Source of the DNA: Sphingomonadales bacterium | GTDB lineage: Bacteria; Pseudomonadota; Alphaproteobacteria; Sphingomonadales; Sphingomonadaceae | Direction of reading: 5' to 3' | Assembly: GCA_031408195.1 (NCBI GenBank) | Contig: JANNVL010000082.1 | Location: 16,298-80,297, forward strand | DNA: 64,000 nucleotides | Shown here: positions 1-64,000 of the stretch, piece by piece | Numbering within the stretch: position 1 is the first letter of the stretch | Layout of the letters: each line of letters begins with the position of its first letter | Made by a program: the position numbers and the translations under genes | Notes under the pieces: generated by a model | Seen by the model: only the letters and a program-made list of their open reading frames with translations | Databases searched by the model: none | What the model was told of the DNA's origin: nothing

Positions 1-502
1 CGGCCAGTCCCGACCAATTCTGTTCGGCCAGCCCTTTGCAGGTCCCTGCGACGAAACTGACCGCCGACGACCAGTCGCGGTGGGTGAGCGGCAGCATTGC
101 TTCTGCGGCACAACCGAGGGCCGCCGACACGCCAGGGATGACTTCGACGGACAGTCCCGCTGCGCGCACCGCTTCGACTTCTTCGCCGCCGCGCCCGAAA
201 ACGAATGGGTCGCCGCCCTTTAGCCGGACGACAATCGCGCCGGTCTTTGCATGGGCAACGATCAGTGCATTGATCGCGTCCTGCGACAGGGTGTGGCGGT
301 CGCGTTTTTTGGCGACCGAGATGCGTTGGGCATGAGGCGGGACGTGCGCGAATACGCGATCGTCGATCAGACCGTCGTGCACGACGACATCGGCGGATTG
401 CAGCGCCGCAACCGCCTTCAACGTCAGTAATTCGGGGTCGCCCGGACCTGCCCCGACAAGGATGACGCGCCCACGTTGTTCTGGATGGAGGAGATTTGCC
501 AT
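1..502 (-). CDS. cobA: Uroporphyrinogen-III C-methyltransferase (SUMT); 3' end runs off the window
   Basis: Not in the ORF track. Manual minus-strand translation from ATG at 502 gives MANLLHPEQRGRVILVGAGPGDPELLTLKA...VVHDGLID...VVRLKGGDPFVFGRGGEE...VIPGVSAA, the tetrapyrrole methylase motifs. Confidence 0.92.
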   Translation of the reverse strand, partial: MANLLHPEQRGRVILVGAGPGDPELLTLKAVAALQSADVVVHDGLIDDRVFAHVPPHAQRISVAKKRDRHTLSQDAINALIVAHAKTGAIVVRLKGGDPFVFGRGGEEVEAVRAAGLSVEVIPGVSAALGCAAEAMLPLTHRDWSSAVSFVAGTCKGLAEQNWSGLA

Positions 503-571
503 ATTGCGCCTCTGCGCGCGCGGGCTGTGTGCCGCAACATAGCGATACTTGTTACGCGACCAGTGTCGCTT

Positions 572-1984
572 TCAGTCGAGGCGTAGCCCGACGCCAATCG
601 CAGCGCGCGGGTTGTCCTCTTCGGACGACACCACCGGATAGGCGCAATAATCGGCGGCGTAATAGGCACTGGGCCGGTGGTTACCCGACAGGCCGATTCC
701 GCCGAACGGCGCCGACGAAGAGGCGCCGCTGGTCGGTTTGTTCCAGTTGACGATGCCAGCCCGGCTGTTGGCCCAGAACCGGTCGTAAAGCTCGGGACTG
801 CCGCCGATGAGCGAGGCCGACAGGCCGAAGCGGGTGTTGTTGGCCTCGATCAGGGCCGCGTTGAAATCGGGCACGCGGATCATTTGCAGCAATGGGCCGA
901 ACAGCTCGATGTCGGGCCGGTCGCGGACTTCGGTCACGTCGATGATCGCGGGTGACAGGAACGGAAAATCGTCGAGCGGTCGCTCAAGCTGGACGATGGG
1001 GCGGCCGCCCTTCATCAACAGCGCGAGAAAGCTCTCCTGCAATCCGTCGGCAGCTTCGTTGTCGATCACCGGCCCCATAAACGGGGCGGGGGTCGAATGC
1101 GGGTCACCGACGATCAGGCGCGCAATCAACTTGCGGAGCTCGGCGACCAGCGGCTCGTGCATGCCGTCCTTGACGATCAACCGCCGCGCCGCCGTGCAGC
1201 GCTGGCCTGCCGACATGAAAGCCGACTGTGCCACAAGTACGGCGGCGGTATAGGCGTCGGGCGCATCCCACACGATGATCGGGTTATTGCCGCCCATCTC
1301 CAGCGCCAAAATCTTATTGGGCATATCGGCATATTGCCGGTTGAGGATCAGGCCGGTGTGCGCCGAACCGGTGAACAACAGCCCGTCGATGTCTTCGTTT
1401 CCCGCCAGCTGTTTGCCCTCGGCAGGGCCGCCGATGACGACGCGGACCAGATCTTCGGGGATACCGGCGGCATGATAGCATTCGACCAGCTTGATGCCCG
1501 ACAAAGGGGTCTTCTCACTCGGTTTGAACACGATGGCGTTACCCGCAAGCAGGGCAGGAACTATGTGCCCGTTGGCGAGGTGCATCGGGAAATTATACGG
1601 CCCCAGCACGCCCAACACGCCGTGCGGTTTGTGCCGCAGCGCAGTGCGCGCGCCCATCGCGCCGTCGATGCGGCGCTGGGCGGTGCGTTCGCTATAGGCG
1701 TTGACTGAAATCTCGACCTTGGCGATCACCGATTCAACCTCGGTACGCGCTTCCCATAACGGCTTGCCGGTTTCGCGGGCGATGGTGTCGGCCAGATCGT
1801 CGTGGCGGGCGCGCACGACATTGGCGAAACGGTGAAGCGTTTCGGTCCGGAATGTGAGTGACTGCGCCGCCCATTGCGGCCATGCGTCGCGCGCGCGGGC
1901 AACCTCTGCGGCGACGTCGCTTGACATGCCGCGCCACAATTCAGCCCCCGTTGCCGGTTCGATGGAAATCACTTCACCAGCCAT
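572..1984 (-). CDS. astD: Succinylglutamate-semialdehyde dehydrogenase
   Basis: ALDH motifs (LEMGGNNP, GQRCT, ELFGP) and the AstD-type C-terminus VNWNKPTSGASSSAPFGGIGLSGNHRPSAYYAADYCAYP. Confidence 0.88.
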   Translation of the reverse strand: MAGEVISIEPATGAELWRGMSSDVAAEVARARDAWPQWAAQSLTFRTETLHRFANVVRARHDDLADTIARETGKPLWEARTEVESVIAKVEISVNAYSERTAQRRIDGAMGARTALRHKPHGVLGVLGPYNFPMHLANGHIVPALLAGNAIVFKPSEKTPLSGIKLVECYHAAGIPEDLVRVVIGGPAEGKQLAGNEDIDGLLFTGSAHTGLILNRQYADMPNKILALEMGGNNPIIVWDAPDAYTAAVLVAQSAFMSAGQRCTAARRLIVKDGMHEPLVAELRKLIARLIVGDPHSTPAPFMGPVIDNEAADGLQESFLALLMKGGRPIVQLERPLDDFPFLSPAIIDVTEVRDRPDIELFGPLLQMIRVPDFNAALIEANNTRFGLSASLIGGSPELYDRFWANSRAGIVNWNKPTSGASSSAPFGGIGLSGNHRPSAYYAADYCAYPVVSSEEDNPRAAIGVGLRLD

Positions 1985-2024
1985 TAACTCCCCGCTTTAC
2001 ACCCGTATTATGGATTTATGGTTA

Positions 2025-3425
2025 TCATGCAGAAAGCATGTGCGCTTCGCCCATATGGCGGATGGCGGCAAGTTTCGAGTCGAACAAAGTCCAGTCGTCA
2101 TCGGCCGCTATGGATGCCCAGATCGCTTCCACCTCGTCGATGAGCATCGAGCAGGGGCCAGCACCGGACCAATAGTCATGGCCCAGGCCGCCGACCGGCG
2201 CATAGCCCGCCACAGCGGCGCGGAACGCCGCGAACGCATCGATGGAATAACCAGCATCGGGACGCCGCTGACGACCGCCGCGCCAGTCGAAGAAGAATTT
2301 GTCGAGCGGACATTGCGTGGTGACGAGCACAGCTTCCATGGCCTGCACCAGTGCCACATCGCTTCCCCCGCCCTTCGGAACAACGCCGAGCCGCCACAGC
2401 ATCCGGTCGATGATGGCGGCCCGATAGGCAGTACCAAATTGATCGACCGCCGCCGCAAGAGCGTCAGGCTCCGCGATTTCGCTCAGCGCAATCGCCAGCT
2501 GGACAACATCCCAGTGGATCGCTTCGGCTTGTCGCCCGAAAGCATAGAGCCCCGCCGAATCGAAATAGGCGGCGGTGAAGTCCGCATCGAACGTCGGCGC
2601 GAACCGCCACGGGCCGTAATCGAAACTCTCGCCGGTGATGTTGATATTGTCGCTGTTTAGTACGCCATGCACGAAACCTGCCGCCATGAACGATGCGGCC
2701 ATGCGTGTGGTGCGGGTAGCGACATGCCGAAGCAGACGCACGGGGCCGTCGGTGCCCATTTCCTCGCTGAAATAATGCTTCAAACTATAGGCTACGAGAC
2801 GGTCGAGTTCGGCCTTTTGCCCAAGCGTTGCCAGCCGCTGGAAACTGCCGATGCGGATATGGCCGTGGTTGAGGCGGACCAGCACTGCCGCGCGCGTCGG
2901 GGAAGGTTCGTCGCCCCGGTGTAAATGTTCGCCGGTCTCGATCACCGAGAACGTCCGCGATGTTTCGACGCCAAGTGCTTCGAGCATTTCGGTGGCAAGG
3001 ATTTCGCGGACCGCCCCCTTGAGCGTGAGTCGTCCGTCGCCGAAACGGCTGTGCGGCGTCGTGCCCGATCCCTTGGTGCCGAAGTCCATGAGCCGTCCGA
3101 CTTGATCTCGACACTGTGCGAACAGGAAGCCGCGCCCGTCGCCGATATCCGGATTGTACACGCGAAACTGGTGGCCGTGGTAGCGTAACGCGAGCGGCTG
3201 CGGCTGTGCGCCGGGAAGCGGCACGAAGTGGCCGAAGTGATCGATCCATGCCGCATCGGGCAAAACGTCCAGCCCGACCTGCGCGGCGGCGCGGTCGTTG
3301 CGGAACCGCAGCCGGTGTTGTGGGAAATCTGCCGCCGTCACCGGGTCGGCAATAAAGTCCGTAATTTCATCGATCGCCCGGGCCGAAATGAAGGCGGGTG
3401 TGAAAACTTGCGGTGTCGCGGCCAT
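2025..3425 (-). CDS. selO: Protein adenylyltransferase SelO (YdiU family)
   Basis: YHGHQF, KGSGTTPHSRFGDGRLTLKGAVREILATEML, GFVHGVLNSDN and DYGP motifs. Confidence 0.9.
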   Translation of the reverse strand: MAATPQVFTPAFISARAIDEITDFIADPVTAADFPQHRLRFRNDRAAAQVGLDVLPDAAWIDHFGHFVPLPGAQPQPLALRYHGHQFRVYNPDIGDGRGFLFAQCRDQVGRLMDFGTKGSGTTPHSRFGDGRLTLKGAVREILATEMLEALGVETSRTFSVIETGEHLHRGDEPSPTRAAVLVRLNHGHIRIGSFQRLATLGQKAELDRLVAYSLKHYFSEEMGTDGPVRLLRHVATRTTRMAASFMAAGFVHGVLNSDNINITGESFDYGPWRFAPTFDADFTAAYFDSAGLYAFGRQAEAIHWDVVQLAIALSEIAEPDALAAAVDQFGTAYRAAIIDRMLWRLGVVPKGGGSDVALVQAMEAVLVTTQCPLDKFFFDWRGGRQRRPDAGYSIDAFAAFRAAVAGYAPVGGLGHDYWSGAGPCSMLIDEVEAIWASIAADDDWTLFDSKLAAIRHMGEAHMLSA

Positions 3426-3462
3426 GCGGCGATATGGACGCGGGCGCAGGGAGCGGCAAGTC

Positions 3463-4329
3463 TTGGCTTTTACGGACGGATATTGGTGGTCGAACGACGG
3501 GTTGCGGCTGCACTACCGCGATTATGCGGGGCAAAGTGCTGCCGCCGCAACGCGTCCGCCGATCCTGTGCTTGCCCGGCCTGACCCGTAATGCCCGCGAT
3601 TTCGAGACGGTGGCTCAGCGGCTGTCGGCGGAGTGGCGCGTAATTGCGGTCGATCTGCGCGGGCGGGGCGAGAGCGCCTATGCCAAGGACGCGATGACCT
3701 ATGTCCCGCTGACCTATGTGCAGGATATCGAGCGGTTACTGACCGATCTGAAGATCGACCGGTTCGTGTCGTTTGGGACATCGCTAGGCGGAATCGTGAC
3801 GATGCTGCTCGCCGCGACTGGCCATGCGCGGCTGGCGGGCGCGGTGCTCAACGATGTCGGGCCAGTGATCGAGGCAGCGGGACTCGACCGCATTCGCGGC
3901 TATGTCGGGCGGGGCGGGGCGTATCCGACTTGGGTCCATGCAGCGCGCGGCATTGCAGAGACTAATGCGGCAGTGTTTCCGCGCTATAACCTGACCGACT
4001 GGCTGGCCATGGCGAAGCGGACCTACCGGCTGTCGTCGAACGGACGGATCGTGCAAGATTACGACAAGAAAATTGCCGAGCCGTTCCGCTTGCCGGGCGG
4101 CGAGGCGGGAATTGATCTGTGGCCTGCATTCGACGCGCTGGCCGACGTGCCGACGCTGATCGTGCGGGGCGGGCTGTCCGACTTGCTTGCGCCCGCAACC
4201 GTCACTGAAATGACCGGGCGGTTGCGTCGGGCGACAGCGGTGACTGTTGCCGACGTTGGCCATGCTCCGGTGCTCGACGAGTCCGAGGCAGCTGCTGCCA
4301 TCGACGCGTTGCTGGCCAAAATCGCCTGA
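3463..4329 (+). CDS. Alpha/beta-fold hydrolase
   Basis: CLPGLTRN, nucleophile elbow GTSLG, C-terminal GHAP. Likely start is TTG at 3463 with GGGAG upstream; the track start at 3298 overlaps selO. Confidence 0.85.
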   Translation: MAFTDGYWWSNDGLRLHYRDYAGQSAAAATRPPILCLPGLTRNARDFETVAQRLSAEWRVIAVDLRGRGESAYAKDAMTYVPLTYVQDIERLLTDLKIDRFVSFGTSLGGIVTMLLAATGHARLAGAVLNDVGPVIEAAGLDRIRGYVGRGGAYPTWVHAARGIAETNAAVFPRYNLTDWLAMAKRTYRLSSNGRIVQDYDKKIAEPFRLPGGEAGIDLWPAFDALADVPTLIVRGGLSDLLAPATVTEMTGRLRRATAVTVADVGHAPVLDESEAAAAIDALLAKIA

Positions 4330-5465
4330 TGCCGGTCAACGTCCTGCATTGCCATTCGACCTTTTCGCTCGGGGGCAAGGAAGCCCGCGCGGTGGCATTG
4401 ATGAACGCGTTCGGCGACCGGGCGCGACATACGATTATCAGTTCGGTGCCGGGCGCGCTCGACGCACGCGCTGCGATTGCGGCGGGGATCGATGCGCGTT
4501 TCCCCGATAATGTCCCGTCGCTGACCGGACGTCCCTCGGTGGCGCGGTACCGCGACATTGCCGACTATATGCGCGGGTTCGATCTGGTGCTGACCTATAA
4601 CTGGGGCGCGATGGACGCGGTGATGGCGCGGCGGATGTTTGGCAAATCACTGCCGCCGCTGGTTCATCACGAGGATGGCTTCAACGCCGACGAGGCGGTC
4701 CGCCTGAAACCCGAGCGCACCCTGATGCGGCGGCTTGCGTTTCCGGCGGCGTCGGCCGTGGTCGTGCCGTCTGGGACGCTCGAAGACATCGCGCTGAAGA
4801 CGTGGAAGCAGCCGCTATCGCGCATCCACCGCATCCCCAACGGCATCCAGACCGCGCGCTATGCGGTAAAACCCAAGCCCAACGCCATTCCGGGGTTACG
4901 CAAAAAGGCGGGCGAGATCGTCATCGGCACAGTTGCCGGTCTGCGTCCGGTCAAGAATTTGCCCCGCCTTGTCGAGGCGGCGCTAATGATCCCGGGCACG
5001 CGGCTCGTCATTATCGGCGAGGGGCCGGAGAAGGACGCGATTGCCGCGAAGGCGCGCGAGATGGGCGTGTTCCAGCGGCTGGTGATGCCGGGCTTCCTGC
5101 CCGACCCGCACCGCTACATCGGCCTGTTCGATATCTTCGCGCTGTCGTCGGACAGCGAGCAGTTCCCGATTGCACTCGTCGAGGCGATGGCGGCGGGACT
5201 GCCGGTCGCCACCACCCATGTTGGCGATGTCGCGGTCATCCTGCCGCCCGAACAATTGCCGCTGGTCACCGAGTGCGACGAATATGCGCTGGCGGCGGCG
5301 CTGCGCCAGCTTGTCGCCGACAAAACGCTGCGCGCCAAGCTCGGGGCGGCAAATCAGGCGCTGGCGACAGCCGCCTATGACGAAACGGCGATGGTCGCTT
5401 CCTACGCCAGGCTCTACGACAGCGCGCTCGGCAATACCGTGCATTTTGCATCCGGCACGCTATAA
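4329..5465 (+). CDS. GT4-family (GT-B fold) glycosyltransferase
   Basis: GGKE N-terminal motif, KNLPRL, SSDSEQFPIALVEAMAAG. TGATG overlap with the upstream hydrolase. Confidence 0.88.
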   Translation: MPVNVLHCHSTFSLGGKEARAVALMNAFGDRARHTIISSVPGALDARAAIAAGIDARFPDNVPSLTGRPSVARYRDIADYMRGFDLVLTYNWGAMDAVMARRMFGKSLPPLVHHEDGFNADEAVRLKPERTLMRRLAFPAASAVVVPSGTLEDIALKTWKQPLSRIHRIPNGIQTARYAVKPKPNAIPGLRKKAGEIVIGTVAGLRPVKNLPRLVEAALMIPGTRLVIIGEGPEKDAIAAKAREMGVFQRLVMPGFLPDPHRYIGLFDIFALSSDSEQFPIALVEAMAAGLPVATTHVGDVAVILPPEQLPLVTECDEYALAAALRQLVADKTLRAKLGAANQALATAAYDETAMVASYARLYDSALGNTVHFASGTL

Positions 5466-5482
5466 CCCCGTATCTAAGGGGT

Positions 5483-6901
5483 ATGGAGATCACCAACTTG
5501 TTCAAGGGTATATCGCCGATCACCTATCGGGGCCGCGAAGTCTGGCCACTGATCGAGGGCGGCAAGGGCGTTGCGGCCACCAATCATGCCAGCGCGGGTG
5601 CCTGGGCAGCTGCGGGCGGCATCGGCACGGTCAGTGCAGTCAACGCCGACAGCTACGACCCGACCGGCAAGATCATTCCGCAAGTCTATGCGGCGCGGAC
5701 ACGGACCGAGCGGCATCAGGAACTTATCGCCTATGCCATCGAGGGCGCGGTCGAACAGGTGAAGCGTGCCTATGACATCGCGTCAGGCAAGGGCGCGATC
5801 AACATCAATGTCCTTTGGGAAATGGGCGGCGCGCAGACGATTTTACACGGGGTGCTTGAACGCACCAAGGGGCTGGTGTCGGGCGTCACTTGCGGTGCCG
5901 GAATGCCTTATAAGCTTAGCGAGATCAGCGCGTCTTACGGGGTAAGCTACCTGCCTATCATCAGTTCAGCGCGTGCATTCCGTGCGCTTTGGAAGCGGGC
6001 CTATTCGAAGGCCGCCGATTATCTGTCGGCGGTGGTGTACGAAGACCCATGGCTCGCGGGCGGCCACAATGGCCTGTCGAATGCCGAAAATCCGCGCGTT
6101 CCCGAGCCGCCTTATCCGCGGGTCAAGGCGCTGCGCGAGACGATGCGCGAGGGCGGCATTCCAGACTCGACACCAATCGTGATGGCGGGCGGCGTCTGGC
6201 ATTTGCGCGACTGGTCCGACTGGATCGACAATCCCGAACTCGGCAGCATCGCGTTTCAGTTCGGCACACGCCCGCTACTGACGCAGGAAAGCCCGATCCC
6301 CCAGGGATGGAAGGACATCCTGACCAAGATCGAAGACGGCGACGTCCTGCTCCACAAATTCTCGCCGACCGGGTTCTACTCATCGGCGATCCGCAACCCG
6401 TTCCTTCGCAATCTCGAAGCGCGCAGCGAACGCCAGATCGCGTTTTCCGGCGAGCAGGCGGGGGATCATACCCACCAGCTCGATGTCGGTGTGAAGGGCA
6501 AGCATTTCTGGGTGACGCGCGGCGATCTGCTGCGCGCCCGCGAATGGTATGGGCTGGGCTATACCGACGCCCTGAAAACGCCCGACAACACTGTTGTGTT
6601 CGTGACTCCGGCGGAAAAAGCAACGATCCGCAAGGACCAGACCGATTGTATGGGGTGCCTGTCGCACTGCGCCTTTTCATCATGGAAGGACCATGACGAC
6701 TGGACAACCGGCTATCTCGCCGATCCGCGTAGCTTCTGCATCCAGAAGACATTGCAGGACGTGGTTCATGGCGGGCCGCTTGACGACAATCTCGTCTTTG
6801 CCGGACATGGCGCGTATAATTTCAAGCGAGACCCGTTCTACTCGAACGGTTTCGTGCCGACCGTCAAACAGCTGGTGGACCGCATCCGGACGGGGGATTA
6901 A
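5483..6901 (+). CDS. Nitronate monooxygenase / FabK-FabX-like flavin oxidoreductase with C-terminal Cys cluster
   Basis: PLIEGGKGV, VTCGAG, VYEDPWLAGGHNG, FQFGTR, and CMGCLSHC...FCIQKTL. Confidence 0.8.
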   Translation: MEITNLFKGISPITYRGREVWPLIEGGKGVAATNHASAGAWAAAGGIGTVSAVNADSYDPTGKIIPQVYAARTRTERHQELIAYAIEGAVEQVKRAYDIASGKGAININVLWEMGGAQTILHGVLERTKGLVSGVTCGAGMPYKLSEISASYGVSYLPIISSARAFRALWKRAYSKAADYLSAVVYEDPWLAGGHNGLSNAENPRVPEPPYPRVKALRETMREGGIPDSTPIVMAGGVWHLRDWSDWIDNPELGSIAFQFGTRPLLTQESPIPQGWKDILTKIEDGDVLLHKFSPTGFYSSAIRNPFLRNLEARSERQIAFSGEQAGDHTHQLDVGVKGKHFWVTRGDLLRAREWYGLGYTDALKTPDNTVVFVTPAEKATIRKDQTDCMGCLSHCAFSSWKDHDDWTTGYLADPRSFCIQKTLQDVVHGGPLDDNLVFAGHGAYNFKRDPFYSNGFVPTVKQLVDRIRTGD

Positions 6902-8133
6902 TCCCCGCGCGTCATCCGCATCGGGGCGACGACTGAAATGGTGAGTGCGGCCAATACTGTCGCAACCGCTGCCCAAAGCATGACGGCGAGCACGGCAATG
7001 GCCTGAGCGGCGATTTGCGTCACGACACCGGTACCCTCGTCGAAATCGGGGCCACCAAGAGCTGGGAGCACGAACAGCGGGAACAGCACCGCTCCGGCCA
7101 TCGCGGGCGCGCCGTGCAGGGTGAAGGCACCTGCTGCACTGCCGAGCCGTGTCCGGCGGACGAGTAACCCTGCCAGCACCGATACCAGCGCGCCGATGGC
7201 ACCCAGCGCCATTGCGCCGCCGGCCCCGACAAATCCCGCTCCGGCAGTGACGGCAGCAAGGCCGACGACTGCATTGTTGGCGATGCCATAGACCGACACG
7301 GCACCGCTTTGGCCACGTTCGATCATCATGCCGGTGACGATAGCAGCACTGGCCGCGAGATGCGCGTTGAGGATCGCGGTTGCGGCGTCGTCACTGCCGC
7401 CGAGTGCCGCTGCGCCGATAAACGCCAGAAACCCGACCCAGATCATCGCTGCGCCCGCAACGGCAAATCGCGAGTCATGCTGCACATCGCCCGGCACTGT
7501 GGCACGCAACAGTAAAGCAACCACGAGAGATGCAACGCCCGCTGCAATCTGGATCGGCATGGCTCCTGCAAAATCGATCGTACCGAGATCGCCCAGCCAG
7601 CCCGGCCATACCCAGCGGGCCAGCGGCACATAAGCGATCAGCAGCCACAGCCCGGAAAACGGCACCAGCCATGCCGGACGCGCTTTTTCACCGACCGAGG
7701 CACACAGAATGCCAACCGCGAAAAGCGCAGCGACCATTTCAAACACCGCGTAAATGGACTCGGAAATCGTCGCGCCATCGACAAGCTCGGACATATTGCC
7801 GAGCATCGCATTGCCGACGCCGCCGAGATACGGGCTGCCCGCACCAAAGGCGAGGCTGTAACCGATCCCGGCGAACAGCAATGACGCGACAGCAATGCCG
7901 CCGAACAGCGCGAAACCCGTCGGTCCGGCGCGTCCGCGACCATAGAATAACGCTAGCCCGGGCAGAATGGCTACGAGAGCGAGAATGGAGCTGGCCATCA
8001 CCCAAGCGCTGTCGCCGCTATCGGCGACGATCATCGGTTGCGCGAGCGCAGGCGCTGCCGTCAGCGCGATACCCGTTGTCAATACCGCCCTAATCGTCCG
8101 CATCGCAGCTGCACTCCCCGTTTGCATCGCCAC
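6898..8133 (-). CDS. Ammonium transporter (Amt) family protein, degenerate
   Basis: DSGDSAWV, PGLALFYG, GYSLAFG, DFAG and LHG match the AmtB scaffold; several pore residues are substituted (see findings). Confidence 0.85.
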   Translation of the reverse strand: MAMQTGSAAAMRTIRAVLTTGIALTAAPALAQPMIVADSGDSAWVMASSILALVAILPGLALFYGRGRAGPTGFALFGGIAVASLLFAGIGYSLAFGAGSPYLGGVGNAMLGNMSELVDGATISESIYAVFEMVAALFAVGILCASVGEKARPAWLVPFSGLWLLIAYVPLARWVWPGWLGDLGTIDFAGAMPIQIAAGVASLVVALLLRATVPGDVQHDSRFAVAGAAMIWVGFLAFIGAAALGGSDDAATAILNAHLAASAAIVTGMMIERGQSGAVSVYGIANNAVVGLAAVTAGAGFVGAGGAMALGAIGALVSVLAGLLVRRTRLGSAAGAFTLHGAPAMAGAVLFPLFVLPALGGPDFDEGTGVVTQIAAQAIAVLAVMLWAAVATVLAALTISVVAPMRMTRGD

Positions 8134-8186
8134 GCTAAGGCGTCGGAGTTAAAGGTTCAACAAAATGGGGAACAGACAGTCGCCGC

Positions 8187-8735
8187 TTGTCGCGCGGCTG
8201 CGGATTTGGCAGGTCGGGGTGCAGAACATCCGGGAGAACCGCCGTGCTTCGCTTATCGACTGTTGCGACCGCCGTCGCCGCTGTGCTGATCGCTACCACG
8301 CCCGCCACCGCTGCGCGCAAGCTCCCATATTGGGCGTCGCTCAATGCGACCGAGGTCATGATGCGGACCGGGCCGGGACGCAATTTTCCCGCTGACTGGC
8401 TTTACAAGCGTAAGGGGCTGCCGGTGAAGGTGGTCAAGACCTATAAGGCGCAACATGCCGAATGGCGGCGCATTCAGGATCCCGACGGAGCCGAGGGTTG
8501 GGTGCAGGCCAATTTGCTGACCGACGCACGGGCAGGGCTGGTGACCGGTGACGTCCGCCCGCTCCGCGATAAGCCGAATGCCGCCGCTGCGATCGTCTGG
8601 CGCGCCGAACCCGGTGTCGTGGGGAAGGTCAGCCAATGTGCTGGCGGCTGGTGCCTGTTCGATGCGCGCGGACGTGCAGGGTATATCGAGGTCGCGCACT
8701 TGTTCGGTGTGGGGACCGACGAAAAGCTGCCGTGA
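8187..8735 (+). CDS. Bacterial SH3-domain protein (two SH3_4-like repeats); start uncertain
   Basis: YWASL...MRTGPGRNFPADWLYKRKGLPVKV...WRRIQDPDGAEGWV, second repeat ending in GWC...GYI; hydrophobic signal-like segment. Confidence 0.8.
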   Translation: MSRGCGFGRSGCRTSGRTAVLRLSTVATAVAAVLIATTPATAARKLPYWASLNATEVMMRTGPGRNFPADWLYKRKGLPVKVVKTYKAQHAEWRRIQDPDGAEGWVQANLLTDARAGLVTGDVRPLRDKPNAAAAIVWRAEPGVVGKVSQCAGGWCLFDARGRAGYIEVAHLFGVGTDEKLP

Positions 8736-9466
8736 CTTGGCTATTGCCTGCGCTTGGCGCGGGCGCGGGCCTGATTGCGGGTAGTTTTCTGGCGACTTTG
8801 GTCGTTCGTTGGCCAATAGGCGCGGGGCTTGGCGGACGGTCGATATGCGATGGGTGCCATGTGCCGCTCGGGGTACGCGACCTGATCCCGCTGCTTTCGT
8901 TTGCGGCGGCAAGCGGGCGGTGCCGGACCTGCGGCGACGCGATCGATCCGGTTCATCCGATAGTGGAACTCTGCTGCGCGGCGGTGGGTGGGATTGCGCT
9001 TGCCTTGTCGCCCGACGCGGCAGGGCTGACGGGGATGTTTATCGGCTGGTTGCTCGTCGCGCTTGCGGCGCTCGACATCCGTGATTTCTGGTTGCCCGAC
9101 GTGCTGACGGCGGCGGTCGGGATGGTTGCGGCCCTGTCATGCTGGGTCGTCGATCCGCCGGGGACAATCGACCGGATCATCGGCGGCATTGCTGCATTCG
9201 GCAGCCTGTGGCTGATTGCCGCGCTCTATCGGCAGCTCAGGGCGCGCGAAGGGCTGGGCGGTGGCGACCCCAAGCTGTTCGGCGCGATAGGTTTGTGGCT
9301 CGGCTGGCAACCGTTGCCGTTCGTGCTGCTCGGGGCGAGCGGAGTCGGACTGGTTGCGGTGCTGGCGATGATGCTGCGCGGACGGACGGTGAGTGCGACA
9401 ACGCGGTTGCCGTTCGGGGCACTGCTGGCGGTGGCGGCATTGCCGGTTTGGGTGTTTATGCGTTGA
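8732..9466 (+). CDS. Prepilin peptidase (A24; PilD/GspO family)
   Basis: Two CxxC motifs (CDGC, CRTC), LDIRDFWLPD and GLGGGDPKL aspartyl motifs, LPFGALL. GTG start at 8732 overlaps the SH3 stop (GTGA). Confidence 0.88.
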   Translation: MTWLLPALGAGAGLIAGSFLATLVVRWPIGAGLGGRSICDGCHVPLGVRDLIPLLSFAAASGRCRTCGDAIDPVHPIVELCCAAVGGIALALSPDAAGLTGMFIGWLLVALAALDIRDFWLPDVLTAAVGMVAALSCWVVDPPGTIDRIIGGIAAFGSLWLIAALYRQLRAREGLGGGDPKLFGAIGLWLGWQPLPFVLLGASGVGLVAVLAMMLRGRTVSATTRLPFGALLAVAALPVWVFMR

Positions 9467-10067
9467 GTCGCGCAGCCGCCTCGGCCCGCGCCCGAATCAG
9501 CGCCGTATCGGGCACCCCCTTCGGCACGATCCAACTTCCCCCGACGCATAGCACGGCTTCTTCGGCGAGCCACTCTGCCGCCGTTGCCTCGGTAATGCCA
9601 CCAGTCGGGCAGAAGCGCACTTGGCCGAAGGGTGCGGCAAGCGCCTTGAGCGCGGGCAAGCCGCCGCTAGCCGTCGCCGGAAAAAACTTGAATCGGTTCA
9701 GCCCCAGATCGAGGCCGCGCATCAGGTCGCTGGCGTTGGCGGTGCCGGGCAGGAACGGGATGCCGCTGGCGATGGCGGCCCGGGCGAGGGGGTCGGTGAG
9801 GCCGGGACTGACAATGAACTTCGCGCCCGCATTCAGCGACGCATCGAGATCGGCGGCGTTTAGGACTGTTCCCGCACCGATAATGGCGCCCTCTACCTTG
9901 GCCATTTCGGCAATCACATCGAGCGCGACCGCTGTCCGCAACGTGACTTCGAGGACGCGCAGGCCGCCCGCCACCAGCGCCTCGGCAATCGGCGCGGCAT
10001 GGGCGACATCGTGGATCACCAGCACCGGGATGACCGGTGCGGTCCGCATGATCGCTTCGATATTCAT
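9456..10067 (-). CDS. eda: KDPG/KHG aldolase
   Basis: From ATG 10067: PVIPVL, LEVTLRT, GAGTV, FIVSPG, FKFFPA, FCPTGGI, VGGSW. ATGA overlap with the glk stop. Confidence 0.95.
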   Translation of the reverse strand: MNIEAIMRTAPVIPVLVIHDVAHAAPIAEALVAGGLRVLEVTLRTAVALDVIAEMAKVEGAIIGAGTVLNAADLDASLNAGAKFIVSPGLTDPLARAAIASGIPFLPGTANASDLMRGLDLGLNRFKFFPATASGGLPALKALAAPFGQVRFCPTGGITEATAAEWLAEEAVLCVGGSWIVPKGVPDTALIRARAEAAARLNA

Positions 10068-11032
10068 TGGGTATGCTCCCGGGCGAACGCGGCAGCAGCA
10101 CCGAACAGGCCGGGCTGCGGATGGGTGATAAGTTTCACGGGCACCGACCGTATCAGCGTTTCGAACCGGCCCTTGGCGGCGAAGCGTTCGGCAAATCCCG
10201 AGCGCGGCAGATGGTCGCGCAGACGCAGGCCGACTCCGCCCGCGATGACGACGGCGGTCGGCCCGTTGATAAGCGCACAATCGCCCGCGATGGCCCCAAG
10301 GCTAAGGCAAAACCGGTCGAGCGCGGCGGCAGCGAGGCTGTCGCTACCGTCGAGCGCCGCCTGCCACAATTGCTTGTCGTCGCGTTCGGGGATTGGGCGG
10401 CCCTCGAGCCGCGCGAGCACGGCGTGGATCGCGGCAAGCCCCGGTCCTGACACAATGCGCTCGACCGAGACGCGGCGGAACGTCTTGCGGAGGTCGGCGA
10501 GTATGGCATCCTCGATGCTGTCGAGCGGTGCGAAATCGACGTGGCCGCCTTCACAGGCGATCACATGATAGGCCGCGCCGTCGCGGAACAGCTGGCCGAC
10601 GCCAAGCCCGGTGCCGGGACCAACGATGCTGATTATCCCGTGCTCGGGCAACGGTTCATCGGGGCCGCAGATGTGGTGGAGGTCATTCGCGCCGACCTGT
10701 GCGACCGCATGGCCAACAGCTTCGAAGTCATTGACCAGCACATGGGCATCGACGCCCAGTTTTTCGGGGATGAGCGCGGGGCGGATGATCCACGGGTTAT
10801 TGGTGAGTTGCAGCACCTCGCCTTTGATCGGGCAGGCAATGGCGATGGCTGCGGCGTGGGGCAGGGGGGCGGCCTGCGTTGCGGCGAATGCTTCCCACGC
10901 AGTCTGGAAACTGGCGTGTTCGGCTGTCTTGAGCGTGACGGGATCGCCGAGCGACTGGACGCGCCCGTCCGCCACTTCGGCGAGTGCAAAGCGGGCGTGG
11001 GTGCCGCCGATGTCGACTGCGACGACGTTCAT
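10064..11032 (-). CDS. glk: Glucokinase
   Basis: VDIGGTHARFA, VNDFEA, GPGTGLG, EGGHVDF, ERIVSGPGL, GGV motifs. Confidence 0.93.
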   Translation of the reverse strand: MNVVAVDIGGTHARFALAEVADGRVQSLGDPVTLKTAEHASFQTAWEAFAATQAAPLPHAAAIAIACPIKGEVLQLTNNPWIIRPALIPEKLGVDAHVLVNDFEAVGHAVAQVGANDLHHICGPDEPLPEHGIISIVGPGTGLGVGQLFRDGAAYHVIACEGGHVDFAPLDSIEDAILADLRKTFRRVSVERIVSGPGLAAIHAVLARLEGRPIPERDDKQLWQAALDGSDSLAAAALDRFCLSLGAIAGDCALINGPTAVVIAGGVGLRLRDHLPRSGFAERFAAKGRFETLIRSVPVKLITHPQPGLFGAAAAFAREHTQ

Positions 11033-11036
11033 CTAA

Positions 11037-11159
11037 TTCCTCCCCGGAACGGGGAGGGGGACCACGGAGTGGTGGAGGGGGCTTGCCGCAGGAGCGGACC
11101 AAGCGTTGAGAGCCACCTCCGTCAGCCTTTGGCTGCCACCTCCCCGTACCGGGGAGGAG
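11037..11159 (-). repeat. ~123-bp dispersed intergenic hairpin repeat (REP/MITE-like), copy 1
   Basis: Its reverse complement aligns end to end with 49563-49686. The terminal 31 nt CGTGGTCCCCCTCCCCGTTCCGGGGAGGAAT are identical. CTCCCCG-N3-CGGGGAG hairpins at both ends. Confidence 0.9.
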
Positions 11160-11172
11160 CGATGGAGCACCC

Positions 11173-12978
11173 TCACAACCCCGCGCTCGCCAGCATTGCC
11201 GACGCCCCACGCTCGGCTTCGTCGGCACCATGGCGCATGAAGGCAAACAACTCGCGCCCAGTGCCATCGGCGGCGGGCGGAGTCGGCGCTTGCTCGCGTG
11301 CTGATAGGTCAGCCGATGTCGAGAGTGCTCCGGTGACTGCACATACCCGCACGATATCGCCGTCGACCAGCTTGCCGATACCGCCGCCCAGCGCCGCTTC
11401 GGGCGTGACGTGAATCGCGGCGGGCACCTTGCCGCTCGCGCCCGACATCCGTCCGTCGGTGACAAGCGCGACGCGGAAGCCCTTGTCCTGCAACACACCG
11501 AGCGCGGGCGTCAGCTTGTGCAGTTCGGGCATCCCGTTCGCATGCGGCCCCTGAAAGCGGACCACCACCACGACATCGCGGTCGAGTTCGCCCGCCTTGA
11601 ATGCGCGCAGTACATCGTCTTGGGTCGAAAATACCGCGCAGGGTGCTTCGATGGTCCAGCGGTCGGGCTGCACCGCGCTGGTTTTGATGACGCAGCGTCC
11701 GAGATTGCCCTGCAACAGGCGCATACCGCCGTCGGGCAGGAAAGGGGCGGCGACAGGAGAGAGCATCGTCGCATCGCGCGGCTCTGCAGGGGCAGCGTTC
11801 CATACCAATGCGTCGTCAATGAGTGTTGGTTCGACCGCGTAGTCCGACAGCGAGCGCCGCGCGACTGTCATGACGTCATTGTGCAGCAGCCCCGCACCGA
11901 GCAGTTCGCCAATGACATAACCGATCCCGCCTGCGTGATGGAAATCGTTCACGTCGCCCGATCCATTAGGATAAACGCGCGCGATCAGCGGCACGGTGGC
12001 GGACAATTCGTCGAAATCCTGCCAGTCGATGTGGATCCCCGCCGCGCGCGCCATTGCGGGCAGATGGATCGCATGGTTGGTCGATCCGCCCGTTGCCAGC
12101 AGTCCGACAATGGCGTTCACGATGGCTTTCTCGTCGACGACCCGCCCGAGCGGGCGGTAGTCATCGCCGTCCCAGCCGATGTCTGCGACACGGTGCGTTG
12201 CAGCTCGAGTGAGTTCGGACCGCAGTTTCGTCCCCGGATTGACGAAAGCGGCGGCGGGCATGTGCAGGCCCATCACTTCCATCATCATCTGGTTCGAATT
12301 TGCCGTGCCATAGAAGGTGCAGGTGCCCGCGTCATGGTAGCTCGCGCTTTCGGCCTCCAGTAGTTCGGCTTGCCCGACTTTCCCTTCCGCAAACAATTGC
12401 CGGATGCGGACCTTTTCCTTGTTGGGCAGACCCGACGGCATCGGCCCGCCGGGGACAAAGATCATCGGCAAATGCCCGAAACGCAGTGCCCCAATGAGCA
12501 AACCCGGCACGATTTTGTCGCAAATGCCGAGCAACAGCGCGCCCTCGAACATCGCATGGCTCAGCGCGACGGCCGTTGACAGCGCGATTACGTCGCGGCT
12601 GAACAACGACAGGTCCATACCCGCCTGACCCTGCGTCACGCCGTCGCACATTGCCGGGACGCCGCCCGCGACCTGTGCGGTCGCGCCGACTTCGCGGGCG
12701 TAGAGTTTGATCGCCTCGGGATAGCGGCCATAGGGTTGGTGTGCCGACAGCATGTCGTTGAACGCGGTGACGATGCCGATGTTCATCGCCTTGCCGCGCT
12801 TGATGACGGGCTTGTCCTCGCCCGATGCCGCGAAGCCATGCGCGAGATTGCCGCACGCCAGATTGTGGCGGTTGGTCCCGCCATCGCGCTGGCGGGCGAT
12901 CAGGTCGAGATAGGCCGCGCGGGTGAGGCGAGACCGCTCGACGATGCGCGCGGTGACGGCTTCAAGGACGGAGTTCAT
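11173..12978 (-). CDS. edd: 6-phosphogluconate dehydratase
   Basis: [63 protein letters not shown]. Confidence 0.96.
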
Positions 12979-12979
12979 G

Positions 12980-14482
12980 CTATAGCGATCCCTCGTGCCA
13001 GCTCGCCCCGTCGCGCTCGATCATGCCCATCGACGCTGATGGCCCCCAAGTGCCCGCTGTATAGGGCTTCACGGTGACGCCAGCTGCCGTCCACGCGTCA
13101 TGGATCGAATCGACCCATGTCCATGCCGCCTCTATTTCGTCGGCGCGGACGAACAAGGTCGTGTCGCCCTCCAGCAGGTCGAGCAGCAGTCGTTCATAGG
13201 CGACGCGGCGGCGCTGCCCCTCAAATGCGGCGGTCAGCGATACGTCGAGCTCGACTTCGCGCAACGCTACGCCGCCGCGGTCGAGGCCCGGCTCCTTGGT
13301 CATGATCGACAGCGACATGCCCTCGTTCGGTTGCAGGCGGATCACCAGACAATTCGCCGCCAGCCCCGGCCCGCGCCCGCTGAAGATCGAATGCGGGACA
13401 GGCTTGAACTGGATCAAAATTTCCGAATGCCGCATCGGCAACCGTTTGCCAGTGCGGAGGTAAAAGGGCACGCCCTTCCAGCGCCAATTGTCGAGGTGCG
13501 CTTTCACGGCAACGAACGTCTCGGTGTCCGAGGCCTTGCCCAGTTCGTCGGCGTAACCCGCGACCGGCTTTCCATCGATTGCGCCTGCGCGATACTGACC
13601 TTTGACGCTGTGGCTGTTTGCGGTCGCCGCGTCGAGTGGGCGCAGCGAGCGCAGCACCTTGACCTTCTCGTCGCGAACGGCGGTCGCGGTGTAGCTTGCC
13701 GGTGGCTCCATTGCGACGAGCGCGAGCAGTTGCAGCACATGGTTCTGCACCATGTCGCTAAGCGCGCCGACGCCGTCGTAATAGGACACGCGGCCTTCGA
13801 GGCCGACCGTCTCTGCGACAGTAATCTGGACGTGCTCGATCCCTTGCGAGTTCCACAACGGCTCGAACAACATGTTGCCGAAGCGCAGGACGAGCAGGTT
13901 CTGGACGGTTTCCTTGCCGAGGTAATGGTCGACCCGGAACACCTGATCCTCGGCGAATCCGTGTGCGACGGCGGCATTGACTTCGCGCGACGAGGGTAAG
14001 TCATGGCCGATGGGCTTTTCCATCGCGATGCGGGTCGCCGGACCCGTCAGCCCGACTGATTTCAACCCCGCCACAACGGGTGCGAACAGCGACGGCGGGG
14101 TCGAGAGGTAGAAGGCGACCCCGGCGTCTTTGGCAGGACCGATCTTTCCCGCCAGGCACTCGAAATCAGCGGGCGTGTCGACATCGACCGCGCAATAGCC
14201 GAGCCGTTTGAGGAAGCGGGCCTTCACCGCCGCGTCGATGCGCCCTTCCGGCAAATAACTGTCGAGCGCCGCCGCCACCTGATCGCGAAACGACACGTCG
14301 TCGAGTTTCGACCGTGCCGCACCGTGAATACGCACATCGGCACCCAGCAACCCGTCGGCGTCGAGATTATACAGCGACGGGAACAGCATCCGCTGCGCCA
14401 GATCGCCGGTTGCTCCAAAAATGACGATTGTCGCAAACGATTGCAGCAACTCAAAACTCCCGCTTTCCCTTACGGCTGCCAT
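12980..14482 (-). CDS. zwf: Glucose-6-phosphate 1-dehydrogenase (start ATG 14482 or TTG 14449)
   Basis: [41 protein letters not shown]. Only the last ~500 aa of the 982-aa track ORF are real. Confidence 0.93.
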
Positions 14483-14578
14483 AGCGTCCGCGAACCGTTC
14501 CGCAAGGCGCGCGGAACCGGTTGCGAATTGCGACGAAAGGGGACATTCGTATTCATCGAACGAGAACAGGAGAGCGAC

Positions 14579-16039
14579 GTGGCCGATATGGATACAGGCT
14601 TGTCGGGCGAAGCCGCGACACTGGCGCGACTGGCATCGGTGCGTGCGGCGCAACGCGCAGCGTTCGACGCCGAATTGCCCGTCTCCGCCGATGTCCGCCG
14701 CGATCGGCTGAAACGCTGCATCGCCATGATGCAGACGCACGGCGACGACTTTGCCAAGGCGATGTCCGAAGATTTCGGCCACCGAAGCCATGACCAGTCG
14801 ATGCTGACCGACATTGCCGCGTCGATCACACCGGCCAAACAGGCACTCAAAAACCTCGACAAATGGATGCGGCCCGAACGGCGCAGCGTGCAGTTTCCTT
14901 TGGGGCTGCTCGGGGCCAGCGCCCGCGTCGAATATCAGCCCAAGGGCGTGATCGGGGTCATTTCTCCTTGGAATTTCCCCGTTCAGCTGACGATGGCCCC
15001 GCTGGCGGGCATCTTCGCGGCGGGGAACCGGGCGATGGTCAAATCGTCGGAATTCACACCCGTGACAGCGGCCTTGTTCGAGGAAGTCGGCGCGAAATTC
15101 TTTGCCGATGATGAACTGGCCTTTTTCAGCGGCGGTCCCGACGTTGGGCAGGCATTTGCGAAACTGCCGTTCGACCATTTGATCTTTACCGGTGCGACCG
15201 GCGTCGGACGGCACATCCTTCATGCCGCCGCTGATAATTTGACGCCGGTCACGCTGGAACTCGGCGGCAAGTCGCCTGTCATCATCGGGAAATCGGCAGA
15301 TATGAAACAGGCCGCCGAGCGCATTGCTATCGGCAAGATGATGAACGCGGGGCAGATATGCCTTGCGCCCGATTATCTGCTGGTGCCGCAGGAGCGCGAG
15401 GCCGAGATCGTCGGCGAACTGACGAAGGCGGTGTCGGTGATGTACCCGACGTTGTTGAACAACAACGATTACACCTCGGTCGTGAACGCTCGCCACCGCG
15501 ACCGGCTGCGCGGCTATCTCGACGATGCCCGCGCCAAGGGGGGCGAGGTGGTCGAGATCAACCCTGGCAACGAGGATTTCGGCGCGTCGAACGGCACCAA
15601 GATGCCGCTCTACCTCGTCCGCAACCCGACCGACGATATGAAGGTGATGCAGGAGGAAATCTTCGGTCCCGTGCTGCCGATCAAAAGCGTTGCCAGCACC
15701 GATGAAGCGGTCGCCTATGTCAACGCACATGACCGGCCGCTCGGTCTGTACTATTTCGGCAAGGACGCGGGCGAGGAACGCCGCGTGCTCGAACTCACAA
15801 TTTCGGGCGGGGTCACGGTCAACGATGTCGTGTTCCATGTCAGCATGGAGGACTTGCCGTTCGGCGGGGTCGGGCCATCGGGGATGGGCAGCTACCACGG
15901 GTCTGACGGGTTCAAGACATTCAGCCACGCCAAGAGCATCTACCGCCAGCCCAAGATCGACGTTGCCAAACTGGCCGGGCTGAAGCCGCCCTATGGCAAG
16001 ACGACCCGCAGCACCGTGGCGCGCGAGATGAAGCCATAA
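14579..16039 (+). CDS. Aldehyde dehydrogenase, coniferyl-aldehyde dehydrogenase (CalB)-like
   Basis: PKGVIGVISPWNFP, FTG, LELGGKSP, GQICLAPDY, EEIFGP. GTG start at 14579 after AGGAGAG. Confidence 0.85.
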   Translation: MADMDTGLSGEAATLARLASVRAAQRAAFDAELPVSADVRRDRLKRCIAMMQTHGDDFAKAMSEDFGHRSHDQSMLTDIAASITPAKQALKNLDKWMRPERRSVQFPLGLLGASARVEYQPKGVIGVISPWNFPVQLTMAPLAGIFAAGNRAMVKSSEFTPVTAALFEEVGAKFFADDELAFFSGGPDVGQAFAKLPFDHLIFTGATGVGRHILHAAADNLTPVTLELGGKSPVIIGKSADMKQAAERIAIGKMMNAGQICLAPDYLLVPQEREAEIVGELTKAVSVMYPTLLNNNDYTSVVNARHRDRLRGYLDDARAKGGEVVEINPGNEDFGASNGTKMPLYLVRNPTDDMKVMQEEIFGPVLPIKSVASTDEAVAYVNAHDRPLGLYYFGKDAGEERRVLELTISGGVTVNDVVFHVSMEDLPFGGVGPSGMGSYHGSDGFKTFSHAKSIYRQPKIDVAKLAGLKPPYGKTTRSTVAREMKP

Positions 16040-16052
16040 TTGGACAGTGTGC

Positions 16053-16080
16053 TTAACAAAATCGAGGTTTCGCTAACCAT
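16053..16080 (+). promoter_or_regulatory. CtrA-like half-sites upstream of the CHASE2-EAL gene
   Basis: TTAAC at 16053-16057 and CTAACCAT at 16073-16080 in a short AT-rich intergenic gap. Confidence 0.35.
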
Positions 16081-16147
16081 TTATTCGGGACCGGTCGGGT
16101 AGCGCTGTCAGGCACAAGGACGCCCGACCGTAGATGACCCGACCCGA

Positions 16148-18499
16148 TTGCCCCCTGTGGCTGCAAAGCGGACTCGCCGGATGAGGCGCGTCTCGCTCCG
16201 CGCCCTGTGGTCACGCTTCCGCGCCGCATCGCGGGTACGGATCATGACCTATGCGCTGCTGGCATCGGTGTTGTGCGGAGTCACTGGCTTCCTCGAACCG
16301 CTCGACGATTTTGCGCGGAATATACGATACTCGTTGCGTCATGTGTCCGCTGATGGGTCAATCGTGGTTGTTTCCATTGACCAGAAAAGTGCCCGCGAAC
16401 TTGGTGGCAAGTATCCGTGGCCGCGGACCGTTGATGCCCAACTGATCGAACGGTTAAAATCGGCAGGCGCGAAAAAAATTGTCTTTGATCGTTCGTTCGC
16501 TGATGTCGATACTGCGGCAAATGATACGTCTTTGAACCGCACGCTAGATCGTTATCGCGGCGATATCTATTTTGGTTCCGGGATTTTGACGGTCAGTCGT
16601 GATGTGATCACCTCGACGATGATGCCTGCAGCCGTCTATCGACCTCATGTCGAAATCGGCACGTTGATGCAGTGGACCAACCCGATCGGGCAGCTGGCAG
16701 AATTGTACGTCGAAAACCCCAATGCGGATGCTCGCTATCCCGGGTTGTCTGTCATATTATCGGGGGCACCCGCGCCACGATCAGAACGGTTTCGTCCTGA
16801 TTTTGCCATCCGGAGTTCGACGTTTCCGACGTATTCGGTTTCCGATGTTGTATTAAATCGGGTTGGCCCGGACGAACTGGCTGGTCGAGATGTTATCATC
16901 GGCCTTGGTGAAATGGCATTCGGGGACAGCCATTACTTGCCCGGACAAGGTCGTATGCAAGGCGTTTACGCCCACGCCATCGGCGCGCAAACACTAAAGC
17001 GCGGAACACCGGTCGAACTCGGATGGTTCTATCCCATGTTGGCCGTTGGCATCGCGGCGTTCGCATTGCTTCGCACCCGTCGCGTTGCGTCTAGTGGCGC
17101 AACGGTAATGGGAGCGGGTGTTGCTCTGGCGTTCGTCCCGCTAGCTCTTGATGGGTACCTGCTGTCGGTTGACATTGCCCCTGCAACGCTGTTTTTTAGT
17201 ATCGTGTTGGTGCAGCACGCCCGATTGACTTTTGGCTGGCGCAAAAGTCGCACGCATGAGCATTCCGGGCTACCGAATGCCATTGCGCTGCGGGAAGTAA
17301 AGTCAGGTGCGGCACACGCGTTGATAGCAGCAAGGATAGACAATCACGCGGCGATCACCGCCAGCTTTGCCAAGGATGTCGAGCCTCTGATTGCCGCAGA
17401 AATTGTGGGGCGCCTGAAAGTCGGTGACGGCGGCATCAACGTCTATCAGGGCGATGAGGGTGTCTATTATCTGTTGTCGCCGATCACCGATACCATGCTT
17501 CTGTTCGAGCATCTCGACGGCCTTCATGCGCTGTTTTCTCAGCCAATTCGCGTTGGTGACCGCCAGGTCGATGTCGCGATTACATTTGGCATCGATAATA
17601 ATCCCGCTCGCGCAATGTCGAGCCGGGTTGGTAGCGCATTGCTGAGTGCTGAAGACGCGCGGCGGCAAGGTCTTCGCTGGAAACTCTATGAAGAGGCCCG
17701 CGGTGCCGATGCGGCGTGGGAACTCGCACTTGGCGGTGAAATCGATCGCGGGTTGGCGGCGGACGAATTCTGGCTAGCCTACCAGCCAAAGCTCGATCTC
17801 CGCACCGACACGATTGTCGGGGCGGAAGTTCTCGTGCGCTGGTCGCATCCCCAGCGCGGTGCAATCAGTCCGGTAGATTTCATCGCTGCTGCCGAACGCG
17901 ACCACAGGATCGAACGGCTAACCCGGTTCGTTTTCGAGCGTGCCGTGCAGGACGCAACAGTTATGGGGCGCACGGCTCAACTGTCGCTTGCCCTCAACGT
18001 CTCGGTCCCCGTGCTGCGCCGACCGGAATTTGCCGGCTATGTTATCGATCTCGTGACGCGACACGGGCTGGCCCCGCAACAGTTCACGATCGAAATTACC
18101 GAATCGGTGTTCTTTTCGGTCGATGACGATGTCGTTGTCGACAATCTGCAACGGTTGGGGGCGGCAGGTTTCGGCATTTCAATCGACGATTTCGGCACAG
18201 GCTATTCGACATTCGAATCGGTCCAGCGCATTCCCGCGACCGAAGTGAAGATCGACCAGACTTTCGTGAAAGCGCTGGGCGAACGCTCCGCCGACCGGAT
18301 CATTGTCGAATCGATCATCAAAATGGCGCAAGGACTGCGCCGTACCGTTGTCGCCGAAGGCGTCGAGGATGCCGCGACACTGGCCGAACTCAGGACGCTC
18401 GGGTGCGATCAAGTGCAGGGTTACTTCATCAGCCGACCGCAGCCGTTCGGCAGCTTCATCGATTTTGTTGCCCAGCGTTCGCAACGAAACGCAGCTTGA
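16148..18499 (+). CDS. CHASE2 sensor + degenerate GGDEF + EAL c-di-GMP phosphodiesterase; start uncertain (16148/16181/16244)
   Basis: Periplasmic CHASE2-like segment (YPWPR, IVFD, VIIG) then TM helices. GGDEF position reads QGDEG. EAL domain has AYQPK, AEVLVRW, DDFGTGYS, EVKIDQ, EGVE, QGYFISRP. Confidence 0.85.
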   Translation: MPPVAAKRTRRMRRVSLRALWSRFRAASRVRIMTYALLASVLCGVTGFLEPLDDFARNIRYSLRHVSADGSIVVVSIDQKSARELGGKYPWPRTVDAQLIERLKSAGAKKIVFDRSFADVDTAANDTSLNRTLDRYRGDIYFGSGILTVSRDVITSTMMPAAVYRPHVEIGTLMQWTNPIGQLAELYVENPNADARYPGLSVILSGAPAPRSERFRPDFAIRSSTFPTYSVSDVVLNRVGPDELAGRDVIIGLGEMAFGDSHYLPGQGRMQGVYAHAIGAQTLKRGTPVELGWFYPMLAVGIAAFALLRTRRVASSGATVMGAGVALAFVPLALDGYLLSVDIAPATLFFSIVLVQHARLTFGWRKSRTHEHSGLPNAIALREVKSGAAHALIAARIDNHAAITASFAKDVEPLIAAEIVGRLKVGDGGINVYQGDEGVYYLLSPITDTMLLFEHLDGLHALFSQPIRVGDRQVDVAITFGIDNNPARAMSSRVGSALLSAEDARRQGLRWKLYEEARGADAAWELALGGEIDRGLAADEFWLAYQPKLDLRTDTIVGAEVLVRWSHPQRGAISPVDFIAAAERDHRIERLTRFVFERAVQDATVMGRTAQLSLALNVSVPVLRRPEFAGYVIDLVTRHGLAPQQFTIEITESVFFSVDDDVVVDNLQRLGAAGFGISIDDFGTGYSTFESVQRIPATEVKIDQTFVKALGERSADRIIVESIIKMAQGLRRTVVAEGVEDAATLAELRTLGCDQVQGYFISRPQPFGSFIDFVAQRSQRNAA

Positions 18500-18503
18500 A
18501 AGC

Positions 18504-18538
18504 TTAACTCCTTGCTAACCACTTAATAATTCGGTAAC
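18504..18538 (+). promoter_or_regulatory. Two tandem CtrA-box-like motifs
   Basis: TTAA-CTCCTTG-CTAAC (18504-18519) and TTAA-TAATTCG-GTAAC (18523-18538), each one mismatch from TTAA-N7-TTAAC. Confidence 0.55.
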
Positions 18539-18584
18539 CAAATGACGCGCGCGCTGTATTGCGTGGCTTAACTAGGGGATCGAA

Positions 18585-18662
18585 ATGCGTAAGGTTATTC
18601 GCCCGACGCGCGGATTCTGGGACTGGCTCTTCGGATCCGGTAACGCAGGCGGCCGCGACTAA
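18585..18662 (+). CDS. Unannotated 25-aa small protein MRKVIRPTRGFWDWLFGSGNAGGRD
   Basis: ATG 18585 preceded by SD-like AGGGGA, TAA at 18660-18662, followed by a terminator. Below the ORF-track cutoff. Confidence 0.6.
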   Translation: MRKVIRPTRGFWDWLFGSGNAGGRD

Positions 18663-18675
18663 AGTCAGGTTTTAC

Positions 18676-18705
18676 GAAAAGGCCTCGGTAACCCGGGGCC
18701 TTTTC
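18676..18705 (+). terminator. Rho-independent terminator
   Basis: GAAAAGGCCTCGG-TAAC-CCGGGGCCTTTTC stem-loop (one G-U pair) with T tract. Confidence 0.8.
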
Positions 18706-18713
18706 TGTATCTG

Positions 18714-19481
18714 GTGTCGATGATCGAACCCGACGCCACATTTCACCACTTCACGGCACTCGACGGTGCCCAACTCGTCTGGCATGAAATGGGGGCGGGC
18801 AGACCAGTGGTTCTGCTCCACGGCCTTTTCTCCGACGCGCGGACAAACTGGATCCGCTACGGACATGCCAAACTACTGATAGAAAACGGTTTTCGGGTCA
18901 TCATGCCCAATCTGCGCGCGCATGGATCGAGCGCAAAATCGCATGACCCGGCGGCCTATCCGACCGATGTTCTCGTCGATGACGGCCTGTCGCTGATCGC
19001 CCATCTGGGCCTCTCCGACTATGATCTTGGGGGGTATTCGCTGGGCGGGCGGACGGCACTGCGGATGGTCGTGCGGGGCGCAAAACCCCGTCGCCTGATC
19101 GTGTCGGGCATGGGTCTGTCGGGGCTTACCGACACCACCCCACGCACGAATCACTTCAAGCACATTCTCGATAACCTTGGCCGATTCGAAAAGTTTACGC
19201 CCGAACGGAATGCCGAGTCGTTCCTGAAGACGACTCGGGGTGATTCGGTGGCATTGCGGCTGCTGCTCGACACATTTATTGACACTTCGCCGGAATCGAT
19301 TGCGGAAATTGCGGTTCCGACTCTGGTTTTGTCGGGCGAAGAGGACAGCGACAATGGATCGGTCGAGGCGCTGGCCGCGCTGCTTACCGATGCCCGTCTT
19401 GTCCGCACCCCCGGCGGCCATATGAGCGCCGTGACCAAGCCCGAACTGGGGCAAGCTATCGCCGATTTCCTGACCGCTTGA
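18714..19481 (+). CDS. Alpha/beta-fold hydrolase
   Basis: VVLLHGLFS, NLRAHGSS, GYSLG nucleophile elbow, PGGHMSA. Confidence 0.85.
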   Translation: MSMIEPDATFHHFTALDGAQLVWHEMGAGRPVVLLHGLFSDARTNWIRYGHAKLLIENGFRVIMPNLRAHGSSAKSHDPAAYPTDVLVDDGLSLIAHLGLSDYDLGGYSLGGRTALRMVVRGAKPRRLIVSGMGLSGLTDTTPRTNHFKHILDNLGRFEKFTPERNAESFLKTTRGDSVALRLLLDTFIDTSPESIAEIAVPTLVLSGEEDSDNGSVEALAALLTDARLVRTPGGHMSAVTKPELGQAIADFLTA

Positions 19482-19538
19482 TTCGGCCCGGAAGCGCGCT
19501 CAAGCAAGGCGCATCAAGATTTCGGAAGGAACCCAAAA

Positions 19539-21404
19539 GTGAAGTATTCGCTCGTTTCCGCGCTGGCACTGACCATCGCGACGCCCGCTGTCGCGCAAAA
19601 TGCTGCGCCGGTTACTGCGCCGACCGCAGCGGATGCCGATGCCTTTGTGGCGGCCGCTGAAAAGGAAGCATTCGATTTCAGCATTTTCGGCAGCCAGGTC
19701 GCCTGGGTCAACAACACCTATATCACCGACGATACCGACGCCTTGAACGCGCGCGTAGGGACGCAGGGGACCGAAATGGGGGTGCGTTACGCCAAGGGGG
19801 CGGCGCGGTTCAACGATGTTGCGGGCCTGTCATACGACACGAAGCGCAAACTCGACATGCTGCGCCAGGGACTCGTGCTGCCTGCGCCTTCGACGCCGGG
19901 TGCCGCGACCGAGCTCAACACGATCGCGACGCGACTGAATTCGACCTATGGCAAGGGCAAGGGCACGCTGAAGGGTGCGGCAATTAACGGTTCGGACATC
20001 GAGGCGGCAATGGGAACGAGCCGCAATCCTGACGAACTGAAAGAGATGTGGGCAAGCTGGCACACCCAAGTCGGTGCGCCGATGAAGGCCGATTACGCCC
20101 GCATGGTCGAAATCGCCAATCAGGGTGCCAAGGAGCTCGGCTATGCCGATGTCGGCGCGATGTGGCGCTCGGGCTATGACATGACGCCCGAGCAATTCGC
20201 GGCGCTAACCGACAAGCTCTGGGCGGAGGTCAAGCCGCTCTACGACCAGGTCCATTGCTACACCCGCGCCAAGCTCAACGAGAAATACGGCGACGCGGTG
20301 CAGGCCAAGACCGGCCCGATCCGTGCCGACCTGCTCGGCAATATGTGGGCGCAGGAATGGGGCGATGTTTACGATATCGTCGCACCAAAGGGCGCAGGTG
20401 ACGTGGGCTACGAGATCGGCGACCTGCTGAAGTCTAAGGGCTATATCGAAACCGATCCGCGCGAAACCGATGCGGCGAAACGCGGCAAGTGGGAAACCGC
20501 GATGTTCAAGATCGGCGAGGGTTTTTTCTCGTCGTTGGGTTTCGCGCCACTACCGAAAACATTCTGGGAACGCACCCAGTTCATCAAGCCGCTCGACCGC
20601 GATGTGGCGTGCCATGCCAGCGCATGGAATCTTGACCAGAAAGACGATCTCCGAGTCAAAATGTGTACGAAGGTCAATGGCAACGACTTTGTGACGATCC
20701 ACCACGAACTCGGCCACAACTATTACCAGCGCGCCTATAACAAGCAGCCGTATCTGTATCTCAATGGCGCAAACGACGGATTCCACGAGGCGATCGGCGA
20801 CACCGTCGCGCTGTCGATCACACCGCAATATCTGGTCCAGATCGGGTTGCTTGCGCCCGACAAGGTGCCGAGTGCCGACAAGGACATCGGCCTGCTGCTG
20901 AAACAGGCAATGGACAAGGTCGCGTTCCTGCCCTTCGGCCTGCTGGTCGATCGCTGGCGCTGGGGCGTTTTCGACGGGAGCACGACGCCCGCCAACTACA
21001 ACAAGGCGTGGACCGCACTGCGCCTGAAGTATCAGGGGATTACGCCGCCGGTCGCGCGCGACGATGCGACTGCATTCGATGCGGGTGCGAAGTACCACAT
21101 CCCCGGCAACACGCCCTACACGCGCTACTTCCTCGCGCGACTGCTGCAATTCCAGTTCTACGAAGCGGCCTGCAAGCAGGCCGGATGGAAGGGGCCGCTG
21201 CATCGCTGTTCGTTCTACGGCAACAAGGAAGTCGGCAAGCGATTCAATGCGATGCTGGAAATGGGCGCGTCGAAGCCGTGGCCCGACGCGCTGCAGGCGT
21301 TCACCGGAAGCCGCGAAATGAGCGGCAAGTCGATGATCGCGTACTTCAAGCCGCTGATGAGCTGGCTGAAAACGCAGAACAAGGGGCAGAGCTGTAGCTG
21401 GTAG
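19539..21404 (+). CDS. M2-family zinc peptidyl-dipeptidase (ACE-like), secreted
   Basis: Signal peptide; LLGNMWAQEW, CHASAW, HHELGH (HExxH), GANDGFHEAIGD, FDAGAKYHIP. Confidence 0.92.
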   Translation: MKYSLVSALALTIATPAVAQNAAPVTAPTAADADAFVAAAEKEAFDFSIFGSQVAWVNNTYITDDTDALNARVGTQGTEMGVRYAKGAARFNDVAGLSYDTKRKLDMLRQGLVLPAPSTPGAATELNTIATRLNSTYGKGKGTLKGAAINGSDIEAAMGTSRNPDELKEMWASWHTQVGAPMKADYARMVEIANQGAKELGYADVGAMWRSGYDMTPEQFAALTDKLWAEVKPLYDQVHCYTRAKLNEKYGDAVQAKTGPIRADLLGNMWAQEWGDVYDIVAPKGAGDVGYEIGDLLKSKGYIETDPRETDAAKRGKWETAMFKIGEGFFSSLGFAPLPKTFWERTQFIKPLDRDVACHASAWNLDQKDDLRVKMCTKVNGNDFVTIHHELGHNYYQRAYNKQPYLYLNGANDGFHEAIGDTVALSITPQYLVQIGLLAPDKVPSADKDIGLLLKQAMDKVAFLPFGLLVDRWRWGVFDGSTTPANYNKAWTALRLKYQGITPPVARDDATAFDAGAKYHIPGNTPYTRYFLARLLQFQFYEAACKQAGWKGPLHRCSFYGNKEVGKRFNAMLEMGASKPWPDALQAFTGSREMSGKSMIAYFKPLMSWLKTQNKGQSCSW

Positions 21405-21416
21405 AATGTGAGCCGC

Positions 21417-23198
21417 TTACACCCTCAGCCGCGCGACCATCTGGCGCAGCAGTGCCAGCATGGTCTGCGGAAAGGCAGTCAGGAACCGCTCGAACCGCTC
21501 GTAGCTGAGGGTCAACACGTTGGTTTCGGCGTCGGCGCGCAGTGACGCCGTGCGGTGCAGACCAGCGAAGAGTCCGTATTCGCCCGACAGTGCACCCGGA
21601 CCAAGCGACGCTACGGTCGCGCCTGCTGTATCAACCACGGTGAGGGAGCCGATTTCGACGAGGTAGACATGGTCCGCCGCGTCGCCCGCGCGGCAGAGCC
21701 AGTCGTTGGCCGCAACATGCTGCGGCTCGAACATCGTGGCGAGCAAGGCCAATTCGGTCGCGGGCACGTCGGCGAAGACGGGGTTCTCTACCAGCAGCGC
21801 CACGCGCGCCGCGATCGTCTTGGCGGGTAATTCGGCGATGCACAGATTGAAAAACCGGGTCGCGCGGGCAAGTTGTGCGCGCCAGCGGCGGTTCTCTGTG
21901 AAATTGCGCGGCGGCAGGATGCTGGCGTCGCCGGTCAGCCGGGCCGCTTCGCGAAGGCCCGAGAGATAGGCACCGTGCGCGGTTCCCCAATGCATTTCGC
22001 TACTTGCTTCGCCCGCGAACAACAGCGTGGCGCCGACCGGTGCCGCGAGTGCCGCCCGGTCTTCGGGCGTCGAGCCGATGGCTGCGTAACTATAGGCACC
22101 GAACGCGAAAGGATCGCTCGACCAACCGGTTCGGTGCAGGGCGACCGGCGCCGGACAATCACGCCCAAGCGCGCGGGCAATGGCATCCCGCGCAAAGGCA
22201 ATGGCCGCTGCATCGTCCATCGCTTCTACGGCAACGCCGGCACGGCCTCCGATCAGCACGGTCAGCCGCGCCGCACCACCGACGGGCAGGTCGCTAACCA
22301 CGAAGCAGGGTGTTGCACTGTCGCCGCCGCCCTCGACACCGAAACAATAAGGGCCGGCGGGCCAGAACGGCGCAGCAAAATCAAGCGCGACTTTGGCGAG
22401 CGTGCCGACCCCGAGCCGGGCAATCGCCACGGTCTTTGCCTCGGGAAGCGGCGGATCAAAGGCGATCTGTTCCCGTTTCAGCACACCGAGCGGGATCGTC
22501 ACGATCGCGGCGGCAGCAGTGTGGATGCCGCGCGTCGTCATGACCGTGATACCGTCGACATCGTGCTTGATCGCAACCACGCTCTCGCCGGTGAGGATGT
22601 TGAGTCCTTCGGCCAGCACTTCGGCAAAGCGCGAGAACCCGCCGCGCACGACGCTGTCGCCATAGCCATAGACCTCGAACCCTGCGTCCCAATAGCGCGC
22701 TGACATCTGCGCGGGATCGCACGCGCAATTGTCACGAACGAGCGCGTGTAGGTGCCAGCAGGCGTGTGCCCGATCCGCAAGTGACAGGCCAAGTTCGGTC
22801 ATCGCTTGTTCGGCGACATCGGCGATCGAGACGTCGTCACCGTCCTGACTTCTCAACTTGTCGATCCGGTCGGCAACATGGTCAGCAGCAAGGATGCTAT
22901 CGTCGCGGGCGAAGCCGTCGGGGAAGGCGAGGCGCTCCCAGGAACCGGTATAGGTGCTGTCGCCGCCGACAAAGACCAGCGGCAGTTCGTGGCGGTGGGC
23001 AAGCGAGGTAAGCGGATTGCCCTCGGTCTCGTGAATCCAGTGCGCGCCCAAGTCGATGCCATCGATACTGTGCACCCGCCCGCCGATGCGGTCGCGCCCT
23101 TCGATGATGCGGACACTGCGCCCGGCATCGGTCAGCGCGCGGGCAGCAGCAAGGCCCGCTAGACCTGCGCCTATGACAAGGACATCAACGGGTTTCAA
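21417..23198 (-). CDS. Flavin-dependent amine oxidase (MAO/PAO/LSD1 fold) fused to a C-terminal cyclic-nucleotide-binding domain
   Basis: IGAGLAGLAAA, EGRDRIGGR, DLGAHWIH, FAGEA...GTAHGAYLSGLREA, then a cNMP domain with GEYGLFAGLHRTASLRA. TTG start overlaps the upstream TGA. Confidence 0.85.
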   Translation of the reverse strand: MKPVDVLVIGAGLAGLAAARALTDAGRSVRIIEGRDRIGGRVHSIDGIDLGAHWIHETEGNPLTSLAHRHELPLVFVGGDSTYTGSWERLAFPDGFARDDSILAADHVADRIDKLRSQDGDDVSIADVAEQAMTELGLSLADRAHACWHLHALVRDNCACDPAQMSARYWDAGFEVYGYGDSVVRGGFSRFAEVLAEGLNILTGESVVAIKHDVDGITVMTTRGIHTAAAAIVTIPLGVLKREQIAFDPPLPEAKTVAIARLGVGTLAKVALDFAAPFWPAGPYCFGVEGGGDSATPCFVVSDLPVGGAARLTVLIGGRAGVAVEAMDDAAAIAFARDAIARALGRDCPAPVALHRTGWSSDPFAFGAYSYAAIGSTPEDRAALAAPVGATLLFAGEASSEMHWGTAHGAYLSGLREAARLTGDASILPPRNFTENRRWRAQLARATRFFNLCIAELPAKTIAARVALLVENPVFADVPATELALLATMFEPQHVAANDWLCRAGDAADHVYLVEIGSLTVVDTAGATVASLGPGALSGEYGLFAGLHRTASLRADAETNVLTLSYERFERFLTAFPQTMLALLRQMVARLRV

Positions 23199-23629
23199 CG
23201 TGCCGCCCGCCCTAGGCGTTCGAAAGCCGTCACCGCGATCGTGTAGAACACAGCGTCAGCCACGACCTTTCCGACGATAACGCCCAGCGCCGGACCCAGT
23301 AGCCAAACGGCGAGCCACGTTGTGCCCGGCCGAACGATCAGGAAATCGACCAGTTCGGCGGCACCGAATTCGGCAAGCAAGTTCCGCAGCATCCGCAATA
23401 ATTTGGCAGGGCTGCGGGGCGCGGGCAGCGCAGAATAGTCGCGCCCGCCGACAACGCCGTAGAACCCGATGTTCTCGCCGAACGCAGCGCCATAGGCGGC
23501 AAGTGCCGGGCCACCGCCGGCCAGCGTGACAACGTAATAGCCGGCGTAGCTGCCCAGCGTGCCCGCCAATTCGGCCAGCCCATAGCGCCGCACCCAGCTA
23601 TACCATCGTGCCTGTCGCCACCTGTGCAT
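23195..23629 (-). CDS. Hypothetical 144-aa integral membrane protein (GtrA-like topology possible)
   Basis: The last 144 codons of the 980-aa shadow ORF, from ATG 23629 ([10 protein letters not shown]...[14 protein letters not shown]), lie outside lon, are hydrophobic and are coupled to the oxidase by TTGA. Confidence 0.65.
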
Positions 23630-23708
23630 CCGGGCAAACTCCCTTCGCTCGGATGCATTAGGGAGAATTCGGCCATGCGATGCAAGTTTGGCATTTCTAC
23701 GCTGTATG

Positions 23709-23736
23709 TTGCAGGGCCGTCTCCATCCCCCCATAT
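23709..23736 (+). promoter_or_regulatory. RpoH (sigma32)-type promoter candidate for lon
   Basis: TTG at 23709-23711 and CCCCATAT at 23729-23736, ending 7 nt before the lon ATG. Confidence 0.45.
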
Positions 23737-23743
23737 GTGGCCC

Positions 23744-26140
23744 ATGAGCGAAATCTTCCCCGTCCTCCCACTGCGCGACATCGTCGTGTTTCCGCAGATG
23801 ATCGTCCCTCTGTTCGTCGGCCGCGACAAGTCGGTGTCGGCACTCGAAGCCGCGATGGCGGCCGACAAGGAGATTTTCCTGGTCGCGCAACTCGACCCGG
23901 CGGAGGACGATCCCGACCGCGACGATCTTTACGATCTTGGCGTGGTCGCCAGTGTCGTGCAGTTGCTGAAACTGCCCGACGGCACCGTTCGTGTGCTCGT
24001 CGAGGGTAAACGGCGCGCCAAGCTCGTCGAGTTGATGGGCACCGATGGCCATTTGAGCGCGACGATTGCCGAGGTCGGCGATCTGGAAGCGACAGGCGAC
24101 GAAGTCACCGCGCTGATGCGGTCGGTCGTCGATCAGTTCGATAACTACGCCAAGCTCAACAAGAAGCTGCCGGCCGAAACCGCCGTACAGCTTGCCGATT
24201 TCGAGGAGCCGGGGCGGCTTGCCGATGCGGTTGCGGCCAATATTTCGGTCAAGGTCGCCGACAAGCAAGCGCTGCTTGCCGAGGCCGATCCCGCCAAGCG
24301 GCTGGAGATGGTGTTCGCCTTCATGGAGGGCGAGCTCGGCGTGCTGCAGGTCGAGAAGAAAATCCGGGGGCGCGTGAAACGCCAGATGGAGAAGACCCAG
24401 CGCGAATATTACCTCAACGAGCAATTGAAGGCGATCCAGCGCGAGCTGGGCAACGACGGCGAGGAAGGCGACGGCAACGAGATTGCCGAACTGACCCACA
24501 AGATCGCCAATCTGAAACTGTCGAAGGAAGCGCGCACCAAGGCCACGGCGGAGCTTAAGAAGCTCAAGACCATGGCACCGATGTCTGCCGAGGCGACGGT
24601 GGTCCGCAATTATCTCGACGTGTTGCTGGGTCTGCCGTGGGGCAAGAAGTCGAAGCTGAAAAAGGATCTGGTCGCGGCACAGGCGGTCCTCGACGACGAT
24701 CATTATGCGCTCGACAAGGTCAAGGACCGGATCATCGAATATCTCGCGGTGCAGTCGCGCACCGGCAAGCTGAAGGGGCCGATCCTGTGTCTCGTCGGCC
24801 CGCCGGGCGTCGGCAAGACCTCGCTGGGCAAGAGCATTGCCAAGGCGACGGGGCGCGAATTCATCCGCCAGTCGCTGGGCGGCGTGCGCGACGAGGCCGA
24901 AATTCGCGGCCACCGGCGCACCTATATTGGCTCGCTGCCGGGCAAGATCGTCACCAACCTGAAAAAGGCTGGAACCAGCAACCCGCTGTTCCTGCTCGAC
25001 GAAATCGACAAGCTGGGCCAGGATTTCCGCGGCGATCCGGCCTCGGCTTTGCTCGAGGTGCTCGACCCCGAACAGAACGGCAAGTTCCAGGACCATTACC
25101 TGGAGGTCGATATCGACCTGTCGGACGTGATGTTCGTGACGACCGCGAACACGCTCAACCTGCCGCAGCCGCTGCTCGACCGGATGGAGATCATCCGGCT
25201 GGAGGGCTATACCGAGGACGAGAAGGTCGAGATCGCCAAGCGCCACCTGATCGAAAAGCAGATCGAGGCGCACGGGTTGAAGGGTGCGGAATTCGTTCTG
25301 ACCGACGAGGGTCTGCGCTCGCTGATCCAGCACTATACGCGCGAAGCTGGTGTCCGCACACTTGAGCGCGAGATCGCCAAGCTGGCGCGCAAGGTGTTGC
25401 GCCAGATACTGGAAAAGAAAGTCACCGGCGTCACGATCACCGCCGACAATCTTCACGAGTTTGCGGGCGTGCGTAAGTTCACGCACGGGCTGGGCGAAGA
25501 AGAAAACCAGATCGGCGCCGTCACCGGCCTTGCCTGGACCGAGGTCGGCGGCGAATTGCTGACGATCGAGGCGGTGACGGTGCAGGGCAAGGGCGCGGTG
25601 CGCTCTACCGGCAAGCTCGGCGACGTGATGGGTGAATCGATCCAGACCGCGCTCAGCTATGTGAAGGCGCGCGCGCCGTCGTACGGCATCAAGCCGAGCT
25701 TGTTCGCGCGCAAGGATTTGCACATCCATTTGCCCGAAGGCGCGGTGCCGAAGGACGGCCCGTCGGCGGGCGTCGGCATGGTCACCGCGATGGTGTCGAC
25801 GCTCACCGGCACGCCCGTACGCCGCGACATTGCAATGACGGGTGAAGTGACCTTGCGGGGACGGGTACTGCCCATCGGCGGTCTCAAGGAGAAACTGCTC
25901 GCGGCGCTGCGCGGGGGCATCACCACGGTGCTGATCCCGCACGAGAACGAGAAGGATTTGGTCGAAATCCCCGCGAACATCCGCGAGGGATTGAAGATCA
26001 TTCCTGTCCGCCATGTCGATGAAGTGCTCGCGCTGGCGCTGACCGAGCCGTTGGTGGCGATCGAATGGACCGAGGCCGACGAGCTTGCCGCCCAGCCACC
26101 GGCCGCAGCTGCCCTGTCCGAGGAAACAGTCCGGCATTGA
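23744..26140 (+). CDS. lon: ATP-dependent protease La
   Basis: [43 protein letters not shown]. Start ATG 23744. Confidence 0.98.
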
Positions 26141-26188
26141 GCGCCCGCGTATTCCGTCGGGTAATTGGCGATTTATGGCGTTTTTGTT

Positions 26189-26218
26189 TTGACAGACGGC
26201 GGTCTTGCGTCGTTATGT
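26189..26218 (+). promoter_or_regulatory. Sigma70-like promoter candidate for hupB
   Basis: Perfect TTGACA at 26189-26194 with TATGT-like -10 at about 26213-26218. Confidence 0.4.
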
Positions 26219-26278
26219 CCTTCCTTCGCGCCCCCGATTCCGCAGGGGCGCACTGGTTTACACAGGGGAATTCAGGGC

Positions 26279-26551
26279 ATGAACAAACAGGAATTGATCG
26301 GCCATGTCGCGGACACGGCGGGACTGTCGAAGGGCGACGCGGTCAAGGCAGTCGAAGCCGTATTCGACACGATCACGGCGACGCTGAAAAAGGGCGGCGA
26401 AGTCCGTCTGGTCGGGTTCGGCACCTTCTCTGTGTCGAAACGCAAGGCATCAACCGGCCGCAACCCGCGCACCGGCGAACCGATGGCAATCAAGGCATCG
26501 TCGCAGCCCAAGTTCAAATCGGGCAAGGGTTTGAAGGACAGCGTCAACTAA
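26279..26551 (+). CDS. hupB: DNA-binding protein HU
   Basis: MNKQELI...GFGTFSV...GRNPRTGE...PKFKSGKGLKD. Start ATG 26279. Confidence 0.95.
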   Translation: MNKQELIGHVADTAGLSKGDAVKAVEAVFDTITATLKKGGEVRLVGFGTFSVSKRKASTGRNPRTGEPMAIKASSQPKFKSGKGLKDSVN

Positions 26552-26615
26552 CCCAGCCGAAACCGATTGACCCGCCGACCGGCGTCGCTATCAGCGCCGC
26601 TCGGTCCCGGGCATC

Positions 26616-26690
<75 letters not shown>

Positions 26691-26731
26691 CCGCGCAGCG
26701 CGGGGCACGATTAGTGAAGCTAATCAGACCT

Positions 26732-26869
26732 CACGCAAGCGCAGCCGGCCTTGCGAAGCCAAGGACCGACGTCGCGGCTTTGCCGCGACGCGCCACTAGA
26801 TAAATAGTCCCGCCGTGGCAAAGCCACGTCGTCGGTCCTCGCTTTGGCGAGGCCGTCCGGGCTTGCGTG
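26732..26869. repeat. 138-bp imperfect palindrome with nested hairpins (REP-like)
   Basis: CACGCAAGC...GGACCGACG...GGCTTTGCC is mirrored by GGCAAAGCC...CGTCGGTCC...GCTTGCGTG. Confidence 0.8.
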
Positions 26870-26908
26870 TCTCGACGCTAGCTCCGCTAGCGGCGTGCAC
26901 GCTACACC

Positions 26909-28279
26909 TCAAACAAACCCCAAATTCCATGTCGACGCATTGTAGTTCCCCATGTTGGGCAACACCGTGGTCATGTCGGAATTCGCAACGCCAAACCAGT
27001 TCGCCAAGGTCGAGGCATATTGATCGACCGCGACCGCTGGCAGCAAGCGGCCCTGGCCGACATCGCTCGGGCCGTTGTTGGCGTATTCGGGTGCCGTTCC
27101 GAAGAACCGCCCGCCGTTGACTGCACCACCCAGCACGAAGTGCATCGATCCCCAGCCGTGGTCCGACCCGTCGGTGTTGGCGAGCAGGGTGCGCCCGAAA
27201 TCGGAGCCCGTGAACGACGTTACCTTGTCCGAAATGCCGAGTTCGACCGTCGCGTCGTAGAACGCTTTGGCCGAGGCGGCGACATTGGCGAGCAGGCCCG
27301 GATGTTGCGCGACCAGCGCGTCATGGTTGTCGAAGCCGCCGGTCGATACGAAGAACACCTGCCGCCGCGCGCCGAGCTGGCTCGACATCGAGATCGTGCG
27401 CGCCACGACTTGCAATTGCTGGCCGAGCGATGATGTCGGGAAAACCGTGCTCAGTGCAGGTGCCGCCGCGAGCGCGGTCGAAACCGCTGCATAGGCATCA
27501 AGCGAACGCTTCGACACCTTGGCATGTTCGTTGGCAAGCAAGCCGGGCGCAGTGCCGCCCATCATCGACTGGAGTGCGGAGCTTGCCGCTGCCGAGCCGA
27601 ACAGCGATGTGCGCGCGGTCAGCGCAATCGGCCCGCCAGTGCCGACCGAATATTGCACGGCCTGCCGCCCGGTCAGGAACACCGCATTGCCGCTGGCATT
27701 GATGCAGGTTAGCGTCGCATTGCCGTTGCCTGCCTGCATCAGGTCGCCGATGCGACCACCCCAGCCCGAATTCGCGCCTTCGGGGTTCGAGGCTTGCCAG
27801 AACGACTGCTGGTCGTTGTGCGAAAACAATTTGGGCGGGAGCCGAACCGAACGTGCGGTGTATTGCGCCTTGGTCGTCGGCTGGATCAGCGTGCCAACAT
27901 TGAGCACCGGGGCCATGCGACCAGCATTGAACACCGGCAACAACGGCGCGAGGCTAGGCGACAGCGCGAATTGCCGCCCGCCGGGCAGTGCAGTCGACGG
28001 ATTGAGCAAGGTCGCGGCCAGATCTGTGCGCTGATAGGCGAGCACGCTGCGCTGTGCCTGATAGGCGTTGTAGCTGGCTTGGTCGTACGGCGGCAGCGTG
28101 TTGGCCCAGTCGTTCCCGCCGAACAGGAAGATACAGACCAGCGCCTTGTAATCGGTATTCACCGATGCAGCCGCTTCGCCGATTGCGGCAAGGTTCATGA
28201 CGAACGGGCTTGCAGCGCCGACAATGCCGAGCGTCCCCGAACGCTTGAGAAAGGCGCGGCGCGATTGATCTTCGGTCAT
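26909..28279 (-). CDS. DUF1501-family protein with Tat signal
   Basis: SRRAFLK twin-arginine motif; LVCIFLFGGND, GGFDNH, SDFGRTL...GSDHGWG. Confidence 0.85.
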   Translation of the reverse strand: MTEDQSRRAFLKRSGTLGIVGAASPFVMNLAAIGEAAASVNTDYKALVCIFLFGGNDWANTLPPYDQASYNAYQAQRSVLAYQRTDLAATLLNPSTALPGGRQFALSPSLAPLLPVFNAGRMAPVLNVGTLIQPTTKAQYTARSVRLPPKLFSHNDQQSFWQASNPEGANSGWGGRIGDLMQAGNGNATLTCINASGNAVFLTGRQAVQYSVGTGGPIALTARTSLFGSAAASSALQSMMGGTAPGLLANEHAKVSKRSLDAYAAVSTALAAAPALSTVFPTSSLGQQLQVVARTISMSSQLGARRQVFFVSTGGFDNHDALVAQHPGLLANVAASAKAFYDATVELGISDKVTSFTGSDFGRTLLANTDGSDHGWGSMHFVLGGAVNGGRFFGTAPEYANNGPSDVGQGRLLPAVAVDQYASTLANWFGVANSDMTTVLPNMGNYNASTWNLGFV

Positions 28280-28291
28280 GCCCTTGTCCCC

Positions 28292-30046
28292 TTATTTCTG
28301 TGCCAGATAGTCGGGCGATGCCATCGTCAGCAGGATGGCGGTATAGACGCGGTTGGTCAGCAACGCCGGCGTGGTCGTGCCGATGCTATCGACCGCAGTA
28401 CGGATGGTCGTAACGGTTGCTGCCGACAATTGCCCTGCCGCGAGCACCGTGTTGACCTCGCCAACCAGCGACGCGCTATCAGTGGCGCGCGTCAGGATCG
28501 CGGTATAGTCGGCGCGGACATCGCCGGTGCCGGACTGGATCAGCGCCTGCATGTAGTTGACGTAAGCGATCACGCTGGGTTCGTTCGTAATCTGCATCTC
28601 GGGGGCAACGAGGCCCGCTGTCGCAATCGCGGTGTTCGGTGGCGTGTAGCCCGGGCGGAAGAAGTTGAACACGCTCGGGCTGTGGCCGATACTCTGCGCC
28701 AGACGGTTCAACGAACTGCTGGTGTTGCCGAATGCCCAAGCGTCGGACGGCGAGGTTGCGCCAAAGGCCCGCGCCCAGTTGGTCAGGCGAATGACCGGCT
28801 CGCGTAATTTGCCGAAGTTTGCCGCGGTCAAATTTGCGTCGGAACGCGCTTCGCTGTCCAACAGGATCGCGCGGATAACAGCCTTCATGTCGCCGCGTAC
28901 GCCCGACCCGTTGTTGGCGAAGACCGCCGACACGCGCCCGACATAGGCCGGGGTGGGGTTGCTGGTGACGAGCCGCTGGATGAGCTGTTTCGAAACGAAC
29001 GGTGGCACGTTGGTGTTGGCAAAGATCGTGTCGAGCGCGATCCGCAGGCTGGCAAAGCCATCGGTATTGGCGGGGATGGTGGTGCCGAGAAACACCTTTG
29101 TACCGAGCTCGTGGTTCGCCGCTTGCTGGACCAACGGACGCCGCAACCGGTCAGGCGTTGTCGAGTCGGTCGAGTCGAGATTGAACCCGGTAAAAACCCG
29201 CGCAAGGCCCGAAACATCGTCCTGTGTGTAGGCATCGATGGCGTTTCCACCCGACGTCTGCACCGTGCCGTCGGCGTCCAATTTGCTCACACCCAGCGTG
29301 AACAGCTGCATCAGTTCGCGTGCATAGTTTTCGTCGGGCTGGGCACCGGTCGCCGCATTGGCTTTGCGGTTGCCGAGATAGGTCAGGTAATAGCCCATTG
29401 CGGGGCTCGTCGTGACCTTGTCGAGGATGTCGCGATAGTTACCGAACGCATTGTCCATCAGGACATCGACGTAATTGCCAGCGGCAAAAGCGCGCCAGTT
29501 GGTGTTCAGCCCGTCGATGCCGACGACGAGAAGGCTCAGCAAGGCATTGCCGACACGCTGGCGCAACTGGTCCTGCCCGGTAATAGCCTGACGCCACATC
29601 GAATTGTCGAAGCCGTTCTGGCCGTTGATGTTGGCCGCCGCATTATAGCCGCCGGCAACAAGCCAGTCCCAGTGGCTGGTCGCACGGGCGGTTGCGAATT
29701 GCTCGGTGATCCAGGCGTCATAACCGCTGGCGACAACCTTAGCGATTTCGGCGCTGGTCGATCCCATCGACGATTGTGCCAGAAAACGGCTCGCTTGGGT
29801 GTTGGTCGGCGGCACGATGACAACGGGTGGGGGCGTCGGGGTCGGCGCGACGCCGGTGGGTGCGCCGCCACCGCCACCGCCACCGCCACAAGCGGCCAAC
29901 GCGAGGGCGGGCAATGTGGCCGACACGATTCCCGCAAGCGATCGTGGCACTGACACGTCATGAACGTCTATTTCGGGCGCGGCCCGGGGCGGATCAGTCA
30001 GGATAACGGTTTCGGCTTCGAGCCGGACTTCCGTGTCGTCGCGCAC
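28292..30046 (-). CDS. DUF1800-family protein, probable lipoprotein; start uncertain
   Basis: LALAAC lipobox followed by a Gly run and Pro/Thr linker; QLRQRV, PAMGYYL, PDENYARELMQLFTLG, GKLREP. Confidence 0.85.
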   Translation of the reverse strand: MRDDTEVRLEAETVILTDPPRAAPEIDVHDVSVPRSLAGIVSATLPALALAACGGGGGGGGAPTGVAPTPTPPPVVIVPPTNTQASRFLAQSSMGSTSAEIAKVVASGYDAWITEQFATARATSHWDWLVAGGYNAAANINGQNGFDNSMWRQAITGQDQLRQRVGNALLSLLVVGIDGLNTNWRAFAAGNYVDVLMDNAFGNYRDILDKVTTSPAMGYYLTYLGNRKANAATGAQPDENYARELMQLFTLGVSKLDADGTVQTSGGNAIDAYTQDDVSGLARVFTGFNLDSTDSTTPDRLRRPLVQQAANHELGTKVFLGTTIPANTDGFASLRIALDTIFANTNVPPFVSKQLIQRLVTSNPTPAYVGRVSAVFANNGSGVRGDMKAVIRAILLDSEARSDANLTAANFGKLREPVIRLTNWARAFGATSPSDAWAFGNTSSSLNRLAQSIGHSPSVFNFFRPGYTPPNTAIATAGLVAPEMQITNEPSVIAYVNYMQALIQSGTGDVRADYTAILTRATDSASLVGEVNTVLAAGQLSAATVTTIRTAVDSIGTTTPALLTNRVYTAILLTMASPDYLAQK

Positions 30047-30197
30047 ACCGATCCCCTTTTTCGTTTCGGAGCGATTATCGGATCTCGGCCCGATTGACGC
30101 ATCTTCGCCTCTGGTTCGTTAATAACTTGTTGCCAGCCCCGTTACGACCTGACGAAAACACTTACGAACGTGCGGCAAGAACCCTTCGCCGCAGAAA

Positions 30198-30464
30198 TCA
30201 GAAACCTTCATCGCGCAGCCGGACGCGGACGCATTGGTCGCGCTCGTATTCGCCATCGACTTCGCGGCGGCACAATTTGCGCGCTTTTTCCTCGGCTTTG
30301 CGGAGCTTGCGGCCACGGTTGCGGTCGGCTTCGGACTGGCTGGTGGTTGCCCAATCGACCCCTTTGGCAGCGACTTTGACCGGGGCGGTCACGACGGAAG
30401 CAACGGTCGACAGGCAGCCGCCGAGAAGCAGGGTGGGCAGGACGATTGTGACGACCTTTATCAT
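30198..30464 (-). CDS. Small hypothetical lipoprotein (88 aa)
   Basis: Signal with LLGGC lipobox, then a basic helical tail (RNRGRKLRKAEEKARK). Lies 11 nt after the monooxygenase stop. Confidence 0.6.
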   Translation of the reverse strand: MIKVVTIVLPTLLLGGCLSTVASVVTAPVKVAAKGVDWATTSQSEADRNRGRKLRKAEEKARKLCRREVDGEYERDQCVRVRLRDEGF

Positions 30465-30475
30465 GCGAGTGATCG

Positions 30476-31540
30476 TTACAGCATCAATGCGCCGTGGTCG
30501 AGATGCGGCAGGACGTGTCGGGCGAACAGGTCTGCTTCTGCGGCGTGCGGATAACCCGAAAGGATGAATGCCTCGATCCCCTCTGCCTGATAGGCGCGCA
30601 GCTTTGCCAGCACCTTATCCGGGTCGCCGACGATGGCGGCTCCGCAACCTGAGCGCGCGCGACCGATCCCGGTCCACAGATTGTCCTCGACATAGCCCTC
30701 ATCGCCCGCCGACGCGCGCAATTCTGCCTGGCGCAGCACGCCGACACTGGTCGAATCGAGCGACTTCGCACGGATCGCGTCGCCGGTTTCGGCATCGAGT
30801 TTCGACAGCAGCCGCGACGCATAGGCCCGCGCTTCGGTCTCGGTTTCGCGTACGATGACATGCGCGCGATAGCCATATTTAAGCGTGCGACCGTGGCGAG
30901 CAGCACGGGCGCGCATGTCACCGATGATCTCGCGCACGGCGGGCATGGTGTCGGGCCACATCAGATAAACGTCGCACCCTTGTGCAGCGGCCTCGCGCGC
31001 GTCTTCCGATAGACCGCCGAAGTATAGCGGTGGACATTTGCCGCTGACCGTCGTCATGCGCGGCGGGTCGATGTCGATCTTATAGTGTTCGCCGTGGGCC
31101 GAGAGATGTTCGCCGTTGAGCAAGGCCTTAAGGATTTTCATGACTTCGAGTGTGCGGGCGTAACGCGGCGCGCTCGCCAGCTTGTCGCCGGGCAGGTCCG
31201 ATGAGATGATGTTCACCGTCATCCGTCCGCCGGTAATCCGGTCGAGCGTCGCAATCTGGCGCGCCAATTGCGGCGGCCAGCTCTCGCCGATGCGGACCGC
31301 CATCAGCAGGCGGATACGGCTGGTGAGCGCAGCAATCGCCGCAGCAAAGGCGGTGGTATCGAGGCCCAACTGATAACCGCTCGGCAACAGGATATTGTCG
31401 AACCCGCCCTTTTCGGCGGTCAGCACGATGTTGCGGCAATGCTCCCACGATGACGCGAGCGCGGGGTCAGGTTGGCCGAGGAATTCATAGTCATCGTCGC
31501 ACAGTGCCGAAAACCAGCTGACTTCGCATTGTCCGCTCAC
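30476..31540 (-). CDS. smoC: LLM-class flavin monooxygenase, sulfoquinovose monooxygenase (SmoC/SquD)-like
   Basis: EVSWFSALCDDDYEFLGQPD..SSWEHC, NIISSD, LYFGG, DVYLMWP and LWTGIGRARSGCGAAIVG closely match my recollection of SmoC. GTG start at 31540 overlaps the AKR stop. Confidence 0.75.
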   Translation of the reverse strand: MSGQCEVSWFSALCDDDYEFLGQPDPALASSWEHCRNIVLTAEKGGFDNILLPSGYQLGLDTTAFAAAIAALTSRIRLLMAVRIGESWPPQLARQIATLDRITGGRMTVNIISSDLPGDKLASAPRYARTLEVMKILKALLNGEHLSAHGEHYKIDIDPPRMTTVSGKCPPLYFGGLSEDAREAAAQGCDVYLMWPDTMPAVREIIGDMRARAARHGRTLKYGYRAHVIVRETETEARAYASRLLSKLDAETGDAIRAKSLDSTSVGVLRQAELRASAGDEGYVEDNLWTGIGRARSGCGAAIVGDPDKVLAKLRAYQAEGIEAFILSGYPHAAEADLFARHVLPHLDHGALML

Positions 31541-32454
31541 GGCAATTTCTCCCCGCGCGAGGCCACCAATACCGCATACCAGCTCTCGCGTGTCCAACTG
31601 ATCTTATAGGCGTCGGCGGCTTCGCGGATGCGGTCGACATGCTGCGACCCGACAATGGGGATGGGGCGGGCGGGGTGCGCCATGATCCAGCTATAGGCGG
31701 CGGCGGTTCGCGATACCCCGTGCGCGTTTGCAACGCTGTCGAGTGCTGCCGCAACTGCCGTCTCGCGCGCATTGGTCGGGTTGGCAATCCGCCCCCCGCC
31801 GAGCGGCGACCACGCCATCGGCGCAAGATCGTATTGCATGGCGATGTCGAGCGTCCTGTCCTGAATAGCGCTTAGTTCGAGCGGCGAAATCTCGGGCTGG
31901 ATCGTCGAGAGCGTGATACCGTGCGCGGGCATAAGCGCTTGCAGCGTGCGGGTCTGCGCGGGGGTGAAGTTCGACACCCCGAAAGCGCCGATCTTGCCAA
32001 GCGCATAGGCTTTCTCGGCAAATTTTGCGATTTCGTGCGGGTGGGTGAGGATGTCGGGGCGGTGGATCTGATAGAGATCGACGCGGGGGATGCCCATTCG
32101 CCGAAGTGAGGCATCAAGCGCGGCGTCGAGATAAGCTGGTGAACTGTCATAGGGCAACGGCGGCATGATCCCGCCCTTGGTTGCCAGCACCATGCGGTCA
32201 CGCAGATGCGGAGCTTCGGCAAAAACTTGCCCCAACAGCGTCTCCGCGTTGCCGAACCCGCCGCTGCCGTCGAAGCCATAGATGTCGGCGGTGTCGAGCA
32301 GGGTGATCCCCGAGTCGAGCGCCGCCTCGACCAGCGCCCGCGCCTCGACAACACTGCGTCCGGCAAAGCGCCACATCCCCCATGCCATCGACGAAATGAC
32401 GATCCCGCTCTTGCCAAGTAGGCGCGTCGCGGGGACGGGGGGAAGGGTGGACAT
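31537..32454 (-). CDS. smoB: Aldo/keto reductase, 6-oxo-glucose reductase (SmoB/SquF)-like
   Basis: WGMWR, DTADIYG, LATKGG, YQIHRPD, GVSNF, MAWSPLGGG; coupled to the smoC-like gene. Confidence 0.7.
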   Translation of the reverse strand: MSTLPPVPATRLLGKSGIVISSMAWGMWRFAGRSVVEARALVEAALDSGITLLDTADIYGFDGSGGFGNAETLLGQVFAEAPHLRDRMVLATKGGIMPPLPYDSSPAYLDAALDASLRRMGIPRVDLYQIHRPDILTHPHEIAKFAEKAYALGKIGAFGVSNFTPAQTRTLQALMPAHGITLSTIQPEISPLELSAIQDRTLDIAMQYDLAPMAWSPLGGGRIANPTNARETAVAAALDSVANAHGVSRTAAAYSWIMAHPARPIPIVGSQHVDRIREAADAYKISWTRESWYAVLVASRGEKLP

Positions 32455-32473
32455 CAGCGTAATAGCTCCGGCG

Positions 32474-32489
32474 TATGACAGCGATGTCT
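32474..32489 (-). promoter_or_regulatory. LacI-type operator, copy A
   Basis: Minus strand reads AGACATCGCTGTCATA, identical to 33621-33636; pseudo-palindrome with central CG; about 20 nt upstream of the AKR ATG. Confidence 0.8.
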
Positions 32490-32514
32490 TATAGGCGAGA
32501 GGGAGGGGGTGGGG

Positions 32515-33519
32515 TCAACCCACCCGCGCCGTACTCGATCTCACCACCAGTTCGTGTTGCAACCGCCGGTGCTCGACCCCGTCGACTTTCTCGAACAACA
32601 AATTGGCTGCCGCAAAGGCAAGATCGCGGGTCGGCTGGCGGATCGTCGTCAACGGAGGCCACACCAGTTGCGCCAGTGGCGTGTCGTCGAACCCCGCCAC
32701 CGACAGATCGTCGGGCAAAGTCAGCCCCTTGCTGTGGGCCACCGTCAGCACACCTGCCGCCATATCGTCATTCGACGCGAAGATTGCGGTCGGGCGGCGG
32801 GGATAGCTGAGCAGTGAGTGCGCCGCGACAACGCCGCTGGCGAAGTCGAATTCTCCGGGGTGGACAAGGCCCGGCTCATATTCGATCCCTGCGCGGTCGA
32901 GCGCGCGGCGGTATCCGAACAGGCGCTGTTCGCTCGCCATATGGTTGGGGTGGCCGACAATGAACCCGATGACCCGGTGGCCCAGATTGATGAGGTGCGT
33001 CGTCATATCGTCCGCCGCCTGTACATCGTCCATATAGACGGACGAGGTCAGCGCATGGTTAGTGCCCGGTGAAATCCGCACGAACGGGATGCCGCGCCGT
33101 TCAAGTTCGGCGAGCACCGGCGCGCAATCGGTGACGGGAGACGACAGGATGATGCCGTCGACATGCGTTTCGTCAATCAGGCCGCCGACTTCCGCTGCGA
33201 TGCTTTCCGAAGCGACGTCGGCGGGCTGAGCGAGCATCCGCACGCCCGCTTCACGACACCGCGCCCAGACGCCTTCCTGAACGGCATGGATGTAATAGGG
33301 CGAGTGGTTGTCATAGATCAGCGCAATCTGGTGCGAGCGTTTGCCCGCCAGCGAGCGTGCCGCCAGGCTGGGGCTGAAGGCCAGCGCGGCCATTGCCGCC
33401 TCGACTTTCGCACGGGTGTCGGCGCGGACATAGCGTTCCTTGTTGAGGACGCGGCTCACCGTTTTGATCGACACGCCCGCCGCGCGCGCCACATCGTTGA
33501 TCGTATTGCGCGATGCCAT
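32515..33519 (-). CDS. LacI-family transcriptional regulator
   Basis: TINDVARAAGVSIKTVSRVLN HTH, IFASNDDMA, SVAGFDD, LTTIRQP. Confidence 0.95.
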   Translation of the reverse strand: MASRNTINDVARAAGVSIKTVSRVLNKERYVRADTRAKVEAAMAALAFSPSLAARSLAGKRSHQIALIYDNHSPYYIHAVQEGVWARCREAGVRMLAQPADVASESIAAEVGGLIDETHVDGIILSSPVTDCAPVLAELERRGIPFVRISPGTNHALTSSVYMDDVQAADDMTTHLINLGHRVIGFIVGHPNHMASEQRLFGYRRALDRAGIEYEPGLVHPGEFDFASGVVAAHSLLSYPRRPTAIFASNDDMAAGVLTVAHSKGLTLPDDLSVAGFDDTPLAQLVWPPLTTIRQPTRDLAFAAANLLFEKVDGVEHRRLQHELVVRSSTARVG

Positions 33520-33620
33520 GTGCGTACCCCTGTGGCGTTGTTGTAACCGCGCAACACCGTCCGGCGCAACGACTCTCGCCCCTTGCGGACCGTATCGATT
33601 CCATGCGAATGCACAATTTC

Positions 33621-33636
33621 AGACATCGCTGTCATA
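33621..33636 (+). promoter_or_regulatory. LacI-type operator, copy B
   Basis: AGACATCGCTGTCATA, 21 nt upstream of the Gfo/Idh/MocA ATG; identical to copy A. Confidence 0.8.
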
Positions 33637-33657
33637 AGCAGTGGTGCGGGGAGGAAG

Positions 33658-34734
33658 ATGACGCTGCGCTACGGCCTTGTCGGCACCGGCATGATGGGCA
33701 TCGAGCACATCAACAATGTCGCGATCACGCCGGGTGCCGAGATCGTGGCGCTCGCCGATCCTGTCGATACGTCGCTGTCCTGGGCAAAGAATGCGCTGGG
33801 CGAAGGTGCCACTCCGCAAGTGTTTTCTAGCGCCGCCGAACTGGCCAACGCAGGTCTCGATGCCGTGATCGTCGCCAGCCCCAACTACACCCACCGCGCG
33901 GTGCTTGAACCGCTGTTCGATGCAGGCCTCAACATCCTGTGCGAAAAACCAGTGGCGACGATCGTCGAGGACGCGCGCTGGATCGTCGAGCGCGCCGCGC
34001 AGTCTCCGGGCATTTTCTGGACCGCGATGGAATATCGCTTCATGCCGCCCGCCGCCGAATTCGTTCGGCAGGTGCACGACGGGCGCACCGGCAAATTGCA
34101 GATGCTCAGCATCCGCGAGCACCGATTCCCCTTCTTGCCGAAGGTCGGAGACTGGAACCGTTTCGCCGAAAACACTGGCGGGACGATGGTCGAGAAATGC
34201 TGCCATTTCTTCGACCTGATGCGCCTGATTATCGGCAGCGAGGCGGTGCGCGTCTTTTGCTCGGGCGCAATGGACGTGAACCATCTCGACGAGACCTACG
34301 ATGGTCGCACACCCGACATAATCGACAACAGCTATACGACAGTGGACTTTGCCAATGGCGTGCGGGCGATGCTTGACCTGTCGATGTTTGCCGAAGGGGC
34401 GGAGAATCAGGAAGAGATTACGGCGGTCGGCGACAAGGCGCGGCTCGATTGCCTGATCCCGGCCGGCGACCTCGTGTTTTCCCCACGCACCGGGTTCATG
34501 CAGCCCAAGGCCGTGACGCGCGAGCATGTTGCGGTCGAGGCCCATGCGCTGAACGCCGGGCACCACCATGGCGCGACCTTTTACCAGCACCAGAAATTCT
34601 GTGCTGCCGTGAAAGGCGAGGGTGCCGTAGAAGTATCTGCGACCGACGGGATGATGGCGGTCGCCATCGGCACCGCCGCCGAAATCAGCGCACGCGAACA
34701 CCGCGTCGTCGAGATGAGTGAATTGGGTTTCTAA
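33658..34734 (+). CDS. Gfo/Idh/MocA-family protein, probable NAD+-dependent sulfoquinovosidase (GH188, SqgA-like)
   Basis: GTGMMG, CEKP, MEYRF, REHRFPFLPKVGDWNRF, GGTMVEKCCHFFDL. Start ATG 33658 after GGGGAGG. Context fits a SQ locus. Confidence 0.75.
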   Translation: MTLRYGLVGTGMMGIEHINNVAITPGAEIVALADPVDTSLSWAKNALGEGATPQVFSSAAELANAGLDAVIVASPNYTHRAVLEPLFDAGLNILCEKPVATIVEDARWIVERAAQSPGIFWTAMEYRFMPPAAEFVRQVHDGRTGKLQMLSIREHRFPFLPKVGDWNRFAENTGGTMVEKCCHFFDLMRLIIGSEAVRVFCSGAMDVNHLDETYDGRTPDIIDNSYTTVDFANGVRAMLDLSMFAEGAENQEEITAVGDKARLDCLIPAGDLVFSPRTGFMQPKAVTREHVAVEAHALNAGHHHGATFYQHQKFCAAVKGEGAVEVSATDGMMAVAIGTAAEISAREHRVVEMSELGF

Positions 34735-34786
34735 TCAAACAAATGGCAACGGCCACGGGCCGCGCCACACGCAGGAAGGACGAAAA

Positions 34787-37177
34787 ATGACCAAGACCCT
34801 GATGATGGCAAGTGTTGCCGGTTTTGCCCTGATTACCGCTGCCCCCGCGCTGGCGCAGGGTGCCGCTCCGGCAGCCGAGGACGGCGCACCTGCCGAAATC
34901 GTCGTCACCGCGCAAAAGCGCACCGAGCGTCTGCAGGACGTGCCGGTTGCGGTCAGCGTCATTTCGGGCGCGTCGCTCGAAGCCAAGGGCGGTGTGAACA
35001 TCGAGAGCGCGCAGTATCTCGTGCCCACCTTGAACTTCCGCAAATCGGGCGCCGCGATCAACCAGTCGCTGTTCCTGCGTGGTGTCGGCACCTCGACTTT
35101 CTCGATCGCCGGTGAGCCTTCGGTTTCGACCGTTGTCGACGGCGTCGTGTTTAGCCGCGCGGGCGAAGCATTTAGCGATTTGGTCGATATCGAGCGGATC
35201 GAAGTGCTGCGCGGGCCGCAGGGCACATTGTTCGGCAAGAACGCGAGCGCGGGCGTGGTCAACATCGTGACCAAAAAGCCGACCAAGGATCTGGAAGGCT
35301 CGGTCGAAGCAAGCTATTTCGACCGCAGCGAGTTCAAGGGACGTGCGGTCATCAACCTGCCGTTTAGCGACACAGCGGGCATCCGCGTCACCGGCTTCTA
35401 CGGTAAGTATAACGGCAATATCTTCAACGCGGCAGCCAATGTGAACCGCAATGTCAACGGTTACGAGCGTTATGGCTTCCGCGCGACCATCGTCGGCGAA
35501 ATTACGCCCGACCTGATCGCCACGATCAGTGCCGACTGGCGCAAAGCGAACGACGAATGCTGTGCGGAAGTGATCGGCGGCATCAACCCGACCGGCACCG
35601 CCATCGCGCCGCCGACTGGCCTCGCGTTGCTCGCGCTGGCCGGCACCAACTTCGCTGGCGATCAGTCGCGCATCATTCGCCAGAACCTGATCACGGCAAG
35701 CCGTCAGACGAGCTATGGCACGTCAGTGCAGCTCGATTGGCAGCTCGGCACGCAAACGGTCACATCGATCACCGCCTTTCGTGCCTATAACGAGCTTGAA
35801 GTTCGCGACGGCGACTTCGTCGATACGGCGTATAACGGTTTGAACCAGTTGCACGACGTAGGGCCGCAGACGGGTCGCACCTTCACGCAGGAATTCCGCC
35901 TGACCTCGCCGGGCGGCCAGTTCTTCAACTATGTGCTGGGTGCCTTCTACAGCTGGGCGAAAACCGACCGCACTTTCACGCGCAACGACATCGTCTGCAA
36001 CTCCACGCCCGCACCGACGGTGCTGATCCCTTGCGGATCGATCGGGACAAACCCGCCGCCAGCATCGACTTTCCCGACGGGCACAGCGACCTTTGGCTCG
36101 GTGTTCAAGAACCTCGCGTTCTTTGGACAGGGCACGATCAATATTGCCGATAACTTCCGCCTGATCGCCGGTCTGCGTTACACGGCGGATCAGCTCGATG
36201 TATCCCTCGGCCGTACGACGGCGCTTGCGGGACCGGGCATCCAACCGAACTTCGACGCGGGCGTGTTCAACAACGGCGCAACCAATCCAGCAGGCGGGTT
36301 TATCGCGGGTCCGTCGAACGGTGTGCCGTTCACGAACAAGGCCACCAGCACCAACTGGTCGGGCAAGGCAGGCGCGCAGTTCGACCTGAGCCGCAACTCG
36401 ACCGTCTACGCAACCTATTCGCGTGGCTATAAGGGGCCGGCGTTCAACATCTTCTTCAACCTGACCGCGACCGGTTCAGGCGTGATCGACCCCGAAACCT
36501 CGGACGCGTTCGAAATCGGCGCGAAGAACACGTTGTTCGGTGGCAAGCTCGTGCTGAACCTCGCGGCCTATTACGCGAAGTACAAGAACTTCCAGGCCAA
36601 CAACCCCGACATCGTCGCGGGCGTGGTGGTGACGCGGTTTACGAACGCGGGCGACATTTCGACCCGCGGCATCGAAGCGGACTTCATCCTCCGTCCGGTG
36701 CGCGACCTCAACATCTCGGGCGGCGTCGCCTATACCGATGCGAAGGTCGATGCGTTCCGCGCACCGCCGGGCGCTGCGGCCACAGCGATCGTGCCGTCGG
36801 GAACGCCGCTCGCCTATGCACCGAAGTTCAAGGCATCACTGGGCGTCGATTACCGCTGGCGCACCGGTGGCAGCATCGACGCACGCTTCGGCGCGCAGGG
36901 ATCGTACCAGTCGAGCCAGTTGTCGCTGTTCGACCCGAATCCAATCGTGCGCGAAGCGGGCAGGATCAAGGCCTATGGGCTTGTCGATCTGTCGGCAGGG
37001 ATCATCAGTGCCGATGATCGCTATAGCCTGACGCTTCAGGTCAAGAACGCGTTCAACCAGAGCTTTGCCGCGGCCATCACCAACGGTGGACCGGGCGGTG
37101 CCTACCGCTACCTGATCCCGCGCGAGGCTGACCGGTATTTCGGCGTGACCGGCAAGATCAGCTTCGGCGGTCGCTGA
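34787..37177 (+). CDS. TonB-dependent receptor
   Basis: Signal peptide, TonB box EIVVTAQKR, LRGVGT, DIERIEVLRGPQGTLFGKN, terminal beta strand. Start ATG 34787. Confidence 0.95.
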   Translation: MTKTLMMASVAGFALITAAPALAQGAAPAAEDGAPAEIVVTAQKRTERLQDVPVAVSVISGASLEAKGGVNIESAQYLVPTLNFRKSGAAINQSLFLRGVGTSTFSIAGEPSVSTVVDGVVFSRAGEAFSDLVDIERIEVLRGPQGTLFGKNASAGVVNIVTKKPTKDLEGSVEASYFDRSEFKGRAVINLPFSDTAGIRVTGFYGKYNGNIFNAAANVNRNVNGYERYGFRATIVGEITPDLIATISADWRKANDECCAEVIGGINPTGTAIAPPTGLALLALAGTNFAGDQSRIIRQNLITASRQTSYGTSVQLDWQLGTQTVTSITAFRAYNELEVRDGDFVDTAYNGLNQLHDVGPQTGRTFTQEFRLTSPGGQFFNYVLGAFYSWAKTDRTFTRNDIVCNSTPAPTVLIPCGSIGTNPPPASTFPTGTATFGSVFKNLAFFGQGTINIADNFRLIAGLRYTADQLDVSLGRTTALAGPGIQPNFDAGVFNNGATNPAGGFIAGPSNGVPFTNKATSTNWSGKAGAQFDLSRNSTVYATYSRGYKGPAFNIFFNLTATGSGVIDPETSDAFEIGAKNTLFGGKLVLNLAAYYAKYKNFQANNPDIVAGVVVTRFTNAGDISTRGIEADFILRPVRDLNISGGVAYTDAKVDAFRAPPGAAATAIVPSGTPLAYAPKFKASLGVDYRWRTGGSIDARFGAQGSYQSSQLSLFDPNPIVREAGRIKAYGLVDLSAGIISADDRYSLTLQVKNAFNQSFAAAITNGGPGGAYRYLIPREADRYFGVTGKISFGGR

Positions 37178-37185
37178 TTCGAATG

Positions 37186-37225
37186 AGTTGCCAGCGGGCA
37201 CCCAAAAGCTGCTCCGCTGGCAACT
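37186..37225 (+). terminator. Intergenic stem-loop after the TonB receptor (terminator or RNA stabiliser)
   Basis: 12-bp perfect stem AGTTGCCAGCGG/CCGCTGGCAACT with no strong U tract. Confidence 0.5.
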
Positions 37226-37249
37226 TCCGATTAAGGGGCTGAAAGCAGC

Positions 37250-38137
37250 ATGGTGCGACCATCGTTCCTCCTTGATCGGACCGACGCTAAGCTGTTCGTA
37301 TGCGGTCGCACAAACGGAACAATACCCGTTCTGATACTGGCAGCATTGCTCGGTATCGACGCGGATGTTGCGCGGGCCGAAGCACCGGTTGATCCTGCGA
37401 GGATGGCAACAGAAAGTTGCGATCCGCAGGCTGCATCGCAATCACCAACGGGCGTCTATGTGCCCGCAATACGACCCCCCGAAACATCCTCCGGCACCAC
37501 GCGATATCGCCCGCCGGGCGACTGGCCATGGCTCTGCCGATATCGTGCAGACAATCAGGCCGCCCTGACTCTTGCTCCGCCGGAAATCGTCTTCTACGGG
37601 GATTCAATCACCGAAAACTGGGCAAAGATCGACCCCGCTTTTTTCAGCCGCTCCGCCATCAATCGAGGCATCAGTGGTCAAACTTCTGCCCAGCTCCTCC
37701 TGCGGTTTTATCAGGATGTCGTCGCCCTGCGTCCTCGCAAGGTTCACATTGTCGTGGGAACCAACGATATCGCCGGCAATCCGGGCGCTCTCGACGCGCA
37801 AAGCTACAAGAACAACATGCTTGCCATGGTCGACCTTGCACGGATCCATCGTATCAAGGTCATCCTGGGCAGCGTTCCTCCGGCGGCACGCTTTCCTTGG
37901 CGGAGCGAAGTGCCAGCGCTGGTCAAATTCGAACCGGTGCGCGAAATCCAGGACTTGAACCTCTGGTTGCAGAGGCTTGCGAAGGAACGCAATCTCATGT
38001 TCGTTAACTATCACGACGCAATGGCCGATGTCGACGGCGCGATGCAGACCGCCTTGACGCGAGACGGGGTTCACCCAAACGCCAAAGGATATGAGGTGAT
38101 GCGCCGAATGGCAGTGACAGCGGTGGCGAAGCCATGA
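37250..38137 (+). CDS. SGNH/GDSL hydrolase (esterase/lipase), probably exported; start uncertain
   Basis: Blocks GDSIT, RGISG, GTND and DGVHP. ATGA overlap with the MFS gene. Confidence 0.88.
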   Translation: MVRPSFLLDRTDAKLFVCGRTNGTIPVLILAALLGIDADVARAEAPVDPARMATESCDPQAASQSPTGVYVPAIRPPETSSGTTRYRPPGDWPWLCRYRADNQAALTLAPPEIVFYGDSITENWAKIDPAFFSRSAINRGISGQTSAQLLLRFYQDVVALRPRKVHIVVGTNDIAGNPGALDAQSYKNNMLAMVDLARIHRIKVILGSVPPAARFPWRSEVPALVKFEPVREIQDLNLWLQRLAKERNLMFVNYHDAMADVDGAMQTALTRDGVHPNAKGYEVMRRMAVTAVAKP

Positions 38138-39408
38138 ATGCAAGTCGGCAAGATGAGCTTGGTCGGCACGCGCCGTGCGAGAGCCGGGGTAGGGCGAGCA
38201 TCCTCTCCCCGGCGCGCGCATGGACTTTGTTCGCGCTGCTCTGCGTCGCGGGCATTTTCAATCTTATGGATCGCCCGATCATTGCGATCCTGAAACCCGA
38301 TATGTCGGCCGATCTCGGCTGGACCGATGCCGAATTCGGGCGATTGGCGCTTATCACGCAACTCGCCGCCGCGTCCTCGTTCCTGTTCACCGGCTGGTTG
38401 ATCGACAAATTGGGCATCTGGCGCTCGATGGTCGCGGGTGTTTCAGCGTGGAGTTTCGCAGCGATGGCGCACGGCTGGGCGTTTGCCGGATGGCAGGTCG
38501 TTGCCGCGCGCGTTGGCCTCGGCGTCACCGAAGCGATGCAGACGCCGCTGACGGTCAAGACTGCCGCCACATTATTCCCGAAAGAACGCCGCTCGCTCGC
38601 GCTCGGCATCAATACGCTGATTGGCAGCGCGGGGACGATCCTGTTGCCGTTCTTCATCCCCATTATGGCTGTCACAATGGGCTGGCGCGGCGCGTTGCTG
38701 TTTGCAGGCATCGGCGGATTCGTAACGCTTGCCGCTTGGCTCGCGGTCGCGCGCGGGGTGAAGTTCGACGATGCGGCGGAGGACGAGCACCTCGATTTCT
38801 CCGACGATGGCAAGCCCTATGGCCCGATCCTGCGCGAGCGGCGGACATGGGCGATCGTCATTGCCAAGGCGCTGTCGGATTCGACCTTCTGGCTGCTGAC
38901 GTTCTGGCTGCCCGACTTTTACCGCAAGACCTTCGACCTTTCGACGTCCGAACTGGCCATTCCGATGGCGCTTGCCTTTGCAGGGTCTGCTATCGGCGGG
39001 CTGACGGCGGGGATCGTGTCGACGCGGCTGATCGCGCAGGGGTGGGATGTGCTGCGCGTTCGTCGCGTCGTTATGCTCGTTTCCGCCCTGATCGTCGTGC
39101 CGGTGCCCTTCGTGCTGCAACTGAACAGCATTTGGCCCATCGCCTTTATGATGGCGGTTGTGCTCGCCGGACACCAGGGATTCTCGTTGTCGATCTTTGG
39201 CCTCATTACCGATGTTGTGCCGCGCTCGAAGGTTGGGCGGGTGACCGCGTTCGGTGCGTTCTGCGGCAATGTCGCGGGCGGGTTACTGGTCTATGGCGTC
39301 GGCCTCGCTCTAACAGCGGGTTATAGCTTCACGCCGTTCTTCATGTTTGCGGCAGTGTCGTATCTGCTTGCAATCGGCTGGCTACGGATGGTTATGCCGC
39401 GCGGGTGA
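38134..39408 (+). CDS. MFS transporter (ExuT/ACS-like sugar-acid type)
   Basis: About 12 hydrophobic segments; MDRPII, GWLIDKLG, RVGLGVTEA, FPKERRSLA, FWLPDF. Confidence 0.85.
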   Translation: MNASRQDELGRHAPCESRGRASILSPARAWTLFALLCVAGIFNLMDRPIIAILKPDMSADLGWTDAEFGRLALITQLAAASSFLFTGWLIDKLGIWRSMVAGVSAWSFAAMAHGWAFAGWQVVAARVGLGVTEAMQTPLTVKTAATLFPKERRSLALGINTLIGSAGTILLPFFIPIMAVTMGWRGALLFAGIGGFVTLAAWLAVARGVKFDDAAEDEHLDFSDDGKPYGPILRERRTWAIVIAKALSDSTFWLLTFWLPDFYRKTFDLSTSELAIPMALAFAGSAIGGLTAGIVSTRLIAQGWDVLRVRRVVMLVSALIVVPVPFVLQLNSIWPIAFMMAVVLAGHQGFSLSIFGLITDVVPRSKVGRVTAFGAFCGNVAGGLLVYGVGLALTAGYSFTPFFMFAAVSYLLAIGWLRMVMPRG

Positions 39409-40454
39409 CCGAACGACGCAGCCTGCCGCTTGCCGCCGACCTTTATGGCGATCTGCTCGACGTTGCGCCTGCCGGGCCGGTCGGGCTGACTGCCTATTTC
39501 CCCGGGCTTGTCCTGACCATCGTGGCGGCGCTGGCGGCGGCTTATCTGTCCGAACATTACGGCGCGCCGATCATGCTGATGGGCTTGCTCATCGGCTTGG
39601 CGTTCAATTTCGCCAATGCCGATGTGCGCCTGCATCCCGGACTTGGGTTTGCCTCGAAGACCCTGTTGCGCTGGGGCATTGTGCTGGTCGGGTTGCAGGT
39701 GACTTTCGGCGAGATTGCGAGCCTCGGAGCACCTGCTTTCGCCGCCATTGCGGCAATGGTCGCGCTAGTGACGCTCAGCGGCACGGTCATGTCGAAATGG
39801 ATCGGACGCGGAGCCGCCTTTGGGACATTGGCAGGGGGCGCGGTTGCCATCTGCGGCGCGTCGGCCGCACTCGCGCTGTCGAGCGTGCTCGGTGAAAAGC
39901 GCACGTCGCAGGCGCAATTGACGCTGGTGCTGGTGGCGGTGTCGGCGGCGAGCGCGCTGGCGATGTCGCTCTATCCAGTGTTGGCGCAGTTGCTCGATCT
40001 AACCGACCGGCAGGCCGGGTTCCTGATGGGCGCGTCGATCCATGACGTCGCGCAAGCGCTGGGCGCGGGCTATTCCTACTCGCCCGAGGCCGGTGCGACG
40101 GCGACAGTCGTGAAGCTGACGCGCGTGGCATTGTTAGCACCCGCGCTTGCAGTCGTGGCCTACGCCTATCGCGACGAAGCAGGCGTGAAGCGCGGCGGCG
40201 TTGGCGTACCGTGGTTCGTGCTCGGCTTCCTGGGCCTGTGTGCCCTGCATTCGCTGGTCGCGCTGCCCCAGCCTGTGCTCGACGCGGCCAAACCAACTGC
40301 GACCGCGCTGCTGGTGCTCGCGGTGACTGCGACGGGCATCCGATCACCGATGAACCTGCTGCTCGAACAGGGGTGGCGCGCATCTATGCCAGTGATCGCG
40401 GCGACAATCGTATCGTTCGTGCTCGCGCTCGGTGCCGCGCTGATTCTCGTCTAA
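39405..40454 (+). CDS. YeiH/TauZ-family putative sulfite/sulfate exporter
   Basis: LLRWGIVLVG, GGAVAICGASAA, GASIHDVAQA, VVKLTRV, VPWFVLGF. GTGA overlap with the MFS gene. Confidence 0.85.
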   Translation: MTERRSLPLAADLYGDLLDVAPAGPVGLTAYFPGLVLTIVAALAAAYLSEHYGAPIMLMGLLIGLAFNFANADVRLHPGLGFASKTLLRWGIVLVGLQVTFGEIASLGAPAFAAIAAMVALVTLSGTVMSKWIGRGAAFGTLAGGAVAICGASAALALSSVLGEKRTSQAQLTLVLVAVSAASALAMSLYPVLAQLLDLTDRQAGFLMGASIHDVAQALGAGYSYSPEAGATATVVKLTRVALLAPALAVVAYAYRDEAGVKRGGVGVPWFVLGFLGLCALHSLVALPQPVLDAAKPTATALLVLAVTATGIRSPMNLLLEQGWRASMPVIAATIVSFVLALGAALILV

Positions 40455-40477
40455 TCATACCCGCCCGACTATCCCCA

Positions 40478-40539
40478 GTGTCACATTGCCGTAACGTCAG
40501 AGTCTCCGATCTGACGCCATAACTGCGCCGTCCTGTCAC
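40478..40539 (+). promoter_or_regulatory. Pho-box-like half-site array
   Basis: GTGTCAC (40478), CCGTAAC (40489) and CTGTCAC (40533) all lie on an 11-bp register. Confidence 0.65.
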
Positions 40540-40646
40540 ACGGCCCGCCTACCCGAGCCTCGGGACAGAAAAAGGGGCCGGTTGAGTCGGTCATCTTTCG
40601 CACCCTCGATATTCACTCGAAGCCGGTGCGCCGGAGCGGAGATTTT

Positions 40647-42230
40647 ATGGCCTCGTTCAAACGCTTTACCAAAGTCATGCTGTCGGGCGCGTCGTTCGCG
40701 GCGCTCGCGGCCTGTGGTGCCAGCGATATTGCTTCGCCAGGGACTGGCGGCAATGTCACGATCAACAATGTCACGCCTGCCCCGACGCCGACCCCCACGC
40801 CTACGCCGACCGGCGTGACCCCCGCTGGCGGTTGCCCGACGATTGCGTCGGATCAGGGCACGATTACTGGCACGACCGGTACCTATCGCGTCTGCCGTCT
40901 GCCCAATTTGATCACGTCGTCGATCAGCCTGCCCAAGGTTGCCGGGTTGCTTTACGAGCTCAACGGTCGCGTCAATGTTGGTTGCGATGGCGGCTTTGCA
41001 GCCCCGACCGCCGCTGCACCAGTGGCCTCTACAACGATCGGTTGCGGCAATCTGACTGCCGATACGGCAGTGACCCTGACGATTGCCCCGGGCGTCATCC
41101 TTTATGGATCGACCGGACAGTCATGGCTCGCCGTCAATCGCGGCAACCAAATCCAGGCCGTCGGCACGGCCGCAGCCCCGATCGTGTTCACGAGCCGCGA
41201 CAATGTTCTTGGCATCAATGATGACACATCGCAGGGGCAATGGGGCGGGGTTGTCCTGATGGGCCGCGGCGTCGTCACTGACTGCAACGTCGGCTCGACC
41301 GCCGCGAACACCTGCGAGCGCGACACCGAGGGCGCAGCCGATCTCGCGCGCTTCGGCGGCACGAACAATGCGTACAACGCGGGCCGGATGAGCTTTGTCC
41401 AGATCCGCTATTCGGGGTTCGTGCTCGGCGCGAACCGCGAGCTTCAGGCCTTGACGACCGAAGGTATCGGCACAGGCACAGTCCTGAACAATATCCAGTC
41501 GCACAACAGCTCTGACGACGGCGCGGAGTTCTTCGGCGGCGCGATCAACATGAAATACTATATTGCGACGGGGGCCGATGACGACAGCCTCGACGTTGAC
41601 ACCGGCGCGCAGATGAATGTCCAGTATGCGCTGCTCCTGCCACGGGCGACGAAGGGCGATGCGCTGTTCGAAATCGACAGCAACGGACTCGAAACCGACC
41701 TGCCGCGCACGCGCCTCAACGTCGCCAACTTTACCGCGATCCAGTCAGTAGCGAGCGCCGACAACGAGGCGAACGATCTTGCCGCCGCACTTTTCCGTGG
41801 CAATTCGGACACGACGCTGGTGAACGGCCTGATCATTACGCCGAACAACGAATGTATCCGGATGAACGGGTCCGGGACCACGCCGGTCACTCTGGCAGTC
41901 CGGTCGGTGGCGATGCAGTGTAACGCGACCAAATATCTCGGGTCGGGCTCGCTTACCGCAGCGCAGGTCGCCGCCGCATTTGCGACCGGCACGAATAACA
42001 ACAACGACAGTTTCACAGCGTCGCTCGCCAACGTTTTCATCAACGGCGCGAACGAAACCGCCGTGGTCGGGACCGATCCGAAGACAATCAATGCGTTCTT
42101 CGACACGACGACATGGGCCGGTGCGGTGCGAAACAGCACCGACACCTGGTACGCCGGATGGACCTGCAACAGCGCGACAGTGAATTTTGGTGCGGGTTCG
42201 ACGTCGTGCACGTCGCTGCCCACGACCTGA
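40647..42230 (+). CDS. Exported lipoprotein, ElpS-like by synteny
   Basis: Lipobox LAAC, PAPTPTPTPTPT linker, repetitive Gly/Asn/Asp beta-rich body with DDG/DDD motifs. First gene before the TBDR and gsp genes. Start ATG 40647. Confidence 0.7.
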   Translation: MASFKRFTKVMLSGASFAALAACGASDIASPGTGGNVTINNVTPAPTPTPTPTPTGVTPAGGCPTIASDQGTITGTTGTYRVCRLPNLITSSISLPKVAGLLYELNGRVNVGCDGGFAAPTAAAPVASTTIGCGNLTADTAVTLTIAPGVILYGSTGQSWLAVNRGNQIQAVGTAAAPIVFTSRDNVLGINDDTSQGQWGGVVLMGRGVVTDCNVGSTAANTCERDTEGAADLARFGGTNNAYNAGRMSFVQIRYSGFVLGANRELQALTTEGIGTGTVLNNIQSHNSSDDGAEFFGGAINMKYYIATGADDDSLDVDTGAQMNVQYALLLPRATKGDALFEIDSNGLETDLPRTRLNVANFTAIQSVASADNEANDLAAALFRGNSDTTLVNGLIITPNNECIRMNGSGTTPVTLAVRSVAMQCNATKYLGSGSLTAAQVAAAFATGTNNNNDSFTASLANVFINGANETAVVGTDPKTINAFFDTTTWAGAVRNSTDTWYAGWTCNSATVNFGAGSTSCTSLPTT

Positions 42231-42252
42231 TCGCAAACCACCTCAACACCGG

Positions 42253-42280
42253 CGGGGGCAGCTTCCTGGGGCTGCCCCCG
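42253..42280 (+). terminator. Intergenic stem-loop between lipoprotein and TonB receptor
   Basis: CGGGGGCAGC-TTCCTGGG-GCTGCCCCCG, 10-bp stem followed by TATTT. Confidence 0.55.
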
Positions 42281-42309
42281 TATTTGCACCCGAAATTGGG
42301 GGATTGAAA

Positions 42310-45000
42310 ATGTTGAAGCCGCTGCACCTCGCGCGGATATTGCTGGCATCGTCGGCGCTGGCAGCACCTTCGTTTGCGTTTGCGTTCGCGCAAGCCACCG
42401 CACCGGCGACGACCACGCCACCTGCTGACGCTCCGGCGACTGCCGAATCCGCTCCCGAAGCGCCCGCGCAGGAAGAGGTCGAAATTTCAGCGCCCGGTGC
42501 GAACGAGATTGTCGTGACGGGGCGGCGCGACCGTAACATTGCCAAGACATCGGATCAGGTCGTGTCAGTGCTCGGTGCCGCTGAAATCGCGCGCACAGGC
42601 GACGGCAACATCGCGGGTGCGCTCGGTCGCGTGACCGGCCTCAGCGTCGTCGGCAGCGGATTCGTCTATGTGCGCGGTCTTGGCGACCGCTATTCGCTGG
42701 CGCTGCTCAACGGGTCGCCTTTGCCCAGCCCCGAGCCGCTTCGCCGGGTCGTGCCGCTCGACATTTTCCCGAGCGGCGTTATCGCGTCGTCGCTTGTCCA
42801 GAAAAGCTATTCGGTGAACTACCCCGGCGAGTTCGGCGGCGGGGTCATCAACCTGACCACCCGCGCCGTCCCGCGCGAACCGTTCTTCAATGTCGGTATC
42901 GGCATGTCGGGCGACAGCGAAACGACAGGCAACATCGGCTATACCTATTATGGTGCGCGCTGGGACAATCTCGGCTTCGACAACGGCGTCCGCAACACGC
43001 CCGCGCCGCTCGCCGCTTTCCTCGCGAGTGGCGCGCGGACCAGCTCGGGCACCGTCAACACCTCGGCGATCGCCAATGGCCTCGTCACCGGCCAGAACGG
43101 CGTGATCCAGCGCTGGCAGGTAGCACCCAATTTTTCGGCGAACATTACCGGCGGGCGATCCTTTCCGCTTGGCACCGGGGAACTCGGCGTGATCGCCGCG
43201 GTGGGGTACAACAACAAATACACGACGCGGCAGGCGCTGCGTCAGGCGTCGCTCAGCGCCGATGTCTCGACGCTGGAGTCGAACTTCAACGAGGTCAACA
43301 CCGACCAGCGTATCGTCGTCAACGGTTTGCTCGGCCTCGGCTATGAGTGGGACGATCACAAGATCCGCATCACCAATCTCTATATCCGCGACACGATCAA
43401 GCAGGCGCGGCTGTCGCTCGGCAACCGTCAGGGAACCGGTGTCGATTACCAGCAACAGAAGACTGCTTGGTACGAACGCCAGCTGATCAACACGCAATTC
43501 GTCGGCGAGTATAAGCTGGCCGATGGGCTTCGGCTCGACCTGCGTGCGGCTTATGCCAATTCGCAGCGCGAAGCGCCCGGCGAGCTGTTCCTCGAGTATG
43601 TCCGCACCAATTCCACCGCCGATCCCCTCGGCCGGTTTTTCGTCAACCGTCTCAACAACGGCAATGGCGGTGATGCGCGCATCACTTATTCGGACCTGAA
43701 TGAAGATCTGTATTCGGCCAGTGCCGACCTCAGCTACCGTATCAATGACCGGCTGAGCGCGACCATCGGCGGGGCGTGGGGCGACACCAAGCGCACCAGT
43801 TCGCGTCGCGATTTCCAGTTTCAGGCACCCGGCAATTTCCCGAGCGGCGTCGGCCTATTGCGGCCCGACCTGCTGCTCGGCGCGAACGTCATCAATGCGT
43901 TCCGGATCGCGCTCATCGAAACCGACGAGGGCAACCCCGCGTTTTTTGCCCGGCTGAAGAATTATGCCGGCTATGCAAAGTTCAATGCCAAGTTCACTGA
44001 CACGCTCAGCCTCGATGCCGGTGTCCGCTATGAAAGCGCGACACAGACGGTGACACCGGTGCAGGTCTTTACGGTGCCGGGTGCATCGACCGCCGGAACC
44101 AGCCTCAAGCGCAACTATTGGTTGCCTGCCGCAACGCTGACCTGGGAGGTCGATAACGGGATGCAGGTGCGCCTCAGTGCTTCCAAAACCATCGCTCGCC
44201 CGCAGTTCCGCGAACTCATCAACCAGCCCTATTTCGACCCCGATTCCAACCGTCAATATCGCGGAAATCCGCTGCTGGTCGATAGCCAGCTCTACAATGC
44301 CGAAGCGCGCTTCGAATGGTATTTCGCGCCCGAACAGCGACTGTCGGTTTCGGGCTTTTACAAGAAAATCGACAAGCCAATCGAAGCGTTCATTACTGGC
44401 GGCGACCTCGTCACCTCGTTCGCCAACGCGCCGACGGCGACCTTGTACGGGGCCGAGGTCGAGTTCCAGAAGAATTTCAATCTTGACGGGCTGTTCAAGG
44501 CGGGTGGGCTGTCCGAACGGCGCATCGTGCTGACCGCGAATTACACCTACACCAAGTCGAAAATCAAAGTGGCAACGGGCGATACGACTTCGGTGTTCGG
44601 GGCGTTTTCGTCCAGAGCGTCGGACTATTTCCGCGATGGCGGGCCGCTGACCGGCCAGTCGGACCATATCGCCAATTTGCAGATCGGGTTGGAACACCCC
44701 GACCGGCTATCGCAACAGACGATCCTGCTCGGCTATTCGAGCAACCGCGTCATCAGCCGCGGCCTCAACGGTTCGGTTCCACAGCCCGACGTCATCGAGC
44801 GCCCCGGCTTTCGCCTGGATTTTGTCGCGCGTGAGGGGATTGAAGTACTCGGCAAGGAAATCGAACTGAAGTTCGAGGCACGCAATATCACCGGCCAGCG
44901 CCACGAGGAGTTTCAGCGGTCGGGTAACAACCGCATCGATATCAACAGCTATGCAGTGGGCACGACGCTGGCGCTGTCTGCGACGGTCAAGTTCCAATAG
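42310..45000 (+). CDS. TonB-dependent receptor
   Basis: Signal peptide, EIVVTG, YVYVRGLGDRYS, PLDIFP, NPLL/NAEARFEWY barrel motifs, terminal VKFQ. Start ATG 42310. Confidence 0.92.
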   Translation: MLKPLHLARILLASSALAAPSFAFAFAQATAPATTTPPADAPATAESAPEAPAQEEVEISAPGANEIVVTGRRDRNIAKTSDQVVSVLGAAEIARTGDGNIAGALGRVTGLSVVGSGFVYVRGLGDRYSLALLNGSPLPSPEPLRRVVPLDIFPSGVIASSLVQKSYSVNYPGEFGGGVINLTTRAVPREPFFNVGIGMSGDSETTGNIGYTYYGARWDNLGFDNGVRNTPAPLAAFLASGARTSSGTVNTSAIANGLVTGQNGVIQRWQVAPNFSANITGGRSFPLGTGELGVIAAVGYNNKYTTRQALRQASLSADVSTLESNFNEVNTDQRIVVNGLLGLGYEWDDHKIRITNLYIRDTIKQARLSLGNRQGTGVDYQQQKTAWYERQLINTQFVGEYKLADGLRLDLRAAYANSQREAPGELFLEYVRTNSTADPLGRFFVNRLNNGNGGDARITYSDLNEDLYSASADLSYRINDRLSATIGGAWGDTKRTSSRRDFQFQAPGNFPSGVGLLRPDLLLGANVINAFRIALIETDEGNPAFFARLKNYAGYAKFNAKFTDTLSLDAGVRYESATQTVTPVQVFTVPGASTAGTSLKRNYWLPAATLTWEVDNGMQVRLSASKTIARPQFRELINQPYFDPDSNRQYRGNPLLVDSQLYNAEARFEWYFAPEQRLSVSGFYKKIDKPIEAFITGGDLVTSFANAPTATLYGAEVEFQKNFNLDGLFKAGGLSERRIVLTANYTYTKSKIKVATGDTTSVFGAFSSRASDYFRDGGPLTGQSDHIANLQIGLEHPDRLSQQTILLGYSSNRVISRGLNGSVPQPDVIERPGFRLDFVAREGIEVLGKEIELKFEARNITGQRHEEFQRSGNNRIDINSYAVGTTLALSATVKFQ

Positions 45001-45012
45001 GACTCGCGGGCG

Positions 45013-45052
45013 CAGTCACAATCTTGTCGCATGTCGCCAGTGTATCCGTCAT
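45013..45052 (+). promoter_or_regulatory. Pho-box-like half-sites upstream of gspC
   Basis: CAGTCAC (45013), TTGTCGC (45024) and CCGTCAT (45046) on an 11-bp register. Confidence 0.5.
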
Positions 45053-45093
45053 ACAGCGACGCTGGTCAGCGGTTAGAAGGGCATCGGCGCAAC

Positions 45094-45912
45094 ATGCAAT
45101 TCAAGCTCGGCGCGTGGCCGGTCCGTGCCATAAGCGGCAAGTCGGGGTTTCCTGCCGCGACAATTGCCGATGTGCTTCTGATTTTTGCACTGGCGGGTGC
45201 GGCGGTGATGTTGTTCTGGGCGCTGTTCCGTCCGCTCGGACCTGTCGGCTCCTGGCAGGCAGTGCGTGGTGTACCGGTGGTGTCCGATCCGATGCTGCTC
45301 ACCCGCTTCGACCCCTTCTTCCGCAGCAGCGGGGCAAGCGGACCGACCACTGTCACGTCGCTGGCGCTGAAACTCTTTGGCATCCGCGTCGATCAGGCAA
45401 TGGGGCGCGGATCGGCAATTATCGCGACACCCGATGGCGTGCAGAGCAGCTATGCGGTCGGTGACGAGATCGTGCCGGGCGTGAAACTCAAGTCGGTGGC
45501 TTTCGACTATATCGTGCTCGAACGCGGCGGTGTGGACGAGCAATTGTTCCTCGACCAGTCGGTTGCCGCTCCCGTTGCCGGTGCTGCGGCTGCGGCACCC
45601 GGCGCAACGCCCGCGCCAGCCACTACGGCGCAATTGTCACCGCAAGCCCTTGCCGAGGGTATCGCCTTTGCGCCACGGAGCGAGAAGGGTGCCGCCCCCG
45701 GCCTCGTTGTGGCTCCAAAGGGAAGCGGCAATTTGTTCGCGCAATCCGGGTTGGTGCAGGGAGACGTCGTGACGCAAATCAACGGACAGCCGGTTCGGTC
45801 GGTCGATGATATCGCCAATGCGGTTGTGCGGGTGCCGCCGGGCGGTCGCCTGAATTTCATGATCGAGCGCAACGGCACGACGATGAATGTGTCCGCAGGA
45901 GCACCCAAGTGA
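45094..45912 (+). CDS. gspC: Type II secretion protein C with PDZ domain
   Basis: Single TM, HR domain (LFGIR...GSAII...Y.VGDEI), C-terminal PDZ (GLVQGDVVTQING). Start ATG 45094. Confidence 0.8.
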   Translation: MQFKLGAWPVRAISGKSGFPAATIADVLLIFALAGAAVMLFWALFRPLGPVGSWQAVRGVPVVSDPMLLTRFDPFFRSSGASGPTTVTSLALKLFGIRVDQAMGRGSAIIATPDGVQSSYAVGDEIVPGVKLKSVAFDYIVLERGGVDEQLFLDQSVAAPVAGAAAAAPGATPAPATTAQLSPQALAEGIAFAPRSEKGAAPGLVVAPKGSGNLFAQSGLVQGDVVTQINGQPVRSVDDIANAVVRVPPGGRLNFMIERNGTTMNVSAGAPK

Positions 45913-48071
45913 AGCGTTTCGGACTGATTGCGGCGATTGTGCTGGCGGGCGCTGCACCGACGATTTCGCTTGCCCAGCAAGTGCTGAACCTGCGCGATGC
46001 CGATATCCGTGCGTTCATTCAGGATGCGGCACGGGTGACGGGGCGCACCTTCATCATCGATGCGCGGGTCGCGGGGAAAGTGTCGGTGGTTACCGACCGT
46101 CCGCTCAGCCGCTCCGAATATTTCGAGGTGTTCCTATCGACGCTGCGCGCCAATGGCTTGGTCGCGGTGCCGACCGGCAATGGTGCCTATCGCATCCAGC
46201 CGGTCGACGGAGCCGCCGCACAACCCGGGCGCGTCGGATCTTCGGGCGCGGCACGCAATAGCTTCGTCACCGAAGTCTTCCGCCTCCGTGCCATCGACGC
46301 GGCGCAAGCGGTGGAAACGGTTCGCCCATTGGTCAGCCGCGAGGGATCGGTCACCGCCAACGTCGCGGGCAACAGCCTCGTGGTTGCCGACTATGCCGAC
46401 AATATCCGCCGCATCCGCAGTGTGATCGCGCGGATCGACAGCGATTCAGCCGAAACCCGCATTGTCCCGCTCCGCAACGCGGGCGCGCGCGAGATTGCGA
46501 CGGCGCTCCAGACATTGGCGACGGTCGGCGGTCCGCGCGGGACGGTGGCGATTTCACCCATCGACAGCTCGAACGCGATTGCCCTGCGCGGTGATGCGCG
46601 CGCGGTTGCACGCTTTGCCGAAATTATTGCCGACCTGGACCGGCGCGCGGCGGCGGGTTCCGAAATCCGCGTGATTTTCTTGCAGCACGCCGATGCCGAG
46701 AAATTGTTGCCAGTGCTCCAGACGCTCGTCGGCCAGACGCCGAGCATTACCGCGCAAGTCGTGTCGAACGCCCAGACGCGCAGCCTGCCCGGAACGACGC
46801 CGCAGCCTGCGGCGATTAGTGCGCCTTCGTCCTCGGGTGGTAGCTCCGGCGGTTCGGGCATCAGCCGGTCGCCCGCGATTATTGCCCGGTACGAGGGCAC
46901 CAACGCGATCATCATTTCCGCCTCTGCCGATGTCCAGCGCACATTGGGCGAAGTGATCCGCCAGCTCGATACACGCCGCGAACAGGTGCTGATCGAGGCC
47001 ATCGTTGTCGAAATTTCGGACACGGCGGCGCGCAAACTCGGCATCCAGCTCGGTTTCGGCGGTCCCGGCGGAGGGGCGTTCACCACCTACTCGAATGTCA
47101 CCCCGTCGATCGTGCCAATTGCGGGCGGCATCCTGCAGAACCAGTTGAGCGGCGGGTCCACGACAACGACGACAGTCAACGGCACCACGACGACGACGAC
47201 CTCTGGCAACACCAACGGCAGCACTTTGCTCCAAGGTGCGCTGGGCGCGGTCAATGCGGCGACTGGTGGCACGGCAGGTGCGGCGTTTGGCCTCGGCAAC
47301 AACTTGTACCTCGGCGCGATTATCAATGCGGTTAGCCAGGATAACCAGTCGAACCTGCTCCAGACTCCCTCGGTTGTGACGCTCGACAATCAGGAAGCGA
47401 AAATCCTGGTCGGTCAGGAAATTCCGGTGACGACGGGAGAAGCACTCGGCGGCAATTTCGACAACGCGTTCCGCACGGTGCAGCGCCAGAACGTTGGTAT
47501 CCAGCTGGAGGTCAAGCCGCAGATCGGGGAAGGCGGATCGATCAAGCTGTTTTTGCGTCAGGAGGTCAGCTCGATCGCGGGTGCCGTCACGAACAACTCT
47601 TCGGATCTCATTCTCAACAAGCGCGAAATCCAGACGACGATGACGGTTGACGACGGGCAGATCATGGCCATTGGTGGACTGCTCGACGACAATGAGCGGC
47701 GCACTCTCGAAAAAGTGCCGGTGCTCGGCGACATTCCGTTGCTTGGGGAATTGTTCCGCTCGCGCAGTAAATCGCGCGGCAAAACCAATTTGATGGTCTT
47801 CATCCGTCCGACCATCCTTCGCACGGCAGCAGACGCCAAAGCCTATGCAGAGCGCCGATACGGTTATGTTCGCTCGCAGCAATTGCTTGGCAACCCCGAT
47901 CAGGAACCAAGCATTGACGAACTGATGCGCGATTACATGGGCGCGCCGTTGCCCGGGCCCGTCGCTGCGCCGCAGGTTGCGCCGGGCGAGGCGCCGCCTC
48001 CGCCGCAAGTCATTCCATCGACAAGCTCGACGCAGATTATCCGTCCCGTCGCAGTGCCGAAGGACAAATGA
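45909..48071 (+). CDS. gspD: Type II secretion secretin
   Basis: LNLRDADIRAFI, QVLIEAIVVE, PSVVTLDNQEA, KVPVLGDIPLLGELFRS, NLMVFIRP. Confidence 0.96.
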   Translation: MKRFGLIAAIVLAGAAPTISLAQQVLNLRDADIRAFIQDAARVTGRTFIIDARVAGKVSVVTDRPLSRSEYFEVFLSTLRANGLVAVPTGNGAYRIQPVDGAAAQPGRVGSSGAARNSFVTEVFRLRAIDAAQAVETVRPLVSREGSVTANVAGNSLVVADYADNIRRIRSVIARIDSDSAETRIVPLRNAGAREIATALQTLATVGGPRGTVAISPIDSSNAIALRGDARAVARFAEIIADLDRRAAAGSEIRVIFLQHADAEKLLPVLQTLVGQTPSITAQVVSNAQTRSLPGTTPQPAAISAPSSSGGSSGGSGISRSPAIIARYEGTNAIIISASADVQRTLGEVIRQLDTRREQVLIEAIVVEISDTAARKLGIQLGFGGPGGGAFTTYSNVTPSIVPIAGGILQNQLSGGSTTTTTVNGTTTTTTSGNTNGSTLLQGALGAVNAATGGTAGAAFGLGNNLYLGAIINAVSQDNQSNLLQTPSVVTLDNQEAKILVGQEIPVTTGEALGGNFDNAFRTVQRQNVGIQLEVKPQIGEGGSIKLFLRQEVSSIAGAVTNNSSDLILNKREIQTTMTVDDGQIMAIGGLLDDNERRTLEKVPVLGDIPLLGELFRSRSKSRGKTNLMVFIRPTILRTAADAKAYAERRYGYVRSQQLLGNPDQEPSIDELMRDYMGAPLPGPVAAPQVAPGEAPPPPQVIPSTSSTQIIRPVAVPKDK

Positions 48072-49552
48072 GCGAAGCCGACGCCCTGACTCTGGTCACC
48101 ATCCCCTATGCTTTCGCACGCCGTTTTGGCGTGGTGATGCAGCCGGGGACGGATGGACGGCTATCGGTGGCGTTGCGCGAAGGCGCGGACCCGGCAGTAT
48201 TGCTCGAAGTGAAGCGCCATCTGGCCCAGCCCTTCGATGTGACTCCTGTGGGGACGACCGCTTTTGATCGGTTGCTTTCCGACCACTATATGACCGATGG
48301 CGAAGCAGCTGCCGTTGCGATGGGCGCCGAGGAAATCGACGCGCTGGCGAGCGGCATCCCGAGCGCGGAGGATTTGCTCGACACTGCCGATGACGCCCCC
48401 GCCATCCGTCTGATCAACGGCATCATTGCCGAGGCGGTGCGGCAGGGTGTCTCGGACATCCATATCGAGCCGTATGAAAGCGGCCTGATCGTGCGGATGC
48501 GGATCGACGGCGTGTTGCGCGAAACCTTGCGGATGCCGCCGCATGTGGCGCCCGTTATCGTCAGCAGGGTCAAAGTGATGGCGCGGCTCGACATCGCCGA
48601 GCGGCGTATTCCGCAGGACGGACGCATCGGGCTGACGCTGGGCGGTAAATTGCTCGACGTGCGCGTTTCCACGTTGCCCAGCCGTGCGGGCGAGCGCGTC
48701 GTGCTGCGTATTCTCGACAAGGAAAATGCCGGGATCGACCTCGACGTTCTCGGCATGACGCCGGGGACGTTGGCGCTGCTGCGGGATGCCTTGTCCGAGC
48801 CGAACGGCATCATCCTCGTCACCGGCCCGACCGGTAGCGGCAAGACCACAACGCTTTATGCGGGGTTGCGGCTGCTGAACGACGGCACGCGCAACATCCT
48901 GACCGTCGAAGACCCGGTCGAATATGCCATCGACGGCGTCGGGCAGACGCAGGTCAATTCGAAGGTGGGCCTGACCTTCGCGGCGGGGCTGCGCGCGATC
49001 CTGCGCCAGGATCCCGATGTCGTGATGATCGGCGAAATCCGCGACCGTGAGACGGCTGAAATCGCGGTGCAGGCGTCGTTGACGGGGCACCTCGTGCTGT
49101 CGACGGTCCACACCAATGATGCGGCCGGCGCGATCACGCGGATGCGCGACATGAAGGTCGAACCGTTTTTGCTCGCCTCCACCTTGCGCGCCGTCATCGC
49201 GCAACGGCTCGTGCGGAGGCTCTGCCCTGATTGCCGCCGCGCAGTGCCTGCGGATGCAGCGGTGGCGAAGCTGCTCGATGTCGATGAAGGCGCAGTCATT
49301 TACGAACCCGGCGGCTGTGCGGCGTGCGGTAATACGGGGTTCAAAGGGCGTGTCGGTGTGTTCGAGGCTGTCAGGATCGACGACACCATCCGCCGTCTCA
49401 TCAACAGCGACGCTGACGAGGACGCGATTGCAAAACATGCCTTTGCCAAATCGCCCAATCTCGGCGCGGCGGCCCGGGCGCTGGTCCGCGAGGGACTGAC
49501 GACGCCAGAGGAAGCGGTGAGGATATCGCGGCGAGGTAGTGAGGATGGGTGA
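48068..49552 (+). CDS. gspE: Type II secretion ATPase
   Basis: SDIHIEP, GPTGSGKTT, LTVEDPVE, LRQDPD, STVHTN, two CxxC motifs. Confidence 0.97.
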   Translation: MSEADALTLVTIPYAFARRFGVVMQPGTDGRLSVALREGADPAVLLEVKRHLAQPFDVTPVGTTAFDRLLSDHYMTDGEAAAVAMGAEEIDALASGIPSAEDLLDTADDAPAIRLINGIIAEAVRQGVSDIHIEPYESGLIVRMRIDGVLRETLRMPPHVAPVIVSRVKVMARLDIAERRIPQDGRIGLTLGGKLLDVRVSTLPSRAGERVVLRILDKENAGIDLDVLGMTPGTLALLRDALSEPNGIILVTGPTGSGKTTTLYAGLRLLNDGTRNILTVEDPVEYAIDGVGQTQVNSKVGLTFAAGLRAILRQDPDVVMIGEIRDRETAEIAVQASLTGHLVLSTVHTNDAAGAITRMRDMKVEPFLLASTLRAVIAQRLVRRLCPDCRRAVPADAAVAKLLDVDEGAVIYEPGGCAACGNTGFKGRVGVFEAVRIDDTIRRLINSDADEDAIAKHAFAKSPNLGAAARALVREGLTTPEEAVRISRRGSEDG

Positions 49553-49562
49553 GGTGCAACTA

Positions 49563-49686
49563 CTCCTCCCCGGACCGGGGAGGTGGCAGGCGAAGCCTGA
49601 CGGAGGGGGTTCTCCGCGCGAGACGAACCAAGTGTGGCGAGCCCCCTCCACCACTTCGTGGTCCCCCTCCCCGTTCCGGGGAGGAA
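49563..49686 (+). repeat. ~124-bp dispersed intergenic hairpin repeat (REP/MITE-like), copy 2
   Basis: Homologous to the reverse complement of 11037-11159; ends GGGGAGGAA just before the gspF GTG. Confidence 0.9.
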
Positions 49687-49689
49687 TAA

Positions 49690-50925
49690 GTGGCTGAATT
49701 CGACTATCACGTCATCGACACGGCGGGACGCGAGCGGCGCGGGTCGCTGGCCGCCGCCAGTCTCGACGATGCGCGGGGCAAACTCGGTGCGCGGCGGTTC
49801 TATATCGTCCGGCTCGACACCGCTTCGGGCAACAAACCGCGCGCCGCTTCACCCTTGGCCTCGTTCAACACCCTCATCGGCCCGCGCCGCCTGAGTGCCA
49901 AGGCGCTGACCCTGTTTACGCGCCAGCTCGCTACGCTGTCGCTGGTCACGCCTCTCGAGGAAGCACTGCGGACCATCGCGCGCCAGACCGAGGGCGATCA
50001 TGTCCGCGCCATCCTCGACCGGGTGCACGCGGGCGTCGTCGAGGGGCGTCGCCTGTCCGACGCCATGGGCCGCGAACCGCGCAGTTTCCCGCCGCTTTAC
50101 CGCGCTATGGTGCAGGCGGGGGAGGGTGCGGGGACACTGCCGTTGATTCTCGAACGCCTTGCGGGCCTGCTCGAACGTCAGGCGCAGATGCGCGCCAAAA
50201 TCACGACCGCCATCGCCTATCCGGTTGTGCTCGCCATCGTCGCGACACTGGTCGTGATGGCGCTGATGATTTTCGTCGTGCCACAGGTTGTCGAGCAGTT
50301 CGACACTGTCGGGCAGCAACTGCCGCTGCTGACGCGCATCGTCATCGGTATTTCGTGGTTTCTCGCCAATTTCTGGTGGGCGTTGCTGATCGTGCTCGGG
50401 CTGCTTGCCGTTGGGGCGAGCTATGCATTGAAGGACGAGGCGATCCGCCTGCGTTTCGACCGCGCATGGTTGCGCTTCCCGCTGATCGGCCGTCTGACCC
50501 GCGATCTGCACGCCGCGCGCATGGCGCGGACTTTGTCGACGATGGTCGGCAGCCGCTTGCCGTTGCTCGAGGGGCTGACCCTGACTGCCGCGACCGTCCA
50601 TAACCGCGCGCTGCGGGCGGCATCCGACGAAATCGCTGAATCGGTCCGCACCGGCGGCAGTCTGTCGGCGGCGCTCAAACGCTCGGATATTTTCCCGCCG
50701 TTGCTCGTTTACATGTCGGCGTCGGGCGAGGCATCGGGGCAGCTCGACACGATGCTCGAACGTGCGGCGGATTATCTCGAACGCGAATTCGACACCTTCA
50801 CGTCGAGTGCGCTGTCGCTGCTCGAGCCCGCGATCATCGTCATCATGGGCGGCGTGGTCGGTGCCATCGTGCTATCGATCTTGCTGCCGATCCTCCAACT
50901 CGAAACACTGGCTGGTTCATCATGA
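49690..50925 (+). CDS. gspF: Type II secretion inner-membrane platform protein
   Basis: LFTRQLATL, GEGAGTL, AYPVV, FVVPQV, GEASGQL, LLEPAII. Confidence 0.95.
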   Translation: MAEFDYHVIDTAGRERRGSLAAASLDDARGKLGARRFYIVRLDTASGNKPRAASPLASFNTLIGPRRLSAKALTLFTRQLATLSLVTPLEEALRTIARQTEGDHVRAILDRVHAGVVEGRRLSDAMGREPRSFPPLYRAMVQAGEGAGTLPLILERLAGLLERQAQMRAKITTAIAYPVVLAIVATLVVMALMIFVVPQVVEQFDTVGQQLPLLTRIVIGISWFLANFWWALLIVLGLLAVGASYALKDEAIRLRFDRAWLRFPLIGRLTRDLHAARMARTLSTMVGSRLPLLEGLTLTAATVHNRALRAASDEIAESVRTGGSLSAALKRSDIFPPLLVYMSASGEASGQLDTMLERAADYLEREFDTFTSSALSLLEPAIIVIMGGVVGAIVLSILLPILQLETLAGSS

Positions 50926-51365
50926 AAAAACCGCTTTCCGCCCGCGCAGCAGCTGAAGAAGGTTTTACGCTCGTAGAGCTGATGGTCGTCATCGTGATTC
51001 TCGCGTTGCTGTCGGTCATCGTGGCAGTGAACGTTCTGCCACAACTCGGGCGCGCCAAGAGCGAAACTGCCAAGATCGACATCACCAACATCGATCAGGC
51101 GATGGAACTCTACCGGCTCAACAACCTGAATTACCCCTCGACCGCCGACGGACTTGGCGCGTTGGTCACGGCACCGCCGTCGCTGGCCGATCCGTCGCGC
51201 TATCAGGCAGGCGGCTATATCAAAAAGCTTCCCAAAGACCCCTGGGGCCGCGATTACAAGTTCGAAAGCCCGGGCAAACGCGGCGCGTACGACATCTACA
51301 GCCTCGGGGCCGATGGTGCGGAAGGGGGCACGGGCGAAAATGCCGATATCGGCAACTGGCAATAA
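50922..51365 (+). CDS. gspG: Major pseudopilin
   Basis: GFTLVELMVV, LYRLNN..YP, LPKDPWG, SLGADG. Confidence 0.95.
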   Translation: MKKPLSARAAAEEGFTLVELMVVIVILALLSVIVAVNVLPQLGRAKSETAKIDITNIDQAMELYRLNNLNYPSTADGLGALVTAPPSLADPSRYQAGGYIKKLPKDPWGRDYKFESPGKRGAYDIYSLGADGAEGGTGENADIGNWQ

Positions 51366-51810
51366 GCGCGGCCTGTCCGAAAAAGGCTTCACGCTTATCG
51401 AGCTGATGGTCGTGCTCGTCATTCTCGGCATTACATCGGCAGCCGTGGTGCTGGCGATCCCCGACCCTGGCGGAAGGGTGCGCGACGAAGGCGAACGGCT
51501 TGCGGCGCGCGCGCTGGCGGTCCGCGACGATGCGATCCTCGGCGGCCGGAGCACGCGGATAGTTGTCGAGGCGGGCGGCTACAGCGCCGAGCGCCGGACG
51601 CAGGGACGCTGGCAGCCGTATGTCGGCAAGGGCTTCGGCATTGTTGCGTTCCCCGCTGGCGTGACTGCGGCAACCGCTGAAACGGGCAAAGTGATCGTGA
51701 CCTTCGACACGACCGGGGCGGTTGCCGAACCAGCGGCCATCGACCTGTCGAAAGATGCGGTTGTCGTGCGGATCGACATTCCGGCCAACGGAGCCGTCCG
51801 TGTCTCGTAA
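51340..51810 (+). CDS. gspH: Minor pseudopilin H
   Basis: GFTLIELMVVLVILG after ATG 51340; position in the operon. Confidence 0.85.
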   Translation: MPISATGNKRGLSEKGFTLIELMVVLVILGITSAAVVLAIPDPGGRVRDEGERLAARALAVRDDAILGGRSTRIVVEAGGYSAERRTQGRWQPYVGKGFGIVAFPAGVTAATAETGKVIVTFDTTGAVAEPAAIDLSKDAVVVRIDIPANGAVRVS

Positions 51811-52159
51811 GAACGGCTTTACCCTCATAGAAATGCTGGTCGCGCTGGCGATCTTCAGCCTGTCGGCGCTCGCTTTGCTGCGGCTGGAGGGTGCAACATT
51901 GTTCAGCACGCAGCGGCTTGCCGACACCACCGTCTCACAGATCGTGGCGCGCAATCTGGCGGTGAACCTGCTCACCGATCCTCGCCCGCCTGCGTTCGGG
52001 ACCGATCAGGGCGAAGTGACGAATGCGGGCGCAACATGGCGCTGGATCCGCGAGACCAAGCGCACCGACGACGTCCGCATCGTGCGGATCGACCTCGCCG
52101 TCACCGATGCTGCAGGTCGCCCGATGACGCGGCTCTCGCTGGCAAGGGCGGTGGAATGA
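51800..52159 (+). CDS. gspI: Minor pseudopilin I
   Basis: GFTLIEMLVALAIF after GTG 51800; ARNL...W.W motif. Confidence 0.88.
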   Translation: MSRKNGFTLIEMLVALAIFSLSALALLRLEGATLFSTQRLADTTVSQIVARNLAVNLLTDPRPPAFGTDQGEVTNAGATWRWIRETKRTDDVRIVRIDLAVTDAAGRPMTRLSLARAVE

Positions 52160-52791
52160 CGCGCCGCGCCGTGGACGGCTTTACATCTTTGGGGCGTTCC
52201 GCCGAACACGGCTTCACGCTCATCGAACTCATGGTCGCGCTGCTCATCTTCGCGATGATTGCCGCTGCCGGGGTGTCGCTGCTCAGCTTTGGCGTTCGCG
52301 CGCAGGCGGCGGCGACGCAGAGGCTGGAGGATACGGCCGATCTCCGCCGCTTCTCGACGCTGCTGGCGAACGATCTCGCGCAAGCCTTGCCACGCATTGC
52401 CCGTGCGCCCGACGGACAGCCAGTGCGTGCGTTCACGGGCAATGACGGGCGCAGCGATCCGCTGGTGCTCGGCTATGTGCGTGGCGGCTGGACCAACCCC
52501 GATGGTGCAGAGCGCGCGGGCATCCAGCGTGTCGATGTGACATTCGCCGAAGGTCGCCTGACCCGCACCGCCTACCCGATGGTCGATGGCAGCGCCGCCC
52601 CCGCCGGGATCGTCCTCGCCGACCGGGTGGAGCAACTCACCATGCGCTACCGCGAGCGAAAAGGCGGATGGCGGCCGCGCTGGGACGATGCGTTGCTCGA
52701 CTCGCTGCCCGCCGCTGTCGAATTGACGGTTAAGCGCACCGGCCAACCGCCGCTTGTGCTCGCCTTCGTGACCGGGCCGGCCTACCCGTGA
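52156..52791 (+). CDS. gspJ: Minor pseudopilin J
   Basis: GFTLIELMVALLIFA after ATG 52156; ANDLAQA, RGGWTNP, LPAAVEL. Confidence 0.88.
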   Translation: MTRRAVDGFTSLGRSAEHGFTLIELMVALLIFAMIAAAGVSLLSFGVRAQAAATQRLEDTADLRRFSTLLANDLAQALPRIARAPDGQPVRAFTGNDGRSDPLVLGYVRGGWTNPDGAERAGIQRVDVTFAEGRLTRTAYPMVDGSAAPAGIVLADRVEQLTMRYRERKGGWRPRWDDALLDSLPAAVELTVKRTGQPPLVLAFVTGPAYP

Positions 52792-53768
52792 AGCGCATCC
52801 CGAAACACGAAGAGGGTGCCGCTCTCCTGACCGTCCTGCTGATCGTCGCGGTGATGGCGGTGCTCGCCGCCGCCGCGCTCGAACGGCTCAAGATCGGCAC
52901 GCGCTTGACCGCAAACAGTGGCGCGACCGAACAGGCGCGCGCCTATGCAATGGCCGCCGAAACCGTCGCACGCTACCGCATCGGCGACCTAATCCAGCGC
53001 GACGCAGCGCGGACCACGTTGGCAGGCAATTGGGCGGGCCAACCGACCAATTTCCCTATCGACGGCGGTATTGCCACGGCGCGCCTCGACGACGGCGGCA
53101 ATTGCTTCAATCTCAACAGCGTCGTCGATCAGGCACCGGACCGGACGGCGATTGCCCGCCCGTTTGCCGTCGCGCAGTTCGCGCGGCTGCTGACGCTGCT
53201 CGAAGTTCCCGGTCGCGATGCCGATGCGCTGGCCAATGCGACCGCCGACTGGATCGACAGCGATGCTCAGCCGCTGGCGGGCGGGGCCGAGGACGCGGCC
53301 TATGCCAATGCTCGCATTGCCTATTTGCCAGCCAATATGCCGATGGCCGACACCAGCGAGTGGCGCGCGGTTGCCGGGGTGACACCTGCTCTCTATGCGC
53401 GGATACGCCCCTATCTTTGCGCGCTACCGGTGACCGATTTGACTGCCCTTAACGTCAACACGCTGCGCCGCGATCAGGCCGTTTTGCTCGCTACGGTGGT
53501 GCCGACGCTCGACGTCGCGCGCGCTGCGTCGGTTGTCGAGGCGCGGCCCGAAAACGGGTGGGAGTCGCTGGCGACGGTGTGGGCATTGCCCCAGCTTGCC
53601 CCGAGCGCCGCCGATGCGGGTCGCGCGCAGGTCAAGCTGGTCACGCGCTGGTTTCGGCTCGCGCTCAATGTCGAACTCGCCGGGGCCGATCTCGAAGAGC
53701 ACGCACTGATCGACGCGGCGCTGAAACCCGCCAAGCTCGTGCGCCGCAGCTATGGCGAGCCGTCATGA
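52788..53768 (+). CDS. gspK: Minor pseudopilin K
   Basis: GAALLTVLLIV, DGGNCFNLN, DWIDSD, LNVNT. Confidence 0.9.
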   Translation: MKRIPKHEEGAALLTVLLIVAVMAVLAAAALERLKIGTRLTANSGATEQARAYAMAAETVARYRIGDLIQRDAARTTLAGNWAGQPTNFPIDGGIATARLDDGGNCFNLNSVVDQAPDRTAIARPFAVAQFARLLTLLEVPGRDADALANATADWIDSDAQPLAGGAEDAAYANARIAYLPANMPMADTSEWRAVAGVTPALYARIRPYLCALPVTDLTALNVNTLRRDQAVLLATVVPTLDVARAASVVEARPENGWESLATVWALPQLAPSAADAGRAQVKLVTRWFRLALNVELAGADLEEHALIDAALKPAKLVRRSYGEPS

Positions 53769-54844
53769 GCACGCTCGTCGTCTTTGCCGACGGGCGCTGG
53801 CTTCGGATCGTGGCGGGGGACATCCTGTCGCGGGGTGACGATCTTGCTGTCGCGCTGCCGCAATCCGATGATGAGCGCACCGTCGTTATCGTCCCCGCCG
53901 CCGACACGATTGTCCGCACGATCAATTTGCCCGACCTCGCCGATCTACAAGCGCAAGGCGCGGCACGCATCGCGCTCGCCGATGTCAGCATGTTGCCGCC
54001 CGAGGCGCTGCATGTTGCCGTCGGCGCTGCCGATACCGAGGGACACCGGATTGCGGTCGGCGTGCCAGTCGCCAGCCTGACCGCGTTGCTCGCCGCGCTC
54101 GCCGAAGCGGGACTCGATCCCGACCATCTGGTTGCTGCACCGTTACTGCTGACGCGTCCCGAAACGGGTTTCGTGCGCGGCGACCTCGGTAGCGAGATTG
54201 TCGTGCGTGGAAACGAAACTGCCTTTGCCGACGACCCCGTGCTGACGCCGTTGCTGACCGGCGACAATCCGGTCGAGACGTTCGACCGTCCTGAGCTTGA
54301 AGCGGCGCTGATCGCGGCTGTAGAATTCCCCGAAGCCGATTTACGCCACGGCCCGTTCGCCAAGCGCCGCCGCTGGCCAGTCGATATGGCACGTCTGCGA
54401 CGCTACGCCGTTATGACGCTCATTATCGGTGCGCTTATCCTGACCGCGCAAATTGTCAGCATCGTCCGCCTCAACGCGCGCGCCTCGACTATCGAGGCGG
54501 AGACGCTGATTCAGGCCACGGCTGTCCTGCCCCCGGGCACAACCGTCACCGATGCTGTGCTCCAGTCCGAAGCACGGCTCGCCGCGATGCAAGGGGCAGG
54601 GGGCGGTTTCGAACCGCTTGCTGCTGCCGTCGGTGCAGCGGTCAACGCCACGCCCAATGTCGAGCTCGGCTCGATGGTGTTCGACGGCGAAGGCGGCCTG
54701 CGCGCCACTGTCCGTGCCGCGACTGCCGCTGACCTCAGCGCGGTGGAAGCCAAGCTCGGCGTGAGTGGCCTGCAAGTCATGCCCGGACCGATCGTGGCCA
54801 ATCAGGGCCGCCCCTACCGTGACATCACGGTGCGGGCGCGATGA
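53765..54844 (+). CDS. gspL: Type II secretion protein L
   Basis: Actin-like cytoplasmic domain, DLRHGPF, single TM; ATG 53765; position after gspK. Confidence 0.8.
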   Translation: MSTLVVFADGRWLRIVAGDILSRGDDLAVALPQSDDERTVVIVPAADTIVRTINLPDLADLQAQGAARIALADVSMLPPEALHVAVGAADTEGHRIAVGVPVASLTALLAALAEAGLDPDHLVAAPLLLTRPETGFVRGDLGSEIVVRGNETAFADDPVLTPLLTGDNPVETFDRPELEAALIAAVEFPEADLRHGPFAKRRRWPVDMARLRRYAVMTLIIGALILTAQIVSIVRLNARASTIEAETLIQATAVLPPGTTVTDAVLQSEARLAAMQGAGGGFEPLAAAVGAAVNATPNVELGSMVFDGEGGLRATVRAATAADLSAVEAKLGVSGLQVMPGPIVANQGRPYRDITVRAR

Positions 54845-55320
54845 TGGCACAGGCACTTCTCTGGTGGTCGGGCCGCAGCGAGCGCGAACGGATTCTGCTC
54901 GGTGTCATGGGCGCGTTGATCGGCCTGTTGCTGTTCTGGTTGCTTATCATCCGGCCCATCGACGGTGCCAAAGCCAGCGCGCAGTTCCGCCTCAACACCG
55001 CAACCGAAGCGGCGGGCCGCGTCGCCGCCGTCGCCGATAGCGTGCGTCAGGCGCGGCGACTGGCTCCGGTGTCGCTGTCGGCTTCGCTGCCATCGGCGGT
55101 CGGTCAGGCGGCGGAACGCGCTGGATTCACTCTCTCACGCCTCGATCCGCAGGGGCCGGACCGCGTTGTCATCGGCATTTCGACGGCGCGCAGCCCCGCA
55201 CTGTTCGGCTGGCTCGTCGCGCTCCAGCAACAGGGTGTGATTGTCGAACGGATGACGCTTCGCACCAACAGCGACGCGACGCTTGCCGTCGAGGCGACGC
55301 TCAGGGTCCGTGCTCGGTGA
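54841..55320 (+). CDS. gspM: Type II secretion protein M
   Basis: WW..RSERERILL, single TM, LFGWL motif. Confidence 0.85.
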   Translation: MMAQALLWWSGRSERERILLGVMGALIGLLLFWLLIIRPIDGAKASAQFRLNTATEAAGRVAAVADSVRQARRLAPVSLSASLPSAVGQAAERAGFTLSRLDPQGPDRVVIGISTARSPALFGWLVALQQQGVIVERMTLRTNSDATLAVEATLRVRAR

Positions 55321-56021
55321 TCGTTCTGACCCGTCGCGCCCGCTGGATCATCGGCATCAGTGCCGCCGCCGTGATGGCGTTCATGTCGCTGCCGCTTGCA
55401 CTCGTCCTGCCAATGGCGCTGCCTGCCGACAGCGGGCTGAGCGCCCGCCGTGCAGAGGGTACGCTCTGGAATGGGATGCTTCGCGAAGCCAATGTCGCCG
55501 GACTACCGCTGGGCGATACCCGCATCGGGTTCGACATGTTGCCGCTGCTCATCGGGCAGGCGCGCATGGGCTTCGCCTCAGCGGGCCTGCGCGGCATTTT
55601 GACATCATCCTCGGGCAGCGTCGGCCTGTCGCGCGGCAATGGAGTTGTCGATCTAGCGGGGCGTCTGCGCCCGTTGCCGGTGTCGCGCTTCACGCTCGAC
55701 GATATTGCGGCCGAGTTTCGCAATGACCGCTGCGTGTCGGCCAAAGGTCGTGTGCGGGCCGATGTGGCTGGCGATATTGCCGGTCTTGCATTGCCGGGCG
55801 GGCTCAGCGGTACGCTGCGGTGCGACGGGGCGGACCTTGTCGTGCCGCTGGCGGGTCAGTCGGGCATGGAGCGCATCGACCTACGCGTTGCTGCTTCGGG
55901 GAAATGGCGCGCCGACCTGTCAGTGCGAACAAGCGACCCCGCGATTGCGGGCAAGCTGATCTCCTCGGGCTTTTCCTCCGGTCCTGCCGGGTACACCGTC
56001 CGCTTTTCGGGTTCGCTTTGA
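55317..56021 (+). CDS. gspN: Type II secretion protein N
   Basis: N-terminal anchor, GTLWNG, beta-rich body; last gene of the gsp operon. Confidence 0.8.
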   Translation: MIVLTRRARWIIGISAAAVMAFMSLPLALVLPMALPADSGLSARRAEGTLWNGMLREANVAGLPLGDTRIGFDMLPLLIGQARMGFASAGLRGILTSSSGSVGLSRGNGVVDLAGRLRPLPVSRFTLDDIAAEFRNDRCVSAKGRVRADVAGDIAGLALPGGLSGTLRCDGADLVVPLAGQSGMERIDLRVAASGKWRADLSVRTSDPAIAGKLISSGFSSGPAGYTVRFSGSL

Positions 56022-56082
56022 CTTGACGCTTAGACACTGCGCCGCGTAGGGCGACGCGCGCTCACCGCTTCGATGCGGGCAT

Positions 56083-56160
56083 GGCGATCGTAGCTCAATT
56101 GGTTAGAGCGCCGGTTTGTGGTACCGGAGGTTGCGGGTTCAATCCCCGTCGATCGCCCCA
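56083..56160 (+). tRNA. tRNA-His(GTG) with encoded G-1 and C73
   Basis: G-GCGATCG/CGATCGC-C acceptor, anticodon arm CCGGT-TTGTGGT-ACCGG, GGTTCAATC T-loop, CCA. Confidence 0.95.
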
Positions 56161-56245
56161 AGCGTCTCCTCGAATCTCTGAATTGCATAGCACTCGGGGT
56201 TGCCAACATTGCTTTGCCCGCCACAAATCTAATCTGATATAAAAA

Positions 56246-56321
<76 letters not shown>

Positions 56322-56380
56322 ATCGCGGGTCGCCCTGCGAAGAGGCGCGCGTAGCATTGGCGATTTACCCGCGCAAGGGG

Positions 56381-57331
56381 TCAGAGCGTGCCCATCGATA
56401 GGAACTTGCGGCGGCGAGCGGCTTGCAACGCAGCAGGGGCTTCCTTTGACAATGTCGCTAGTTCCTCGCCCAAGGCAGCTTTCAGCGTCGCCGCTGCTGC
56501 CTGGGGCGCGCGGTGCGCGCCGCCAACGGGTTCCGCGACGATACGGTCGATGACGCCGAGGCGTAGCAGATCCTGCGCGGTGACTTTCATCGCTTCGGCG
56601 GCGAGCGCGGCCTGATTAGTGGTGCTCCCGTCGGCGCGCCACAGGATCGACGCGCAGCCTTCGGGGCTGATCACCGAATAAATCGCGTTTTCGAACATCA
56701 GCACACGGTTGGCGGCAGCCAGCGCGACCGCGCCGCCGCTGCCGCCCTCACCGACAATAGCCGCGACCATCGGGACGGTGAGGGCAAGGCAAGCCTCGGT
56801 CGCGCGCGCGATGGCCTCGGCCTGACCGCGCGCCTCGGCATCGATGCCGGGGAAGGCACCGGCAGTGTCGACAAGCGTTACAACTGGCAGGCCGAATTTA
56901 CCCGCGAGTTCCATCAGGCGGATGGCTTTGCGATACCCCTCGGGTCGGCCCATGCCGAAGTTATGCGTCAGCCGCGACGTGGTATCATGGCCCTTTTCAT
57001 GGCCGATCAACACGACCTTGCGTCCGGCGATGGTGGCAAAACCGCCAATGATTGCGGGGTCGTCGGCAAAGGCACGGTCGCCTGACAGCGGCATCCAGTC
57101 GTCGGCCAGCGCGGCGCGATAGGCCGAGAAGCGCGGACGGTGCGGATGCCGCGCAACTTGTGTTCGCTGCCACGGGGTTAGCTTGCTGTAGAGATCGGTA
57201 ATCATCTTTGCGGCGCGTGCATCAAGCCGGTCGGCTTCGGCGGCAGCTTCAGGCGTATCGGTGGCGCGAAGCTCTTCGGCGCTGCGGGCGAGCGCGGCGA
57301 CGGGCTTCTCGAACTCGAGATAGTCGATCAT
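56381..57331 (-). CDS. accA: Acetyl-CoA carboxylase carboxyltransferase alpha
   Basis: [56 protein letters not shown]. Confidence 0.96.
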
Positions 57332-57371
57332 TGGGCCGGACTAGTCGCCGCCGCTGCATGAGGCAACGACT

Positions 57372-58490
57372 TCAGTCGAAGCGCCCGCGCCGGACGCGTC
57401 CTTCGCGCTCGATCCCCATCAGGATGCCAATGCACAGCATGACGGTCAGCATCGCCGTGCCGCCATGGCTGACCAGCGGCAACGGGATGCCGACGACGGG
57501 AGCAAGACCCATTACCATCGACAGGTTGATCGCCACATAGAAAAAGATTGTCGCGGTCAAGCCTGCTGCGGTCAGCTTGCCGAACCGCGTCGGGGCACGG
57601 TTGGCTACGCGCATCCCCCAGCGGAACAACATCAGGAACGCGCCGATCAGGAATAATCCGCCAAGCAGTCCCCATTCCTCGGCCATTGTCGCAAAGACGA
57701 AGTCAGTCTGTGGCTCGGGAAGGTAGCTCAAATGCGATTGCGACCCTTGCAAGAAGCCCTTGCCAAAGATGCCGCCTGACCCGATCGCGATTTTCGACTG
57801 GGTAATGTGATAGCCGGTGCCGAGCGGATCGCTTTCGGGATTGAGGAAGATCAGAACGCGGTTGCGCTGGTAATCGTGCATGCCGATCCACACCAGCGGC
57901 AGCGCGGCGGCGAGCGCGGCGGCGGCGCCGACGAATAACCGCACCGGCACGCCCGAGAGGAAGACAATGACGACGCCGCCAAGCGCGATCATGAGCGCGG
58001 TGCCGAGGTCTGGCTGGAGCAGCACCAACACGAACGGCACGACAATCGCGACGCCCGACGGCCACAGCGCGTTCCAGCCCCTGATCTCGCCCGCAGGCAG
58101 CTGGTCATAGAATTTGGCGAGCGCGAGAACGATCATCAATTTCATCAGCTCGGAGGGTTGCAGACGGATAAACCCCAGATCGAGCCAACGTTGGCTGCCC
58201 CCACCGACAAAGCCGAATAGTTCGACCACCAGCAACAGGGCCAGAATGATGACATAGCCTGGCCAGGCGATCCCTTTCCAGAACTCGACCCGCATCCGCG
58301 ACATGGCCAGCGCCATGACGAGATAGACGGCGAATTTGGTGCCGTTGCTGAATGCCCAAGGCCGGATGTTGCCGCCCGCTGCCGAATACAGCACGACCAG
58401 CCCGAATCCGCCGATGGCGAGGATGAGGAACAGCACCCGCCAAGGCAGCGAACGGAGCTGCGCGGGCACGATGCCGGGTTGCGCGCTCAT
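57372..58490 (-). CDS. rodA: Rod shape-determining protein RodA (SEDS)
   Basis: GSQRWLDLGFIRLQPSELMK, QPDLGT, GYHITQS, LPEPQTDFVF, GIPLPLVSHGGT. Start ATG 58490. Confidence 0.95.
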   Translation of the reverse strand: MSAQPGIVPAQLRSLPWRVLFLILAIGGFGLVVLYSAAGGNIRPWAFSNGTKFAVYLVMALAMSRMRVEFWKGIAWPGYVIILALLLVVELFGFVGGGSQRWLDLGFIRLQPSELMKLMIVLALAKFYDQLPAGEIRGWNALWPSGVAIVVPFVLVLLQPDLGTALMIALGGVVIVFLSGVPVRLFVGAAAALAAALPLVWIGMHDYQRNRVLIFLNPESDPLGTGYHITQSKIAIGSGGIFGKGFLQGSQSHLSYLPEPQTDFVFATMAEEWGLLGGLFLIGAFLMLFRWGMRVANRAPTRFGKLTAAGLTATIFFYVAINLSMVMGLAPVVGIPLPLVSHGGTAMLTVMLCIGILMGIEREGRVRRGRFD

Positions 58491-58497
58491 CGCCCGG

Positions 58498-60426
58498 TCA
58501 CCTTGGCGTCTCGGCGGCGTTGTCGCCCGCCTCGACCGTCGGGGTTGCCGCAGCCCCCTCGGCCTGCCGCGCCATGCGCGTGGCAATGTCGCCGCCCCAG
58601 CCCTTTTCCATCTCGACCAGCGTCGCCATCGCTTTCACCGGATCGAACAAATAAGTCAGCACGTCTTTCGCCACCGGCGCTGCCGCGCGCGCGCCGCCAA
58701 GGCCGTGCTCGATCACTACCGAAGCAGCATAGCGCGGATTGTCGGTCGGTGCGAAGCAGACGAACAGGCCGTGGTCGCGGTATCTCCACGCGCCCGACTG
58801 GCCGCGTTGCGATCCTTCGATCTTGCGGACCTGCGCGGTCCCGGTCTTGCCCGCCATCGCGACACCCGGCACTTGCAGGATGCTGCGCCCCGCCGTCCCG
58901 TTGAAGCTCACGACTTCCTTCATCCCCTGCCGGACCACGGCAAGATGCTCATCGGGGCATGACAAATGTGCAGCGGCGGGAGCCCGGCCCATCAGGTGCG
59001 GCACGAGCAAGCGGCCCGAGGCGATCCGCGACGCCATAACCGCGAGCTGGAACGGGCTGGTCAGCACATAGCCCTGTCCGATGGTCGCGTTCAGCGTGTC
59101 CGAGTCAGACCATTTCTGTTTGTACTTACGGAGCTTCCATTCGCTGTCTGGAATGGTCCCATAGCGTTGCGACGTCGCGGGCAGGTCGTATTCAGCGCCC
59201 AGCCCCAGCTCGCGCGCCATCGCCGCGATCTTGTCGTACCCGATGCGGCGGCCCATCGTGTAGAAATAGGTATTGCAGCTCCGCGCGATGGCACGGGTCA
59301 TGTTCATCGGGCCATGCCGCCCCAGACACCGGAACGTGCGGTTGCCCAGTCGATAGCCGCCCCCGCAGAACACAGTCTCGTCGGGATCGACTCCGGCTTT
59401 GAGCAGGGCCAGTGCCGCCGCCGGTTTCAGCGTCGAACCAGGGGGGTAGAGCGATTGCAGCGTCTTGTTGACCAGCGGCAGTCGCTCGTCGCCCGACAGC
59501 CGCGCCCACTCCGCGCGCCCGATGCCGTCAGTGAACGCATTGGGATCGAACGAGGGCATCGACGCGAGTGCGAGGATCGCCCCGGTCGCGGTGTCGATCA
59601 CCGTCACTGCGCCCGAATTGTCGCCCAGCCGTCGCGCCGCATATTCCTGCAACCCGCCGTCGATGGTCATCTGCAATGATTGCCCCGGCACATCGGCGCG
59701 GGTCGCCAGTTCTCGGACCAGCTTGCCGCGCGCGGTGACTTCACTGCGCCGCGCGCCCGGTGTGCCTTTCAGCCGCTCCTGCTCGATCTTTTCGACGCCC
59801 GCCTTGCCGACTTTATAGCCGGGCGTGACCATCAGCGGGTCTTTGGCTTTTTCGTAATCCGCGCCGCTGGCCGCGCCGACATAGCCGAGCAATTGCCCGA
59901 CGGCGGCCCCTGCAGGGTAATAACGCGCAAACCCCTGCGCCGGGATAACGCCCGGCAATTCCTGCGCGCGCACCGACAGCGCGGCATAGCGTTCCCAGTC
60001 GAGGTTCTCGGCGACCTGCACCGGCTGGAAGCCCGTGCCGGTCTTGATATCGTCGGCAATGCGCTCGCGTTCGTCTGGGGTCAGGCCGATGAGGCGGACC
60101 AGTGCGTCAAGCGTTGCGTCCTTGTCGACGAGCCGGTCGGGAATGATATCGACGCGAAATACCGTCCGGTTGAGTGCGAGTGGTTTGCCGTGCCGGTCGA
60201 TCACCCAGCCGCGGCGCGGCGGGATCAGCGATAGATTGACCCGGTTGCTCTCCGCCAGCAGATTGTATTTGTCGTTATCGACAATCGAAATCCACGCCAT
60301 CCGGCCTGCCAGTACGCCGCACAGCCCGATCTGTGCCGCGCCCAGCACGAATCCGCGCCGGGTAAAGCTCATCTGCACTTGCGCTTCGGAAAGGCTGCGC
60401 TTGCCCAGCAAGCGGTCGAGTTTCAT
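58498..60426 (-). CDS. mrdA: Penicillin-binding protein 2
   Basis: PPRRG, YPPGSTLK (SxxK), SCN (SxN), GKTGTAQ (KTG). Confidence 0.95.
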   Translation of the reverse strand: MKLDRLLGKRSLSEAQVQMSFTRRGFVLGAAQIGLCGVLAGRMAWISIVDNDKYNLLAESNRVNLSLIPPRRGWVIDRHGKPLALNRTVFRVDIIPDRLVDKDATLDALVRLIGLTPDERERIADDIKTGTGFQPVQVAENLDWERYAALSVRAQELPGVIPAQGFARYYPAGAAVGQLLGYVGAASGADYEKAKDPLMVTPGYKVGKAGVEKIEQERLKGTPGARRSEVTARGKLVRELATRADVPGQSLQMTIDGGLQEYAARRLGDNSGAVTVIDTATGAILALASMPSFDPNAFTDGIGRAEWARLSGDERLPLVNKTLQSLYPPGSTLKPAAALALLKAGVDPDETVFCGGGYRLGNRTFRCLGRHGPMNMTRAIARSCNTYFYTMGRRIGYDKIAAMARELGLGAEYDLPATSQRYGTIPDSEWKLRKYKQKWSDSDTLNATIGQGYVLTSPFQLAVMASRIASGRLLVPHLMGRAPAAAHLSCPDEHLAVVRQGMKEVVSFNGTAGRSILQVPGVAMAGKTGTAQVRKIEGSQRGQSGAWRYRDHGLFVCFAPTDNPRYAASVVIEHGLGGARAAAPVAKDVLTYLFDPVKAMATLVEMEKGWGGDIATRMARQAEGAAATPTVEAGDNAAETPR

Positions 60427-60435
60427 GGTGCCGCT

Positions 60436-60969
60436 TTAACGCGGACTCCGCCAGCGGTCGAGCGCCGCGCACAGCCGCGCGACCAGCGGAAACAGCAGGG
60501 CGGAAAGCATGATTTGCGGCACCAGCGCCATCGGCGACGTCCCGCCGCCCGTAACCCGCGCGATCATCAGCGCAAACAACAGATATCCCCCGATGGCTAG
60601 CCCCGCCAGCACCCAGTCCTGCCGGTGATCGCGGAACGGGGTTCGCCGGTCGAGATTGTCGAGCAGCAGCATGATTGCGGTCCAGCCGCACATCGCGGTC
60701 CCGATCGGCTGTCCGCTGAACAGATCGTCCCACAGGCCCAGCGGCAATCCCATCCACAACGGCCAGATGTCGCCGCGCAATAGCCGCCAGCCGAGGAACA
60801 CCATCAGGCCAAAAGGCGGCAGCAAAGGCTCGGTCGCGACCACGGGGATTAGCACCGCGAGCGAGCCGATCATCGTCGTCACCACTGGCACCAATTGCCG
60901 TTCGAGTGCGGTCGGGGGCGGCGTAAATGCCGTGCGCCGCATGATCGGCAGTCGCTTAAGAGGAAGCAT
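60436..60969 (-). CDS. mreD: Rod shape-determining protein MreD
   Basis: Hydrophobic; GLWDDLFSGQPIG; between mreC and mrdA. Confidence 0.88.
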   Translation of the reverse strand: MLPLKRLPIMRRTAFTPPPTALERQLVPVVTTMIGSLAVLIPVVATEPLLPPFGLMVFLGWRLLRGDIWPLWMGLPLGLWDDLFSGQPIGTAMCGWTAIMLLLDNLDRRTPFRDHRQDWVLAGLAIGGYLLFALMIARVTGGGTSPMALVPQIMLSALLFPLVARLCAALDRWRSPR

Positions 60970-60972
60970 CGC

Positions 60973-61851
60973 TCAGGGCGCTCCCTCTACGACCGGTGCC
61001 GTGACGACCGGCGGCACATAGGGCGGCAAGGCGATGGCGAAGTCGAGCCGGTTCGGATCCGCGAACGGCCGGGCAATTGTCAGGTCTCGGCTGGACGCAC
61101 GGGCGACCGCGACCGGCACATCGGGCGGATAGACGCCGCCCGCGCCCGAGGTGACAAAGATGTCGCCGACCTTGAACGGGTTCGATCCGGCCTCGAGCGC
61201 ACGGATGTCGAGCGCGCCGTCGCCGCGCCCTGTGGCCAATGCGGGCATCCCGTCGCCGACACGTTTGACCGGCACGACGTTGCCGCCGTCGGTGATGAGC
61301 AACACGCGAGCTGTCACCCGTGAGGCCATGACGACGCGCCCGACCAGCCCCTCGGGCGCGCGGACTGGCTGTCCTGTCGCGACACCCTGCACCGTTCCTG
61401 CCGAAAACGTCGCATAGCGGCGTGTGCTGGCCCCGGTCGAAGCAATCAGGCGCGCGGTTGCCACTTTTTCGACCGTAGTTTCGTTGAGCTGGACAAGGCG
61501 TTTCAACCTTACATTCTCGCGCGCCAGCGCCTGTGCCTCGATCAATTTGGTGCGGCTGGCGCGGAGCTCGGCTTCCATCGCGGTGTTCTTCGACCCGGCT
61601 TCGATATAGGCCGAAACGCCGTCGACGCCCGCCGACACACCACCGACGGCGCTGCGTGCGGCACCCGAGATCGGGGAAGAGATATCGGCAAACACGCCCT
61701 GAATGGCGGCATGGCCTGCGGGATCGAACCGCGCTGTAATCGCCAGCAATAGGCCGACCAACATGCCTGCAATCGCAATGACATAGCTGGCAAACAGGCC
61801 ATATTGCGCGCGCCGTGAAAAACCGGGGCGCCGGGGATTTGGCGGCGCCAT
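60973..61851 (-). CDS. mreC: Rod shape-determining protein MreC
   Basis: TM, coiled coil (ENVRLKRL), GLVGRV, VTSGAGGVYP. Confidence 0.92.
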   Translation of the reverse strand: MAPPNPRRPGFSRRAQYGLFASYVIAIAGMLVGLLLAITARFDPAGHAAIQGVFADISSPISGAARSAVGGVSAGVDGVSAYIEAGSKNTAMEAELRASRTKLIEAQALARENVRLKRLVQLNETTVEKVATARLIASTGASTRRYATFSAGTVQGVATGQPVRAPEGLVGRVVMASRVTARVLLITDGGNVVPVKRVGDGMPALATGRGDGALDIRALEAGSNPFKVGDIFVTSGAGGVYPPDVPVAVARASSRDLTIARPFADPNRLDFAIALPPYVPPVVTAPVVEGAP

Positions 61852-61863
61852 GGTCGCCAGTCC

Positions 61864-63003
<1,140 letters not shown>

Positions 63004-63017
63004 CTAGGGGGTAGTTA

Positions 63018-64000
63018 ATGTCAATACGCCGCCTGCCCGCTCATCTGGTCAATCGAATCGCGGCGGGCGAGGTCGTAGAACGGCCCGCATCTGCGTTGAA
63101 GGAACTGGTCGAAAACGCCATCGACGCCGGGGCAAGGCGGATTTCGGTGGTGCTGGCAGGCGGCGGCATCGAAGGGATCGAAGTCGTCGACGACGGCTGC
63201 GGCATGTCGCCAAGCGATATCGCTTTGGCGCTCGAACGCCACGCCACGTCGAAACTGCCCGACGAGTTCATCGAGAACGTCTCGACCATGGGGTTTCGCG
63301 GCGAGGCGTTGCCGTCGATTGCAAGCGTTGCACGGTTGACCATCGAGAGCAGGACCGCAGGCGGGGAAGGGTGGTCGCGTACCGTCGACAATGGCGATGT
63401 GGTGGCGGATGGCCCCGCCGCGCTGCCGCCCGGCACGCGCGTCAAGGTCGAGGGTCTGTTCGCTCGCGTCCCCGCCCGTGCCAAATTCCTCCGCAGCCCT
63501 CGCAGCGAGTACGCCGCCTGTGTCGATGTCCTCAAACGTCTCGCCATGTCGCGGCACGATATCGCGTTTACGCACGACCATGACGGGCGGCGGACGCTGT
63601 CGGTAGCGAGCGAAGAACAGGCCTCGCGCGTGGCGGCACTGACCGACCGATTGCTGGTCGATAATAGTGTTTCCGTCGATGCAGTGCGCGAGGGTGTGCA
63701 CTTGGGCGGGGTCGCGGGCCTGCCGACGTTCAATCGCGGCGTTGCCGACCACCAATATCTGTTCGTCAACGGACGACCCGTGAAGGACCGGCTGCTGATC
63801 GGTGCCGTGCGCGGTGCCTATGCCGAAATGCTGGCGCGCGACCGCCATGCCGTGGTCGCGCTGTTCCTCGACGTGCCATGCGACATGGTCGATGTGAACG
63901 TGCATCCAGCGAAGACCGAAGTCCGTTTCCGCGACCCTGCGATGATACGCGGGCTGATCGTCGGCGGGTTGCGGGCGGCGCTGGACGCCGCAGGGCATCG
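63018..64000 (+). CDS. mutL: DNA mismatch repair protein MutL; 3' end runs off the window
   Basis: Not in the ORF track (no stop). From ATG 63018: MSIRRLPAHLVNRIAAGEVVERPASALKELVENAIDAG...HATSKL...GFRGEALPSI...VNVHPAKTEVRF. Confidence 0.96.
   Translation, partial: MSIRRLPAHLVNRIAAGEVVERPASALKELVENAIDAGARRISVVLAGGGIEGIEVVDDGCGMSPSDIALALERHATSKLPDEFIENVSTMGFRGEALPSIASVARLTIESRTAGGEGWSRTVDNGDVVADGPAALPPGTRVKVEGLFARVPARAKFLRSPRSEYAACVDVLKRLAMSRHDIAFTHDHDGRRTLSVASEEQASRVAALTDRLLVDNSVSVDAVREGVHLGGVAGLPTFNRGVADHQYLFVNGRPVKDRLLIGAVRGAYAEMLARDRHAVVALFLDVPCDMVDVNVHPAKTEVRFRDPAMIRGLIVGGLRAALDAAGH

Follow-up and report, generated by a model that had tools for sequence, protein, structure and literature searches.

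An SGNH esterase gene next to a TonB-dependent receptor gene in a sulfoquinovose operon: a candidate sulfolipid deacylase

The locus described here raises the question of whether a bacterial operon for the use of sulfoquinovose (SQ) may also encode an enzyme that removes the acyl chains of the sulfolipid SQDG. Few organosulfur compounds on Earth are as abundant as SQDG, and approximately 10 billion tonnes of SQ are made yearly; to our knowledge, all described bacterial SQ pathways start from SQ or SQ-glycerol. The initial annotation held that the bacterial enzymes which deacylate SQDG are poorly defined; this was borne out by papers and reviews from 2022–2026, which still call them unidentified and credit 'non-specific lipases' with the reaction (PMC13436972, PMC12780224, PMC8940949). 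Within a window of 64,000 nucleotides (the whole stretch of DNA that was analyzed), we examined an SGNH/GDSL esterase gene located between the genes for a TonB-dependent receptor (TBDR) and an MFS transporter (Table 1). We assign a probability of about 0.5 to the reading that its product is an accessory enzyme, either periplasmic or secreted, which deacylates acylated SQ-glycerol, i.e., lyso-SQDG or SQDG.

Table 1. Predicted features of the SQ locus and of its SGNH esterase gene (positions in the window)
Feature	Position	Strand	Basis
SmoC/SquD-like SQ monooxygenase	30476..31597	-	PDB 7oh2 1.7e-110, 7olf 2.7e-109
SmoB/SquF-like aldo-keto reductase (6-oxo-glucose reductase)	31537..32454	-	PDB 7bbz 1.2e-48
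LacI-type operator copy, 5' of smoB-smoC arm	32471..32489		Paired inverted repeat
LacI-family repressor	32515..33519	-	Pfam LacI + Peripla_BP_3
LacI-type operator copy, 5' of sqgA	33621..33639		19-nt inverted repeat
SqgA, NAD+-dependent sulfoquinovosidase (GH188), leads plus-strand operon	33658..34734	+	PDB 8qc2 2.7e-105, 8qc3 1.2e-100
TonB-dependent receptor (TBDR1), SQ-cluster subfamily	34718..37177	+	Pfam Plug + barrel
Stable hairpin in 72-nt TBDR-SGNH gap, no U tract	37185..37226	+	Folding vs shuffles
SGNH/GDSL esterase gene (295 aa)	37250..38137	+	ORF + translation
Predicted Sec signal peptide, aa 1-43, cut after A-R-A	37250..37378	+	Hydrophobic core + conserved motif
N-terminal linker, aa 44-90	37379..37519	+	Motifs SSCDPQ, TGVYxPA, Cys57 clade-conserved (alignment A1)
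Catalytic SGNH domain, aa 91-295	37520..38134	+	pLDDT, Foldseek, alignments
Ser119 codon	37604..37606	+	
Asn172 (within GTND)	37757..37768	+	
Asp272/His275 (within)	38063..38074	+	
MFS transporter, anion:cation type (D-galactonate transporter family)	38134..39408	+	MFS_1 2.2e-41, TIGR00893 4e-30
YeiH/PF03601 membrane protein, candidate sulfite/sulfate exporter	39405..40454	+	PF03601 2.2e-57, TIGR00698

By its gene content, the host locus is a predicted sulfo-SMO SQ locus of a Sphingomonas-like bacterium, in which the genes for SmoC, SmoB and a LacI-family repressor are followed by those for SqgA, TBDR, the SGNH protein, the MFS transporter and YeiH. The PDB entries matched by SqgA correspond to FlSqgA (8qc2) and ArSqgA (8qc3), and its sulfonate loop, EHRFPFLPK, retained the sulfonate-binding Arg and Lys; the neighbors of the SGNH gene are predicted to be true SQ enzymes. 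YeiH was conserved in related SQ clusters and was also present in L003 and in contig C67 of genome G323. The two operator copies were 95% complementary, so that one pair frames both arms. No terminator-like site was found in the TBDR-SGNH gap, and none above chance level from sqgA to yeiH; the 91-nt stretch which holds the hairpin in this gap had a folding energy of -40.8 kcal/mol (z = -3.8), and none of 200 shuffles folded as well. The stop codon of the SGNH gene (TGA, 38135–38137) overlaps the start codon of the MFS gene (ATG, 38134–38136) in an ATGA, and the MFS gene is predicted to be translationally coupled to the SGNH gene. As far as the DNA sequence tells, the SGNH gene is a member of the LacI-controlled sulfo-SMO operon.

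Compared to the smo cluster of Agrobacterium tumefaciens and the squ cluster of Novosphingobium aromaticivorans (sulfo-SMO/sulfo-ASMO), the window shares homologs of SmoC/SquD and SmoB/SquF and, with N. aromaticivorans, the lack of a flavin reductase in the cluster. It differs in possessing the GH188 enzyme SqgA where these clusters have a GH31 sulfoquinovosidase, in having TBDR, MFS and YeiH proteins where they have the SmoEFGH ABC system, and in the extra esterase. No esterase was described in the clusters discussed in the literature on SQ gene clusters, and we found no published functional data on an esterase or lipase in SQ clusters, on the closest PDB structures or on glacier-stream SQ cycling.

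The SGNH product matched PF13472 (Lipase_GDSL_2) with an E-value of 2.7e-25 and a score of 90.3 bits (cut-off 32.9). All four blocks of the SGNH superfamily were present, including block I (G117-D118-S119), block II (G143, GISGQT), block III (G170-T171-N172-D173) and block V (D272-G-V-H275), and were invariant or near-invariant across alignments A1 and A2. In the AlphaFold model, the catalytic domain was compact (~205 aa), lacked a lid and had pLDDT values mostly above 90, and the N-terminal 90 residues were of low confidence (pLDDT below 50 at residues 61–90). The modeled structure has a three-layer alpha/beta/alpha, flavodoxin-like fold, and Foldseek matched it to 3p94 with an E-value of 4e-21 and a TM-score of 0.93 (0.88–0.93 over 3p94 and 4hf7). 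The gene is under purifying selection, with dN/dS values of 0.14–0.21 (about 0.15) against its orthologs.

Several features are consistent with export of the protein. Residues 23–34 form a hydrophobic core (Kyte-Doolittle 2.3–2.7), followed by A-R-A and, after the cut, E; the cleavage-site motif, VARA followed by E or Q, was kept in 15 orthologs (alignment A1), and the n-region is unusually long (~22 aa). A Cys pair conserved in the SGNH clade, C57 and C96, also fits export, and we infer a periplasmic or secreted protein; a type II secretion system lies adjacent. A lipoprotein was rejected on the basis of the predicted cleavage site, which has no lipobox, and a Tat signal on the basis of alignment A1, in which no twin arginine was conserved among orthologs. 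A role as a cytoplasmic sulfogluconolactonase was rejected because the protein has a predicted export signal. Thus, the ORF, the Pfam match, the alignments and the hydrophobic core confirmed what had first been noticed: an exported-looking SGNH hydrolase with four catalytic blocks, located between TBDR and MFS genes and joined to the latter by an ATGA.

Sequence comparison places the protein in a BT0569/BDI_0976-like subfamily. In a phmmer search, residues 89–294 matched 3p94 (E = 4.3e-45) and 4hf7 (E = 2.4e-42). Four SGNH proteins of Bacteroidales from structural genomics, BDI_0976 (3p94), BT0569 (4hf7), BACUNI_03406 (4iyj) and BF3764 (4ppy), belong to the same subfamily, with E-values of 4e-45 to 3e-37, 39–43% identity in the catalytic domain and TM-scores of 0.85–0.93. 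They are uncharacterized, and their catalytic blocks are identical to those of the window protein, but they lack the Cys-containing N-terminal extension of the proteobacterial proteins, the six-residue insert at positions 222–227, K126 and R134. We know of no SQ or TBDR context for these four proteins. An identity as TesA/lysophospholipase L1 was rejected, as no thioesterase I chain was present among the 30 PDB matches at E <= 0.01; entries labeled 'lysophospholipase L1' among these matches are the Phocaeicola sialate esterase. The JGI name of the gene, 'lysophospholipase L1-like esterase', derives solely from a COG label.

The characterized relatives bear on a different reading, in which the enzyme is a short-chain esterase that works in the periplasm, strips acetyl or another small acyl group from a glycoside which either contains SQ or is co-imported, and does not act on long-chain sulfolipid. 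All characterized structural neighbors are acetyl-specific, the nearest being sialate O-acetylesterase, PAF acetylhydrolase Ib, acetylxylan esterases and isoamyl-acetate esterase, and the matches to the first two are distant (E = 1e-8 and 1e-3, 20–25% identity). For glycans, a periplasmic esterase that acts after a TBDR is a known scheme: SGNH esterases of TBDR/PUL loci de-acetylate imported oligosaccharides, and the logic is the same, with TonB-dependent import, periplasmic de-esterification, inner-membrane uptake and a cytoplasmic glycosidase. These periplasmic acetyl esterases and the sialate O-acetylesterase of Phocaeicola vulgatus (6njc, 7pzg) share the fold of the window protein, but only 22–25% identity, and it is glycans from which they strip acetyl. 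PAF acetylhydrolase Ib subunits (1wab, 1es9; E about 1e-3, a weak match) also have the SGNH fold and act on an ester of a glycerolipid, but they are cytosolic, eukaryotic, acetyl-specific at sn-2 and very distant in sequence. Acetyl-specific SGNH enzymes resemble the window protein in the GTND of block III and in I120, T171 and V274, at positions reported to bound a small acetyl pocket in PAF acetylhydrolase Ib, and the compact domain without a lid is also consistent with a small acyl group. However, no O-acetylated SQ conjugate from nature is known to us, and the SQ reviews consulted mention none; the only natural SQ esters known to us are the acylglycerol esters SQDG and SQMG (sulfoquinovosyl monoacylglycerol, lyso-SQDG) and 2'-O-acyl-SQDG. 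In addition, the NCBIfam model of the acetylxylan esterase AxeA1 (NF042968) gave a partial match over residues 153–285 that was far under its cut-off (34.1 bits vs 700), by which this identity was rejected, and the companion esterases of the clade gene in two other loci (L016 and L097) belong to the HSL family of carboxylesterases or lipases. We consider an acetyl esterase unlikely.

The clade of the window protein is rare, as only about 15 sequences were found among 5.8 billion clusters, and lies within a very large, uncharacterized esterase family. An ortholog occurred in only 1 of the 41 genomes near the window (G000) and a clade member in 1 of 401 Burkholderiales genomes, which was already known to carry it. 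A scan of metagenome contigs with a clade-specific degenerate DNA pattern for DWPWxCRYRADN detected one locus only, L099, which is closely related to the window, and no new lineage carrying the clade. The clade contexts comprised the window, L001, L099, L003/4, L015, L016, L095, L096, L097, L098, L155 and L156, and a TBDR gene was found immediately upstream of the SGNH gene in 11/11. The best genome-wide match of these receptors elsewhere was the window TBDR1, with scores two-fold those of the next best (356–469 vs 155–234 bits), and TBDR orthologs came after SqgA in 13 of 18 related clusters. The SQ-subfamily TBDR and the SGNH protein are thus predicted to form a conserved two-gene module.

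Wherever the flank was long enough, SQ genes were present downstream of this pair, in four architectures, spread over at least three lineages in which the TBDR shares only about 38% identity with that of the window. The first is the sulfo-SMO arrangement of the window, with SqgA, SmoC and SmoB. The second, in L016, contains SqgA (8qc3, 9e-96), a SmoF-like binding protein of an ABC importer (7nbz, 9e-118) and two HSL-type esterases. The third, in L095, contains sulfo-ED-like genes (PF00920 and PF03328, which are sulfo-ED markers; Kaur et al., Table S3), and the fourth, in L003 and L156, an SQ-type MFS transporter and YeiH. Extra carboxylesterases were located beside the clade gene in L003, L015, L016, L096, L097 and L155, in keeping with a substrate that carries two or more ester bonds; in the PDB, the companion HSL-type esterase had a generic match ('esterase/lipase'), which says nothing of the substrate. 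A search for SmoC in the L016 and L015 genomes was empty; therefore, this lineage lacks sulfo-SMO, and a dehydratase ortholog was found beside LacI and YeiH instead.

As a control, we examined 78 broad-family loci: neither SqgA nor SmoC occurred within 10 kb, and the single match to the SmoB-like reductase was weak (32% identity). Their immediate neighbors were heterogeneous (126 Pfam families among 101 neighbors), and in none of the 78 was a TBDR-SGNH pair followed by SQ genes. In its catalytic motifs, the clade does not differ from the broad family, for which there is no SQ link; the positions specific to the clade are K126, R134, P178, D182, S185 and the insert. These clade-specific changes cluster beside catalytic blocks I and III, and the basic residues K126 and R134 are invariant. 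The clade genes are thus consistently linked in the genome to genes for the uptake and catabolism of SQ, as would be expected of the sulfolipase class. Bacterial sulfolipases (SQDG/SQMG acyl hydrolases) are a functional class that has no defined sequence family.

Searches with tblastn and a profile HMM did not detect the SGNH gene in 18 sulfo-SMO clusters of the same family, and it was also absent from 4 clusters whose LacI proteins are at least 90% identical, including that of Sphingomonas sp. SUN039 (CP096972.1). In total, 22 related clusters, near-identical ones included, lack the gene, so that growth on SQ or SQ-glycerol does not require it; it is an accessory gene and not a core sulfo-SMO component. 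In SUN039, the MFS gene directly follows the TBDR gene in an otherwise equivalent operon, and the 91-nt hairpin stretch is part of the missing segment. The GC3 of the SGNH gene was 0.632, compared to 0.73–0.78 in neighboring genes, and the gene looks like a recent horizontal insertion between the TBDR and MFS genes. The idea that this clade would recur in other SQ clusters and accompany smoC thus held in part: it occurred in four architectures but not in the 22 sphingomonad relatives, and smoC was present in the window but not found in the genomes of L016 and L015.

The anomalous GC3, the absence from the closest relatives and the occurrence of the broad family in unrelated contexts also favor an exported housekeeping esterase, involved for example in lysolipid detoxification or envelope maintenance, which landed here by horizontal transfer and has no specific SQ role. 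This is improbable in view of the invariable TBDR pairing, the recurrence of SQ genes across architectures and lineages, the coupling to the MFS gene, the purifying selection and the clade-specific residues near the active site, all of which argue against it.

If the protein is a sulfolipid deacylase, the following scheme may be proposed, in which we infer the substrate, its acyl chain length, the compartment of action and the cargo of the receptor. Ester-bearing SQ glycosides from phototroph membranes would reach the periplasm via TBDR, or, with a secreted enzyme, would be hydrolyzed extracellularly; SQMG is the most plausible substrate, and possibly SQDG is used too. The Ser119/Asp272/His275 triad, with an oxyanion hole of Gly143 and Asn172, would cleave the acyl ester and release sulfoquinovosyl glycerol, which would be imported by the MFS transporter and cleaved by SqgA. 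SmoC and SmoB would then convert SQ to glucose and sulfite, and YeiH would export the sulfur anion. We know of no precedent for TBDR uptake of any glycerolipid, which weakens the import of intact diacyl SQDG put forward in the initial annotation; the lyso form or extracellular action is more plausible. SmoF was reported to bind a short-chain SQDG analog, and its authors proposed uptake of both SQMG and SQDG (PMC8940949). What stands of the original suggestion of an SQDG or lyso-SQDG lipase is an intact, probably exported esterase in an SQ operon, from a narrow clade that is SQ-linked in several independent architectures and lineages, and what counts against it is that the closest characterized relatives are acetyl esterases and not lipases. 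A more specific proposal, which we offer only tentatively, is that TBDR and the SGNH protein form a dedicated module for lyso-sulfolipid uptake and deacylation, mobile across sulfo-SMO, sulfo-ED and other SQ pathways, whose receptor would import an amphiphilic sulfoquinovosyl acylglycerol and whose enzyme would be a head-group-specific periplasmic 'sulfolipase' releasing SQ-glycerol and fatty acid, with K126 and R134 possibly reading the sulfonate.

Known sulfolipases, such as the SQDG acyl hydrolase of Scenedesmus obliquus, a galactolipase of Chlorella kessleri and non-specific esterases of the mammalian gut, convert SQDG to SQMG and then to SQ-glycerol (PMC12780224, PMC10755693, PMC11968277), but they are eukaryotic and non-specific and, unlike the window protein, have no coding linkage to SQ catabolic genes. 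SGNH enzymes are often promiscuous and the known algal sulfolipases are non-specific galactolipases (PMC12780224), but a broad acyl hydrolase or acyltransferase acting on MGDG, DGDG, PG and SQDG alike, whose module would therefore serve fatty-acid harvest and not the specific preparation of SQ-glycerol, is very improbable here, given that only SQ-specific genes are linked to the SGNH gene in the genomes and that no galactosidase or fatty-acid uptake genes were found beside the SGNH gene in the contexts examined.

The SGNH clade, tied to an SQ-type receptor and located beside three different SQ pathways, offers a concrete, clonable candidate for SQDG deacylation, and Sphingomonas sp. SUN039, with the same operon but no SGNH gene, provides a natural isogenic-like control. 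Because the clade is rare, its importance on a global scale is probably limited. If the enzyme is an acetyl esterase instead, it would point to an esterified SQ metabolite that is not yet known. If the tentative proposal of a dedicated module is true, no sulfolipase would have been found encoded in a locus for SQ catabolism before this one, and TonB-dependent import of a glycerolipid would likewise be new. If the sulfolipid deacylase reading is confirmed, the gene would serve as a marker for direct sulfolipid use in metagenome annotation, and some bacteria would be able to use sulfolipid without a partner organism.

The SGNH hydrolase gene of the sulfoquinovose (SQ) locus may encode a sulfolipid deacylase, a reading to which we assign a probability of about 0.5, and it is predicted to be co-transcribed with the SQ genes. 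The initial annotation had taken its surroundings to be an SQ uptake and catabolic locus, and this was borne out by matches of SmoC, SmoB and the GH188 NAD+-dependent sulfoquinovosidase SqgA to solved structures. The window SqgA retained the Arg and Lys of its sulfonate loop (EHRFPFLPK), and was followed by genes for a TonB-dependent receptor (TBDR), the SGNH hydrolase, an anion-type MFS transporter and a YeiH/PF03601 protein. One copy of a 19-nt operator preceded each arm of the locus, and no terminator-like site above chance was found between sqgA and yeiH. The 72-nt gap between the TBDR and SGNH genes, itself part of an inserted segment, contained a strong hairpin that lacked a U tract (z = -3.8); this hairpin may stabilise the mRNA or act as an attenuator, and so set how much receptor is made relative to the proteins encoded downstream. 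No flavin reductase of the SmoA/SsuE type was encoded in the SQ locus (30094-34734 of the window), a feature shared with the SQ cluster of N. aromaticivorans, likewise reported to be without one (PMC9594981).

Features of the window and gene order around other members of the SGNH clade (L numbers denote other loci)
Sequence	Feature or gene order	Position	Strand	Match or remark
Window	157-aa ORF	30094-30567		no Pfam match
Window	LLM monooxygenase		-	A. tumefaciens SmoC (7oh2, 1.7e-110)
Window	aldo-keto reductase		-	SmoB (7bbz, 1.2e-48)
Window	LacI-family repressor			between minus-strand pair and plus-strand genes
Window	SqgA		+	first plus-strand gene; FlSqgA/ArSqgA (8qc2, 2.7e-105; 8qc3, 1.2e-100)
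Window	TBDR	34718-37177	+	TBDR1
Window	hairpin	37185-37226		
Window	SGNH hydrolase	37250-38137	+	ORF, 295 residues
Window	MFS		+	
Window	YeiH/PF03601 protein	39405-40454	+	
Window	beta-helix protein, second TBDR	40626-45000		directly after SQ operon
Window	gspC/gspD type II secretion operon	45031 onward		
L001, L099	SqgA, TBDR, SGNH, MFS			as in window; YeiH too in window and L001
L003/L004	TBDR, SGNH, second SGNH, MFS, YeiH	1641-2300 (second SGNH, L003)		
L156	TBDR, SGNH, MFS			
L155	TBDR, SGNH, homologue of second SGNH	2433-2996 (homologue)		
L015, L096, L097	TBDR, SGNH, HSL-type esterase			
L098	TBDR, SGNH			
L016	TBDR, SGNH, cytoplasmic-looking HSL-type esterase, second TBDR, exported HSL-type esterase, unknown 314-aa protein	10880-16308		Burkholderiales MAG; convergent with SqgA and ABC importer
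L095	TBDR, SGNH, IlvD/Edd dehydratase, HpcH aldolase, MalK			

The YeiH/PF03601 protein was conserved in sphingomonad sulfo-SMO clusters, and it also occurred beside SGNH in L003 and near a sulfo-ED-like dehydratase in contig C67 of genome G323. Export of sulfite or sulfate in these pathways may fall to this protein, instead of to the TauE/SafE type usually cited. Synteny with Sphingomonas sp. SUN039 extended to the beta-helix protein downstream of the operon (PF28492 in relatives) and the second TBDR; L001 carried these two together with the type II secretion operon. Identities between L099 (1-5955) and the window (33658-39408) were mosaic: 95% for SqgA, 98% for TBDR, 85% for SGNH and 70% for MFS. 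MFS was the most divergent operon gene in all comparisons (67-70%), close relatives included, which suggests recombination or fast turnover of the transporter segment.

The SGNH protein matched Pfam Lipase_GDSL_2 (2.7e-25) and carried the catalytic blocks GDS (117-119), GISGQT (G143), GTND (170-173) and DGVH (272-275), whose residues were invariant or nearly so in two alignments, one with 15 and one with 54 homologues. At its N-terminus, a hydrophobic core (residues 23-34) was followed by A-R-A↓E (VARA↓E/Q in orthologues), and the protein is likely exported. Two cysteines, C57 and C96, were conserved, and the AlphaFold model was confident for residues 91-295 but not for the first 90. The MFS start codon overlapped the SGNH stop codon as ATGA. 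The ORF, alignments and N-terminal features thus agree with the earlier description of an exported-looking, four-block SGNH hydrolase placed between TBDR and MFS and coupled to the latter.

By its catalytic domain, the protein is one of a very large family (>5,000 matches scored among 8,000 candidates), whose solved members (3p94, 4hf7, 4iyj and 4ppy; 39-43% identity, TM 0.85-0.93) are uncharacterised Bacteroidales proteins. The next structural neighbours, at 20-25% identity, were acetyl esterases (sialate O-acetylesterase, PAF acetylhydrolase Ib, acetylxylan esterases and isoamyl-acetate esterase), and the protein reached the cut-off of no curated NCBIfam model. Homology therefore points to a carboxylesterase, leaning to short acyl groups. 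The reading as an acetyl esterase builds on this homology prior and on I120, T171 and V274, which would correspond to acetyl-pocket residues of PAF-AH Ib; it comes without a known substrate, and we consider it unlikely.

Within this broad family, the SGNH protein is a member of a small clade (only 14 full-length proteins at 55% identity or more to the query) with a specific motif, DWPW(L/W)CRYR, a specific 6-residue insert (positions 222-227) and invariant K126, R134, P178, D182 and S185, which adjoin blocks I and III. Genomic context was recovered for 11 members, most of them on short contigs, and a TBDR was paired with the SGNH gene in 11/11. The TBDRs preceding clade members outside sphingomonads formed one orthologous group (70-98% identity); in the whole of G000, a genome near the window that carries an SGNH orthologue, their best match was TBDR1 (356-469 bits vs 155-234 for the next best). 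A TBDR in an SQ cluster of Alteromonas macleodii has been reported to be strongly induced by SQ. In L016, SqgA matched 8qc3 (9e-96) and the binding protein of the ABC importer matched SmoF (7nbz, 9e-118), and the dehydratase and aldolase families of L095 are Pfam markers of sulfo-ED (Kaur et al., Table S3). At the sequence level, further carboxylesterases frequently accompanied the SGNH gene; its pairing with an SQ-subfamily TBDR was obligate, and it recurred beside SQ genes whatever the downstream pathway. The clade is rare and has about three truly independent lineages, since several contexts come from related metagenome projects.

L016 has the appearance of an extended "sulfolipid utilisation locus"; its second TBDR was 36-38% identical to its first, and its 314-aa protein had no Pfam match. 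The second SGNH proteins of L003 and L155 had no signal and were arylesterase-like, of the GDSLTWGW type. Sample names were similar for L003, L015, L016 and L095 (BUSI22, OTE_, VAR_; accessions JANL, JANN, JANP; a MAG/metagenome series), and it is only a guess from these names that their clade members come from one habitat type rich in phototroph biofilms.

As a negative control, we used 78 loci with broad-family members at 36-55% identity. SqgA or SmoC occurred within 10 kb in 0/78, and the window SmoB-like reductase had a single weak match (32% identity). The 101 immediate neighbours were diverse, with 126 Pfam families, and TBDR was not among the recurrent ones. It is therefore only the narrow clade that is linked to TBDR and SQ genes.

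SqgA was present in 41/301 genomes of the order. For the reverse test, 18 orthologous sulfo-SMO clusters of the same family were analyzed; they retained SmoC, SmoB, SqgA, MFS, YeiH and usually a TBDR1 orthologue, and contained neither an SGNH gene (0/18; tblastn and profile HMM) nor an HSL-type esterase (0/18). Four further clusters, one of them from the completely sequenced Sphingomonas sp. SUN039, encoded a LacI with 90% identity or more to that of the window and were syntenic over 20 kb, but MFS lay directly 3' of TBDR with no SGNH between. The LacI clustering with SUN039 marks the source organism as a Sphingomonas-like sphingomonad. Alignment showed a clean insertion between the TBDR stop and the MFS start, made up of the SGNH gene with its leader of 72 nt. 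A genome of the same genus, G317, had two SqgA copies (L130 and L140), one in a full sulfo-SMO cluster without SGNH and the other (72% identity) without SmoC/SmoB nearby. We infer that the SGNH gene is a recently acquired accessory kept by selection, not a core SQ gene, because it was absent from the clusters of relatives, its GC3 was 0.632 (vs 0.73-0.78 for every neighbour) and its dN/dS against orthologues was 0.14-0.21. In all, 22 sulfo-SMO clusters (18 + 4) are without it. A hitch-hiker gene would fit horizontal transfer and this accessory distribution, but is hard to square with 11/11 TBDR pairing, which extends to lineages whose TBDRs are only ~38% identical to that of the window, and is less probable still than an acetyl esterase. 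A non-specific thylakoid-lipid hydrolase is possible, though improbable.

As a sulfolipid deacylase, the SGNH enzyme would act before the sulfoquinovosidase and deacylate esterified SQ glycosides. Its substrate would be SQMG (lyso-SQDG, with a single acyl chain) or SQDG, since these and 2'-O-acyl-SQDG are, to our knowledge, the known natural SQ esters. SqgA needs NAD+ and must therefore be cytoplasmic, so deacylation would precede inner-membrane transport; the SQ-glycerol product would enter via MFS and be processed by SqgA, SmoC and SmoB. TBDR import of the single-chain lyso form is more plausible than that of intact SQDG. Alternatively, the enzyme might be secreted and act outside the cell, an option kept because the type II secretion operon begins 7 kb downstream. 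In the work of Snow et al. (PMC8940949), SmoF bound an SQDG analogue with short chains, and the authors proposed that SQMG and SQDG are taken up; this makes the presence of periplasmic acylated SQ-glycerols independently plausible. SQDG delipidation has been ascribed to "non-specific" lipases, the bacterial enzymes being unidentified (PMC13436972, PMC12780224, PMC8940949, PMC10755693, PMC11968277); the earlier view that these enzymes are poorly defined accords with the literature (PMC13436972, PMC12780224, PMC8940949), and the papers and reviews consulted mention no esterase in an SQ cluster. The kind of enzyme is known; its association with SQ and TBDR genes and the function implied are new.
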